Positions 1-64,000 of a stretch of 64,000 nt of DNA are shown here, piece by piece. Under the pieces are notes generated by a model. The model saw nothing but the letters and a program-made list of their open reading frames with translations. It was not told the DNA's origin and did not search any database. Numbering within the stretch: position 1 is the first letter of the stretch; every line of letters begins with the position of its first letter. A program made the translations under genes and the position numbers. Source of the DNA: Octopus sinensis. Its lineage: Eukaryota. Location: positions 3,534,001 to 3,598,000 of the forward strand of contig NC_043003.1 in assembly GCF_006345805.1 (NCBI RefSeq), in the 5' to 3' direction.

Positions 1-530
1 AGAAATCATTTTAGGGAGTGGTGATTAATGGAGATTTGTTAAGATTAATTACTTTCAAGTTTGAGTAAATAAACAACTTAATCTTTCAAGGTGTTTCCTT
101 AAAGTATAGCAAGAATGGTGTTTGAAAATATATTGAATTCTAAGAAAATGATAAGGAGTGCAGGAGATTATGTAAGTGGGGGGTAAAAGTATTAGTGTTA
201 ATAATGCTTTAAAATCTTGGCACAACGCCAGCAATTTTCGAGGGAGGGGGGCAAGTAGATTACATTGACCTCAGTGCTCAGCTGGTATTTATGTTATTGA
301 CCCCGAGAGATTGGAAGGCAAAGTTGACCTTGGCAGAATTTGAACTCAGAACATAAAGATGGTTGAAATGCCGCTAAGCATTTGGCACAATATGCTAAGC
401 ATTCTGGCAGCTCACTGGCTTTGTTAGTGTTAATAATAATAATAATGGTAATAATGAAATGTCAGCAGGCTGTTGACATTGAGAAACTATCAGCTATAAT
501 ACCATGCCAAATGTTTATAATAAACCTTAC

Positions 531-703
531 CTCCCAAACAAATAATCGACCACTTTTAGTGACAGCGGCTTTCTGGGTTCTTCCTGCTGCCACTTGAATG
601 ACTTGGGTGTCACAACTTGGCAGAGTTAATTTCAGTGGTTGTGGAATGCCACCTCCCCAACAATACACACAGCTTGCAGCCTGAGATTTCTCTGAGAGAG
701 TAT
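531..703 (-). CDS. NEK8: NEK8 exon 9, start of RCC1-like domain
   Basis: Acceptor TTTATTAAG|AT (an alternative CAG about 23 nt inside is possible), donor GAG|GTAAGG; encodes [15 protein letters not shown]. Confidence 0.9.
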
Positions 704-3700
704 CTTAATAAACAAACAAACAACTACAACAATCACAAAATATTCAATGTGTCTTTTGACAAATCTATTTTTCAGTTTATTAAAAAAATATTTCTAGAGC
801 AACAATCCCATATCTTCCTGGCCTTTACAGTTGAATCGAAGGAAATTGAACAATGGTCAATGTTCAGAAAAGTACGAAGTAGAAAAGGTTTGTTGACTGA
901 AGAGTGGCTATAGGCGCAGGAGTGGCTGTGTGGTAAGTAGCTTGCTAACCAACCACACGGTTCCGGGCTCAGTCCCACTGCATGGCACCTTGGGCAAGTG
1001 TCTTCTGCTATAGCCCCGGGCCGACCAATGCCTTGTGAGTGGATTTGGTAGACGGAAACTGAAAGAAGCCTGTCGTATATATGTATATATATATATGTGT
1101 GTGTATGTGTTTGTGTATCTGTGTTTGTCCCCCTAGCATTGCTTGACAACCGATGCTGGTGTGTTTACGTCCCCGTCACTTAGCGGTTCGGCAAAAGAGA
1201 CTGATAGAATAAGTACTGGGCTTACAAAGAATAAGTCCCGGGGTCGATTTGCTCGACTAAAAGGCGGTGCTCCAGCATGGCCGCAGTCAAATGACTGAAA
1301 CAAGTAAAAGAGTAACTTAGTTTGATGTCAGGAAGAGAAAATATTTAAGATTAAGGACAGAGTCTTTTGTCAGAGCAAGATAGGAACTCGACTTCCTGTA
1401 TCCCTGACACAACCTTCAAATGTCCGGTTCCAGCAACAGGGTTCTCTCTACTCACTGCAGCTGGAGCATTTTTAATAATTGGATCTCAACATAAGAATAA
1501 CAATGCAAACCTTCCCACGACCAGTCTTGAATAAAACCATTTCATTACTTGTTCTTCGTCTATTCTTCTTCTTAATTGCCAGGATAGCATTAGATAAGTT
1601 GATTGTAATAAATGCAACAATATTGTAAAAATAGATTTATGAAGTTGGGCCTTTATTCAACCCTGGAAAACATCAATACATCTATTTCCTCTCCATTAAC
1701 AATCATTCTGTTAGTGCCCCAGATGAATTGAAATACAGGGAACCAGGGCTTTTATTTCAACAACAACAACAACACAAACAACCTTTAATTGACTCACAAC
1801 GACGAGTGACAACTCTTGATATTCAATAAGGCGATGGTGGTGGTGGTGGTGGTGCTGTGTGTGGTGGTGGTGGCTTTCTTTAGCAATCCTTAGAAATGGT
1901 TGATTGTTTTTAATGATCTAAACATCTTCCAAATATTTATCCTGGCTGATATCACTATTGATGTAACAACACAGTGCGATCAGACAGACAGGCACACACA
2001 CACACACACACACACTCACACACACACACTCACACACACACACATGCACACACACACACACACTCACACACACACACACACTCACACACACACGCACGCA
2101 CGCACACACACATGCAGAGACAAATACACTTAGATACACATTAGCACACGCAGACAGATACACACATACAAGCATATTTTCTCTCAGCCACTCGTCTCTC
2201 TCTCCCCCTCACTCACTCTCTCTCTCTCTCTCTCACTTTCACTCTTCCGCATTGCTTTCCCCCTCCCCTTCTCCATATCTGACATTTCATTTCTCCTCCC
2301 ACTCTCCTCACCCTCACCCTTTGCTTTTTACATTCCCACTTAACCCTCCTAGCCTTCACTCAATCACTCTCACTCATTAAACAAAGTACTCTTTAATCAA
2401 GTATTCTTTAATCAAGTGCATAAACATAAGCAAGACTTCTTTACCAACGGATTAACAAACTGGTGGAATACCTGGGTACTGCCCTCTGCTGTCGGGGTGT
2501 TATTTGTGAATTTGATGTGGGTGGAAAATGAAAATATCTTTCTAGGGCTGCATGTAAAAAAATGATTAAAAACACTCACAAACAATTAACAGAAACGAGC
2601 GTGGTCGATGCCAGTACCACCTGACTGGTCCCTGTGCTGGTGGCACATAAAAGCACCCACTACACTCACGGAGTGGTTGGCATTAGGAAGGGCATCCAGC
2701 TGTAGAAACATTGCCAGATAAGATTGGAGCCTGGTGCAGCCTCCTGGCTCGCCAGTCCTCAGTCAAACCGTCCAACCCATGCCAGCATGGAAAGTGGACG
2801 TTAAACGATTATGATGATGATGATAATGATTTATTTACTGAGTACAGTTTTTTTTGTGTTGGTTTTGGATGAAAAATAACAACAGCAATTACACACCAGG
2901 AAAGACACACTACTGGGGTCTAAGATGATCTAACTGGTGAACAGCAATCTGTAGCTGGTCCAGCACAACTGGAAAATAATCACACTATAGTCATGACGAC
3001 AAAAACCTGTCTTCTAACCGTCATGAGAATGGAGATGTCAAGCAGCTGCCTCTGGAAGCAGCTTTCTCCCATTCTGGAGTTGCTGCCACAAAGCACATCT
3101 TTATATAAGAAAGTTCTAGAAAGTTGAGTAATGTGATGGCTTGACACTGACTGGTCAGTTAATTGGCCGATCATGTGAAACAACAGTGATTTAGCTGTGA
3201 TGTTTACTCGGCTATCCAGCAATTTGGTTTCACATCTGCTACACCTCCATGCTGTACATTGCAGATTCTGTAAGGTACCCCACCTACCAAACTACAACCC
3301 ATCATTTCTGGCTCCTTACCAAAAAAAAAAAAGATCTCCACTAACATTGTGAGAATTCTCCTTTCTTCCTCCAAACATGATGATGATTTTGGAAGCAATT
3401 CTCACACAGATATTCTTTATCTTCGTTATCCACTTCACATTTAATGTTGCAATGCAAATCCTTGAAATCTTTCTCTTTTCATCCCAAATTCATTTCCCAA
3501 CTAAGTCACTGCCCTTACAACGTTCCTTTGATTATCCTCAAATCATGCATTTCACAATAGGTACCTTTTTTCCCAAACTCTTCAATCCCGTTCTCTTTGC
3601 AGGAATATATCCCATTCTTTGGAAATTGATGCAGGCATGGCTGTGTGGTAAGAAGTTTGCTTTCCAGGTTCAGTCCCATTGCATGGCACCTTGGACAAGT

Positions 3701-6700
3701 GCCCTCTAGTATAGCCTTGAGCCAACAAAGACTTGTGAGTGGATTTGGTACATGGAAACTGAAAGAAGCCCATTCATCATCATCATCATCATCATCATCA
3801 TTTAACGTCCGCTTTCCATGCTAGCATGGGTTGGACGGTTCAACTGGGGTCTGGGGAGCCCGAAAGCTGCACCAGTCCAGTCAGATCTGGCAGTGTTTCT
3901 ACAGCTGGATGCCCTTCCTAACGCCAACCACTCCGAGAGTGTAGTGGGTGATTTTATGTGCCACCGACACAGGTGCCAGACGAGGCTGGCAAACGGCCAC
4001 GCTCGGATGGTGTTTTTTATGTGCCACCGACACAGGTGCCAGACGAGGCTGGCAGACGGCCACGCTCGGATGGTGTTTTTTATGTGCCACCGACACAGGT
4101 GCCAGATGAGGCTGGCAAACGGCCACGATCGGATGGTGCTTGTTACGTGCCCACAGCACGGAGGCCAGTCGATGCGGTACTGGCTACGGCCACGTTCGGA
4201 TGGTTTTATTGTGTGCCACGTGCCACCAGCACTGGTACCACAAAGATACAAATTCCATTGATGTTCATCTATTTTGATTTGTTTTGATTTGATTTTCACT
4301 TGCCTCAACAGGTCTTCACAAGTGTCACAAGAAGGAAGGTATGCACAGGTGGACTGACTACGTCCCAGGTAGGGGCCATGGGTTATGGCCTGACTAGTCT
4401 TGCCGGGTCTTCGGATGGTGTTTTTATGTGCCACCGACACAGGTGCCAGATGAGGCTGGCGAACGGCCACGACCGGCATTGTTTATATATATTTATGTGT
4501 GTGCATGTGTGTGTGTGTGTTTGTGTGTTTGTCCGCGCTTGCTGCTTGACAACTGGTGTTGGTGTGTTTACATCCCTGTAACTTAGTGGTTTGGCAAAAG
4601 AGACCGATAGAATAAGTACGAAGCTTAAAACGAAAATAAGGATTGGGTTCAATTCGTTGGACAAAAATTCCTCAAGACGTTGCTCCAGCATGGCTGCAGT
4701 CTAATGATTGAAACAAGTAAAAGGTAATGTGTGCCATTGCCACCACAAAAGGTGCCGCCATCCGATGTTGCCTTTTTATCAATCTGTTACACACACATCT
4801 CTCTAACAGCCCAAGGCTGATGCTGGTGGCTGTCATCAATGAGCTTCTGCAGCATCTTGACAATGATGACAACAACGACACCACCACCACCACCACCACC
4901 ACCACCACCACCACCACCACACCACCACCAACAACAAGTGACAATATCAATATTGCTACAACCCCCCCCACCACCACAATCTCTGCAGATTCCACCATCA
5001 CCATAGCAACTACCACAACAACAACAACAACAACATACATGACCCTCACCGCTACTACTACCACTACTACTACCATACTCTAACCAGTACAGTCACTACC
5101 GTTTCACTAAGAAGCCAACAGGGGGCAGTTATGAAGTCGCTCAATCAAATAGAATGGAAGACGTTATGAGACCTACCTCTGTTTGTGATGTTATTGCCTC
5201 CTCTCACCGACTGCCTGTTCCGTGCTGAAGGCTGAATACTGGACAATGGTCTTTGTACCCTGGTAGAGAGAGACAACACATGGTATTGTTATTGCAGTAG
5301 TTGTTAGACTCAGAGTTGGTGCCACATAAGAAGCACCCAGTACACTCTGTAAAGTGGTTGGCGTTAGGAAGAGCATCCGGCCATAGAAATCCTGCAAGAA
5401 CAGACAAGAGTGCCTGGTGTGGGTCTTGCCCTTACCAGCTCCATTTTGGCAGACCACTAAAATGGGCACCAGAACAGTAGTGAGGCCATTAAGTAGCATG
5501 CAAGACAAGGCTCAGAAGGAAGGGAGAGACGATTGAAGGCACAAGAAAGGGGTCAATGGTGGAAAGTGGTATGGGAAAGGATAATAATGAAAAGAAGAGA
5601 TGGAGTTTAACAGGAAATGGTTCTTGGGAGAGGGGGAGGTAACTGGTAGCTCAAAAGAGAAGATGAAATATGTCCTGATTTAGCTCTCAAAAAGTTATAT
5701 ACTGAAAAACTTTTTCCAAAACTGAATAACTTTTCCCACCTACCATTTTACTGTAGCCAAATTAGGGAATCGTTCACTCTTCTCTGTGAAATGATATAAA
5801 CAACTGAAGGTAATTGAACCTGAGGATTAACTAAACTGTTTTTGTATGTGTTATGAGTTATATAAGACATATAAAGTTTAACTTTGAAACATATGTAGTC
5901 TTTATTTATTTTTTCCGTTCTTTACATTCTGATTTATATTCACAGACTTAGCAATTTTCGTTGCTAAACTGTAAGTTGTATGGTAGCTTATTGAAACCTT
6001 ATTGAAATTTGCATTGACAAAGTATATAACAGAGGACAGTTATTAAACTTTCTTTATCACATACTATCTACTTTTTGTCATCTACCCAAGCTGTGTACAT
6101 GCTTGATGCTTACTAGCTTTCTGTACCAGGATCTTTTCAAATAGCACCACCCTGTAAAAATCATGCCAAAACTAACTTTGCTTGTGCTGGTGTCACGTAG
6201 AAAGCACTGAGCCCACTCTGCGGAGTGGCTGGTGTTCAGGAAGGGCATCCAGCTGTAAAGTCCCTGCCAAAACAAACACAGTAGCCTAGGGTAGTTTTCC
6301 TACGTGGTCAGCTCCTGTGAACCGTCCTACCCGTGCATGCACGGAAGATGGATGTTAGACAATGATGATGATGATGATGATGATACATAGGAACTGCTTC
6401 ACCTTCCCAATCTTTTCCAGGCTACTTTACTCAGTCTGTCCCCTTTTTTCCCCTACAACTACAAAATATCCTTTACTCCCCTCCCAACTTGTGCACCGTC
6501 TCCTCCACATCTCTCTGCTTCCCAGACTCACTACATAAACACTTCACCTGAGCTACGCTGCATCCCTCAGGAAACCTTTGCACCTTATTTTTCACAACAG
6601 ACCTGCAGACATCTTATTGACAGGCATTCAAAAAAAAAAACATCCACTGCATCACTCTCACTCTCACTGGGTGTGGGGCATGCATACTGTCCCCTAGAAC

Positions 6701-9700
6701 TCCCTGCCAGTGAAACCTAAATACCAGTTCACCAATATTCTTTTCTACTCTAGGCACAAGGCCCGAAATTTTTGGGGAAGGGGACAGTCAATTAGATCAA
6801 TCCACAGTACGCAGCTGGTACTTAATTTATCAACTTCTAAAGGATGAAAGGCAAAGTCGACCTCGGTGGAATTTGAACTCAGAATGTAAAGACAGACGAA
6901 GCCAGTTCACCAATATTGCAGTATTGCTAGTGATGATGATGACGATGACAATGATGAAGATGATGATGATGAAATAATGATGATGATGATGATGATAGAA
7001 GTTAACAATCCATAAAACGAACGAAAAGTCTACGAACCTGGTTGATGGGATTTTGCCCCAGTCAGTATAAAGGTAGAGAACATGATTAATAATTCGAGGT
7101 TGGGTGATAATCTGGTTTATGGTTGGTCGTTTGCTAGGATCTCGGTGAAGCATGCTTAGAATGAGTGATCGCAATTCTTCACTGTAAATATCAGGAATTG
7201 GTTCAAAGGTCCCTCCAACGATTTTGATGATCAAAGCTGGAAGATTCTGGGAGAGACGGTAAATAGGTAGATAGACAGATTGATGAATAGGCAAATAAAC
7301 AGATAGATAAATACAGAGGCAGATAAATAGGCAGAGAGACAAACAGACAGACAGAGAAATAGACAGAGAGACAAACAGACAGACAGAGAGACAAGTAGAT
7401 GAATAAATAGGCAGACGATTTGGCCAATAAATAATTAGATAGATACACATATAAAATAAGCAAACAGATAGTGAGGTACATAAGTGGATAGATAGAGAGA
7501 TAGTTAGGCAAATTGAAAAAAGAAAATAGAGAGAAAATAGGCGTAGGAGTGGCTGTGTGGTAAGTAGCTTGCTTACCAACCACATGGTTCCGGGTTCAGT
7601 CCCACTGCGTGGCACCTTGGGCAAGTGTCTTCTGCTATAGCCTCGGGCCGACCAATGCCTTGTGAGTGGATTTGGTAGACGGAAACTGAAAAGAAGCCTG
7701 TCGTATATATGTATATATATATAAGTGTGTGTGCGTGTATGTTTGTGTTTGTCCCCCTAGCATCGCTTGACAACCGATGCTGGTGTGTTTACGTCCCCGT
7801 CACTTAGCGGTTCGGCAAAAGAGACCGATAGAATAAGTACTGGTCTTACAAAGAATAAGTCCCGGAGTCGAGTTGCTCGACTAAAGGCGGTGCTCCAGCA
7901 TGGCCGCAGTCAAATGACTGAAACAAGTAAAAGAGTAAAGAGTAAAGAGAGAGATAAATAGACAGATAGGCAAATAGATAGATAGATAAATAGACACAGA
8001 TAGACAGTAGATCAATAGATAGACAGCTGATGAGTTTGAATAAGGTTGGATGCTGCAAAGAGGAGGGGAAGCTAACATTTCAGGCATGTTCTTCGTCTGA
8101 AAGGAGAACATTTTATCCAACAAATAAACCATTCCAGCCAAGGAATATCAGAGTAAAGCAGAAGACATTTTATGTTGTTTCTCAATTCTTCGATGCCAAA
8201 GATTGTGCCAGTCGTGTATTTTCCTCTCTTTGTTGTCTCAAACTGGAGATTAAAGTGTCCGAAACCATTGGATAATGGATTCATCATCAACAGCATCATT
8301 TAACATCCCAAAAGTTCTTTGATTGAAAGTCGATGCTTTAACAAGATGCTTGCACCTGGCAAATTTCGATTTTGATTTTAGTTCTGTAGCTGAGTTGTCG
8401 AATGCAGGTGCCACAACTGGCACACCTGGTCATGACCCTTGGTGCTCTGTGCGACGATTGATGCAGTGTGAGTTTCTGGAATGATCTATAGTCATGACCA
8501 GTCTTTTGATGGGTCAGTATAATCATCAGCGTGAACCACGTCAATTGATGGTCGCAGTATTTCTCTGACTGACCTGGTTGGCCCTGGCCCCTGATCTGTT
8601 TTGAATTTCTCTGCCCAGCATCCTGTGCACCTTACCGGTGACTAGGTTGACAGTTCTTCCACCAATGATGCTACTTGTATGACACAAACAATCATTTACA
8701 ACTATCCCTCACAAGACTCGGGCTATAGTAGAAGACATTTGCGCCCAAGGTGCCATGCAGTGGGACTGAACCTGAAACCATGTGGTTGGGAAGTGAATTT
8801 GTTTTAACAGAAATGAACAAATGGGAAAGGTTTGGATTTCACAAGGAATCAGTCTTGGAGAAGAGGAATTGTAAAGAAAAACCGTTAATAGAGAGTAGAG
8901 GTTAGTCATTGGTAGAGGTATGTGGCTTGGTGGTTAGGGCACTTGGTTCATGATTGCTAGGTGGTGAGTTCAATTCCTGGCAGCATGTTGGGTCCTTTAG
9001 CAAGACACTTCATTTCACGTTACTCCAGTCCACTCAGCTGGCAAAAATGAGTGGTACCTGTATTTCAAAGGGCCATCCTTGTTACACTCTGTGTCATGCT
9101 GAATCTCCCTGAGAACTACATTAAGGGTACACGTGTCTGTGGAGTGCTCAGCCACTTGCACGTTAATTTTACAAGCAGGCTGTTCCGTTGATTGGATCAA
9201 GAGGATCACTCATTGTAGTGGCCGATGGAGAGCCAGGCCATGAGGGTGGTCATTAGTCTTGTTCCATACACCATTTCTAGAGCCAGGAGAACAAGAACAC
9301 ACCCAGTGGACATTCAGGCAGAAAATAATGTGGGGAGGAACAGGATGTAAAGAACAATGATGGCTACTCTCGTCTGGTATTGGGTGAGGATGCAGTCTGA
9401 GACTCATCTAACTCATGATAGCATGGAAAAATGGATGTAAAATAGTGATGGTGATAAATGATAATGGCAATGATGATGCTGGTGATGGTGATGGTAATGA
9501 TGTGATGACGTGATTATGATGATAATGATGAGGATGATGATGGTGATGGTGAGTAACAATCACCATTTCCTCAAAACAATATCTGACCCAGAAATACAGG
9601 AATCCATCCCTACTCTCAACACAAAAACTTATTTAACAAATTCCATTTCAATTTGTACCTGGCACAATTCGTAAAAAGCACCATCCGTTCATGGCCGTTG

Positions 9701-12700
9701 CCAGCTTCGCCTGGCCCCCGTGCCGGTGGCACGTAAAAAGCACCATCCGTTCGTGGCCATTGCCAGCCTCGCCTGGCCCCCGTGCCGGTGGCACATAAAA
9801 AGCACCATCCTATCGTGGCCGTTTGCCAGACTCGTCTGGCACCTGTGCCAGTGGCACGTAAAAAGCACCCACTACACTCATGGAGTGGTTGGTGTTAGGA
9901 AGGGCATCCAGCCGTAGAAACACTGCCAGATCAAACTGGGCCTGGTGCAGCCTTCTGGCTTCCCAGACCCCGGTTGAACCGTCCAACCCATGCTAGTATG
10001 GAAAGCTAAACGATGATGATGATGATGATGAATCTCCTCGGCCTTTTGGCTAAGATCAAAGTGTAGTATCTGTTCTCATCAGCTTAATATCTGATACGAT
10101 CCCTATTTTGGGCCATCGATACTAAACTGATTTTTAGAACGGGGCGAAGTGTTAGGGGTTTGCTCTGCCTTTGCCACAGGTCGGCCTGGTATTGCGGTGC
10201 TTCCAGAATTTAGCCCATTTCTAACGGCGGTGCACCAGCATGGCCACAGTACTGAGCTGAAACTAGAGAAAAAAATCTATTGTTATTCTATATAAATGGT
10301 CAGGTGAGTGAATCCTAACAAGATGTTGAATAACAAACCAAAGTATCCGGTTCAATCCTCAGCCACTGCTGAAGTGCTTGTGGGGCTAATTGACTCTATT
10401 TATACCTTTTTTTAACCAATTTGTAATGTTTATTTTGTTATAAATGTAAAAGTAAACAACGTGGAAAGAAACTGGGATTAAAGGAGAGGATTAAGAGATG
10501 AATATTAAATGGTCAAGATTAAGAGGTGAAGGTTAAAAGATGAAGGTTGAAAGGTGAAAGGTCAAGAGATGACAGTCGAAAAGAGGTGAAAATCAATTGG
10601 TGCTGACAACCACGGTATTTTCTAATTGTTGAGGTTAACTAAAAATTTGTTACTTACCGATGCCTCGAAGGCTCGTTTCAGAGTAACCATTTCGTAGAGA
10701 ACACAACCAAGAGCCCAGATGTCGCTTTTTTGGTTATATCTTTGTAAATGGTTAAGGAATAACAGAATAGGAAACACGTTTCTGGGTCAGGAACTTTAGG
10801 CCCAGTAAATGCAATAACAACATGACCCCTAACCTTTTTGTAATTCTAGCAGTTATTAGTGGCTGTGTGGTAAGTAGCTTGTTTACCAACCACATGGTTC
10901 TGGGTTCAGTCCCACTGCGTGGCACCTTGGGCAAGTGTCTTCTACTATAGCCTCGGGCCGACCAAAGCCTTGTGAGTGGATTTGATAGACGGAAACTGAA
11001 AGAAGCCCGTCGTATATATGTATATATATATGTGTGTGTGTGTTTGTGTGTCTGTGTTTGTCCCCCTAGCATTGCTTGACAACCGATGCTGGTGTGTTTA
11101 TGTCTCTGTTACTTAGCGGTTCGGCAAAAAGAGACCGATAGAATAAGTACTGGGCTTACAAAGAATAAGTCCCGGGGTCGAGTTGCTCGATTAAAGGCGG
11201 TGCTCCAGCATGGCTGCAGTCAAATGACTGAAACAAGTAAAAGAGAAAGAGAAATTAGTAATTAAGGTGGCATTCTGGCAGAGTCGTTAGCATGTCAGGT
11301 TAAACGCTTAGCAGCAATTCGTTTGTCTTTATGTTCTGCGTCCAAATTCTGCCAAGGGTGACTTTGTCTTTCACCCTTTTGGGGGGGTCAATAAAATAAG
11401 TACCAATTGCATCCATGTAACTGACTTAGCCCCCTCCCCCCGAATTGCTGGCCTTGTGCAAAAATTTGAAACCATTATCAATGATGTACCTGGTCCATGC
11501 ACAGCAGTCAGTGGAACCATGGAGAAGTAGTTTGTTGATGTACCTGGTCCACAGAGCAGTCAACAGTATCATGGGGAGGTACAGTTCACAATTGTATTTA
11601 GTGTCTTGTTAAACTGCACACCACAAGGTCCAGTCTTTGTTGTGATGTGGTGGTTTGTATGCCTCAATGATCCTGAGAGCTATACAAAGGGAGCACAAGG
11701 ACCTGGTAGGTCCTCCCATATTGGACAGGTCAAAGGATAGTGGCCAGACTAATATGGACTGACCCTTCTCAGAAGTAAAAATGGGACAGCACAGAGTTAA
11801 GGACTCTACCTGGAAAAGAAAAGTTAATTACAAAAGCATTGATGACAATTGAAAGCTAAACAAGACCCAGGAGGGGAAGACCTTCCCCCAGGGAAAGACC
11901 CCACAAAAGGAAGTGGCTGAGAGGATGCCCTAAAAACAGGTGAAGGTGGGAGAGTGGAAAAAGCAAAGATCCAACAGGAGAGAAGCAGAGAAGACAATCC
12001 AGAGTTGACACCAGTTGTTGATGTCCTGCGCACCACAGGGAACGAAGGACTTAAGTGATTGAATAAGTTGTTAAATTGCAGAGCTGGGTTAAATCTTGTC
12101 AAGAGATCATCATCATCATCATCGTCGTTTAACATCCGCTTTCCATGCTAGCATGGGTTGGACGGTTCAACTGGGGTCCGGGAAGCTAGAAGGCTGCACC
12201 AGGCCAGTCAGATCTGGCAGTGTTACTACAGCTGGATGCCCTTCCTAACGCCAACCACTCCGAGAGTGTAGTGGGTGATTTTATGTGCCACCGACACAGG
12301 TGCCAGACGAGGCTGGCGAACGGCCACGCTCGGATGGTGCTTTTATGTGCCACTGACACAGGTGCCAGACGCTCGGATGGTGTTTTTTTTTTGAAATCAT
12401 CATCATCATCATTTGTTGTCCATGCTGGCATGGGTTGGATGGTTTGACCAGGGCTGGCAAGCTGGAAGGCTGCACCAGGCTCCAATCTGATCTGGCAGAG
12501 TTTCTATAGTCGGATGCCCTTCCTAATGCCAACCACTCCAAGATTGTAATGGGTGCTTTTATGTGCCACCAGTATGGGTGCCATTTACATAACACTGGTA
12601 TCTGCCAAGACCGCAACTTTACCTGGCTTAATGGGTCTTCTTCTCAAGCATGGCATAATGCCAAAGGTCTTGGTCATTGCTTCTGTGAGGCCCAATATTG

Positions 12701-15700
12701 AAAAGGAGCTTTTCACGTGCCACCAGCATCGGTTGCTTTGCCTCCATGAGGCCCAACACTTGCAATGTGCTTTTTACATACCAGTTTCATGACACCAGCA
12801 TCAGCCACGACTACGACTTCACTTGGTTTGGGAGGTCTTCTCAAGGAAAAGCAGATCGCTAGAAATCTGGGATAAACACTTATTGACTGAGACATCTGAT
12901 GGAGATTAGGGACAAACTAATCTGGTAGAAAACAGAAAGAATATTGGTTTCAAATTTTGGTAGGAGGGGCAAATCATTACATTGAACCCCAGTATATGTT
13001 AGTTAGTTAGTTAGTTAGTTAGTTAATTTGGCTCAAAAGCAAATAGCAAGGCCATGTAGGGGGACATGGAGTTAAGTACAGGGTGGTGTTCATGTAAAAA
13101 GTTCAGGCCACTTGAGGTCAAGGGAGGCTTTGAACAAAGCGGTTGTCGGCATCTTCACCATCTCGTCTGGCAGCTTGTTCCACGGATCCGCAACCCGGAC
13201 GGAGAAAGCTCCTCTCCTTCGATTGAGATGAAATCGTCGCAGGTAGAGCTTTTCGGAATGACCCCGCAGCCGACGCTCTGGAGCAGGAGTGAAGAACAGC
13301 TCTTTCGAGAGGTTACACTTTCCGCTTATGATGTTGTGGGCGAGAATGAGATCACCACGGCGGCGGCGTTTTTCAAGAGAATAAAGGTCGAGCGTCCTCA
13401 GCCTTTCTTCGTAGGACAAATTTTTGAGACCATGAACCATGCGGGTAGCCAGCTTCTGGACTCTTTCGAGATGCTGTATGTCTTTGAGGAGATAAGGAGA
13501 AGAGGCTTGAATCCCATACTCCAATATGGGTCCCACCAGCGTGACATAGAGTGGTAGGAATATGGCTGCTGTGAGCATTCCGAATGACCGTCGAATCAAG
13601 AACAGAATTCCGCGTGCTTTGTTGGCAGCATGGACGCACTGGGCCGAAGGCGAAAAGGAGGAATCCACCAAGATACCTAGGTCCTTTACCTGATCGGTCC
13701 TCTCCAGGTATGGAGGCGCAATGGCCCAGTGGTTAGGGCAGCGGACTCGCGGTCGTAGGATCGCGGTTTCGATTCCCAGACCGGGCGTTGTGAGTGTTTA
13801 TTGAGCGAAAACACCTAAAAGCTCCACGAAGCTCCGGCAGGGGGTGGTGATCCCTGCTGTACTCTTTCACTACTCTTTCTCCCACTCTTTCTAAAACAAT
13901 GTGAACGCATTGTGACCAGCGATGTGTAACTACATCTGATGGACTGGTCGGTCACGTGATCACGTGATATTACAGGTACTTATTTTTATCAAGTTTGAAA
14001 GGGTGAAAATCAAAGCTGACCTCGATGGAATTTGAACTCAGAACGTAAGGACGGATGAAATGATGCTAAGCCTTTTACCCAGCACGACAACAATTCTGGC
14101 AGCACTCTGCCTTGGAAACAAAGAATATTATACAAGCAAAACTCACCAAAATTGTGTGTTAGTGAACGTCAACGGAAGTGGAATGTTTTGTGATATTTGA
14201 AACAAAGGATACGGCATTCCAGAACAGAGTTCAGGAGACAGGTAACATGGGGTGCCAACAACCTGGAAGAGAGAAGTTTTGGTAAAAGGTGACGTGTCTC
14301 ACAATGTGTGCGTGTGCGCTTGTGAATTTGTTTTTAACATATTGGATATCAATAAACCACTGTTAATCATTCAGAGACACCATCAGCATGGAATAATAAT
14401 AGTGAAGTTTGTGTTAACATATTTAATGTAACGATTCTAGTTGGAAATAATTATGTGGTGAAGAAAAGACAATATCAGTCTACTGATTGATGTTATTTTA
14501 ATTATTTCAGCAAATATAGAAAGAGATGTAGACATGTTTTAATAAGGCATAGGTGTCGCACTAGTTGCTAATGTAATAATGAGAGCTTCACTAACGAGAG
14601 AGGAACAATGTTATATGAGAGGAAGTGTGAAAAATTGGAACGCTTAGAATAAATAGATTTATACTTTAGCAAGAACAGTGAAAGATGCACTTCACTTATG
14701 AGGTTTAATACAGCTGAAACATGTCTCAGTTGTTTCCCTTCCTTACCAAACTACCATAAGCCATTTAGATAATGATGTTGTCTTTTCTCGAACACATCAT
14801 CATCATCATTTTAATGTCCACTTTTCCATGCTTGTATAGGTCAGAGGGAGATTCATTCTATGACCACATGCCCTTCTGCTTCCTGTTGCCAACCCTCACC
14901 TCTTTCAGAGTAAGGTCATATTTCCCCGTGGCTAGGAATATTTTCACGGACGATTGGAAACGAAGGCCACAGCCTGTATGACAGGGACGCTCATTTACAA
15001 CAATTACATGAGGCCAAGACAAGGAGATATTAACACACACACACACACACACAGAGGCACAGGCGTGGCTGTGTGGTAAGAAGTTTGCTTCCCAGCCACA
15101 GGGTTCTGAGTTCAGTCTCACCCCATGGCATCTTGGGCAAGTGTCTTCTACAACAGCCTCAGCTTGACCAAAGCGTTGTGAGTGGATTTGGTAGATGGAA
15201 ACTGAAAGAAGCCCGTCGTATATGTATATGTGTGTGTGTGAGTGCCCTTGTGTCTGTAATTGTTTCTCACCACAGCTTGACAACCGGTGTTGGTTTTTTT
15301 ACATCCCTGCAACTTAGCAGCTCATCAAAAGAGACCAATTAAATAAGTGGCAGGCTTAAAAACAATAAAGAGCACTGGGATTGATTCGTTTGACTAAAAT
15401 TCCCCAGGGCACTGCCCCAGCATGGCCACAGTCAAATGACGGAAACAAGCAAAAGATAAAAAGATATAATTGAATGAAACCTCTCTCACTCTCTCTGTCT
15501 ATTTTCACCCCCACCTTTGCTATTCCTCCCTTCCCCCACACCCAAGCAAAGCAAAAAACATTCATATAAGAACAAGCAAAAAAACAAAAATGTCACATAG
15601 GCACAGGAGTGGCTGTGTGGTAAGTAGCTTGCTAACCAACCACATGGTTCCAGGTTCAGTCCCATCTTGGACAAGTGTCTTCAGCTATAGCCTCGGGCCG

Positions 15701-18700
15701 ACCAATGCCTTGTGAGTGGATTTGGTAGACGGAAACTGAAAGAAGCCTGTCGTATATATATATATATATATGCGTGTGTGTATTTGTGTTTGTCCCCCTA
15801 GCATTGCTTGACAACCGTTGCTGGTGTCTTTACGTCCCTGTTACTTAGCGGTTCGGCAAAAGAGACTGATAGAATAAGTACTGGGCTTACAAAGAATAAG
15901 TACCGGGGTTGATTTGCTCGACTAAAGGCGGTGCTCCAGCATGGCCGCAGTCAAATGACTGAAACAAGTAAAAGAGTAAAAGAGAGAATATACCAGAACA
16001 AAGAAGCGGTCAGTTTTTAATCATTTTGATTTTAATTCTTATTTTGAAGAGTTTTTTTAAACAAACATAAATACTAATAATAATAATAAATTACATAATA
16101 AAGAATTATCTAAAATACTAACTGCCTCCTTTATCCTCAGGATATACATATATATATATATATAGTTCATGTGTATGTATCCGACCACCGAATACTGAAG
16201 GCCCAGTATTCGGCTACCCCACTCCGTCTATTCTGAAAGACTCCAAAATCAAGTGGCAAGACGCGTGTGGAAAGTTACAAGGGAGATAACTCACGAATGT
16301 TTGTAACTGAAATTTCCAACTTGTGTAAGAAACTCTCACGAGTTTCTGAACAGCAGAAGGTCTTCAGAGAAGAAGCCCTGCTCGGGCAGGTGTTTGCCCC
16401 TTAATTTCTTACATTCTAAGGGGTCCAGGCCACGACTCTTGGGGGGTGCACTTCTGTTGATTCCTTTTTAGCCACTTGGGATATTGGAGACCAGTGCATT
16501 TAAACTGTTTGGAGGTTTCATCCAGTCGGAACTGCTCCCTGTTGACTCCGTTTCCAAAGAAACAACGTTGGTTGTCATGGTAGCAGTGAAACGTCAACGC
16601 TATGACAACGACTCCTTCAGTACCGAAATATAAAAACATTGCCTTCAAAAGGCATCAAGGTTGTTTTGATTCTGCCTCAACTAGACCCAGCTGGAGCAAT
16701 TCTCTGCTCTCTCTGATATTTCCTTTAGGGCTTTAATCTTGTTGTTCTTTCAAGAGAGTTGTTTCGTAACATCACAAGCAGATTTCCCACAAAACCTTTC
16801 ACTCCAACCTCTTTGGCACAAACCTTCGCTTAGAAGCTGGCATGACCATCACAACTTCCTATTTCTTGTCTTAACCTTTGTGATTCTTCATTTAATAGTT
16901 AATAATACTTTTCTGGAGGTAATGTTGTAGTAGTAGTAGTAGTAGTAAAAGCAGTAGAAGTAGTTGTTCTAGAGCCTTCAGGTCAGCCCTCATGGAGCAG
17001 ATATGATAAAAGATAATCCGACCTTGACCATCCCATCTTTTATTCAGGCATAATGTTTGAAGCATCACAATATCAAAGGAGGTTGTCTTTCAGCTTAGAC
17101 AGTAGAGTTTGATTTGAGGGAGATTTGGCTGCTATTTTCAACAGGTCAGGTTATATTGTTAAGGTGAGTCTTTCAATTCTAAATGATAAATCGAATTTGA
17201 CCAATATCTGATTCCATTTATTACAATTTGGTCTTTTATGATGTAAATTCCACAAGAATATTCTGAAGACAGGAACAATCTTTTTTGAATTTTCAAAGCA
17301 GAAAGTTTGGACAATTAAGCTTTCAAAGACAATAAAAATCTAATAAAACCAATATTCTTTCTTGCATTGCTTCTCTTTAATAAACCTCACTACCTCAGCG
17401 TTCATTATATTTAACACAACCTGTTCACTACAGTTAATAAAGTGTTGTTCACTAGATTTAATACAATACTGTTCAATGTATTTAACACAATATTGTTCAC
17501 TAGATTTAATACATTACTAAACTGTTTAGTATAGTTAATACCACACTGTTCATGGTATTTAATAGAACAGTGTTCACTATGGAGTAAAGATTGTTTGCCA
17601 ACATAACATGGCAGTCCTGGTTTAGGACGAATGTTGCTGTAATTTAGCCCCAGGAGACATCGTATCCAGCTGGCTATACGACACAATCTGTCATATTTTC
17701 GAACAAGGAAATCTAGGACACAAATCGTGTCGTATAGCCATCTGGAGACGATGTCTCCTGGGGCTAAATTACAGCAACATTCGTCCTAAACCAGGACTGC
17801 CATGTTATGTTGGCAAACAATCTTTACTCCATAGAACTGTTGCTGAATATCTCTTGTTGTGAGATTTACAAATAGTAATTTTCTAGTGCTCACTATTTCT
17901 AACACAACACTGTTTGCTAAATTTTATTCCACATTACCACATTTACGAGTTTTGCTACAACTCTGAGAAAAAATTTTCATCTATAATTTTTCAAATTTCC
18001 TCATTTTAAACTCCTCTCCGATTCTATCTCACCTCTAATCTTCATTCAGCCATAAATCCGCCACCACACATACAAACGGTCCTTTATTGTCATTTTCGTT
18101 CTCTCGTCCCCAATGCTTTCATTCCGTTTCCTTCCATGCGACTAGTCTTACCGTATAAGCTTTACTTTTGCTGCTAAGAACTTTGGAAATGCCAAAGTCT
18201 CCGATTTTGACAATCTGCTTCTTTTTGTCTAGGAGTATGTTCTGTGTCTTGAGGTCTCGGTGAAGAATTTGTTTGGAGTCAACATGTTGAAGAGACAACA
18301 GCATCTGAGCAAAGTAATGCAGGATGACCTGTGGGAATGAAAAATAAAAGAGAAATAGATCTACAGACATTTTGCCATCATGATTTCACGCTTGTCTTCC
18401 AGGGGTTCGATGGATTGAGAGGGGCCGGCAACCCAGAGGCTTTGACATGGTTTCTACAGTTGGGTGTCCTTCCTAATGCCAACCACCTTCCAGAGTGGAC
18501 TGGGTGCCTTTATCTGGCACCAGTGAGTTTACCACGTAACTTACAAGACAAGACTCCACCCAGTTGGAGAAGGGGTGGGGGGTGGGACAGTCTTGAGGGT
18601 GGTGGCTTTGTGTTGGGGGTGATGAGAGGTTAGAAAGTGATGGAGGGACGGGGACAGGTGGCTTGCTGTAGGGGTCATACATGGTTATCCGAGTTGGAAA

Positions 18701-20247
18701 GGACAGAGGATGGTGGAGAAGATGTGTCAGGGCACACCCTCAAGTTAGAGGAAGCTGAAAATACAATTAGTGATGATGATTATGATAATGTTGATAATGA
18801 TTATGATGATGATGATTATGAAGATGATGATACAGAAGTTTATTCAGGGTGAGTGGGTACAATTTACATAAATTTGGTTTTCTGGTCAGAGAATAAACTG
18901 GTTCTCACTGTGACATGAAGGTCATCATTGGTGACTTCCTGTAGTGGAGATGACCTTAGTTAATGAGATAACTAAGGTTAATGAAGCATGCCCACTAATT
19001 AACTGAAGAATCAGTTGTCTGTCTCTTGTTATAACACAGTATTTATGTTGAATACAATGAAACAAAGCTGCTCTAGTCCCTCTACTTGTCAATAGGTACC
19101 ATGAGGTAGTGTTGTTTATCACAGCAAGGGATGGGGATGGGGGGGGGCAACCATTTCAAAGGTTGTTGTTTAACCTCAGGTCAGTCTTGTGATCATTTTA
19201 CCACTGACCATCTCATCTTCCTTTGGGGAACTAGGACTACATTATCCTTTCTTAAAATGGGAAAGTGTGGTTTGAAGGAGATCTGACTGCCATTTCTAGC
19301 GAGTCAAGCAGCCATGTAGAATGTCTCTCTTTGGTGGTCTTGTAGTGCTGAGTTCAAATCTAGCGTAAGCATAATTTGGGAAAAGCTTCCTTGCTCAAGA
19401 AGCTCTGACAGCCCGAGACACTCTTCAGTGGGATGGTGTCTTTTCTAGTCTAGGCACAAGGCCTGAAATTTTTGGCAAGGGGACCAGTCAATTAGATTGA
19501 CCCCAGTACACAACTGGTACTTAATTTATCAACCCTGAAAGGATGAAAGGAAAAGTTGACCATGGTAGAATTTGAACTCAGAACATGCCGGACCCCCCTG
19601 GCACCTGTGCAGGTGGCACGTAAAAAGCACCCACTACACTCACGGAGTGGTTGGCGTTAGGAAGGACATCCAGCTGTAGAAACTCTGTCAGATCAGACTG
19701 GAGCCTGGTGCAGCCCCTGGCTTCCCAGATCCCAGTCAAACCGTCCAACCCATGCTAGCTGGGAAAATGGACGTTAAACGATGATGAGGATGATGAACAT
19801 AAATATAGACGTAATACCGCTAAGCGTTTCGCCTGGTGTGTGAGCAATACAAGAAGTTCAATTAGCAGTGACCACCACTAAATGTATCCAGTTAATACTA
19901 AGGGGCTGCATGCGTGTGTGTGTGTGTGTGCGTGTGGCAGGGGGCGGGCGATAATAACTGGAACAGGGGAAAGTTAGGGAATCTCAGCAACAAGAGCTCA
20001 AAGCTTCTGTTCTACCAAAACAGTCAAGTATATTGTTCTACCAGATCATCATCATCATCATTGTTGTTGTTGTTTAATGTCCATTTTTCTTGCTGGCATT
20101 GGTTGGATGGTTTGACATGGAGCTAGCCAGCCGGGGAGCTGTCCAGATTCCAACTGTCTGGTTTGGCATGGCTCCTACAACTGGATGCCGTTCCTAAGAC
20201 CAACCACTTTACAGAGTGTATTGGGTGCTTTTTATGTGCCACCAGCG

Positions 20248-20287
<40 letters not shown>

Positions 20288-23200
20288 GGAGAGTGTGTGT
20301 GTTCTGTCAGACAATGAATCAAGCAATCATTGACGTCGTTGATAATGAAGACTGGCAGATTCCTGTGCAGGTGGCAAGCAAAGAAACACCGTTTTGACCT
20401 GCTGTGCTTGAGGAGATCCATTGAGTCAAGGACACCAACATCAAAGATCAATGGAAACTGCAGTTGTGGAACCTGTGCCGGTGGCACGTAAAAAGCACCA
20501 TCCGAACGTGGCCGATGCCAGCGCCGCCTGGCACCTGTGCTGGTGGCACGTAAAAAGCACCATCCAAACATGGTCGATGCCAGCGCCACCTAGACTGGCT
20601 TCCGTGCCGGTGGCACGTAAAAAGCACCATCCGAACGTGGCCGATGCCAGCGCTGCCTTGACTGGCTTCCATACCAGTGGCACATAAAAAGCGCCGTTCC
20701 GATCGTGGCCGTTGCCAGCCTCGCTTGGCACCTGTGCTGGTGGCACGTAAAAAGCACCCACTACACTCACAGAGTGGTTGGCATTAGAAAGGGCATCCAG
20801 CTGTAGAAACACTGCCAGATCAGACTGGAGCCTGGTGCAGCCTTCTGGCTTCCCAGATCCCGGTCAAACCATCCAACCTGTGCTAGCATGGAGAACGGAC
20901 GTTAAACGATGATGATGATGATGTTTGAGCTGATTCGAGATGTTTATGTAGTTGCAAGTAGATGTGGGCACCTTCTCAGCCCTTCGATATTGCTGACCCA
21001 GTGGGACATCAAAGTGCTGATAGTCTGAGAGACAGAGGGGTGCTCCAGTAGCTGGGCAAACTGAAGTAATGGAAATGAAGTACCTTGCTCAAGGACACAA
21101 TGGAATGCCTGGTCAAGGAACGGAACTCATGTCCATGTGATAACAAACCCAACACTCAACAACAAGGCCATATGCCTTCACACACTGTTCTATTAGATAG
21201 GCAGAGATACCATCAGATTCATGCAGTCCATGTTAATATGAGAAGACAAACACTTTTATAAATTACAAGGAAAAGTTAAAAGCAGAAATACTGACCTCTT
21301 CATCCAAAAGTTGTCCATTACGGCTCTGTAATAATTCAAACAATGTCCCACCTTTAAAAGAACAAAGAAACAAATCAGTAAAACAGTCTCTTTCTTTATT
21401 CTCCCATACTATTTTATACATTCACCTTTCAATGTCAGCATGTGATGTATATTTTATAAGAGTACTAGCAGTATTGCCCGGCGTTGCTCGGGTTTGTAAG
21501 GGAAATAACTATATAAGCATTTTTAGAGAGTTATAGCCAAAAAATAGCAAAAAAATGCATTAAAAATGGAAAACAAATGATGGTAAATTTTTTTTTAAAT
21601 CGTTGACTCATTGTAGACATTTTTAGAGAGTTACTTCCCTTATATAATAGCAAAAAAAATGCATTAAAATGGAAAAAAATGATGGTAAATTATTTTTAAA
21701 ACCGTAGACTCATCATAGATGCGCGCTAATACCCAGAAGGGCTCGATATGAATCACGACTATAAGATACCCAGTTTTGGTTAAACTGCACCGCAAAATGT
21801 GGGAGTAGTTAGGAATCTAAATCGTAGGAGACAGACACACAACCTCTCTTTTATATATAAAGATTATAAGAGTACATTTTATAAGAGTATTTGTTCTTAC
21901 AGCTGGATATCTTTTGTGACAATGGGCCTTAAGGATAACCCTTAACTCCTCTATAATCTTCTACATGCTAACTAGATATTTCATATCAGCCATAACTAGA
22001 TCAACATATACATATATCTCCTCATATACAATGGTCTCATACCAAATGCTGTCCTATGCACACACGTAGGTAGACATGGACACTGGCTATGTAACATGTA
22101 CACACACACACAAACAAATGCAAATGAAACATGCATAGACACATACGAAATTTACTCACATGAGCAGTGATCATGTGACACACAGATACACATATTCTAA
22201 AAACTTATGTGGGTAAAGAAGACCGTCACTAGTTTGCAACTGGTGGCAAACCTTGATCAGACAAGAATCCGTCAATGACAATGGTCTGTCATTGACAACA
22301 GTACATCACTGAAGACAGTGGTTCATCAATGACGAGGGGCTGCTACTGAAGTGATGAATGGCAGTAAAAAGAATCTGACAAAGAGATTAAGTGATGAAAT
22401 ATTTCATCATCGTTTAACGTCCACTTTCCATGCTAGCATGGGCTGGACGATCATGGGTTGGACAAAGCATGGGTTGGACGATCAGATAATCAATTAGTTA
22501 ACTGTTAAATTACTTAATGAGATGATTAACAACAGAACCAGTGTGTGTGTCTTCGTTGGTTAATGACCTACCCAAACATATTTTTAATAAAGAAATGTAA
22601 AATGGTTTTCTTTTATTCTTTTATTAGTTTCAATCAATGATTTGCGACCATGCTGGAGCCATTCTTTCAAGGGTTTAAGTTGATCATAAGTGGCCAATTT
22701 GCAGAGACCTTAGAACATTGGATAGAATACCTTGTGGTAATTGCTTTGTCAATCTCTGTACTCTGAGTTCAATTCCCAGAGAGGCCAACTTAACCATACA
22801 TTGTTCGATATTGTCTCCAGTCCTAGGACTCATAGGGGCCAGTTACCCAGTTTCTAGGCCCCGTAAATGACTGAGATCACAATACTCTTCCCAAACAGGA
22901 TGCCAGGCTGTTGCAGGGTCACTCCTTTACAGCTGAGTGAACTGAGGCAACGTGAAATGAAGTGCTTTGCTCAAGAACACAATGCATCACCTGGTCCAGG
23001 AATTGAAACCATGATTTTCTCACCACGAGAGCAACACCCTAACCACTGGGCCATGCACATTTACTGTCTTTTTAGGGTTGATAAAACAAAAAAAGTACAA
23101 ATCCAGGTTTGGTGAATTGGTGCAAGTCTTTGAGTGTCAGGTACTATCAGGCTGTTTGTGTTCTGACAGTAATGTCTGTGACTCCACCGGTCCATGTCTT

Positions 23201-26200
23201 TGACAATGTCAGCAGTGTGGTGATGGTGGTGATGGTAATAATGGAGGTATATATATGTATTGTTTTAAGGCGGCGAGCTGGCAGAATCGTTAGCACATCA
23301 TCATCATCATCGTTTAACGTCCGTTTTCCGCGCTAGCACAGGTTGGATGGTTCGACCGGGGATCTGGGAAGCCAGAAGGCTGCACCAGGCTCCAGTCTGA
23401 TCTAGCAGAGTTTCTACAGCTGGATGCCCTTCCTAACGCCAACCACTCCGCGAGTGTAGTGGGTGCTTTTTACGTGCCACCTGCACAGGTGCCAGGGGGG
23501 TCCGTCTGGCGAAATGCTTAGCGGTATTTCGGCTGCCGCTACGTTCTGAGTTCAAATTCCGCCGAGGTCGACTTTGCCTTTCATCCTTTCGGGGTCGATA
23601 AATTAAGTACCAGTTACGCACTAGAGTCGATATAATAGACTTAATCCGTTTGTCTGTCTCTCTGTGTAGCCCCTTGTGGGTAGTAAAGAAATAGATAATA
23701 ATGGAGGTGGGGCACTTACGTACCTGGACAGCTGCTAGTCCTCCTTTAAAAAACATTTCCCAGGTCTGTACACCGAAGCATAGATATATATGATGAGGGC
23801 CCTCACTAGTATGCCAAACCCCTTATTTCAGACTGGTGATTACTTTCCATCAATCTTCATTTACTCGGAATCGAAATTGAACCAATCCTATGACTGGCAT
23901 CCGGCAGTTGCCAGGACCCCTGGACTGGTGGTACGTAAAAAGCACTATCCGAATCGTGGCTCGACTGGCTTCCGTGCCGGTGGCACGTAAAAAGCACCAT
24001 CTGAATCGTGGCCGATGCCAGTGCCGCCTCGACTGGCTTCCGTCACGTAAAATGCACCAATCCGACCATGGCCGTTGCCAGCCTTGCCTGGCACCTGTGC
24101 AGGTGGCACGTAAAAAGCACCCACTACACTCACGGAGTGGTTGGCATTAGGAAGGGCATCCAGCTGTAGAAACATTGCCAGATAAGACTGGAGCCTGGTG
24201 CAGCCTTCTGGCTTCCCAGATCCCCGGTTGAACCGTCCAACCCGTGCTAGCATGGAAAGCGGACGTTAAACGATGATGATGATGATGATGATGAATGTAT
24301 TTTGTCAGGGACTTTAACACTTATGACCAATGTCCAAGCTAATGTAGTAGGAAGAGATAGATGTACTCCCGACCCCCACCCCTTACCCGGCTCTACACAC
24401 CTTGCTTCACAATGTCATAAATTGGTTTCAAATTTTAGCACAAGGCCAGCAATTTCGAGGGTAGATGTCAAGTTGATTACATCAACCACTATGTTCAAAA
24501 GGTAAGTATATTATCGATCCTGGAAGGAGGAAAGTCAAAGTGGATGGACTCTGGCAACATTTGAACTAGAAAGAAATGCTGTTAGGTCCTTTTTTTCTGG
24601 TGCAGCAACAATTCTGCCAGTTCGCCACCTTATCACAATGTCATACATTCGGGTCACTAAGGGTGAGTTGGGAAATTTCTGAGAAGCACGATAAAAAGCT
24701 GAGATTACAGTTATTGGTTTGTTATCTAAAAGTGGGAAAGGTGCAATGGTAAAGTAGATAGTCGTTGCATGTTTTGGGCTTCTAATCTCATGTTACAAGT
24801 TTTTTATCTTTTAAAACTGAATTGAGCTGTTCTGGGGGGAAAGGACACTTGTGTTTCGTACTTCACTTATCTGCCCATTATCAGTGAATGGGCCAAGAAG
24901 AGCATAAACCTCATGATTAATTAACCAGATTTTTAATGATTTCAACATTTGAAAGCGTCAATCTGATTTCTTTTACAGGTTCCCTTCAAAAGTGGATGTA
25001 GATAGACATGGTTGTGTGTTCAACTTTGTAACAGCTTGGAACTGGGTTTGATTCTATGCACAGTGTCATGGGTCACGTCTGCTACCATAGACCCATCTGG
25101 TGACTAATGCTTTAGAAGTGAAATCTGGTGACTGGCTCCCATGCCAGTGGCACGTAAAAAGCACCCACTGGCTCCTGTGCCAGTGACACGTAAAAAGCAC
25201 TCACTACACTCTCGGAGTGGCTGGTGTTAGGAAGGGCATCCAGCTGTAGAAACCTTGCCAGATCAGATTGGAGCCTGGTGCAGCCTCCTGGTTTGCCAGC
25301 CCCCAGTCAAACCGTCCAACCCATGCCAGCATGGAAAGCAGACATTAAACGATGATGATGATAATGAAACTGTCCAAGCACCCAGAACATTCTGTAAAGT
25401 GGTTGGCATAAGGAAGAGAATCAAGCCTTAAGGACCATGTCAAAAGAAGACATTAAAGCTTGGGTCAGTCATGTGGCCCACCAGTTCCTGTCAAACAGTC
25501 AAACCCATGCCAGCACTGGAAACAGACATTAGATTATGATGATGTGTCTACGTGTGTGTGTGTGTCTGTCTTTGGCCAATGTATTTCAGCAACAGATAGA
25601 CACACTGGTGAGGAAACCATTAAATTAGCACATTCCAACAGAAGCATCCTATTTTGCTTAGTCTCCCCAAGTTGCACAGGGACCCCTTGATGATTTTTGC
25701 TTTAACACATACAGAAGACCAGGGACGAACCAATTGGGAAACTGTAATAAACAGCAATATTCATCATCATCATCATCATCATCATCGTTTAACGTCCGCT
25801 TTCCATGCTAGCATGGGTTGGACGGTTCGACCAGGGATCTGGGAAGCCAGAAGGCTGCACTAGGCTCCAGTCTTATCTGGCAATGTTTCTACAGCTGGAT
25901 GCCCTTCCTAACGCCAACCACTCCGTGAGTGTAGTGGGTGCTTTTTACGTGCCACCTGCACTGGGGCCAAGCGAGGCTGGCATAGGCCACGGTTGGATTG
26001 GTGCATTTTACGTGCCACCTGCACGGAAGCCAGTCGAGGTGGCACTGCTCATACAAAATATTATCTTCAACATCATAGTTTTAATGTCCCTTTTTCATTC
26101 TCGTGTAGATCAGAGAATGTTTATTGCTTCAGGTTTTCTACAGCCAGAAACCCTTTTTTGCTACCAACCTTCATCCGTCTTCAAGCAGGGTGACATTTCC

Positions 26201-26446
26201 CCATGGCCAGACATGTTTTTGCACAATGTTGAAAATGAATGACACTGCTTGTCTGCCAGTGACACTCACTTAGGACTATCAAGGAATGTCAAGATACAAC
26301 ACACACATTCACTGTTTCCCACCATATATACACATATATATCTCAAGGTGGAAAAACGTTTAGTAGCATTTTGCATATGTATATATATATATATATTATT
26401 TATATTACTATATATATTCGTTTCTTTTCTTTTCTTCTCTCCAGTA

Positions 26447-26512
<66 letters not shown>

Positions 26513-29500
26513 TGCACACACAACAAGCTTCTTTCAGTTTCCTTTTAACAAATCCACTCCCAAAACGTTGGTTAGCCTGCGACTATAGCAGAAGAGACTT
26601 TCCCAAAGTGTCATGCATTGAGATTGAGCCCAGGACCCTGCGGTTGGGAATCAGACTTGTCGACCAAATACTCACATCAGTGACAATGGAAGGGATCTAA
26701 AATATACAAACCTTGTGCGTATTCCATGACAATCATTAAAGCTTTGTCTTCTAGAAAGTTCTCGTAATATTTGATGATGAAAGGGTTGTTTAGCATCGAC
26801 AGAACTTTCACCTCATTCAAAGCTGTCTGTCTTTCATCTTTAGTCATCTGTTCCACAGGGATTTGTTTAATGATTAATAATTTCTTGTCACTCAAGCGGC
26901 GGCAAAGATAAACAGTTCTGGAATTAATTAGGATCGAATTTTCATAAATATCCACTTTTAACAAGAAAATAACAATTTTGGGAAAAATTAAATAAAAACA
27001 AGGAAAAGTATGTTTTTGTATACATCATCATTATCATCATCATCATCACCACCACCACCATCACCCCGTTCACCCAGAACTAGCAGCAGCACCGCCACCA
27101 CCATCGCCACCACCATCGCCACTACCACTACCAAATAAAACTGCAGTCCAACCCATGCCTGTCTGGAACATAGATGTTAAATATATATATATATATATAT
27201 ATATGTACTTTGAGTGTAAGCGTCCTGAGAGAAATGTTGGGCATAAGAAGCATTGGATGCAGCATGCAGGAGAGATGATTACGTTGGTATGGTTATGTAC
27301 TACAGATGGATGAGGAGAGATGTGTGAAGAAGTGCCACTCCCAAACTGTTGAAGGAATCCGGGGTAGAGGTAGACCCAGGAAGACATGGGACGAGGTGGT
27401 TAAGCATGACCTTCATACTTTGAGTCTCACACAGGCTATAACGAAAGACAGAGACCTCTGGAGATATGCTGTGACTGCGAAGAACCAACAAATGAAGTGA
27501 GTTCATGGCTCACAGGACGGCCTGCTGTGCTAACCTTGGATCATAGAGTGACCCACTGTTCTTGAGGAGACCTACTGAGTCAAGTACATCAATATCAAAA
27601 TAAAAATTCAAATGGAAATTGTAATTAAGACACCCGTGCTGGTGACATGTAAAAAGAACAGTCCGAACGTGGCAGATGCCAGCGCCGCCTGACTGGTGTC
27701 CGTGTCGGTGACATGTAAAAGCACCAACCGATCGTGGCCGTTTGCCAGCCTGCTCTGGCCCTTGTGCCAGTGGCATGTAAAAAACACCCACTACACTCAT
27801 GGAGTGGTTGGCGTTAGGAAGGGCATCCAGCTGTAGAAACTGCCAAATCAGACTAGAGCCTGGTGCAGCCTCCATGGCTTCCAGACCCCAGTGGAACCGT
27901 CCAACCCATGCTAGCATGGAAAACAGATGTTAAATGATGATGATGATGATATCTGTGTGATCATTGTACACTAAACTCTGCTTGCAAAGACCTGTTGAGG
28001 CAAGTGAAACAGAAATCGAAATCAAATTTGATGACTGGCATCTGTGCTAGTGGAGCACTAAGAGCACCATCCAAGCATAATCGTTGCCAGAGCAGCAAAC
28101 TGGCTTCCGTGCTGGTGGCACGTAAAAAGCACCATTTGAGCATGATTGTTACCAGTGTCGCCTTACTGGCACGTGAAAAACATTCGAGCAAGGTCATTGC
28201 CAGTGCTGCTGGACTGGCTCCTGTGCAGGTGGCACGTAAAAAACACCATTTGAGCATGGCTGTTGCCAGAACCGCCTGACTGGCCTTTGTGCTGGTGGCA
28301 CGTAAAAGCACCCACTACACTCACGGAGTGGTTGGCGTTAGGAAGGGCATCCAGCTGTAGAAACTCTGGCAGATCAAGATTGGAGCCTGGTGCAGCCATC
28401 TGGTTTGCCAGTCCTCAGTCAAATATCCAACCCATGCTAGCATGGAAAATGGACGTTAAACGATGATGATGATGATTACCTGCCACCCAGTTTGAAATAA
28501 AGGTGCAACTCATTTTTGCCAGGTGAGTGAAGTGGAACAAGGTGAAATAAAGTGTCTTGCTAAAGGACATAATGCAATGCTGAGAATTGCACTCATGACT
28601 TTACTGTTGAGAGCCAAATAGTCTAACCATTCACATTCTCTAAAGAAGCCCAGCCATGTTGAGTCTGAAGTATTTGATTGCCAAATATTTCATGGTCCCT
28701 CCAGGCCTGTTTCTTTTGTGTCAGGAAGTGTTTCTTTCTATGTTTCTCAACTAACTTAAAGTGGCGATGGTGATGGCGTGGGTTGAGTAGCAGGACCAAG
28801 AGATTGGGTAGTTCAGGCCATTTGCATTCATGTCAGGTTGATTAAGGTTCAAGATAGTAAATCTTCCTTACTATCAGCGACGTAGACCAAGGTACTTAAA
28901 TGTCACAGATCTCTTTTGAGCCGTGTACCATCAGTGAAGCAAATTGACTGATGGAATTCATGTTCGTTGGTGACCATCTCCTCAGGTTTCTTTGGATTCA
29001 AAAACAGCAGCTTTGGCTGCAGCATTCTCAAAGAGATGCTAACAAGATTTGTGCAACATGTATTTAAAATGATTATCAGTAGAGTCTGAGCGGAGGCGCA
29101 ATGGCCCAGTGGTTAGGGCAGCGGACTTGCGGTCAGAGGATCGCGGTTTTGATTCCCAGACTGGGCATTGTGAGTGTTTATTGAGCGAAAACACCTAAAA
29201 GCTCCACGAGGCTCCGGCAGGGGGTGGTGGCGACCCCTGTTGTACTCTTTCACCCCAACTTTCTCTCACTCTTTCTTCCTGTTTCTTGAATAACGTTGCG
29301 ATGGACTAGCATCCCGTCCAGCTGGGGGGAACATGTACGCCACAGAAACCGGGAAACTGGGCCCATGAGCCTGGCTAGGCTTGAAAAGGGTGTATGAAAA
29401 AATAGTCTGAGTAATACAGATACAGTTACTGACCCTCTGTAGAAGCTACAACACTTTACATTCTGATTTCGAATCTTACAAAGGGAAAATTTCCCTCCGT

Positions 29501-31148
29501 CTTCTGATGGAAGGGCATCAATAAAATAAAGTGCCATGGATTTGAAAATGAATCGTTGGACAGGAGTGCTGATACCACGATGAGATCCCTGTCGTTTCAC
29601 AGGATCGGTCAGGTAACCAATCGATGAGCAACAAACCATCTAGAACCTTCTAATGAGTCACATAAAAGATGAGTTCTTGGCAGCAAATTCTGAGTGTTGA
29701 GGCAGTTGCCATAACGATCCATTCTCGTTTTTCATTCACCAGCCATGCAAATGGAAGGTACAGGTTTTGCCATCGTGAATTTAGAGCGATTACTTTCCCA
29801 GTTGTGATGGGTGAATCACAGATAGATAGACATCAGCTATATTTTGTTGTAGACCCAAGTCGTATGTCTCTCCTGGTGTGTATTAACTGTCACTTTAGTT
29901 TTAAATCCGAAGATCAATACAGAAGACACAAATAAACAGTAAACAATGCTTCTGTTTATTGTTCTTGAGTGTCGTAAATAATTTTTAGTCGCAGCTCTAG
30001 AAAGACAGTTTCGTTCAAACATCAATGAACAATGACACAATACACGTCAAGGAGGCGCAATGGCCCAGTGGTTAGGGCAGCGGACTCGCGGTCGTAGGAT
30101 CGCGGTTTCGATTCCCAGATCGGGCGTTGTGAGTGTTTATTGAGCGAAAATACCTAAAGCTCCACGAGGCTCCGGCAGGGATGGTGGTGATCCCTGCTGT
30201 ACTCTTTCACCACAACTTTCTCTCACTCTTACTTCCTGTTTCTGTTGTACCTGTATTTCAAAGGGCCGGCCTTGTCACTCTCTGTGTCACGCTGAATATC
30301 CCCGAGAACTGCGTTAAGGGTACACGTGTCTGTGGAGTGCTCAGCCACTTACACGTTAATTTCACGAGCAGGCTGTTCCGTTGATCGGATCAACCGGAAC
30401 CTTCGTCGTCGTAACCGACGGAGTGCTTCCATCCAATACACGTCATTACAGTGGATTACAGGGATTGATTTATATACTTGTAATACCTCCTGAGTGTGTA
30501 TGAAATGATAGAATAAGAACTGTACTCTGACTGGTGAATTGGCGGAATGATACGAATGGCACAGAAAATAACACAGTATTTATCCTGGCTCTGTGCTCAT
30601 CCTGAGTTCAAATCCTGTCAACGGCAACGTTACCTTTCTTCCCGCCGGTCGACAAATAAAGCACCAATATAGGGCAATGTATGACCAGGTGTCTTATAGT
30701 ATCAGTTCCAACAACTTGTAGGTACTCAAACAGCAACACTATTTGATACTAAGCCGTATTGGTGCTTGCTTTTCCTTCGAACAACATCGGTGATGTAGGA
30801 GACTGAAACAGATGGGCAACTGAAGGTCCCCGTATTTGTACAGGAACTTTCTGAGTGTAGAACGAAGGTTTGACATGGAGACCTGGGACATAACTTGAAC
30901 TCAACCGCTACTACTACTACTATTACTACTACACACGCACATGTTAAACGACATCGTAACATACACCACCACCCAAACCACCACCACCACCATGCTGTTG
31001 TCCGTCTTAAAACACTTCTTGGACAATTAAGTCGTTCAACTGCTTTTAATTGCGTGAACGCACTTCGTCTTAATTAAAATTTATATACAAAAATAACCTA
31101 CCCGTAGGCACCACGCCCGACCACTTTAATTTTCTCATATTTCTCCAT
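531..31148 (-). CDS. NEK8: Serine/threonine kinase NEK8, exons 1-9 (3' part lies outside the window)
   Basis: Nine exons (47,206,56,177,50,82,209,83,173 nt) join in frame with GT..AG ends. Motifs: [45 protein letters not shown], then RCC1-like [25 protein letters not shown], which closely matches recalled vertebrate NEK8. Confidence 0.96.
912..1314 (+). mobile_element. tRNA-headed SINE family A (internal TA/TG microsatellite, AAAGAGT tail)
   Basis: A-box-like TGGCTGTGTGG, B-box-like GGTTCAGTCCC. Other copies at about 7539-7949, 10858-11252, 15055-15463, 15599-15986, 38395-38810 (plus) and 40749-41162, 44300-44652 (minus, last truncated). Confidence 0.9.
1995..2175. repeat. (CA)n microsatellite
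   Basis: Read directly. Confidence 0.97.
3776..4450 (-). mobile_element. RTE 3'UTR-derived element with VNTR
   Basis: (CAT)n tail on the left; several TTTTATGTGCCACCGACACAGGTGCCAG units; same subfamily as 62965-64000. Confidence 0.85.
4860..5080. repeat. (ACC)n/(ACA)n trinucleotide tract
   Basis: Read directly; about 100 nt from NEK8 exon 8. Confidence 0.95.
5177..5259 (-). CDS. NEK8: NEK8 exon 8, linker ([27 protein letters not shown])
   Basis: Strong acceptor TGTTGTCTCTCTCTACCAG|G, donor AGAG|GTAGGT, 83 nt, open. Phases 2 and 1 fit exons 7 and 9. Weak sequence conservation. Confidence 0.8.
7038..7246 (-). CDS. NEK8: NEK8 exon 7 ([22 protein letters not shown])
   Basis: Acceptor CCCAG|AAT, donor AG|GTTCGT, 209 nt; end of the kinase domain. 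Confidence 0.94.
7539..7949 (+). mobile_element. SINE family A
   Basis: Full-length near-consensus copy. Confidence 0.9.
9660..10030 (+). mobile_element. RTE 3'UTR-derived element
   Basis: About 4 array units, family tail, (GAT)n. Confidence 0.85.
10032..10219 (+). pseudogene. Near full-length U2 snRNA copy (retrocopy)
   Basis: CTCGGCCTTTTGGCTAAGATCAAAGTGTAGTATCTGTTC..ATCTGATACG, Sm-like GATTTTTAG, 3' stem-loops. Extra A beside the branch-pairing region. Upstream is a (GAT)n repeat tail rather than an snRNA promoter. Confidence 0.9.
10658..10739 (-). CDS. NEK8: NEK8 exon 6 ([27 protein letters not shown])
   Basis: Acceptor AAAG|A, donor TCG|GTAAGT, 82 nt. Confidence 0.95.
12105..12900 (-). 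mobile_element. Two adjacent RTE 3'UTR-derived elements
   Basis: (CAT)n tails at about 12105 and 12400. Confidence 0.8.
12998..13710 (-). mobile_element. CR1-type LINE 3' end, young, inside the U12 intron
   Basis: Open frame [47 protein letters not shown]; (TAAC)n tail at 12998-13025. Confidence 0.9.
14213..14262 (-). CDS. NEK8: NEK8 exon 5 ([17 protein letters not shown])
   Basis: Acceptor CTTCTCTCTTCCAG|GTT, donor CC|GTATCCTTTG, 50 nt. Confidence 0.93.
16150..16900 (-). mobile_element. Old RLE-type (NeSL/Hero-like) LINE 3' fragment
   Basis: Degenerate [26 protein letters not shown], like the EVGxRGF C-terminus of this group. Confidence 0.4.
17410..17576. repeat. Degenerate minisatellite, unit about 24 bp (TTTAATACAATACTGTTCACTAGA-like)
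   Basis: About 7 diverged units next to the foldback. Confidence 0.7.
17577..17834. mobile_element. MITE-like foldback (about 111 bp arms) in NEK8 intron 4
   Basis: 17577-17687 is the near-exact reverse complement of 17724-17834; TA at both ends. Confidence 0.8.
18152..18328 (-). CDS. NEK8: NEK8 exon 4 ([21 protein letters not shown])
   Basis: Acceptor CCCACAG|GTC, donor ACG|GTAAGA, 177 nt; catalytic loop, DFG and activation-loop Thr162. Confidence 0.96.
20045..20925. mobile_element. Head-to-head RTE 3'UTR elements (20045-20250 minus; 20390-20925 plus)
   Basis: Family tails at both outer ends; 5-6 array units in the plus copy. Confidence 0.8.
21296..21351 (-). CDS. NEK8: NEK8 exon 3 ([19 protein letters not shown])
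   Basis: Acceptor TTTTAAAG|GT, donor GAG|GTCAGT, 56 nt; not in the ORF track, found by hand. Confidence 0.92.
21465..21863 (-). mobile_element. Non-autonomous Helitron (about 400 bp), copy 1
   Basis: 5' TC, subterminal hairpin CCCGAGCAACGCCGGG, 3' CTAG, inserted between A and T. Confidence 0.85.
23296..24295. mobile_element. Inverted RTE 3'UTR pair (23296-23505 minus, inside a SINE; 23860-24295 plus)
   Basis: Family tails and array units. Confidence 0.8.
25130..26045. mobile_element. Inverted RTE 3'UTR pair (25130-25365 plus; 25760-26045 minus)
   Basis: Family tails facing each other. Confidence 0.8.
26712..26917 (-). CDS. NEK8: NEK8 exon 2 ([24 protein letters not shown])
   Basis: Acceptor CAG|A, donor G|GTTTGT, 206 nt; holds the VAIK lysine and alphaC glutamate. 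Confidence 0.96.
27230..27950 (+). mobile_element. RTE LINE 3' end: ORF C-terminus, VNTR 3'UTR, (GAT)n tail
   Basis: [20 protein letters not shown] runs straight into the GGTGGCACGTAAAAAGCACC-type array and the tail CCAACCCATGCTAGCATGGAAA..(GAT)n. Confidence 0.85.
27985..28475 (+). mobile_element. RTE 3'UTR-derived element
   Basis: Diverged array units, tail, (GAT)n. Confidence 0.8.
30051..30433 (+). mobile_element. tRNA-headed SINE family B with a 12-bp target-site duplication
   Basis: Head GGAGGCGCAATGGCCCAGTGG..GGTTTCGATTCC; TSD CAATACACGTCA at 30038-30049 and 30434-30445. Other copies at about 13712-13970, 29092-29400, 42994-43375. Confidence 0.9.
31102..31148 (-). CDS. NEK8: NEK8 exon 1 ([16 protein letters not shown])
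   Basis: ATG at 31148; donor GG|GTAGGT; 47 nt; phase 2 matches exon 2. Confidence 0.95.
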
Positions 31149-32009
31149 ATGGAATAATTGTAAAGATTACAAATTCAGAAGCCTGCAGGATTTAGGGATG
31201 AACAGGGGACACGCAACATCAATTATAAAACTAACAAAACTTTAGAATGTTTTTTGTTTTGTTTTTTGAGACACGGAAGACAAAGTTGGGAGTTATTTCC
31301 CCTTGAAGGTTAATTACGGAAGCCTATAAGTGTAACAATTGTTTAAGCGCCAGTTTAAGACAATTTAGCGCCAATCTGCGACAATTGTTAATTTCCATAT
31401 CTGTTTCTTTTTTTCTTGCTCACCTCCGAAATTGTTTCCTTATAACTTTCTCCTTATTGCGAATTCATTAATGAAATTTTGTTACGATATATTTTCATAA
31501 ATGCAGATAACGAGAATATTAATGTAATCTTTCTAAGATTAAAAAAAAAAAAAAAATTTTCAGCAAAAATTCATAAAAAACAAAAACAAAAATATACAAT
31601 ACTCAGAAATTTCAGGTTTGCAATTGTCTGCCAAATGATGTGGCATTTGGTTGTGTGTTGAAACTAAAACGTTTACAGTGTCGATGACATATTTAGCCAT
31701 TCAAATATACACAGAGACTTTTCATCATCATCATCATCGTTGTTTAACGTCCGTTTTCCATGCTGGCATGGGTTGGACGGTTTGACTAAGGGTTGGCAAG
31801 CCAGTAGGCTGCACTAGCCTCCAATATGATCTGGCAAGGTTTCTACAGCTGGATGCCCTTCCAAATGCCAACCACTCTGAGAGTGTAGTGGGTGATTTAT
31901 ACGTGCCACTGGCATGGGGGCCAGTCAGGTGGCACAGGCATCGACCACATTTGGATGGTGCTTTTTACGTGCCACCAGTACAGGGAGCCAGTGAGGTGGT
32001 ACTGGCAAT

Positions 32010-33310
32010 GGGTCTACCAAATGAACAAAAGTACTGCTTTTATGATATTCTCCTGCAGGCTACCTCAAAGACAAATGACAATGATCTCATCTTCATGGCT
32101 GGGGATTTCAATGGGCATGTTGGACAGCAGCCTGGTATCATCTACGGGCAGTGGGGGGATCCATGGAATTGATTCCTGAAATGAAGAGGGGACAAGGCTA
32201 CTGGAATTCTGTAACACAAATAACCTATTACAGAGGCCGGTGGCACGTAAAATGCACCATCCGATCGTGGCCGTTGCCAGCCTTGCCTGGGCCCCGTGCC
32301 GGTGGCATGTAAAAAGCACCATCCGTCTGTGGCCGTTTGCCAGCCCCGTCTGGCACCTGTGCGGGTGGCACGTAAAAAGCACCCACTACACTCACGGAGT
32401 GGTTGGCGTTAGGAAGGGTATCCAGCCGTAGAAACATTGCTAGATCAAACTGGGCCTGGTGCAGCCTTCTGGCTTCCCGGACCCCAGTTGAACCGTCCAA
32501 CCCATGCTAGCATGGAAAGCGGACGCTAAATGATGATGACGATGAGAGGCATCAAACTGCTGGATTAGGTGATGAAAGTCACAGAAAGGGTCATAGATCA
32601 ATTAATTAGGAAGAGAACTAGTGTAGATGAGATACAGTTCAGATTTGCACCCAGCAGGAACACAATCAATGCTGGATTACTGGACCATAACAGAGAAATT
32701 TGAGGCTGGCTGCCCCTGGGAGCTCCACTATGCTGATGATCACATTCTTATAGTTGAATCACAACAAGAGCTAGAGAGGAAATTTCAGGCCTTGGAGTAA
32801 ATCTAGCAAAAACCAAAGTCTTAGTAAGTAGGAGAGCAGACAAATCACAAATCCCTTCAGGTAGATGGCCCTCTGTGATCTGTAGAAAAGACATAGGTAG
32901 TAACTCCATAAGATCTACCCAGTGTAAGCTGTGGACATATAAGTGGTGCAGCAATATCAGAGCAAAGTTAATAGGGATAATAGTTCTTGTGTGTGGGAGG
33001 TGCACAGCAAAAGGTACAGAAAATAGACTCTATCAAATGCCAGTGGGGAAAACTAGAGGTAGTAGATAACTTCTGTAACCTAGGTGACCAAGTTAGTAGC
33101 TGAGGTGGATGATCAAGAACATAGCTACTAGAATAAGAAAAGGCTGGGCAAAGCTCAGAGAGCTCCTACCTCTATTGGTTAAAAAAGGGCCTCTCCATCA
33201 GAGTGAAAGGCAGATTGTACAATGCCTGTGTGTGAACAGCTATGCTATGTGGCAGTGAAACATGGACTGTGACTGTTGAGGACATGTGTAGGCTTGAAAG
33301 AAATGAAGCC
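32010..33310 (+). mobile_element. Degraded RTE LINE with a nested RTE-UTR copy (32235-32545)
   Basis: AGDFNGHVG (APE), LPWELHYADD (RT), RVKGRLYNACV..GSETW. Confidence 0.75.
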
Positions 33311-33344
33311 AGAGGAATCAGGGGTAGTGTGCAAGAGAGATCAC

Positions 33345-33790
33345 TGTGCTGGTATGGTTATGTGGTGTGTAGAGATTGAGATCACTATACTGGCAGTGCA
33401 AGACCAAGCTTTGGCCAAGAACTGGAGGGTCGACCTTCGGAATGAGCAAGTGTCTCCACTGTGCCGCATCTGTAACAGAGTGGATGAAACCATTTCCCAT
33501 ATCACAAATGAGAATTCCTTGGACCTGCCCCAAATCACTACAAGTTGTAGTGACACAATCAGAGAGCAAAAGTGCTACGTTGGGAAACTGTGCAAAAAGT
33601 GGAGGCTAGAGAGAGGTAAGATGTGGTATGAGCACAAACTGCAGAGACTAGCAAAATCTTCTGGGATTTCCCAATCCAAACAGATCAGGTGCTTGAGCAT
33701 AACAGACCGGAACTAGTGGAGGTGGTGGACAAAGTGCACCACATGTGTTATATAGCTGATGTTATATAACTAATATTATTATTTTTATTA
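33345..33790 (+). mobile_element. R4/Dong-like (restriction-like endonuclease) LINE fragment
   Basis: LAVQDQAL..CRICNRVDETISHI, WYEH. Confidence 0.7.
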
Positions 33791-34254
33791 TTCATACACT
33801 CAACAGATTAGATTGTTGGAAAAGAAAAGAACTCTAACACTGGGTTACAACAAGAAGCCTTAGAATTGGGTTGCAGCAAGTAACCTTAGATGCCAAAACC
33901 CCACTAAGTCTCCTAGCTGTCCCTAATAACACTGTTTTCTGCAGCTGTACTAAACTGGGTTTTATGTCTATTTCCTCAATCTATCTGTTCAAATGTTTAG
34001 GGATAGTTCCCAATACACCTATAACTACTGGGATACATTTTACACGCACTTTCCTTAGTCTCAATAGCTAAGTCCTGGTACTTTGCTATTTTTTCTATCC
34101 CCCACTACTCTAGGCACAAGACCCGAAATTTTTGGGGAGGAGGCCAGTCGATTAGATTGACACCAGTGTGCAACTGGTACTCAATTTATCAACCCTGAAA
34201 GGATGAAAGGCAAAGCCGAGCTCAGCGGAATTTGAACTCACTGCCTTAAATATA

Positions 34255-35265
34255 CCTCTCATATTGACTTTCTCATCATTTGGGACTTTAAAGTCAATTT
34301 ATCTGGCACTTTTTATTCGCTTTATTTACTACTACCAAATCAGACCTTCTAGCTTCTATTACTCTGTCAGTCTGAATGTTAAAGTCCCACAACATCCTGT
34401 ATTTCTTACTTTCTACTACTTTACCAGCTTCGTGTTCATACCATTTATCAATATGTTCAAATCCTAGCTTTCTACAAAGCTCCCAGTGGATGCCTCTCCC
34501 GAGATGTCTTTTCTTGTATTCTTTCTGTGCCAGCATCCTACATTCATTTACTGTGAGAGTAACGCCTTCCTATTTTGATTAACATAATCTACATTGGGAA
34601 TCTATTTGGTTTTTGTCTATTTTGGCTTTTATCCACTTGTTCCTTAATGCTTGATCCTGTGCTGCTACTAACAAACTTTCTCTCTCCTTTTTCAGCTTTT
34701 CGTTCTGCAACCATAACCATGTCTCACTACTTTTATTTGCTGAAACTATCTTTGGGAATCTACCATGCAATACCTTCTCCTGCCAGTCAGATAATTTCTG
34801 TTCTTTTTTTTTTCTGGTTTTTAACTTCATTTGGATTTTTGGTTTCCCTGTGTCTTGTTGTGACCTTAGCAGCTTTTAATAAACTTCCTTCGCTATTACC
34901 TACATAGGAGTCTATGTCTACCCTAGCTAACTCCACACAGTCTTCTACTGATGTTAACCCTCTTCCGTCTTCCTTTCCAAGTAGGTATAATCTTGCTACT
35001 CCTGCCCTTCATGGTGGAGTCCTCCATTCATATTGAATTCCTTCCCAGTTCTTCTGTCTAGATTTGCTAATTCAGTTTTTGTCCAATCTACAAAAGTTGC
35101 TGAGTATCGAAGTAATGATACTGTCCAAGTATTTACAGACTTCTCTAGATTCGAACCATTTAGCTTTGACTTTATTAGCTTCCTCAGCCTTTTCATGTAC
35201 TCCTTCTCAATTTTTGTTTTCATTTCTATAGTTAGTACTCCGTCAGATTCTAATTTTACAACTGG
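34255..35265 (-). mobile_element. R4/Dong-like LINE fragment
   Basis: QEKVLHGRF, AAQDQALR..CRLC, RH..IHWELC..KWYEH..LWDFNIQTDRVIEARRSDLVVV. Confidence 0.85.
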
Positions 35266-35539
35266 CAAAAAGAAAAAGAAAGAAAAAAAAACCAAAGGCA
35301 AAAAGTAAAAGGAAGAATATTTAATCAAATAGGTTTTATAAATTTGATGATATTCCCCTGTCATTTTATTCATTCCATCAGGGCACGGTGTTAATAACTC
35401 GCAAACATATTCCTCCTCATGCATTTTGAGGACTGAAAGTGTGGCAGATTCAGAATATTTTTCCGAGAAGAGGCATTTTCAAGTCTTTTCCAAAATTGAA
35501 GCTGTTTGATGCAAAATGTTCGGCAGGTTCGGTCAAACT

Positions 35540-36330
35540 ACTGCTATTGTGCCTGACGTCATATCTCTGCCCACTGAATCTTTTGTTTAATTATTCTGTT
35601 GTACAACCAACATAAATCAAGTTGTGTTTCGTGCATTCTGCTGCATACACCAAATGGGAATCTCTACATGATCCACCTTCTGTATAAATCATAACATTTC
35701 TGTTATGATTCCTGATGGAATTCACTTGACTCATGTTGTTGCGCAATGAACAGGTCTTACCTCTATTGCAGCTGTTTTTCAAGGTACAGTGCACAGAAAC
35801 TCCAATGTTGGTTTTCTTGGAGTCAGAAGTAGAGATTAATAATTCTCTCACATTTTTATTCTCTCTATAAGCTACTATAGGTGACATGGAACATTAGTTT
35901 GAAATTATAATATTCTTCCACAAGATGTTGGTAATTTTCATGTAACACTTTTGAAATGCCAGCAACATTTCGGCGGTGCCAGTTAATCACTGAAGGAATT
36001 CTGTCACACATTTTACTTTGTTTGCTAAAAGTATGCCTGAAAGTTTCCCTTTCTTTGCTAATCTTAGTCATGTCATTCGCGATTCCCTTTAATCATGATT
36101 CACTGTAACTGTGTTTGGCATAATGACTTACAAAAGCATTTGCTTGTTTCCAGCAATCCCCTTCATCAGTACAAATCCATTTTATCTTCAAAAATTAGTA
36201 TTTCGGATTTGACCGAATAATATGATGTGGATGATCGGGGCGGCGGTGGAGGCAAAAGTGGGATGACGTCGGCTTCCCAAATAACTCTGTCACTCGATAG
36301 TTTTATTGACTTTTTGTTTGTGTTTCTGTG
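35540..36330 (-). mobile_element. Degraded Penelope fragment
   Basis: IVAYRENKNVRELLI (RT thumb) and HLVYAAECTKHNLIYVGCT (GIY-YIG), with stops and frameshifts. Confidence 0.75.
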
Positions 36331-36528
36331 ACTGTTATGCCAAAAACTCAGGCTGACATAAAATTTACATTGAATTTTTGGACACAAAAGTTAAGTTTTC
36401 AGGAGGCAGAATAGATCTTGTACCAAAACTGGGAAAAATTATTATCATTGTTGTTGTTAGTAGCTGCTTGTTAGTGAATTATAAATTTAACGATGCTACC
36501 ATTTTCCAACTCTCTCAGACTTTCTTGT

Positions 36529-37887
36529 TCATTGTTTTACAGCTGTGATATTCTGTCTCTTTGTCACAGGTTTAAGAAATTGTTCTTGTTGCAAAAGCCA
36601 TTTTCTTTTCTTGCTTTGCAGGAATTCTTTTGTTTTTTCACTATCTTTGAGTTTTGCATTATGCCTGACATGTGGAAGATTACGATAATAGTACCAGTTG
36701 AGCTGATCACCATTTTGGCTTAGCCTTCTGTTTGTTAACCACTCTTCTAAACAGTCTAAGACAATAGAATCGGTATCTTCATCAAATTTGTTGGCTACTA
36801 TTTGGGGACAGCTTGTGAGCCATGGAAGATCTCCGATACTATAAATACAAACACTACGTTTTGATTTACCGGAACATTTAACTGGATCCCAATCCCATAT
36901 AACAGCTTTTGAGACAAAGTTATGTTTATCATGTCGGATTTCAACGCCACCAGAGCCACCTGGGGCAAATTCTAGGGAATTAAGAGTTGACCAGATATTT
37001 TCTTCTGGTGAGTATGTATCATTCAGCCAATTAAAAATGGTCATTGCAACATCATCTTCTAAGACAAATTCAACAAAGTCTCGTGAAAACATCCCATAAG
37101 CACTTCCTTTATACAACGGTATTTGATATTTCAATGGTAGTTTGCTTTCATTTGTTTTACTCAGTGATTTCTCATTGATTTTTATTTTATATTTTACACG
37201 CCAATCTAAATGTTTGGGGTGCTTGAATGCTTCAATATCGTTAGTTCCATTGAAAATCTTCAGAATTTCAACTAATTCCAGGTTTGTCTTCAATGGAAAT
37301 TCTTGACCAGTAAGATTTATGTAGTATTTCCATTTTACGTTGGATTTGATGCATGCCTTCATGCATTCTACTTCAGCTTGTAAATGCCTAAAAGTAGCAT
37401 ATACAACATTTATTCGATTCTCTGCAAGTACAACATTTGGTAGACAAGTGCTGATGCTTTTTATCAGTTCAAATGTATTGTTATCAGTCTTCGCATCAAC
37501 ATGGATACAATAAACATTATGTGGCAAGTAGATTGCTCTTAGTAATCTTTCAAATTGCTTTGGTTTGTCATACATTTTGATGGCAAATGCAATTGGGTAA
37601 TCAAGCTCCATTTGAGTAGCCGGTTTGCTAAAATATCCATGGAACAGACAGAAATTGGAACAATTTTCTAAAAGTTTCTTCAGAGTATAAATGGTATCTG
37701 TATTTTGTTTTATTAAGCTAACCTTTTCGACATAGTCAGGATTGCCTCTCAATAGAAGCCTGCAATCTACCATCTTTTTCTGATCTTCTGGACTTTCTAA
37801 TGCTTTGCTGTAATACCATTTGCTTAAAAGCATGAAGGTTGCCCCACATATAAGTAGATGGACGACGATACGTACTTTCAGCTTCAT
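36529..37887 (-). CDS. Core-2/I-branching beta-1,6-N-acetylglucosaminyltransferase (GCNT family, GT14), 452 aa, single coding exon
   Basis: N-terminal TM segment; motifs YPIAF, LRAIYLPHNVYCIHVDAK, WKYYINLTGQEFPLKTN, YKGSAY..SRDFV, DTYSPEE (catalytic Glu position), C..RSVCIY..GDLPWL..ANKFD, CLEEWL. The paralog cannot be assigned. Confidence 0.93.
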   Translation of the reverse strand: MKLKVRIVVHLLICGATFMLLSKWYYSKALESPEDQKKMVDCRLLLRGNPDYVEKVSLIKQNTDTIYTLKKLLENCSNFCLFHGYFSKPATQMELDYPIAFAIKMYDKPKQFERLLRAIYLPHNVYCIHVDAKTDNNTFELIKSISTCLPNVVLAENRINVVYATFRHLQAEVECMKACIKSNVKWKYYINLTGQEFPLKTNLELVEILKIFNGTNDIEAFKHPKHLDWRVKYKIKINEKSLSKTNESKLPLKYQIPLYKGSAYGMFSRDFVEFVLEDDVAMTIFNWLNDTYSPEENIWSTLNSLEFAPGGSGGVEIRHDKHNFVSKAVIWDWDPVKCSGKSKRSVCIYSIGDLPWLTSCPQIVANKFDEDTDSIVLDCLEEWLTNRRLSQNGDQLNWYYYRNLPHVRHNAKLKDSEKTKEFLQSKKRKWLLQQEQFLKPVTKRQNITAVKQ

Positions 37888-37899
37888 AATTCTGTTTAA

Positions 37900-38077
37900 C
37901 TAAAGGGAGGAAAAAATGAAAGAAAGAAAGAAAAAGTAGAATAAAATGAAAATATTGCAGGACCAATATAAAAATGAATGTGAATGATAATAGAAATAAT
38001 TTTTGTGATAATTGAGTAAAAGTTATAATTTAAAATGTCACAAACATTCCTGTAAAATACATCTGAAAAAAACATAC
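37900..38077 (-). other. Predicted 5'-UTR intron of the GCNT gene
   Basis: Strong acceptor TTTTTTCCTCCCTTTAG| ending at 37900, 12 nt before the ATG; nearest good donor GAG|GTATGT at 38077. The donor choice is inference. Confidence 0.5.
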
Positions 38078-38394
38078 CTCAATCATGGTTGTTTCTCTGA
38101 GAATAATTTCAATTAGTCAAGCCTGTTAATTAGTGTTTGTAGCAATCAACTACAAAATGCCTCAGCTGAGATTCAAAAGCGAATCCACATTTTTCCACAC
38201 TGGCAAATAAATCCTTGGCCTATTGTCTTAGACTTTTTGTACTAAGGGATTAAGGAAAATAAATTGACATCTTAGACTTTTTTGAGTTGATCGCAGTTCA
38301 AACCTGTGTTTATGTACTACCTGCATAAAAAAAAAGAGGGATTTGGTGGATTATACAAACTTTTGTCCATGTTTTGTCCAAGCTTTTTGTCCAT

Positions 38395-38810
38395 ATGCGC
38401 AGGAGTGGCTGTGTGGTAAGTAGCTTGCTGACCAACCACATGGTTCCGGGTTCAGTCCCACTGCGTGGCATCTTGGGCAAGTGTCTTCTGCTATAGCCCC
38501 GGGCCGACCAATGCCTTGTGAGTGGATTTGGTAGATGGAAACTGAAAGAAGCCTGTCGTATATATGTATATATATATGTGTGTGTGTATATGTTTGTGTG
38601 TCTGTGTTTGTCCCCCTAGCATTGCTTGACAACTGATGCTGGTGTGTTTACGTCCCCGTCACTTAGCGGTTCGGCAAAAGAGACCGATGGAATAAGTACT
38701 GGGCTTACAAAGAATAAGTCCCGGGGTCGATTTGCTCGACTAAAGGCAGTGCTCCAGCATGGCCGCAGTCAAATGACTGAAACAAGTAAAAGAGTAAAAG
38801 AGTAAAGAGA
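38395..38810 (+). mobile_element. SINE family A
   Basis: Full-length copy just upstream of the GCNT gene. Confidence 0.9.
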
Positions 38811-39147
38811 GTTTTCTTTAAATTATTTTATTTACTGAATTTGAAGGAAAGAATAATGTTCATGGCTTTTTACAGATCCTCTCAGACGGAGAAATAGATG
38901 CCATTAATATTCCACATGAGACTTTGTAAGTCAGCATCAGAGGGGAAGACATGTGTAGAGAAGGGATTTCAGAGGCAGACATTTTGGGAAAGAAAGGGCT
39001 CCAGAGGAGGATATTTTAGGAAAGAAGGGCTGTGAAGGCTAAAAATCAACAACTGGAAGATAAAATTACAAGTTATTAAATTGCTGTGGAATAATGAGGG
39101 ATACAAATACCAAGAGGCACTTCAAGACGATAAGAAAATGGAAAGAG

Positions 39148-40510
39148 AAATCATCATCATCATCATCATCATCATTTAATGTCCGTTTTCCATGCTGGCA
39201 TGGGTTTTCGGTTTGACCAGAGCTGGCATGCTGGAAGGCTGCACCAGACTCCAGTCTGATTTGGCATGGTTTTACTACAGCTGGATAATCTTCCTAACGC
39301 TAACCACTCTGAGAGTGTAATGGGTGCTTTTGCATGCCACTTGTGTGACACTGGTATCTGTCACAAATGCGATTTTGCTCAGCTTGGTGGATCTTCTTTT
39401 CAAGTACGATGTAATGCCAAGGGTCTTGGTCATTGCCTCCGTGAGGTTGAACACTTGAAAGGAGCTCAGCCACTTTGCATCTGTGAAGCTTAACATTTGA
39501 AGGGTGCATTTTACGTGCCACTGGCACAGGTGCCAGTTACGTGACACCAGGATCAGCCATGACTACAATTTCACTTGGCTTGACGAGTCCTCTCAAGCTC
39601 AGTACATCATCAAAGGTCTTGGTCACCAGTCATTGCCTCCATGAGGCCCAACATTCGAAGATCATACTTCACCACTTTGTCCCATGTCTTCCTGGGTTCC
39701 CTCCATAGTTAGAGATTGGCACTGCTTTACACAACTGTCCTCGATGAAACACGTCACATGACCATAGCAGTACAGTTATCTCTCTTGCACACCACACCTG
39801 ATGCATCTTATGCCCAATTTTCCTCTCACGATGCTTACACCCTGTTGAACATGCACATCCAACAATGCATACTGGCTTCATCCCTCTCAAGCCTATGCAT
39901 GTCCTCGGCTGTTGCAGCCCATGTTTCACTGCCATGTGGCATAGCTGTTCACACACAGATATCAAACAATCTGCTTTTCATTCTGAGAGAGAAGCCCTTT
40001 GTTACCAGCAGGGGTAGGATCTCTCTGAACTTCGTCAAGCCTAATCTTATTCTCACAGCTACGCTCTCGGAGCATCCACCTCCACTACTAACTTGGTCAC
40101 CTAGATAACGGAAGCTATCTACTACCTCTAGCTTACCCACCTGGCAGTTGATGGAATCTATTTTCTGTACATTTTCAGCATTTATTGTACTTGTGCACCT
40201 TCCACATACAAAAGTTAGTTTCTCTGTTAACCTTCCTCTGATATTGCTGCTACTTTTGTGAGTCTAAAGCTTACATTGGAAGCATCTTATGGAGTTTCTA
40301 CCTATGCCTTTTGTACAGATTGAGCAGGACCATCTACCTGAAGAGATTTGTTATTTGTCTGTCTTCCTACTTACTAAGACTTTGGTTTTTGCTAGGTTAA
40401 CTCTAAGGCCCTTTGAGTCTAGACCTTGCTTCCATACTTGGAACTTCTCTGGTTCTGGTAGTGATTCAAGTATAAGAGCAAAGTCATCAACATAGAGGAG
40501 CTCCCAGGGG
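39148..40510 (-). mobile_element. 5'-truncated RTE LINE
   Basis: KLEVVDSFRYLGDQVSSGGGCSES..LPLLVTKGFSLRMKSRLF, then the family 3'UTR and (GAT)n. Confidence 0.85.
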
Positions 40511-40559
40511 TAGCTCTTTGTCTATTGACAAGAAACCTTGAAATAAAACTAAATAATGT

Positions 40560-40745
40560 TATACATACATGCATGCATACATACATACATACACACACAC
40601 TAACATAAATACATACATACATACATACATACACATACACACTCACATACATACATACATACACACACACTCACATACATACATACATACATACATACAT
40701 ACATACATACATCCCAACACACGCTTACAAGCATACATACATACA
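40560..40745. repeat. (TACA)n microsatellite
   Basis: Read directly. Confidence 0.95.
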
Positions 40746-40748
40746 TAT

Positions 40749-41162
40749 TACTCTTTTACTCTTTTACTTGTTTCAGTCATTTGACTGCGGCCATGCTGGA
40801 GGACCGCCTTTAGTCAAGCAAATCGACCCCAGGACTTATTCTTTGTAAGCCTAGTACTTATTCTATCGCTCTCTTTTTGCTGAACTGCTAAGTGACGGGG
40901 ACGTAAACACACCAGCATCGGTTGTCAAGCAATGCTAGGGGGACAGACACAGACACACAAACATATACACACACACTTATATATATATACATATATACGA
41001 CAGGCTTCTTTCAGTTTCCGTCTACCAAATCCACTCACAAGGTATTGGTCAACCTGAGGCTATAGTAGAAGACACTTGCCCAAGATGCCACGCAGTGGGA
41101 CTGAACCCGGAACCATGTGGTTGGTTAGCAAGCTACTTACCACACAGCCACTTCTGTGCCTA
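40749..41162 (-). mobile_element. SINE family A
   Basis: Reverse-complement full-length copy. Confidence 0.9.
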
Positions 41163-42329
41163 TATATATATATACATGTAGAATTTCCATTTACGAGTCA
41201 AGTCACAACTATGCTGAGGACATTTCTTTAAGAACCACATATTTCCTCCTCCTCCTCATCATCATCATCGTTTAACGTCCACTTTCCATGCTGTCATGGG
41301 TTGGACGGATTGGCTGAATACTGGTAAGCTGAGGAGCTGCACCAGGTTCAAATCTGATTTAGCATGATTTCTGCAGCTGGATGCCCTTCCTAATGCCAAC
41401 CACTCCAAGAGTGTAGCAGGTGCTTTCCATGTGCCACCGGCACAATGGGTGCCATTGACGTGACACTACCTATTTCTTTACTACCCACAAGGGGCTAAAA
41501 ACAGAGGGGGCAAGCAAAGACAGACAAACGGATTAAGTCAATTACATCGACCCCAGTGCGTAACTGGTACTTAATTTATCGACCCCGAAAGGATGAAAGG
41601 CAAAGTCGACCTCGGCGGAATTTGAACTCACAACGTAATGGCAGCTGAAATACTGCAAAGCATTTCGCCCGACGTGCTAACGATTCTGCCAGCTCGCCGC
41701 CTTGACGTGACACTACCATTGGCCACAACTATGATCTCATGGCTTGACAGGTCTTCACAAGCACAGCATATCACCAAAGGTCTCGGTCACCTGTCACTGC
41801 TTCCATGAGGTCCAAAGCTCAAATGGTGCTTTTTTTCATGCCACTGGCTTGGGTGCCAGTCAGGCAGCACTGGTATTGGCTACAACTTTGATTTCACTTG
41901 GCTCGAAAGGTCTTCATAAGCACAGCATATCACCCGACGTTTGAAGGGTACTTTTTACATGCCAGTTGCACGGCACTGGCATCAGCCATGACTACGATCT
42001 CACTTGGCTTGAGGGGTCTTCTTCTCAAGCCTGGCATATTGCCAAACGCCTCACTCACTTGTCATTACTTCCGTGAGCCCCAACACATGGCTATCAAAAG
42101 AAACCCTATTTTTGAATGATCAAAGAAATCCTATGTTTGAATGATACTGTAGTACAGAGTGCTTCTAAAAGGTATAGGTAAAATGGGATGGAAAAATAAT
42201 ACGTGAAATTTAGACATAGAGAGAAATATTTAGAAAATCGTGAATGAATGGTTTTGAGGTTACAAAAACGAAAGGAGAGTTCTGTACTTAGGCAAGGGAG
42301 ACAACTATATTTGACTGTCCAATGTATAT

Positions 42330-42563
42330 TTATTTTTTTTATTGCCCACAGGGAGCTAAACATAGAGGGGACAAACAAAAACAGACAAAGGGATTAAGGT
42401 GATTACATTGACCCCAGTGTGTAACTGGTACTTATTTAATTGACTCTTGAAAGGATGAAAGGAAAAGTCAGCCTCGGCGGAATTTGAGCTCAGAATGTAA
42501 CAGCAGACAAAGTACCGCTAAGCATTTCGCCCTGCGTGCTAACGATTCTGCCAGCTTGCCGCC
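42330..42563 (-). mobile_element. tRNA-headed SINE family C (MetaSINE-like central domain)
   Basis: Minus-strand head GGCGGCAAGCTGGCAGAATCG..GCTCAAATTCC; central CCTTTCATCCTTTC..GATAAATTAAGTACCAG motif. Other copies at about 217-417, 6745-6900, 11265-11480, 13975-14113, 19447-19585, 23262-23700, 24425-24630, 34108-34240, 41465-41702. Confidence 0.8.
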
Positions 42564-42993
42564 CCACGGTTCAATGTATATTGCAAACAAAAATGAGGAA
42601 TAACTCGAATTAGCCATTGATATGTATTTGAACATAGACTAATACAGGTCTGTCAAATACCATACAACATAAACTCTTGATTTATTAAAATTGTCTTCAC
42701 CTCCAGAGGACGTGTCATAATTACCAAATGGCAATTAAGACTAACCAATTGCCGTCTCGAAGGAGAGAATCTCAGCATTCAAGAATTCACCAAAATTGAT
42801 TCGCCAATAAGTCAGGGGTTACCGCAAGTTCTTAGCTAAATTCTTGTTTAAATTATGTAAATCACTTAAGCCATAAGTGTTTTCTACTCTTGTTTTTATA
42901 TAAGTCTAAGTTATAAGTCTTTGGATAGTTGTGGTGCTGATGACAACTATTGAGGTAGAAACATGTGTTATCCAGATAATAAGCTTGCCAATT

Positions 42994-43375
42994 GGAGGCA
43001 CAATGGCCCAGTGGTTAGGGCAGTGGACTCGCGGTCGTAGGATCGCGGTTTTGATTCCCAGACCGGGCGTTGTGAGTGTTTATTGAGCGAAAACACCTAA
43101 AGCTCCACGAGGCTCCGGCAGGGATGGTGGTGATCCCTGCTGTACTCTTTCACCACAACTTTCTCTCACTCTTACTTCCTGTTTCTGTTGTACCTGTATT
43201 TCAAAGGGCCGGCCTTGTCACTCTCTGTGTCACGCTGAATATCCCCGAGAACTGCGTTAAGGGTACACGTGTCTGTGGAGTGCTCAGCCACTTACACGTT
43301 AATTTCACGAGCAGGCTGTTCCATTGATCGGATCAACTGGAACCCTCATCGTTGTAACCGACGGAGTGCTTCTCT
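42994..43375 (+). mobile_element. SINE family B
   Basis: Nearly identical to 30051-30433. Confidence 0.88.
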
Positions 43376-43379
43376 CTTA

Positions 43380-43870
43380 ATTGGTGAATTTGGAAGTATC
43401 AGAACTCAACTACTAAGATTGGTGCTGCAAGTGTGACGGTAGAACACCTACAAAAATCAGCATTGCTTGGAACTGCAAGAATTCTTTGCAGGATTCTTGA
43501 GGCATGACCATTAAACGAGTGACTCCTTAGTCTGCTGGTTGGGGACAGCTGACCCTTTCCATTCTACCCAGCGAAATAAGCCGAAAGTTTTCAACAAATA
43601 ATGATATTAACTCTGATAGAAGTGCAGCAACTGTCGTTGCAAAGAAGGTGAAATCGATGGCAAAGCAAAATGCATTTGAACAATTGGCTGATAGGTGGGA
43701 ACAAAATCTTCTGTATGGCAAATATATGGCCTGTAGCAGAGAAGCTGATGTAGACCAGAAGCACACCCATCAGTGGCTATGGATCTCAGGGCTAAAGGCA
43801 GAGAGTGAAGCCTTTGTCTTAGTTGCCCAAGATCAGAGCGTATTGACTACTGAATGATAATAATAATAAT
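43380..43870 (+). mobile_element. Rearranged R4/Dong-like LINE fragments
   Basis: C-terminal LQKSALLGTARIL* lies before the more N-terminal LLYGKY..SGLKAESE..VAQDQ. Confidence 0.65.
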
Positions 43871-44704
43871 CATAAAAGTATGTTATGACTTACGTTTATA
43901 TATTTGTTTTGCAAGATTTTTGATGTGAAATCATGTGTTGAAGCAGATTTGCTGTATTTCGGAATGGTCATTTTGCCAGTTTAGCCAATAAAAACACATG
44001 CACTATATATTTGGTGTTAATTTGCTTCAGTGTTATTCATTTTTTACATTAATCTTAATCTTATATCGGCCAGAGTTCTTTCGTCACACTCCTGTGACCG
44101 CATCAGTGGTCCTTTGCTTTCTTCTTTCTTATTTGTGTGTCTCTCCTTGCCAGCGGTCAGCCATGTTGTATTTTGTATTTCAGTTGTATGTGTCTTCATT
44201 TGCGCATGCGTATACCTCTCTGTGTGTCTATGTTTATTTAGTGTGTGTGCGTAGGGGGAGGGGGCAAGTATCTGTAATATTTGTATCTCCTGTTTATATA
44301 CTCTCTTTTTTACTCTTTTACTCTTTTACTTGTTTCAGTCATTTGACTGCGGCCATGCTGGAGCACCGCCTTTAATCGAGCAACTCGACCTCGGGACTTA
44401 TTCTTTGTAAGCCCAGTACTTATTCTATCGGTCTCTTTTGCCGAACCGCTAAGTGACGGGGACATAAACACACCAGCATCGGTTGTCAAGCGATGTTGGG
44501 GGGACAAACACAGATATACAAACTCTCTCTCACACACACACACATATATATATATATATACATATATACAACGGGCTTCTTTCAGTTTCCATCTACCAAA
44601 TCCACTCACAAGGCTTTGGTCGGCCCGAGGCTATAGTAGAAGACACTTGCCCAGAAATACTAAACTTCTAAATCTCTCGTAGAGACATGTACGGTGGTGG
44701 GGCG

Positions 44705-45142
44705 ATAGAATGGTTGTATACTGTCAATCTAACACGAACGTGACAGTAGGGGGTACACCACTGCTGTTTAGCCCTAGGAAGCCTCGACGCCTCCTGATGG
44801 CTTTGACACATTTTTCCTGTGTCCTTATATACATTTACGAAGGGGAGACAAACACCCCCAGCCGCCCGGGGCTGCATCTAGGGACACGTGTTTCAGGATG
44901 ATTGTCCTTCGTCGGTGACTGCTACTCTAGGCCGACGAAGGACAAACATCCTGAAACACGTGTCCCTAGATGCAGCCCCGGGCGGCTGGGCATGTTTGTC
45001 TCCCCTTCGTAAATGTATATAAGGACACAGGAAAAATGTGTCAAAGCCATCAGGAGGCGTCGAGGCTTCCTAGGGCTAAACAGCGGTGGTGTACCCCCTA
45101 CTGTCACGTTCGTGTTAGATTGACAGTATACAACCATTCTAT
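44705..45142. repeat. Long inverted repeat: 211 bp arms, 16 bp spacer
   Basis: 44705-44915 vs 44932-45142, about 4 substitutions; possible TA target duplication. Confidence 0.95.
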
Positions 45143-47510
45143 ATATATATATATATATTTGTAAAAAATGAAGTTCGAAAATGCTGCTATATTATACAAT
45201 TTTTAATTTTTATATATACATTATAACATGTTTCAGTTCCTGAAATGAACCTTATCAAAAAGAGTTATATATAAAAAAAGACAGCTCATGCCGTCAAACA
45301 CAAGAAATTCATTTATAATACACAACGAAGTCAGACATCTTTAAAGTTCAAATATAGTTTGAAGTAAGTTCATTCATGCTATATGTTCAAAGTGTTCGAT
45401 GCAGTGGCCCACGGTGGCGATACTTATTCAATACAAAAAACAGATCAAAGTGGTGGAAAGTAGTCAATACAGAAGATTGATGTTCCCGAAAGAGCGAGGA
45501 ATTCATTTTTACCTTGAGCAATTGTGATGACCCATGGTGGATGTTCGCTGGGTGATTCTAGTGAGTCTTGTGAGTTGTTCGGGTTTTATAATGCCTGTTA
45601 GGTGGTCAGTCCAGCGTAGCGTGACGTCATCAACGTTTTGACCAATCGTTTCGTTAGGTGGCTTTAGTCAAGCAGAACGGTACGTCATCAACATTCTGAC
45701 CAATCGTGACCTATCGCTGTATTATGACTGTCTCTTGTCTGTATCCTGTTTTGACCAGTCGTTTCGTTAGGTGGCTTAGTCAAGCAGGACGGTACGTCAT
45801 CATGATTCTGACCAATCACGACTTATAGCTGTATTAGATCTGCCCCTTTTCGTTAGGTGGCTTAGTCAAGCAGAACGGGACGTCATCAGCATTCTGACCA
45901 ATCGTGACCTATCGCTGTATTATAACTGCCTCTTGTCTGTATCCTGTTTTCACCAGTCGTTTCGTTAGGTGGCTTAGTCAAGCAGAACGGGACGTCATCA
46001 AGATTCTGCCCAATCACGACTTACAGCTGCATTAGATCTGCCCCCTGTCTGTATTTTGTTAGGTGACTAGTCAAGCAGAAAGGTACGTCATCAATATTCT
46101 GACTAATCTCTGCACCCTGTTTGTATCCTGTCCATTCTAGCAGAACTAGACGTCATCAGCGTGTTGACCAATCAGAATCAGGTCTGACCCTTAGCTGTAT
46201 CGTATGTGGTCAGTCCATCAGGGTCAGATTTGCACGAAAGAATTTTTTTCCTTTTTTACTAAGGCATATTTCCGTCAGTGCGAGTGACTGTTTAAGGTAG
46301 CGGCCGTGGTGGAATTTTGCTTCTCCTTTTCGGAGGACTTATCTTTTGTTTTAATATTCCTGGCCCAGGGTGTTTAAACTTGGTCTAAATTTTTTTATGA
46401 AATACAGTTCTTTATTTTGGCGTTGTGTGAAGGTTGCGTTGTCACTGAATGTATAGAGCGGGTTAGTTGTAAATTTCAGATTTACATTTCCAGCACATCT
46501 ATCTATGTGTCCGCTGACCGGTATTTTGCGGTAATCAGGGTTTCTAATTTGTGATTTATGCACCGCCATCCTGTTACGTAAGCTATTTTTTGTATGGCCT
46601 ATATACTGCCTATTGCAGCCTGCGCATGTTATGACGTAAATTAAGTTTTCTGATGCGCAGGTGAAGTTTGTTCTAATGGTGAACTGGTGGCCTTGTTCCA
46701 GTATAAATTCTGATCCTTCTTTCAAGATGACACAGATTCCGCAGTTGGGCCTTCCACATTTTCTAACTGCTGGTTTTGTGGTTGATGTTGAGTGCAGTGT
46801 AGCTTGGGTTAAAATCCTTTTCAAGGATTTTGGTTGCCGTTTACTTTTAATGATGGTGTGTGTTTCGAGGATCCGGTTCATCTTTGGGTCTCCCTTTAGT
46901 AGGGCTGTGCTTTGTAGTATGGTGTTGAAGGCCTCATTGTTGAGTCGGTTGTGTGTAGAGATGTAGGGAAGGGTTTTTAATTGTTCTTTCTTTTTTGGTT
47001 TTGTTTGTCTCAGGTTTTCTATACTTAATTTAAGTATCCGTTGGATTGCACTGTCTATTAGGGGCTGTGGATAGTTTCTATTTGTGAGTGTGGTTCTAAG
47101 TTCCTGGAGACGTGTGTGTCGGGTGTTTGTGTCTGATATTATGGTGCAAATCCTTCTAGCTAAACAAAAAGGGACATTCATTCTAGTGTGTCGTGGGTGG
47201 CATGAATCAAAGGGTAGGTACTGTTTAGAGTCTGTCGGTTTATAGTAGATATCTGTCTCTATTTTGTTGCCGGTTTTCTTAATGAGGATGTCTAAAAATG
47301 GTAATTCTTTTTCGTTGTGGTCCATCGTGAATTGTATATTGTCATTTATTCCATTTAATAGTATTTTAAATTCCTCAAGTTTCTCTATACCTTTGTCCCA
47401 GATGATGAAACAGTCATCGAGGTATCTTTTCCAGTTGTTATGGATATAGGTGGCGAAGGTGTTTCCATATTTCTCGAGTGTTATCCGGTATAGTATTTTC
47501 TCGGTATAGT
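45143..47510 (-). mobile_element. Penelope-like retroelement, 5'-truncated, young
   Basis: Open frame 47510-46351 with RT (RYLDDCF, TDIYYKPTDSKQYL) and GIY-YIG nuclease (CGRPNCGIC, LIYVITC..C..QYIGHT..LRNRM..H); 1.2 kb 3' region; both ends in (TA)n. Confidence 0.92.
45535..46200 (-). promoter_or_regulatory. Promoter-like array in the Penelope 3' region: 7 CRE-like/CCAAT modules, TATA, Inr-like, Kozak ATG
   Basis: ACGTCA at 45624, 45682, 45794, 45880, 45992, 46085, 46150; CCAAT starts 18 nt later in six of seven. Minus strand: TATAAAA 45590-45584, TCACT near 45562, CCACCATGG with ATG at 45535. Confidence 0.6.
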
Positions 47511-47889
47511 ATATATATATATATATACACACATACACACATACATAGATATATAAATATGTATATATATACATACATACATACATACATACATACATAC
47601 ATACGTACATACATACATACATATATATATGTGTGTGTGTGTGTGTGTGTATGGTAGTGAAACATGGGCTGTGACTACTGAGGACATGCGTTTTAGCAGT
47701 ATTTGCATGCTTCACTTGTCATTACAACAATGCTGTTGTGACACAGTTCTTTTGATTGAACGAGATGTAAATGTCACCTGCTATTTGATATAAAGTGTGT
47801 ACATGCGTACAGGAAGGCAGTCACCAACATACCTACCTACTTAGCTACACCCTTACATGCAGTGCTGCCTTTATCCTTTGTTTCATTAT

Positions 47890-47907
47890 ATCTATCTATC
47901 TACCTAC

Positions 47908-47987
<80 letters not shown>

Positions 47988-47988
47988 A

Positions 47989-48031
<43 letters not shown>

Positions 48032-48092
48032 ATATATATATATATATATATATATGTCTGTCTATCTATCTATCTCTGTCTCTCTCTCTCTG

Positions 48093-48123
<31 letters not shown>

Positions 48124-48128
48124 GTCTG

Positions 48129-48221
<93 letters not shown>

Positions 48222-48222
48222 A
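47890..48222. repeat. (TATC)n microsatellite with TA/TC interruptions
   Basis: Read directly; resumes at 49195-49385. Confidence 0.97.
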
Positions 48223-49194
48223 CGACGAGCTCGGGGCGAACCTGGACGTCGACAAGGAATACCTGACTCGCCTGTTCGGGACAACTTTTGGGCCAGGGCC
48301 CATGGACAACTTCCAGAGATCCCTGGCCTGGCAGTGCTACCGAGAAGCGCTACCCATTCGGGATAAGCTCTACAGACACTGCTCAAGAAACACGGGCCCG
48401 ATCTGCCCGAGATGCGGTCAGAGCGACGAAACCGTTCTGCACGCACTCGTGCAGTGTCCAACAATTTCCGACCTGTGGGCTTATGTCGAACAACTGCTGT
48501 CACGTGTGGGACGAGTCGGTTTATCAGCTGAGTCTATCGTCAATATTGTCACGCCTCCTTCCTTCAAACGGGAAGGAAGAGCTATTTTCATCATCCTTGT
48601 GGCTATGGTGAAAGAATGTATCTGGTGGACGCGTCTGAAAGGATTGGAGACAAACACTTTCCTCTCTGGTCAACCTCTCATCAACTTCTTCAAGTACCAC
48701 TTGAAGAGGAAAGTGAGAGTAGAGAGGCAAGTTTTGTCTAGCGAACATTTTAAAAAAAGATGGATGAATGTAGCAAAGATGGCATGTATGAATGACGAAG
48801 CCACCTTGAGCATGATCCTATGAACCCAGAAATTGAAAACAGAGGGTTACCCACTTGCAAACAAATGTGGTAACATATAACAATATTGACCAAGGTTACC
48901 GTGGTCTTTTTCGTAGGCTTTTCTTCCCACGGATAAACCTTACTTGCTTTCCCCTTTACACCATACATCATGACACTGTGATACACGATCCCTATTGATC
49001 CTTTTTTCATTTTTCTTTTCTTTTGTTCCTTTCCCTTTTTCTTTTTTTCTTTTCCTTTTTTTTCCCCCCCTTTACGATCCCTTTTGATCGAAAACCTACG
49101 CCACCTTTTTTTTTTTTTTCATCCCCCAAAAGAAAAGCTCTACCTTGTAACTTGTCCCATCTGTGTGCAGCCCTGTGTGGCCAATAAAGAAACT
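48223..49194 (+). mobile_element. L1/Tx1-clade LINE 3' end embedded in (TATC)n
   Basis: Open frame to 48823 with zinc-finger-like REALPIRDKL..CPRC..DETVLHALVQC; AATAAA at 49183; (TATC)n on both sides. Confidence 0.8.
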
Positions 49195-49240
49195 TATCTA
49201 TCTCTCTCTATATATATATGTTTGTCTATCTATCTATCTA

Positions 49241-49272
<32 letters not shown>

Positions 49273-49321
49273 GTCTGTCTATCTATCTATCTATCTATCT
49301 TTCTATCTATCTATCTATCTA

Positions 49322-49355
<34 letters not shown>

Positions 49356-49564
49356 TGTCTATCTATCTATCTTTCTATCTATCTGTCTAAAATGTAGGGG
49401 CAGGTGTGGCCGTGTGGTAAGAAGCTTGCTTCCCAACTACATGGCTCCTGGTTCAGTTCCACAGTGTGGCACCATGCTCAAGTGTTTTCTAATATTGCCT
49501 CAGGCCAACCAAAGCCTTGTGGGTGGAATTGGTAGGCAGAAACTGAAAGAAGCCCGTTATATAC

Positions 49565-49598
<34 letters not shown>

Positions 49599-49607
49599 AC
49601 ATATATA

Positions 49608-50455
49608 TTGGGTCATCCCATAAAAAAATGTGGATTTTTATACTTCTTTTATTTTTCAAAATTAAGATAAAGTTCTTTTTTAATCTTAAATATACTCTCC
49701 TTCATTTTCTACAATGCTCTTCCATCTATCTGGTAGATTTGCAAACCCCCTCTTCCAAAATTTACTTGTCCGTGATGAAAAATACTCCTCCAGTATTGTT
49801 CTCACCTTGTCTACTGAATTCATATTTTTTACATCCAAATGGTTTTGAAGACTGCGGAATAAATGATAATTAGATGGCGCAATGTCCAGCGAATATGATG
49901 GGTGGGGCATCGTTTCTCATTTAAACTGCTGCAGCCTTTGGAATTCCATCCTCGCTGTATGTGTCTGAGCATTATCCTGATGGAAGAACACTTTTCATCT
50001 CGAAACCAAAGATGGTCATTTTTCTTCTAGCACAGGTGTTGATGAATAGTTGAATGACCAAATCCAAGCTTCTTAGCTAGTTCCTCAAGTTATGATGGGA
50101 TTTTGTTCCACCAGGGTTTGCAGGTCGTCCTTATCAAACTCTACAGATCTTCCAGGACAAGGTTTGTCTTCTAGGCTGTAGTTTCCAGCTCAGAATTTCT
50201 GGAACCACCGTTGACACAGGCTTACGCTTATTGTCCGATCCCCATATACTGCATTAATATTCCTTGCACTATCCGTTACGTTGTTGCCTTTATTGAACTC
50301 TTAAAGCAAAATATGCCGAATATGCTCCTTTGTCACTTCCATTACAGCTTTGAAAAAATAACTGTTAAAGTTGAACTGCACTCTGTTTATCCCGTCCACC
50401 TCCGACTTTTAGTTCATGCAATTGAAGAAACGCATTATTTATAGGATGACCCCAA
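49608..50455 (-). mobile_element. Internally deleted mariner element
   Basis: Ends TTGGGTCATCCCATAA and TTATAGGATGACCCCAA, TA on both sides; relic HPSYSLDIAPSNYHLFRSLQNHL. Confidence 0.88.
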
Positions 50456-51084
50456 TATATATATATATTTATAAAAGTTTCTAATGTAAATATGTGAATG
50501 AAAATGAAGTTTAGTGGGGAGCTAAAAGCTTACTGAACCTTTTGATACCCTATTCAACAAAACTGGCAACTCAGGTTTGGAATGCATAAAGAACATAGGC
50601 ACCCCCACCCCCCACACACTAACTAGATGTACTCTTTTTACTCTTTATTCTTTTCCTTGTTTCAGTCATTTGACAAGTAGAAGAATAAAAGAATATATAC
50701 ACACACACATACACACATACATACAAAAATGCGTGTGTGTGTGTGTATACACAAGTATATGTTTATATACATGTGTGAGTGTGTGAATCTGTGTATAAAA
50801 ATATATTTATATTTCAGGAACGATTTTTTTAAAAATTAAGAATTATTAATTATATTAAAAAAATGTTAGAAAAACACAATGGCTCTTACCTGTTTTGAAG
50901 GAAGTTTCTGTACTCTCTGCCCGTGTGGTTTCACTAGCAAGTTTTTATGTCATCGTACGACTGCGTTCAACCAAACAATTGAATGTCATACATTGCTGAT
51001 CACGAAAGGCTATCAATTTTTTGGGTTAAGTGATTTTTTTTCTAAATTGGGAGCGGCCAAAATTATATATATATATATATATAT

Positions 51085-54000
51085 ATTTCTTTTTTCTAGT
51101 TTCAGCTCAGAGCTGCAGCCATGCTGATGCACTGCTGTTTTGTGCTACACTGTTATTACGAAGAACCTCCTCTAATATGTGGTACTTGGTGAAGAATGGA
51201 GTTTAATACAGCTACTCTCATTTGCACCACTTGCCGTGAGGTAGGTTCATCTGGGACTCTTGACAGGAAGATGTCCAGCTTTGATTTAAAAACCGCTACA
51301 TCTACTTTGGGCAAGTTCCTCAGACTCTTTGGGAGAATATTAAAAAGCTGTGGGCCCTTGAAACCCAGGCTGTTGCAGTAGCTGGTCCTGAAGTGTGATG
51401 GCATTGCTGGGATCTTTGGTACTATGCAGTGTCGTCCTGTTCTAGCATTGGTGTAGCTTACAATGCCAAAATTTGGCACAATTCCTTCCAGGACCTTCCA
51501 GATATATATTACTGCATACCTCTCCCATCTTCTCTCCAGGGAGTAGAGTCTTAGCTGTTTCAACCTTTCCCAGTAGCTGAGCAGTTGCAAAGAGACGATC
51601 TTCTTTGTGAATCTTCTCTGGATTGCTTCAAGGTCCGCTGTTAATTTCACACTGGTGGGTGACCATAGCTGTGAGCAGTAATCCAGGCGACTGAGGACGA
51701 ATGTCTGCCAGAGAACCATCATGGTTTCCTTATCTCTGGTTCTGAATGTTCTTAGCATCCACCCAGCCAGTCGTCTGCACTTTGTCGCCATCCTGGTAAT
51801 GTGCACTTGGAAAGAGGTATCATCACTCATGTCGATACCCAGGTCCCTCACAGACTTAGGCTCTGGGATTGAAATTCCTTGTGGACCGGTGTACTCTGTA
51901 AGTTTAATATTCAGTTTTGGATGCTGGTAGTGCAGGGCCTGGAATTTTTCAGCATTAAACTGCATATTATTATCCTCAGCCCATCTGTAGATTGAGTCCA
52001 ACTCCTGCTGCCGGTGTGCAACATCGCTGGGGTTCTGTATTTTCTGCGAGACTTTCGTATCATTTGCATAGCTTGCCAGAGTGGCTATCCGGGCATTTGA
52101 GGGCATATCTGAGAGGGCCACTATAAAAAGCAGTGGTCCCAAGACAGTGCCCTGTTTGTGTGTTCCTAGAGGTGGCTTCATTAACCACTACTGCCTGACT
52201 CCTATCTTTCAGGAAGTCATGTTTTCCAGCTATGCCGAGGTCACACAGTTTGTGGCATATCATACCATGATCCAACTTGTCAAAAGCTTTTGTAAAATCA
52301 AGGTAGATTACGTCCACATTTGATTTGTTGAGTAACTGCCTCAACCCCCAGTCATAATGTTGTAAGAGCTGGGTCAGGCAGCTCCTACCTGGTCGAAAAC
52401 CATGCTGGGTATCACTCAGCAAATCTTTTTTTTCAAGGAATGTGATTAGTTTCCCTCTGACTATCCTTTCCATGACTTTGCTGATGTGTGAAGTCAGAGA
52501 GATAGGCCTATAGTTTTTGGCATCTGCTCTACTTCCCCCTTTATGTATTGGGCATATTATTCCCTCCTTCAGCTTGCTTGGCAGTTTGCCATTTGTAAGA
52601 AAGATCTGGAAGAGAATCTTGAGGGGTTTTGCCAGGGCATGCTGACACGCTTTCAGGAGGATTGCTGGGAAACCGTTTGGACCAGCAGCTGAGTTTGTGT
52701 CCACTTCATCTATGGCTAGTAGGACATCTTCTTCGCTATTGTCAATGTATTCTATTATAACTGCCTCGCTGGTTATAGGTGAGGTGGCAAAGAAGTCCAC
52801 TGGTTCGTTCACTTGTCTGTGTTCCAATGGGGTGGTAAAGACACTTTTGAACTGGTCATTCAGTATCTCACTGATCTTAGTTGGACTGTCTGTGAGGGAG
52901 CCATCCTTTTGGAGTAGGGGTCCTATCTTGTAGTGCACTGAGACTGTTTCTTTCGCGTAATGAAAGAAGGCCTTTGGGTTTGATTTAATGTTTTTTATAA
53001 CCCAGGCTTCTTTGTCTGCTTTCTCCCTCACATAGGATTGTTGCAGCCTTTTTTCAATCTCCATCAGTGTTGTTTTTAGGCAGGATGTTTCGCTACTTTT
53101 GGGATGTTGGTTGAGTCGATTTGCAACCTTCGTCCGTCGTCTCATGAGGATCTTCCTGTCCCTTGGAATCTTGCTCTTATTTGTTTTAGCCTTGTGCTCT
53201 GGGACATATTTCTGGCATATGGCTTGCACAGAAGACATGAAACATTCTAGTTTCATGTCAATGTCTGGTGTGGAGAGACATTCCGGCCAGTCTTCTCTGA
53301 GGATCTCTTTTTGGATCGATTTCCAATCTGCTTTGTGGAAGTTCAGATTGGAGAGATTTCGGGTGCTTCCTTTAGGCTGTATGTCTCTGGTTAATTTCGG
53401 CCCAAACATAGCTCTATTATGTTGTGATCCGAGACTAATGTCGGTGTCACTTTCACATCATGAATGATGTCCATATTGTTCATGAAGCAGAAATCCAGAA
53501 TGTTATTCGCCCTAGTTGGTTTAAGTACAACTTGCTCCATGAATAAGGCATTAGTGAGGTTGAGCAGATGCTCCACCTGTACTTGCTTGCAATGATTCAT
53601 TCCTGAGAGTATGAGACCTTCGGGCCATTTGGCATTGGGGAAGTTGAAATCACCCATAAGAAATATGGGTACATGGTGTTCCAGATTCATGAGGATTTCT
53701 TTAATTCTTGTGAAGCAATCTTCAAACTTGCCTATGTGATTTGGGGCATCCGGTGGGGAATATGTTTTGCATATGACTATATTATGTTGTCTTATGTATA
53801 CAATTAAAGTGTCACATACCGAATTTGAGTATGTCAGTAAGACCTGGGGTGTGAGGTCATCCCGGATGTATACAGCAACTCCAGCATGGCTCCTTTCCCT
53901 TCTGTCTGTTCGCAGTATGGCATAGTTTGATATGTGTACTTCTGCGTCCTCTATATCAGGGTTGAGGTGAGTTTCCACAAGTGCTATGCATAGGGCTTGA

Positions 54001-54195
54001 TTGCATGCAGTAAAATCTCTCAGGAAAGAAATTTTATTTCTATTTTGATGCAACAGGCCCCCAATATTTAGTAAAAGTATTGGGGTGACGGCTGTGCAGG
54101 CGTTAGGGGAGGCCATCCCATGTCTGTTGACTGTGGTGGTGGTCGTCTTGCATAGTGGTGGGCAGGGTTCCTTCTTTGTGCTTGGTGTAGGCCAG
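51085..54195 (-). mobile_element. CR1/L2-group LINE, ORF2 (APE + RT) broken by frameshifts, 3' end intact
   Basis: APE motifs (LVETHL, RTDR..GVAVY, MGDFNFP, PTR.NNILD, SDH); RT motifs (YRPISLTS, QHGFRPGRSC, YLDFTKAFD, QGTVLGPLLF, YAND); tail GCATGGCTGCAGCTCTGAGCTGAAACTAGAAAAAA. Confidence 0.92.
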
Positions 54196-54479
54196 CCTCG
54201 CCTGGCCCCCATGCCGGTGGCATGTAAAAGCACCATCCGTTCATGGCCGTTTGCCAGCTCTGTCTGGCACCTGTGCTGGTGGCACGTAAAAAGCACCCAT
54301 TACACTCACGGAGTGGTTGGCGTTAGGAAGGGCATCCAGCCGTAGAAACACTGCCAGATCTGACTGGGCCTGATGGAGCCTTCCGGCTTCACAGACCCCA
54401 GTTGAACTGTCCAACCCATGCTAGCATGGAAAACGGATGCTAAATGATGATGATGATGATGATGATGATGATATATATA

Positions 54480-54876
54480 TCTTTATATATAAAAGTCAAG
54501 TTGTGTGTCTGTCTCCTACGATTTAGATTCCTAACTACTCCCACATTTTGTGGTGCAGTTTAACCAAAACCGGGTATCTTATAGTCGTGATTCATATCGA
54601 GCCCTTCTGGGTATTAGCGCGCGTCTACGATGAGTCTACGATTTAAAAAAAAATTACCATAATTTTTTTCCATTTTAATGCATTTTTTCGCTATTATATA
54701 AGGGAAGTAACTCTCTAAAAATGTGTACGATGAGTCAACGATTTAAAAAAAAATTTACCATCATTTTTTTCCCATTTTTAATGCATTTTTTTGCTATTTT
54801 TTGGCTATAACTCTCTAAAAATGCTTATATAGTTATTTCCCTTACAAACCCGAGCAATGCCGGGCGATACTGCTAG
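54480..54876 (+). mobile_element. Non-autonomous Helitron, copy 2
   Basis: A|TCTTTATATAT..CCCGAGCAATGCCGGG..CTAG|T; highly similar to copies 1 and 3. Confidence 0.85.
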
Positions 54877-55194
54877 TATATATATATATATATATTATAT
54901 ATATATATAATATAATATATAATATATATATATAAATAAACACTTTGTCTCCTGTTGCTGTGTGATCACATTGTCACTAGATGTGTTGATGTGTTGTAAA
55001 CTGAGCACCTGTTAGGTAACGTCAATTTGATGAAAAAGGTAAGCTCATAATTTTGACTATAAACAAATCATTTGAGTTGAACAACCTGATCTCACTGTCA
55101 ATGTGAGGATTCCATCAGATATATATGTATATATGTATATATGTATATATTTATATATGTATATATGTATATATGTATATATATATATATATTC

Positions 55195-55545
55195 TTCTTC
55201 TACCTCCATTTTTCCACTTGTGTCGCCACCGCTTACACCTACACAGACATTCACCACTTCTCAACATGCCTGACTTCTACTCTTCTGTCTTTGAAAACAT
55301 CTTTCTTCACCCTTTTCCTTCCGGTCTTTCAAAATGTGACCTCGTGTGTACCGTTGGCGATGTTTTTTTCCTCTGTCTTCCTTTCTCTGGATCTTTCCTT
55401 CTCCTATGTTTCTGACGAAGAGCTCCGCTCGAAACGTTAAACCCTCCTTCTTCCCTTCTTTCCTGAGCGTCCAATAATACTATATTTGTCCCACGTCCTC
55501 GCGTTGTTGTGTTTTTTTTGTGCTTTCTTGTTTGGATTAACTATA
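55195..55545 (+). mobile_element. CT-rich hammerhead-bearing short element (Penelope pLTR-like), copy 1
   Basis: Holds the intact hammerhead; (TA)n on both sides; downstream CTGAGCGT box shared with copies 2-4. Confidence 0.6.
55408..55442 (+). ncRNA. Minimal type-I hammerhead ribozyme motif of Penelope type
   Basis: GTTT-CTGACGA-A-GAGC-TCC-GCTC-GAAAC-GTT-AAAC: core boxes intact, stem II GAGC/GCTC, stem I GTTT/AAAC, palindromic AACGTT in place of stem III. Confidence 0.75.
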
Positions 55546-55563
55546 TATATATATGTATATATG

Positions 55564-55631
<68 letters not shown>

Positions 55632-55899
55632 TATATGTGTATATATATATATACATATATATATATATTTAATGTAGGATAAAATTTTTACAAAAAAAAA
55701 TTTTATCAATGGCCAGCATATTAAAAAATACCTTTAAAGGTTAAATTTATAAACAACTTATAAATAAGGGCAAACGAAAAAATTTCTAATGCCAAATATG
55801 CTGAAATTAGACATATTGTCCATAACCATTATAATTTTTTTTTCACACTATGCACACTACTCAAAAAGTATTTATAAGTTGCATATATATATATATATA

Positions 55900-56250
55900 C
55901 TTTATTTAAAGCAGCAGAAAATTCAATTGCCCTCTGCCCTCCAATCCCATGCCCAACTACCAACAGACTGTGTCCTCCACTATTAATGACCTCATTTCCT
56001 CCTCTCATCTTTCTCTCTCTCTCACAACCTCTAACCTCATTACCCACACTCCATGCGTTCCCACTATTTACTTCCTTCCCCTTCGCCATGAAGGATTGCT
56101 GAAATCTACAAGTTTTTTTTTCATTCTCTCTCTGTTTATTTTCTCTTGTTCCTTTCTGCTGAAGAGCGTAGGCTCGAAATGTAAAATACTTTTACATTTT
56201 CCTGAGCATCAAACTAACACACCTGCTTGTTGTTCATACACCTGTCTCTG
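55900..56250 (+). mobile_element. Hammerhead-bearing short element, copy 2
   Basis: CTTT-CTGCTGA-AGAGC-GTAG-GCTC-GAAAT-GTA-AAA at 56152-56186; flanks similar to copy 3. Confidence 0.55.
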
Positions 56251-57394
56251 TCTTTTGTATCTCTAAAAATTTCAACAAGGAGTTGCAGTGTGGTAAGAAG
56301 GTTCCTCCAACAGAGCACCCTGCTCCTTCATTGGAGGGAGAGAGGGAGAAGGTCGAGGAGGAGGTAACCTCCTCGAAAAAAGGAATAAAAAGAAAGAAGG
56401 TGGGCAACAATGGTTGCCCACCGATGGATCCTGAGGCGGCGGGGGAGGGAAGGAGGGATCTACGGACAAGTCAGAGAAACCTCACCCTCCCACCGTGAAA
56501 AAGGGGAAAAAAAAATAAAAACGAGGCATCACTGGTGGCTGCATGCCTTGAAACTCCTTTGGTGGGATGTGTGCCACCGGAGTGGGAGAAGAAGATAACC
56601 TCGTTGGTGGGATGTGTGCCACCAAGTGAGAGAGTTGAGGCCCCTTCCAGTGAAAGTGGTGAAGAATATATGTTCTTATACCTCTGGGGAGGGGCTATTG
56701 ACAATTTCGTAGAAACGGAGATGGATAGGCGGGTTCTGATGGACCCGACTTTTATTGACAAACCAGAGTGGCCTCTGCAGGTGACTGCTCTGGTACTGGA
56801 AAAAAAAGTACTGCAATTTTATAAGTAACTCATATAAAAATGAGAAATATAGAATGCATTTTTGGGACCCCGGATTGCAGTTGCAGGAAAGCCTACAGAT
56901 TGCAAGAGAACTGCTCGGGGAAGGGTTGTAGAGGTTAGTTGCCTCAAGTTGAATATGAATTGTATATTATATTTGTATGGACTTTTTTAAGTCCAAATAT
57001 TGTATTTTAAAAATTGTAAGAGGGTTAAGACCTCAGTTTATGTGTTTTGTAAAGAACAATGTTATAGAGAAGCAGAGGGTCGGCAGGTGGTTTCTGGCTT
57101 CTCCCATCTTTTTCATTAGTGTATCATTATCATTCATCTCATTAATGTTTGTGTCCAGCCTGGAAAGCTACATTATCTGTGTTCTGCCTTCATGGCAATG
57201 CAAGAAATAAAGTAGGTTGCTTACCAGCCACATGGTTCTGGGTTCATTCCCACTGCATGGCACCTTGGGCAAGTGTCTTATAAAGCCGCGGGCCAACCAA
57301 AGCCTTGCGAGTGGATTTGGTAATGGAAACTGAAAGAAGCCTGTTGTATATATATTTGAACCGTTTGAACTTTTCTAGACTTTTTTGTACTTTC

Positions 57395-57745
57395 TGCTTC
57401 TTCCTATTGTTGTTTCTCTCAATCCACACTTGTTACCTTGCCTCTCTCTCCCTCTCTTTCTTTTTCCCTTTTGTCTTCTCTTCTCTCTTTATTCCCCTTT
57501 CTCTTTGTTTATCTTCCCTTCTTCCTAGCTCTCCTGTCTGACCACCTCTGTCCGGCATTCGCCATGATAGATCGCTGGCCACTAAACCTTTTTCCTATTT
57601 TCTCTCCCTGTTTATTTCTGTGTTCCTTTCTGTTGAAGAGCTTAGGCTCGGAACGTAAAAGATTTTCTCACCATCCTGAGCGTTAAACTAATACACCTGC
57701 TTGTTGTTTACACACCTGTCTTCGTCTTTTGTTTTTTAGTAAATC

Positions 57746-57750
<5 letters not shown>
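57395..57750 (+). mobile_element. Hammerhead-bearing short element, copy 3
   Basis: CTTT-CTGTTGA-AGAGC-TTAG-GCTC-GGAAC-GTA-AAAG at 57626-57661; ends at (TA)n. Confidence 0.55.
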
Positions 57751-57792
<42 letters not shown>

Positions 57793-58604
57793 GTGTGTGT
57801 ATGTGTGTGTGTGTGTGTGTGTGTATGTTTGTGTGTCTGTGTTTGTCCCCCCAAAATCGCTTGACAACCGATGCTGGTGTGTTTACATGCCCGTAACTTA
57901 GTAGTTCTGCAAAATAGACTGATAGGATAAGTACTAGGCTTACAAAGAATAAGATCTGGGGTCGATATGCTTGACTAAAGGTAGTGCTCCAGCATGGCTG
58001 CAGTCAAATGACTGAAACAAATAAAAAACAATAATAGAATATATACATTGTATATATCTGATGCACCCTACATACACAAACACCTTTCAGACCCCACATG
58101 ACCCCCTCTTTTTAGTGACTTTCCCCACACACTTTATTAAAAAAACATTTTATTCTATTTTATATTTGTTTATTTTCTTTTTATTTTTATTACTGATTTA
58201 GTTATATAATCTTTTTCATTTTGTATTATTTTTATTTTTATTTTCTATTATTTTTTTATTATTTGTTTTATTTTTCACTTGTATTTTTGATTAATTTTTT
58301 CACATAGTCAAGTGAAGTCCTTGTCGTGGCTAATGACAGTACCATATGATTGGAACCTGTGCCGGTGGCACGTAAAAAGCACCATTCGAACATGGTCAGT
58401 GCCAGTACTGCTTGACTGGCCCTCGTGCCAGTGGCATGTAAAAAGCACCCACTACACTCTCGGAGTGGTTGGCGTTAGGAAGGGCATCCAGCTGTAGAAA
58501 CCTTGCCAGATCAGATTGGAGCCTGGTGCAGCCATCTGGTTCGCCAGTCCTCAGTCAAACCATCCAACCCATGCCAGCATGGAAAACAGATGTTAAACAA
58601 TGAT

Positions 58605-59270
58605 GATGACACACACACACACATACACACGCCTTCATATGCATGCGCTCACTCATATACATATATGCACACACACACACACACACATGTACATATACCT
58701 CCCACACACACAACCCTCTACACACACAACACACATACACACACACACACATGTACATACATACACTTTGACACACACTCACATGCCCATAGGCACACAC
58801 ACACATACCCACACGCAAGCACGTACACACAGACATTCTTTTATCCTTTTACCTGCTTCAGCCATTTGACTGCGGCCATGCTGGAGCACCACCTTTTCTT
58901 GAATAAAATGACACCAGCACTTAGTCTTTGTAAGCCTACTACTTATTTTGTCGGCCTCTTTTGCCATACCACTAATTTAAGGGGACATAAACACACCAAC
59001 AGCGGTTGTCAAGTGATGGTGGGGGGCACAAACACAGGCACACAAACATATACATACACACATATATATACATAAATACATATATATATATACATGTGCA
59101 TACACACACACATGTGCATGCACCACCATACACACATGCAGTTACTGCCACACACACACATGCTACCATATATACACACACATACACATGCACGCACCAC
59201 CACACACACACATGCAGTTACTGCTACACACACACTCAATTACTGCTACACACACACACACACACACACA
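58605..59270. repeat. Compound (CA)n-rich tract interrupted by a SINE A fragment
   Basis: Read directly. Confidence 0.9.
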
Positions 59271-59540
59271 TAGTGATCATCTTCACACTCTCCCATCCCA
59301 GGAACCATTTTTTTTTTTCTCCTTCTACTTCTGGTCCCTACAGAAATGTAATCACACGTGGACTGTGGGCGATTTTTCCTCATTTTCCCTTCTTTTCCTT
59401 TGGACTTTCCTGTTTCCGATGAAGAGTTATGCTCGAAATATTAACACCAGCTCTCTCCCTTCACTGAGCATCAAATTAACATATTTCTTGTGCACTTCCT
59501 CATTTTTGTTTTTCTTTCTTTTTACTCTGTTTTTTAATTG
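59270..59540 (+). mobile_element. Hammerhead-bearing short element, copy 4 (degenerate)
   Basis: GTTT-CCGATGA-AGAG-TTAT-GCTC-GAAAT-ATT-AAC at 59412-59445. Confidence 0.5.
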
Positions 59541-59563
59541 ATTGTTGATTTGAATTGATTATA

Positions 59564-61200
59564 CAGAGGGTGCGGACAGTATTTGAGGACCCATGCAGTT
59601 TTAGTCATTACTAGCAATATCGCCTGGCGTTGCTCGGGTCTGTAAGGGAAATAACTATATAAGCATTTTTAGAGTTATAGCCAAAAAATAGCAAAAAAAT
59701 GCATAAAAAATGGAAAAAAAATGATGGTAAATTTTTTTTTAAATCGTTGACTCATCGTAGACATTTTTAGAGAGTTACTTCCCTTATATAATAGCGAAAA
59801 AATGCATTAAAATGGAAAAAAATGATGGTAAATTATTTTAAAAATCGTAGACTCATCATAGACGTGCTCTAATACCCAGAAGGGCTCGATATGAATCCCG
59901 ACTATAAGATACCCGGTTTTGGTTAAACTGCACCGCAAAATGTGGGAGTAGTTAGGAATCTAAATCGTAGGAGACAGACACAACCTCACTTTTATATATA
60001 AAGATTTTATTTGACTAATTTTTATTGAACTTCTATTTCAGAACATTACAATGACAGGCCCTATGCTTAGTAATGAAATGAAAAGCCATGCTGTGATTGT
60101 GGCTTTGAAGGTTAAGCATGGGGATTTAGAAATTTCTGCAAGATCGTTTGTCCACAAGATTTGGTGTGAGTCAGAGAAAGATGATCGAAGTATATTACCT
60201 GTATCAAAATGTAAAAAACATTCCAAACACTCTGATTCTATCAGGACACCTGAATTTATTCAGGAAGTTAAGCAAAACATTGAAGATAATCCAAGAAAAT
60301 CAATGAAGGTCAATTGCAAAAAAAATTGTATGTCAGAAAAAACAATCAGAAATGTTGTACATGAAGACATCAGACACAAGTGATACGGGATGAGGAGAGG
60401 TCATACGGGATGAGGAGAGGTCATATGGGATGAGGAGAGGTCAATCCATGTCAGAAGAAACAGAAGTAAACAGTTTAATCAGATCCAAAAGGGTTTTGAA
60501 CAAACTTAAAAATCCATCAGAAGATGGTGGGATTTGGTTTTTCTCAGATGGGAAAAATTTTGACCAGGAGAAACGACCTATGGCTATGTGCAGATCCTTC
60601 TGAGGTTCCACAACATTTCCTGAAAAATGTCATGGCTTTGGGTGTTGCTTAAGCAATGAAAGACATATGATGCCTCCTCACTTTTTTCCACAAGGCCTTA
60701 GGGTGAATGCTGCTGTGTATATTGAGTTTCTGGATGAAGTTGTTAAGCCTTGGATCAACAGTGTATGCAGCGGAAGGCCGTAAGTCTTTGAACAAGATTC
60801 TGCACCATCACACAAGGCTCAGATGACACAAGAATGGATGACAGACAATTTGCACGATCACATCATTCCCAACATTTGGTCTCCTAATTCTCCAGATCTC
60901 AATCCATTGGACTACTATCGATGGAATATCTTTGAGAAAAATGTCAATGAACACCTCCAATAGCAGCAAAGATTCTTTGAGAGCCACCATAGTTCGAGTC
61001 ATGTCCGATATGAACAAGGAACACTTTACCTAAGCTTGTCAGTGATCTCGACCCCACAGAGGTGCAGTTATTGATGCTCAGGGTGGTTTTATTGAGAGAA
61101 ATTATTAAATTGATAATTTAACTTTATGTTTAAGCTATTTTTTATAAAAATACAGTTTTTTTCTGTTATTATATAAGCGTTTTTTTAAACCCATAAATTT
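59564..61200 (+). mobile_element. DD37D (maT-type) Tc1/mariner transposon relic with a nested Helitron
   Basis: TA-CAGAGGGTG left end; QD-SAPSH..WSPNSPDLNPL-D with 37 residues between the last two Asp (60796-60912). Right TIR not found. Confidence 0.8.
59611..60004 (-). mobile_element. Non-autonomous Helitron, copy 3
   Basis: Same termini; interrupts the DD37D element about 47 bp from its left end. Confidence 0.85.
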
Positions 61201-61569
61201 GTGATCATGCTGGAGCACTGCCTTCAGTCAAGGAAATCAACTCAAGGGCTTATTCTTTGTAAGCCTAGTATATATATATTGAGATCATTGCGGCTCTATT
61301 TTTAGCGCAAGAGCGTCCATATAGTGGACCCTCTCTTATATTTGTGTATTAATTTTTACTGTATCCCAGTTTTTATGCGCTAAACCACTTGGTGTTAAAT
61401 TCATCATCATCATCATCATAACCATCGTTTAAAACGTCCGTTCTCCATGCTAGCATGGGTTGGACGGTCGAAACCGGGGATCTGGGAAGCCAGAAGGCTG
61501 CACCAGGCTCCAGTCTTATCTGGCAATGTTTCTACAAGCTGGATACCCTTCCTAACGCCAACCACTCCG

Positions 61570-62486
61570 TGAGTGTAGTGGTGCTTTTTACATGCCACCC
61601 GCACAGGTGCCAGGCGAGGCTGGCAACAGCCACGGTCGGATTGGTGCATTTTACGTGCCACCGGCACGGAAGCCAGTCGAGGCGGCGCTGGCATCGGCAA
61701 CGATTCGGATAGTGCTTTTTACGTACCACCAGTCCAGAGGTCCTGGCATCTGCCGGGTGCCATTCATAGGATTGGTTCAATTTCGATTCCGATTTCACTT
61801 GCCCCAACATGTCTTCGCAAGCAAAGGGGGTTGGCACGGGTGCCTGTCGTCGGATGAGGTTCGATATCGACTTCGCTTGCCTCAACAGGTCTTTGTGTCC
61901 AAGGGAGGAAAGGCATTCATAGGTGGGCTGGGCTCACTTGTCCTGATGTTATTAATTAATATCCAATTTTTTTCACCCTTATTTTTGATATATATATATA
62001 TATATTTATATATATATTATATATATAATATATATATAATATATATATATTATATAAAATATATATATATCAAAAATAAGGGTGAAAAAAATTGGATATT
62101 AATTAATACATCAGGACAAGTGAGCCCAGCCCACCTATGAATGCCTTTCCTCCCTTGGACACAAAGACCTGTTGAGGCAAGCGAAGTCGATATCGAACCT
62201 CATCCGACGACAGGCACCCGTGCCAACCCCTTTGCTTGCGAAGACATGTTGGGGCAAGTGAAATCGGAATCGAAATTGAACCAATCCTATGAATGGCACC
62301 CGGCAGATGCCAGGACCTCTGGACTGGTGGTACGTAAAAAGCACTATCCGAATCGTTGCCGATGCCAGCGCCGCCTCGACTGGCTTCCGTGCCGGTGGCA
62401 CGTAAAATGCACCAATCCGACCGTGGCTGTTGCCAGCCTCGCCTGGCACCTGTGCGGGTGGCATGTAAAAAGCACCACTACACTCA
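61570..62486. repeat. About 0.9 kb palindrome with a (TA)-rich centre
   Basis: 61570-61987 mirrors 62071-62486; differences seen are 1-nt indels. Confidence 0.92.
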
Positions 62487-62492
62487 TATATG

Positions 62493-62589
<97 letters not shown>

Positions 62590-62965
62590 GTAATATATAT
62601 ATATTTATATATGAGTTGTCTAAGAGACCATATGTCAGGGAGAAGATGCACTCGCATAACTGTTTGTAGAATGGGTATATTGTCTGAATTTATAGTGTTA
62701 ATTATCCCTCATGGCTGATCTTAGCAAAGTTTTCATGTGAAATCATATAATGGAGGGTTAGGCAACAAACCATTTATAGCGGAGAGTGGTTGCCATCTCC
62801 CCTTCCATGTTGGCTATCTCCGAATTAAAATATATAATATAAATTATATAATATATAAAATATAAAATATATAAATATATAAAATATAAAATATAAGATA
62901 TAAAATATAAAATATATAATATGCAAAATATAATATATAATATATATAATATATAATATATATAT
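62486..62965. repeat. (TA)n and (TATAAAA)n low-complexity tracts
   Basis: Read directly; a short unique stretch at about 62615-62825 separates them. Confidence 0.85.
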
Positions 62966-64000
62966 CATCATCATCATCATCATCATTTAGCGTCCGTTTT
63001 CCATGCTAGCATGGTTGGACGGTTCAACTGGGGTCTGGGGAGCCCGAAGCTGCACCAGGCCAGTCAGATCTGGCAGTGTTCTACAGCTGGATGCCCTTCC
63101 TAACGCCAACCACTCCGAGAGTGTAGTGGGTGATTTATGTGCCACCGACACAGGTGCCAGACGAGGCTGGCGAACGGCCACGCTCGATGGTGTTTTTATG
63201 TGCCACCGACACAGGTGCCAGACGAGCTGGCAGACGGCCACGCTCGGATGGTGTTTTTATGTGCCACCGACACAGGTGCCAGATGAGGCTGGCAGGTGCC
63301 AGACGAGGCTGGCAGACGGCCACGCTCGGATGGTGTTTTTATGTGCCACCGACACAGGTGCCAGATGAGGCTGGCGGACGGCCACGATCGGATGGTGTTT
63401 GTTACAGACGAGGCTGGCAGACGGCCACGCTCGGATGGTGTTTTTATGTGCCACCGACACAGGTGCCAGATGAGGCTGGCAGGTGCCAGACGAGGCTGGC
63501 AGACGGCCACGCTCGGATGGTGTTTTTATGTGCCACCGACACAGGTGCCAGATGAGGCTGGCGGACGGCCACGATCGGATGGTGTTTGTTACGTCCCCAA
63601 AGCACGGAGGCCAGTCTATGTGGTACTGGCTACGGCCACGTTCGGATGATTTTCTTGTGTGCCACCGCACTGGTACCACAAAGATACAAATTCCATTTAT
63701 GTTCATCTATTTTGATTTGTTTTGATTTGATTTGATTTGATTTTCACTTGCCTCAACAGGTCTTCACAAGTGTCACAAGAAGGAAGGTATGCACAGGTGG
63801 ACTGTCTACGTCGCCGGTCTTCGGATGGTGTCTTTATGTGCCACCGACACAGGTGCCAGATGTGGCTGGCGAACGGCCACGATCGGATGGTTTTCTTGTG
63901 TGCCACCGGTACTGGAACCACAAAGATACAAATTCCATTGATGTTCATCTATTTTGATTTGGTTTGATTTTCACTTGCCTCAACAGGTCTTCACAAGTGT
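62965..64000 (-). mobile_element. RTE 3'UTR element with an expanded VNTR, running off the window
   Basis: More than 10 TGTGCCACC-containing units, higher-order duplications, (CAT)n tail at 62965. Confidence 0.85.

Follow-up and report, generated by a model that had tools for sequence, protein, structure and literature searches.

Introduction

LINE/SINE pairs with a common 3′ stem-loop tail, such as UnaL2/UnaSINE1 of the eel and MIR/L2, are familiar from the work of Okada and colleagues. LINEs also form chimeras with small nuclear RNAs (snRNAs), a process that is well documented for mammalian L1 and in a few fungi. Mammalian genomes carry U6/L1 chimeras and, more rarely, chimeras involving U1, U2, U3, and U5 (Buzdin 2002/2003; Garcia-Perez 2007; Doucet 2015, PMC4476161). 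In these copies, the 3′ end of a full-length snRNA is joined to the 5′-truncated 3′ part of a LINE in the sense orientation; they were inserted by target-primed reverse transcription (TPRT) and were dead on arrival. Crocodilian SINEU elements (Kojima 2015, PMC4494074) are short retroposons with a U2-derived head and no pol III promoter, for which an origin by template switch onto U2 has been proposed; some copies have 5′ flanking extensions. SINEU is a demonstrated multicopy family, mobilized by Tx1 and targeted to a Mariner element, and it shows that families can arise from such chimeras. The tripartite chimeric pseudogenes of Magnaporthe (Gogvadze 2007, PMC2104539) combine three RNA-derived parts through a possible double template jump. 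In cephalopods, the giant squid genome is reported to contain ∼1,300 U2-like loci, which its authors regarded as "likely SINEs" (PMC6962438).

Here we describe a U2-derived segment fused to a LINE tail in Octopus sinensis. It lies in a 64-kb stretch of genomic DNA (hereafter the window, to which all coordinates refer), antisense in an intron upstream of the Nek8 kinase-domain exon (7038–7246, minus strand). The locus resembles the mammalian snRNA–L1 chimeras in anatomy, orientation, apparent mode of insertion, and inertness. It differs from them in that its LINE is not an L1 but a "stringent" element whose 3′ tail forms a hairpin in place of poly(A), in that the LINE contributed only a ∼50-nt recognition module, in its cephalopod host, and in that the target duplication flanks a larger block. 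With SINEU, it has in common the U2-derived head on a short retroposon, the missing pol III promoter, and the proposed origin. Unlike SINEU, it is known from one locus and its ortholog, and whereas SINEU-1 has no LINE sharing its tail, the octopus chimera has such a LINE. As in the UnaL2/UnaSINE1 and MIR/L2 pairs, the hairpin tail of this LINE is also found on a tRNA-headed, CORE-type SINE, and the U2 chimera carries the module as well. Its head, however, comes from an snRNA transcribed by pol II instead of from a tRNA, and the element is therefore not expected to drive its own transcription.

Results

A full-length U2 copy is joined without a spacer to a LINE 3′ end. The first-pass annotation of this DNA had proposed a near full-length U2 copy fused to a LINE tail, and both parts of that description hold. 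Rfam model RF00004 (U2) matched positions 10030–10223 on the plus strand with 128.2 bits (E = 1e-25; gathering score 46) over model positions 1–192 of 192, and with the threshold relaxed to E ≤ 1, the window still yielded no other U2. From the Rfam match and alignment with the O. vulgaris, Argonauta, and human U2 sequences, the essentially full-length U2 segment occupies 10032–10222 (plus strand). Its 5′ end reads ATCTCCTCGG versus the canonical ATCGCTTCTCGG, and the alignment resolves this damage into a 2-nt deletion and one substitution. Its 3′ end lies ∼8 nt beyond stem-loop IV; the alignment reaches model position 192 and the Argonauta copy described below stops no more than ∼2 nt away from that U2 position, the natural U2 3′ terminus being judged here from the Rfam model and that copy rather than from mature octopus U2. 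The last U2 base (10222) is directly followed by the first base of the LINE module (10223), and both parts run in the same orientation.

U2 is transcribed by pol II from external promoters and has no internal pol III promoter. The segment also contains a T4 run (10106–10109) and a T5 run (10131–10135). A U2 retrocopy of this kind is therefore expected to be transcriptionally dead. The head derives from U2, as would be expected of a SINEU-like element (U1 or U2), and it has neither the internal promoter nor the terminator-free body of a classical pol III SINE.

The LINE-derived part (10223–10275, plus strand) consists of 46 nt, AACGGCGGTGCACCAGCATGGCCACAGTACTGAGCTGAAACTAGAG (10223–10268), and an A7 run (10269–10275). 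The 46 nt differ at eight positions from the reverse complement of 51095–51141, in agreement with the ∼8 mismatches to an extreme LINE 3′ end that had been claimed, and the window contains exactly two occurrences of a 30-nt tail core, versus none expected (100 shuffles). The tail is laid out as hairpin 1 (10226–10245), hairpin 2 (10247–10259), AAACTAGAG, and the A7 run; its folding energy is −15 kcal/mol (z = −2.5), and both hairpins show compensatory changes across the LINE and SINE versions. It also matches the 3′ ends of two related LINEs (L001 and L002). Thus, the tail is a two-hairpin module conserved among related LINEs, and the 3′ part of the chimera is a 5′-truncated extreme LINE 3′ end that includes the terminus.

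The counterpart in the window is the 3′ module of a degenerate, frameshifted LINE (51090–54296, minus strand), whose minus-strand ORFs (51156–54296) encode Exo_endo_phos/Exo_endo_phos_2 (AP-endonuclease) and RVT_1 (reverse transcriptase, RT) domains. The matching segment is the final ∼46 nt of its ∼60-nt 3′ UTR. The element terminates in A-rich sequence and (TA)n, related copies also finish in (TA)n, and its relatives include an Argonauta hians protein. The endonuclease and RT domains, the hairpin tail, and the CORE-type SINE partner make an assignment to the CR1/L2 group plausible, as does a C-terminal domain that we take to be of the CR1/L2 kind.

The same module, in variant form, makes up the last ∼50 nt of an abundant tRNA-headed (CORE-like) SINE of ∼400 nt, represented on the plus strand at 7537–7945, 921–1315, 10858–11254, 15608–15985, and 38404–38801 and on the minus strand at 40747–41152 and 44314–44653. 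The tail reconstructed for the O. sinensis/O. vulgaris ancestor, CAGCACTGAGCTG...GAAACTAGAG, fits the LINE consensus (window LINE, L001, and L002), and the SINE tail reads CAGTCAAATGACTG...GAAACAAGTA; these signatures assign the tail of the chimera to the LINE type and not to the SINE type. The LINE part of the chimera starts within ∼3 nt of the point at which homology between the tRNA-headed SINE and the LINE begins. This near coincidence speaks for a U2-headed family, since the locus carries the full tail module of an abundant SINE of the same genome with nearly the same 5′ boundary. It counts against a template switch, as an amplifying lineage selected for a minimal tail would be expected to have the same start.

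The chimera lies within a lineage-specific composite block. The sequence immediately upstream of U2 is a SINE-like element with internal 63-nt repeats (9670–10031, plus strand; more than 20 copies in the window), which probably extends 5′ to about 9555–9595 and whose (GAT)6GA tail directly abuts the U2 5′ end. Both belong to a 1.83-kb block (8474–10303, plus strand) of several transposon pieces, SINE, U2, and LINE tail that is present in O. sinensis and O. vulgaris and missing in O. bimaculoides. Window positions 7948–8473 align to 18695–18170 of the O. bimaculoides locus (L005), and positions 10304–10860 align to 18175–17611. The two flanks abut there at a single GTGAGT (18170–18175), which identifies an empty orthologous site for the whole block. 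In O. sinensis, this hexamer is duplicated around the block (8468–8473 and 10304–10309, plus strand). The 5′ part of the block holds aged transposon fragments, one of them in the opposite orientation, and 8474–9670 has no recognizable coding capacity. A third GTGAGT (9549–9554) may mark a sub-boundary or be a chance occurrence at the end of a microsatellite.

Between the A7 run and the right GTGAGT lies an A/T-rich stretch of 28 nt, TCTATTGTTATTCTATATAAATGGTCAG (10276–10303, plus strand), which is absent in O. bimaculoides and atypical of the ends of this LINE. A decayed terminal microsatellite and the 3′ remnant of an earlier insertion are both possible origins. The pentamer AATCT, earlier suggested as a target-site duplication, does occur at 10031–10035 and 10274–10278. 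Its role as a duplication is unsupported, because the species comparison places the insertion borders at the GTGAGT copies; moreover, the left AATCT is made from the last A of the (GAT)n run and the 5′ ATC of U2 itself. TGAATC (10029 and 10309) and other shared 6-mers occur at chance frequency and were likewise rejected. A k-mer scan found no repeat of at least 6 nt positioned around U2 plus tail alone, and no duplications were found around the LINE tail alone. A second composite indel (11431–12642), used as a control for unit insertions, showed no clear duplication.

These junctions bear on a chance juxtaposition, in which a LINE, severely 5′-truncated, inserted at an existing U2 gene or tailless U2 pseudogene, or the locus is a variant of a real intronic U2 gene. 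In its favor are the high Rfam score and the fact that this Nek8 intron also holds a like-oriented U2 copy in Argonauta. However, U2 and the LINE module have zero spacing, the tail has no duplications of its own, the element is absent from O. bimaculoides, and its U2 part drifts neutrally with a damaged 5′ end. The Argonauta copy, for its part, has no stem-loop I, different flanks, and an identity to the Octopus copy (86%) that is far too high for orthologous neutral intron sequence. We therefore consider chance juxtaposition very improbable.

Species comparison dates the insertion and indicates neutral drift. O. vulgaris carries the same element at the same site (246 nt, 97.6% identity; Rfam 135.5 bits), and the whole 1.83-kb block is collinear there at 97%. 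The U2 parts of the two species differ at five of 192 nt, the same rate as in the flanks (97.5% identity); thus, the U2 part is unconstrained. It has ∼6 derived substitutions at positions at which Argonauta and human U2 agree and ∼4–5% divergence in all. This is less than the O. sinensis–O. bimaculoides distance of ∼6.5% per lineage, which fits an insertion after the O. bimaculoides split. A single species polarizes the indel and no outgroup can be aligned, the introns of Argonauta being unalignable apart from exons and repeats, and this leaves some room for a 1.83-kb microhomology deletion in O. bimaculoides instead. The locus is not a functional U2 gene: its 5′ end is damaged, it drifts at the flank rate, and it is absent in O. 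bimaculoides. In addition, a SINE stands where the proximal promoter would be and a LINE tail where the 3′ box would be, an arrangement that is not that of a gene.

Argonauta hians has an independent U2 chimera. This copy (133.6 bits) is 5′-truncated and without stem-loop I; 13 nt separate its 3′ end from an internally truncated (GAT)n SINE downstream. Discounting young insertions, the Argonauta and Octopus copies are about equally far from the exon. Orthology of the two was considered and rejected: their partners and truncation differ, O. bimaculoides has no copy, and 86% identity is too high where neutral intron sequence is saturated or unalignable. The Argonauta chimera thus arose independently, which points to U2 as a recurrent partner in fusions of this kind with retroelements. 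U2 appears to be joined repeatedly to any retroelement RNA that happens to be undergoing reverse transcription, which is the expectation under template switching.

A search of ∼250 kb of octopod DNA, comprising the window and loci of O. vulgaris (69 kb), O. bimaculoides (40 kb), and Argonauta (79 kb) (window, L002, and L005–L008), revealed no second U2/tail junction. The plus-frame junction ORF (54 aa) had no candidate relative among 5.8 billion proteins, and a phmmer search with the minus-frame ORF (57 aa) against 1.84 billion representatives gave 70 matches, all of them ORFs overlying U2 genes from various organisms and none with the tail; octopus repeats are poorly covered in these collections. 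An exact-pattern scan for the tail core gave one chance match in JGI metagenomes (a GC-rich bacterial contig) and none in IMG/VR, collections that hold no cephalopod DNA.

Discussion

We favor the view that this locus is a nonfunctional chimeric retrocopy that probably arose when an RT switched template from LINE RNA to U2 and that has since drifted neutrally. Of the two origins offered in the first-pass annotation, a single template switch or a U2-headed SINE family, the switch is the better supported, as a full-length U2 is joined without a spacer to a LINE 3′ end. The RT of a CR1/L2-like LINE would have started TPRT at the 3′ end of the LINE RNA, copied only the ∼50-nt two-hairpin recognition module, switched to the 3′ end of U2 snRNA, and continued through to the U2 5′ end. 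A second jump may have followed, this time to a SINE RNA at its (GAU)n 3′ end, giving a three-part SINE–U2–LINE tail insertion much as in the tripartite Magnaporthe elements; unlike there, the three-part nature is read only from the way in which the (GAT)n tail meets U2 nucleotide 1 exactly, and it is put forward as possible. Insertion, antisense in the Nek8 intron, would postdate the O. bimaculoides split and fall in the ancestor shared by O. sinensis and O. vulgaris. It counts against a template switch that the 6-nt duplication flanks the larger composite block and not U2 plus tail alone, and the atypical 28-nt stretch before the right GTGAGT is a further point against it.

An alternative order of events would place the fusion at the RNA level, with U2 first joined to a LINE 3′ fragment by ligation or trans-splicing and the product then retrotransposed via its tail. 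The predicted anatomy is identical to that of a template-switch product, and sequence alone cannot tell the two routes apart. Such a route is documented for U6/L1 with RtcB (PMC6789731; discussed in PMC11838501). The LINE part begins exactly at the base of the structured module, and so it could be a cleavage-protected fragment. RtcB ligation, however, needs a 2′,3′-cyclic phosphate end, which is typical of U6, and U2 is not known to have such an end. Overall, we regard prior RNA fusion as improbable.

Template switching as a one-off or low-copy event must also be weighed against amplification. Cephalopods may conceivably harbor a SINEU-like, U2-headed family that is moved by a CR1/L2-type LINE via the two-hairpin tail, was likely transcribed by read-through from flanking promoters, and counts this locus among its members. 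Two independent U2-derived copies in only ∼250 kb of octopod DNA would fit such a family. The 5′ extension of the block resembles flank-transcribed SINEU-2 copies (PMC4494074), and the giant squid loci, for which SINEs were suggested, count against a one-off reading (PMC6962438). Nevertheless, the searched octopod loci contain no second junction, the junction ORFs have no tail-bearing relatives among the proteins searched, and the other U2 copy, in Argonauta, has a different 3′ partner. The U2 head also brings pol III terminators and no internal promoter. Finally, a LINE with the same tail exists, which by Kojima's argument favors independent chimeras (PMC4494074). A family is thus unlikely, if less so than prior RNA fusion. 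If real, such a family would extend snRNA-headed SINEs beyond crocodilians for the first time and would explain the excess reported for giant squid.

With a template switch as the preferred origin, the octopus locus extends the process known from mammalian L1 and fungi to a mollusc and to a LINE that recognizes a structured 3′ tail. Considered with the Argonauta chimera and the reported excess of U2-like loci in giant squid, it suggests that cephalopod LINE RTs jump preferentially onto U2. It also carries a warning for annotation, namely, that high-scoring Rfam U2 matches in cephalopods are often retrocopies. More broadly, the classical model of SINE birth calls for a minimal product made of a small RNA and a ∼50-nt tail, and the locus captures this product. 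A successful tRNA-headed SINE with the same tail is a neighbor of the chimera.

A U2 copy joined to a LINE tail

A copy of U2 snRNA at 10030–10223 (+) spans the entire Rfam U2 model (positions 1–192 of 192; 128.2 bits), and a search of the window with that model finds no second U2, even at E ≤ 1. Its 3′ end passes directly into AACGGCGGTGCACCAGCATGGCCACAGTACTGAGCTGAAACTAGAG plus A7 (10223–10275). Over 46 nt, this tail and the reverse complement of 51095–51141 mismatch at 8 positions, where the 51-kb copy has mostly undergone CpG-type transitions. A 30-nt core of the tail is present twice in the window, where 0 would be expected. The first-pass annotation had described U2 joined to the 3′ end of a LINE in the window; the Rfam match and this alignment bear it out.

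The partner is a frameshifted minus-strand LINE whose ORFs (51156–54296) carry Exo_endo_phos and RVT_1 domains and whose ~60-nt 3′ UTR ends in the stretch that matches the tail. Its features are those of a hairpin-tailed, CR1/L2-like element. Relatives on an ENA scaffold (L001; 68% amino-acid identity) and in Argonauta hians (L002; 59%) share the 3′ motif GGCGGTGCACCAGCATGGCCACAGC..(loop)..GCTGAAAC.AGA, then A-rich or (TA)n sequence. A C-terminal LINE fragment, CR1/L2-like by eye, lies at 13090–13671 (−), inside a 970-nt insertion absent from O. bimaculoides.

A variant of the same two-hairpin tail, with compensatory stem changes, forms the last ~50 nt (AAAGGCGGTGCTCCAGCATGGCCGCAGTCAAATGACTGAAACAAGTAAAAGAG) of a ~400-nt SINE with at least 10 copies in the window, among them 921–1315, 7537–7945, 10858–11254, 15608–15985 and 38404–38801 (+), and 40747–41152 and 44314–44653 (−). 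This SINE has a tRNA-like head, with A and B boxes, in front of a body that resembles a CORE domain. All versions of the tail fold as two neighboring hairpins followed by AAAC.AG. Hairpin 1 shows compensatory changes (G-C to A-U, C-G to U-A), and hairpin 2 occurs as CAGCC/GGCTG, CAGCCG/CGGCTG, CAGTC/GACTG and CAGC/GCTG. The LINE-derived part of the chimera begins no more than ~3 nt from the base of hairpin 1, nearly where SINE–LINE homology begins. Because the tail is common to the LINE relatives and an abundant SINE, with compensatory hairpins, we conclude that a "stringent" LINE/SINE system uses it as its recognition element. By its sequence, the tail of the chimera belongs with the LINE versions and not with those of the SINE. 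The LINE and the tRNA-headed, CORE-like SINE are a tail-sharing pair in Octopus.

A probable lineage-specific insertion in Nek8

The chimera lies antisense within an intron of Nek8 (kinase exon at 7038–7246, −). An intact, single-exon Branch gene (PF02485; core-2/I-branching enzyme) at 36529–37887 (−), matched verbatim on CM016865.1 at ~3.56 Mb (Octopus sinensis assembly GCA_006345805.1), adjoins Nek8, and this synteny is kept in O. vulgaris and O. bimaculoides. Orthologous loci were retrieved via Nek8 proteins from O. bimaculoides (L005), O. vulgaris (L006, L007) and Argonauta hians (L008).

The O. vulgaris site has the same SINE–U2–tail order over 246 nt at 97.6% identity, and scores 135.5 bits with the Rfam model. 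Within U2, 5 of 192 positions differ between the two species, conserved loop positions included, and the flanks are 97.5% identical. Since U2 diverges as much as its flanks, the copy is unconstrained. A real U2 gene, or a chance juxtaposition of U2 and tail, is very improbable.

In O. bimaculoides, window 7948–8473 aligns with L005 18695–18170 and window 10304–10860 with L005 18175–17611. These alignments abut; thus, 8474–10303 is missing as a whole, and the flanks meet at one GTGAGT, a motif found on either side of the block in O. sinensis (8468–8473 and 10304–10309). The block's right border lies 28 A/T-rich nt past the A-run of the LINE tail, whose orientation is that expected for target-primed insertion; both features support insertion rather than deletion in O. 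bimaculoides. Argonauta could not serve as an outgroup for polarity because its introns do not align. At positions shared by Argonauta and human U2, the copy shows ~6 derived substitutions, and its 5′ end is damaged. Derived substitutions and post-speciation changes amount to about 4–5%, below the intron divergence from O. bimaculoides of ~6.5% per lineage (86–88% identity), which would fit insertion after that split. Over ~6.5 kb, one Nek8 intron region holds five insertions that O. bimaculoides lacks (7548–7945, 8474–10303, 10858–11254, 11431–12642 and 12997–13967), which indicates that retroelements have been very active in the O. sinensis/O. vulgaris lineage.

The block comprises a unique stretch (8474–8713), an inverted 70-nt tRNA-SINE fragment (8721–8793), another tRNA-like SINE (8923–9233), an old (GAT/GGT)n-tailed remnant (~9380–9547) and a (GAT)n-tailed element (~9555/9670–10031), then U2, the LINE tail and the 28 nt. 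A third GTGAGT (9549–9554) stands exactly at the end of the old microsatellite. SINE–U2–tail (9555–10303) could therefore be a single unit flanked by GTGAGT, a weak reading since GGTGA belongs to the microsatellite unit. Given the several other lineage-specific insertions nearby, nested, sequential insertion is also plausible.

Origin of the chimera

We consider it fairly probable that the chimera is a retrocopy made by template switching; it would have been dead on arrival and may have three parts. Reverse transcription would have switched from LINE tail RNA onto U2, perhaps with a second jump from the U2 5′ end to the 3′ end of a SINE RNA, yielding SINE–U2–tail. U2 nucleotide 1 directly follows the SINE's (GAT)6GA tail, with zero spacer. 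With ~20 such ends per 64 kb, a random insertion would fall within 2 nt of one with a chance of about 0.1%, so the abutment suggests either a second template jump or targeted insertion. The first-pass annotation had offered a template switch as one of two readings, and this is supported, but its possible target-site duplication, AATCT, is not: the left AATCT combines the final A of (GAT)n with U2's own ATC, and duplications around SINEs with this tail are roughly 7–13 nt long. The (GAT)n-tailed, SINE-like element has >20 copies in the window, for example 3780–4219 (−), 20487–20923 (+) and 62965–63667 (−), with internal 63-nt tandem repeats of varying number; its 5′ region is longer and variable. 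Often a copy lies directly behind another copy's (GAT)n tail (e.g., 12103–12583), which suggests tail-targeted insertion or template-jump concatemers.

Ligation of U2 to LINE RNA before reverse transcription, which has a precedent (PMC6789731), would leave an anatomy indistinguishable from that of a template switch; we regard it as distinctly unlikely. Somewhat less unlikely, though still doubtful, is membership in a U2-headed SINE family. The tail is complete and minimal, and U2 copies are apparently abundant in cephalopods: ~1,300 U2-like loci are reported in the giant squid genome, and the authors guess that many are SINEs (PMC6962438). Against this, albeit not strongly, about 250 kb of octopod DNA holds no further U2/tail junction, ORF-space searches were negative, and an Argonauta U2 copy has a different 3′ partner. 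None of the papers that we found describes a cephalopod U2-headed SINE. U2 genes have external pol II promoters, and the T4 and T5 runs within this copy would halt pol III.

The Argonauta copy (L008 26981–26799; 133.6 bits) is antisense in the same Nek8 intron, 5′-truncated and without stem-loop I, and ends no more than ~2 nt from the U2 position where the Octopus copy ends. Beyond it lie 13 nt and then an internally truncated Argonauta (GAT)n SINE, whose consensus reaches further 5′ in other copies (whole fusion, L008 26585–26981, −). If template switching onto an abundant nuclear RNA is recurrent, it should give just such a pair: independent fusions that differ in their 3′ partner.

Orthology of the two copies was rejected: their partners differ, the Octopus copy is absent in O. 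bimaculoides, and the 86% identity between them far exceeds what neutral sequence should retain, given that the introns otherwise do not align. They share intron, orientation and, without young insertions, a similar exon distance (~740 vs. ~830 nt), a likeness that we would put down to chance or to a high density of U2 retrocopies.

The chimera works like mammalian snRNA/L1 chimeras (PMC4476161) and, in Magnaporthe, chimeras of several parts (PMC2104539). The event proposed to have founded SINEU (PMC4494074) is similar; here, one locus and its ortholog are known. The octopus chimera differs from these systems in its host, in its hairpin-tailed LINE, CR1/L2-like by features, and in keeping only the ~50-nt recognition module of that LINE.

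Other features of the window

A Penelope-like GIY-YIG-domain ORF (46351–47715, −) adjoins a zf-RVT-domain ORF (47795–48823, +), beside a long microsatellite array of 8-nt period (~47.8–48.3 kb). An inverted repeat at 44705–45142 (211 nt, 98% complementary, 16-nt spacer), with sub-threshold mir-584 matches on both strands, is probably a MITE-like hairpin element. Another, made of SINE sequence (61570–61829 and 62227–62486; 260 nt, 100% complementary, 397-nt spacer), either arose by inverted duplication very recently or is an artefact of the assembly.
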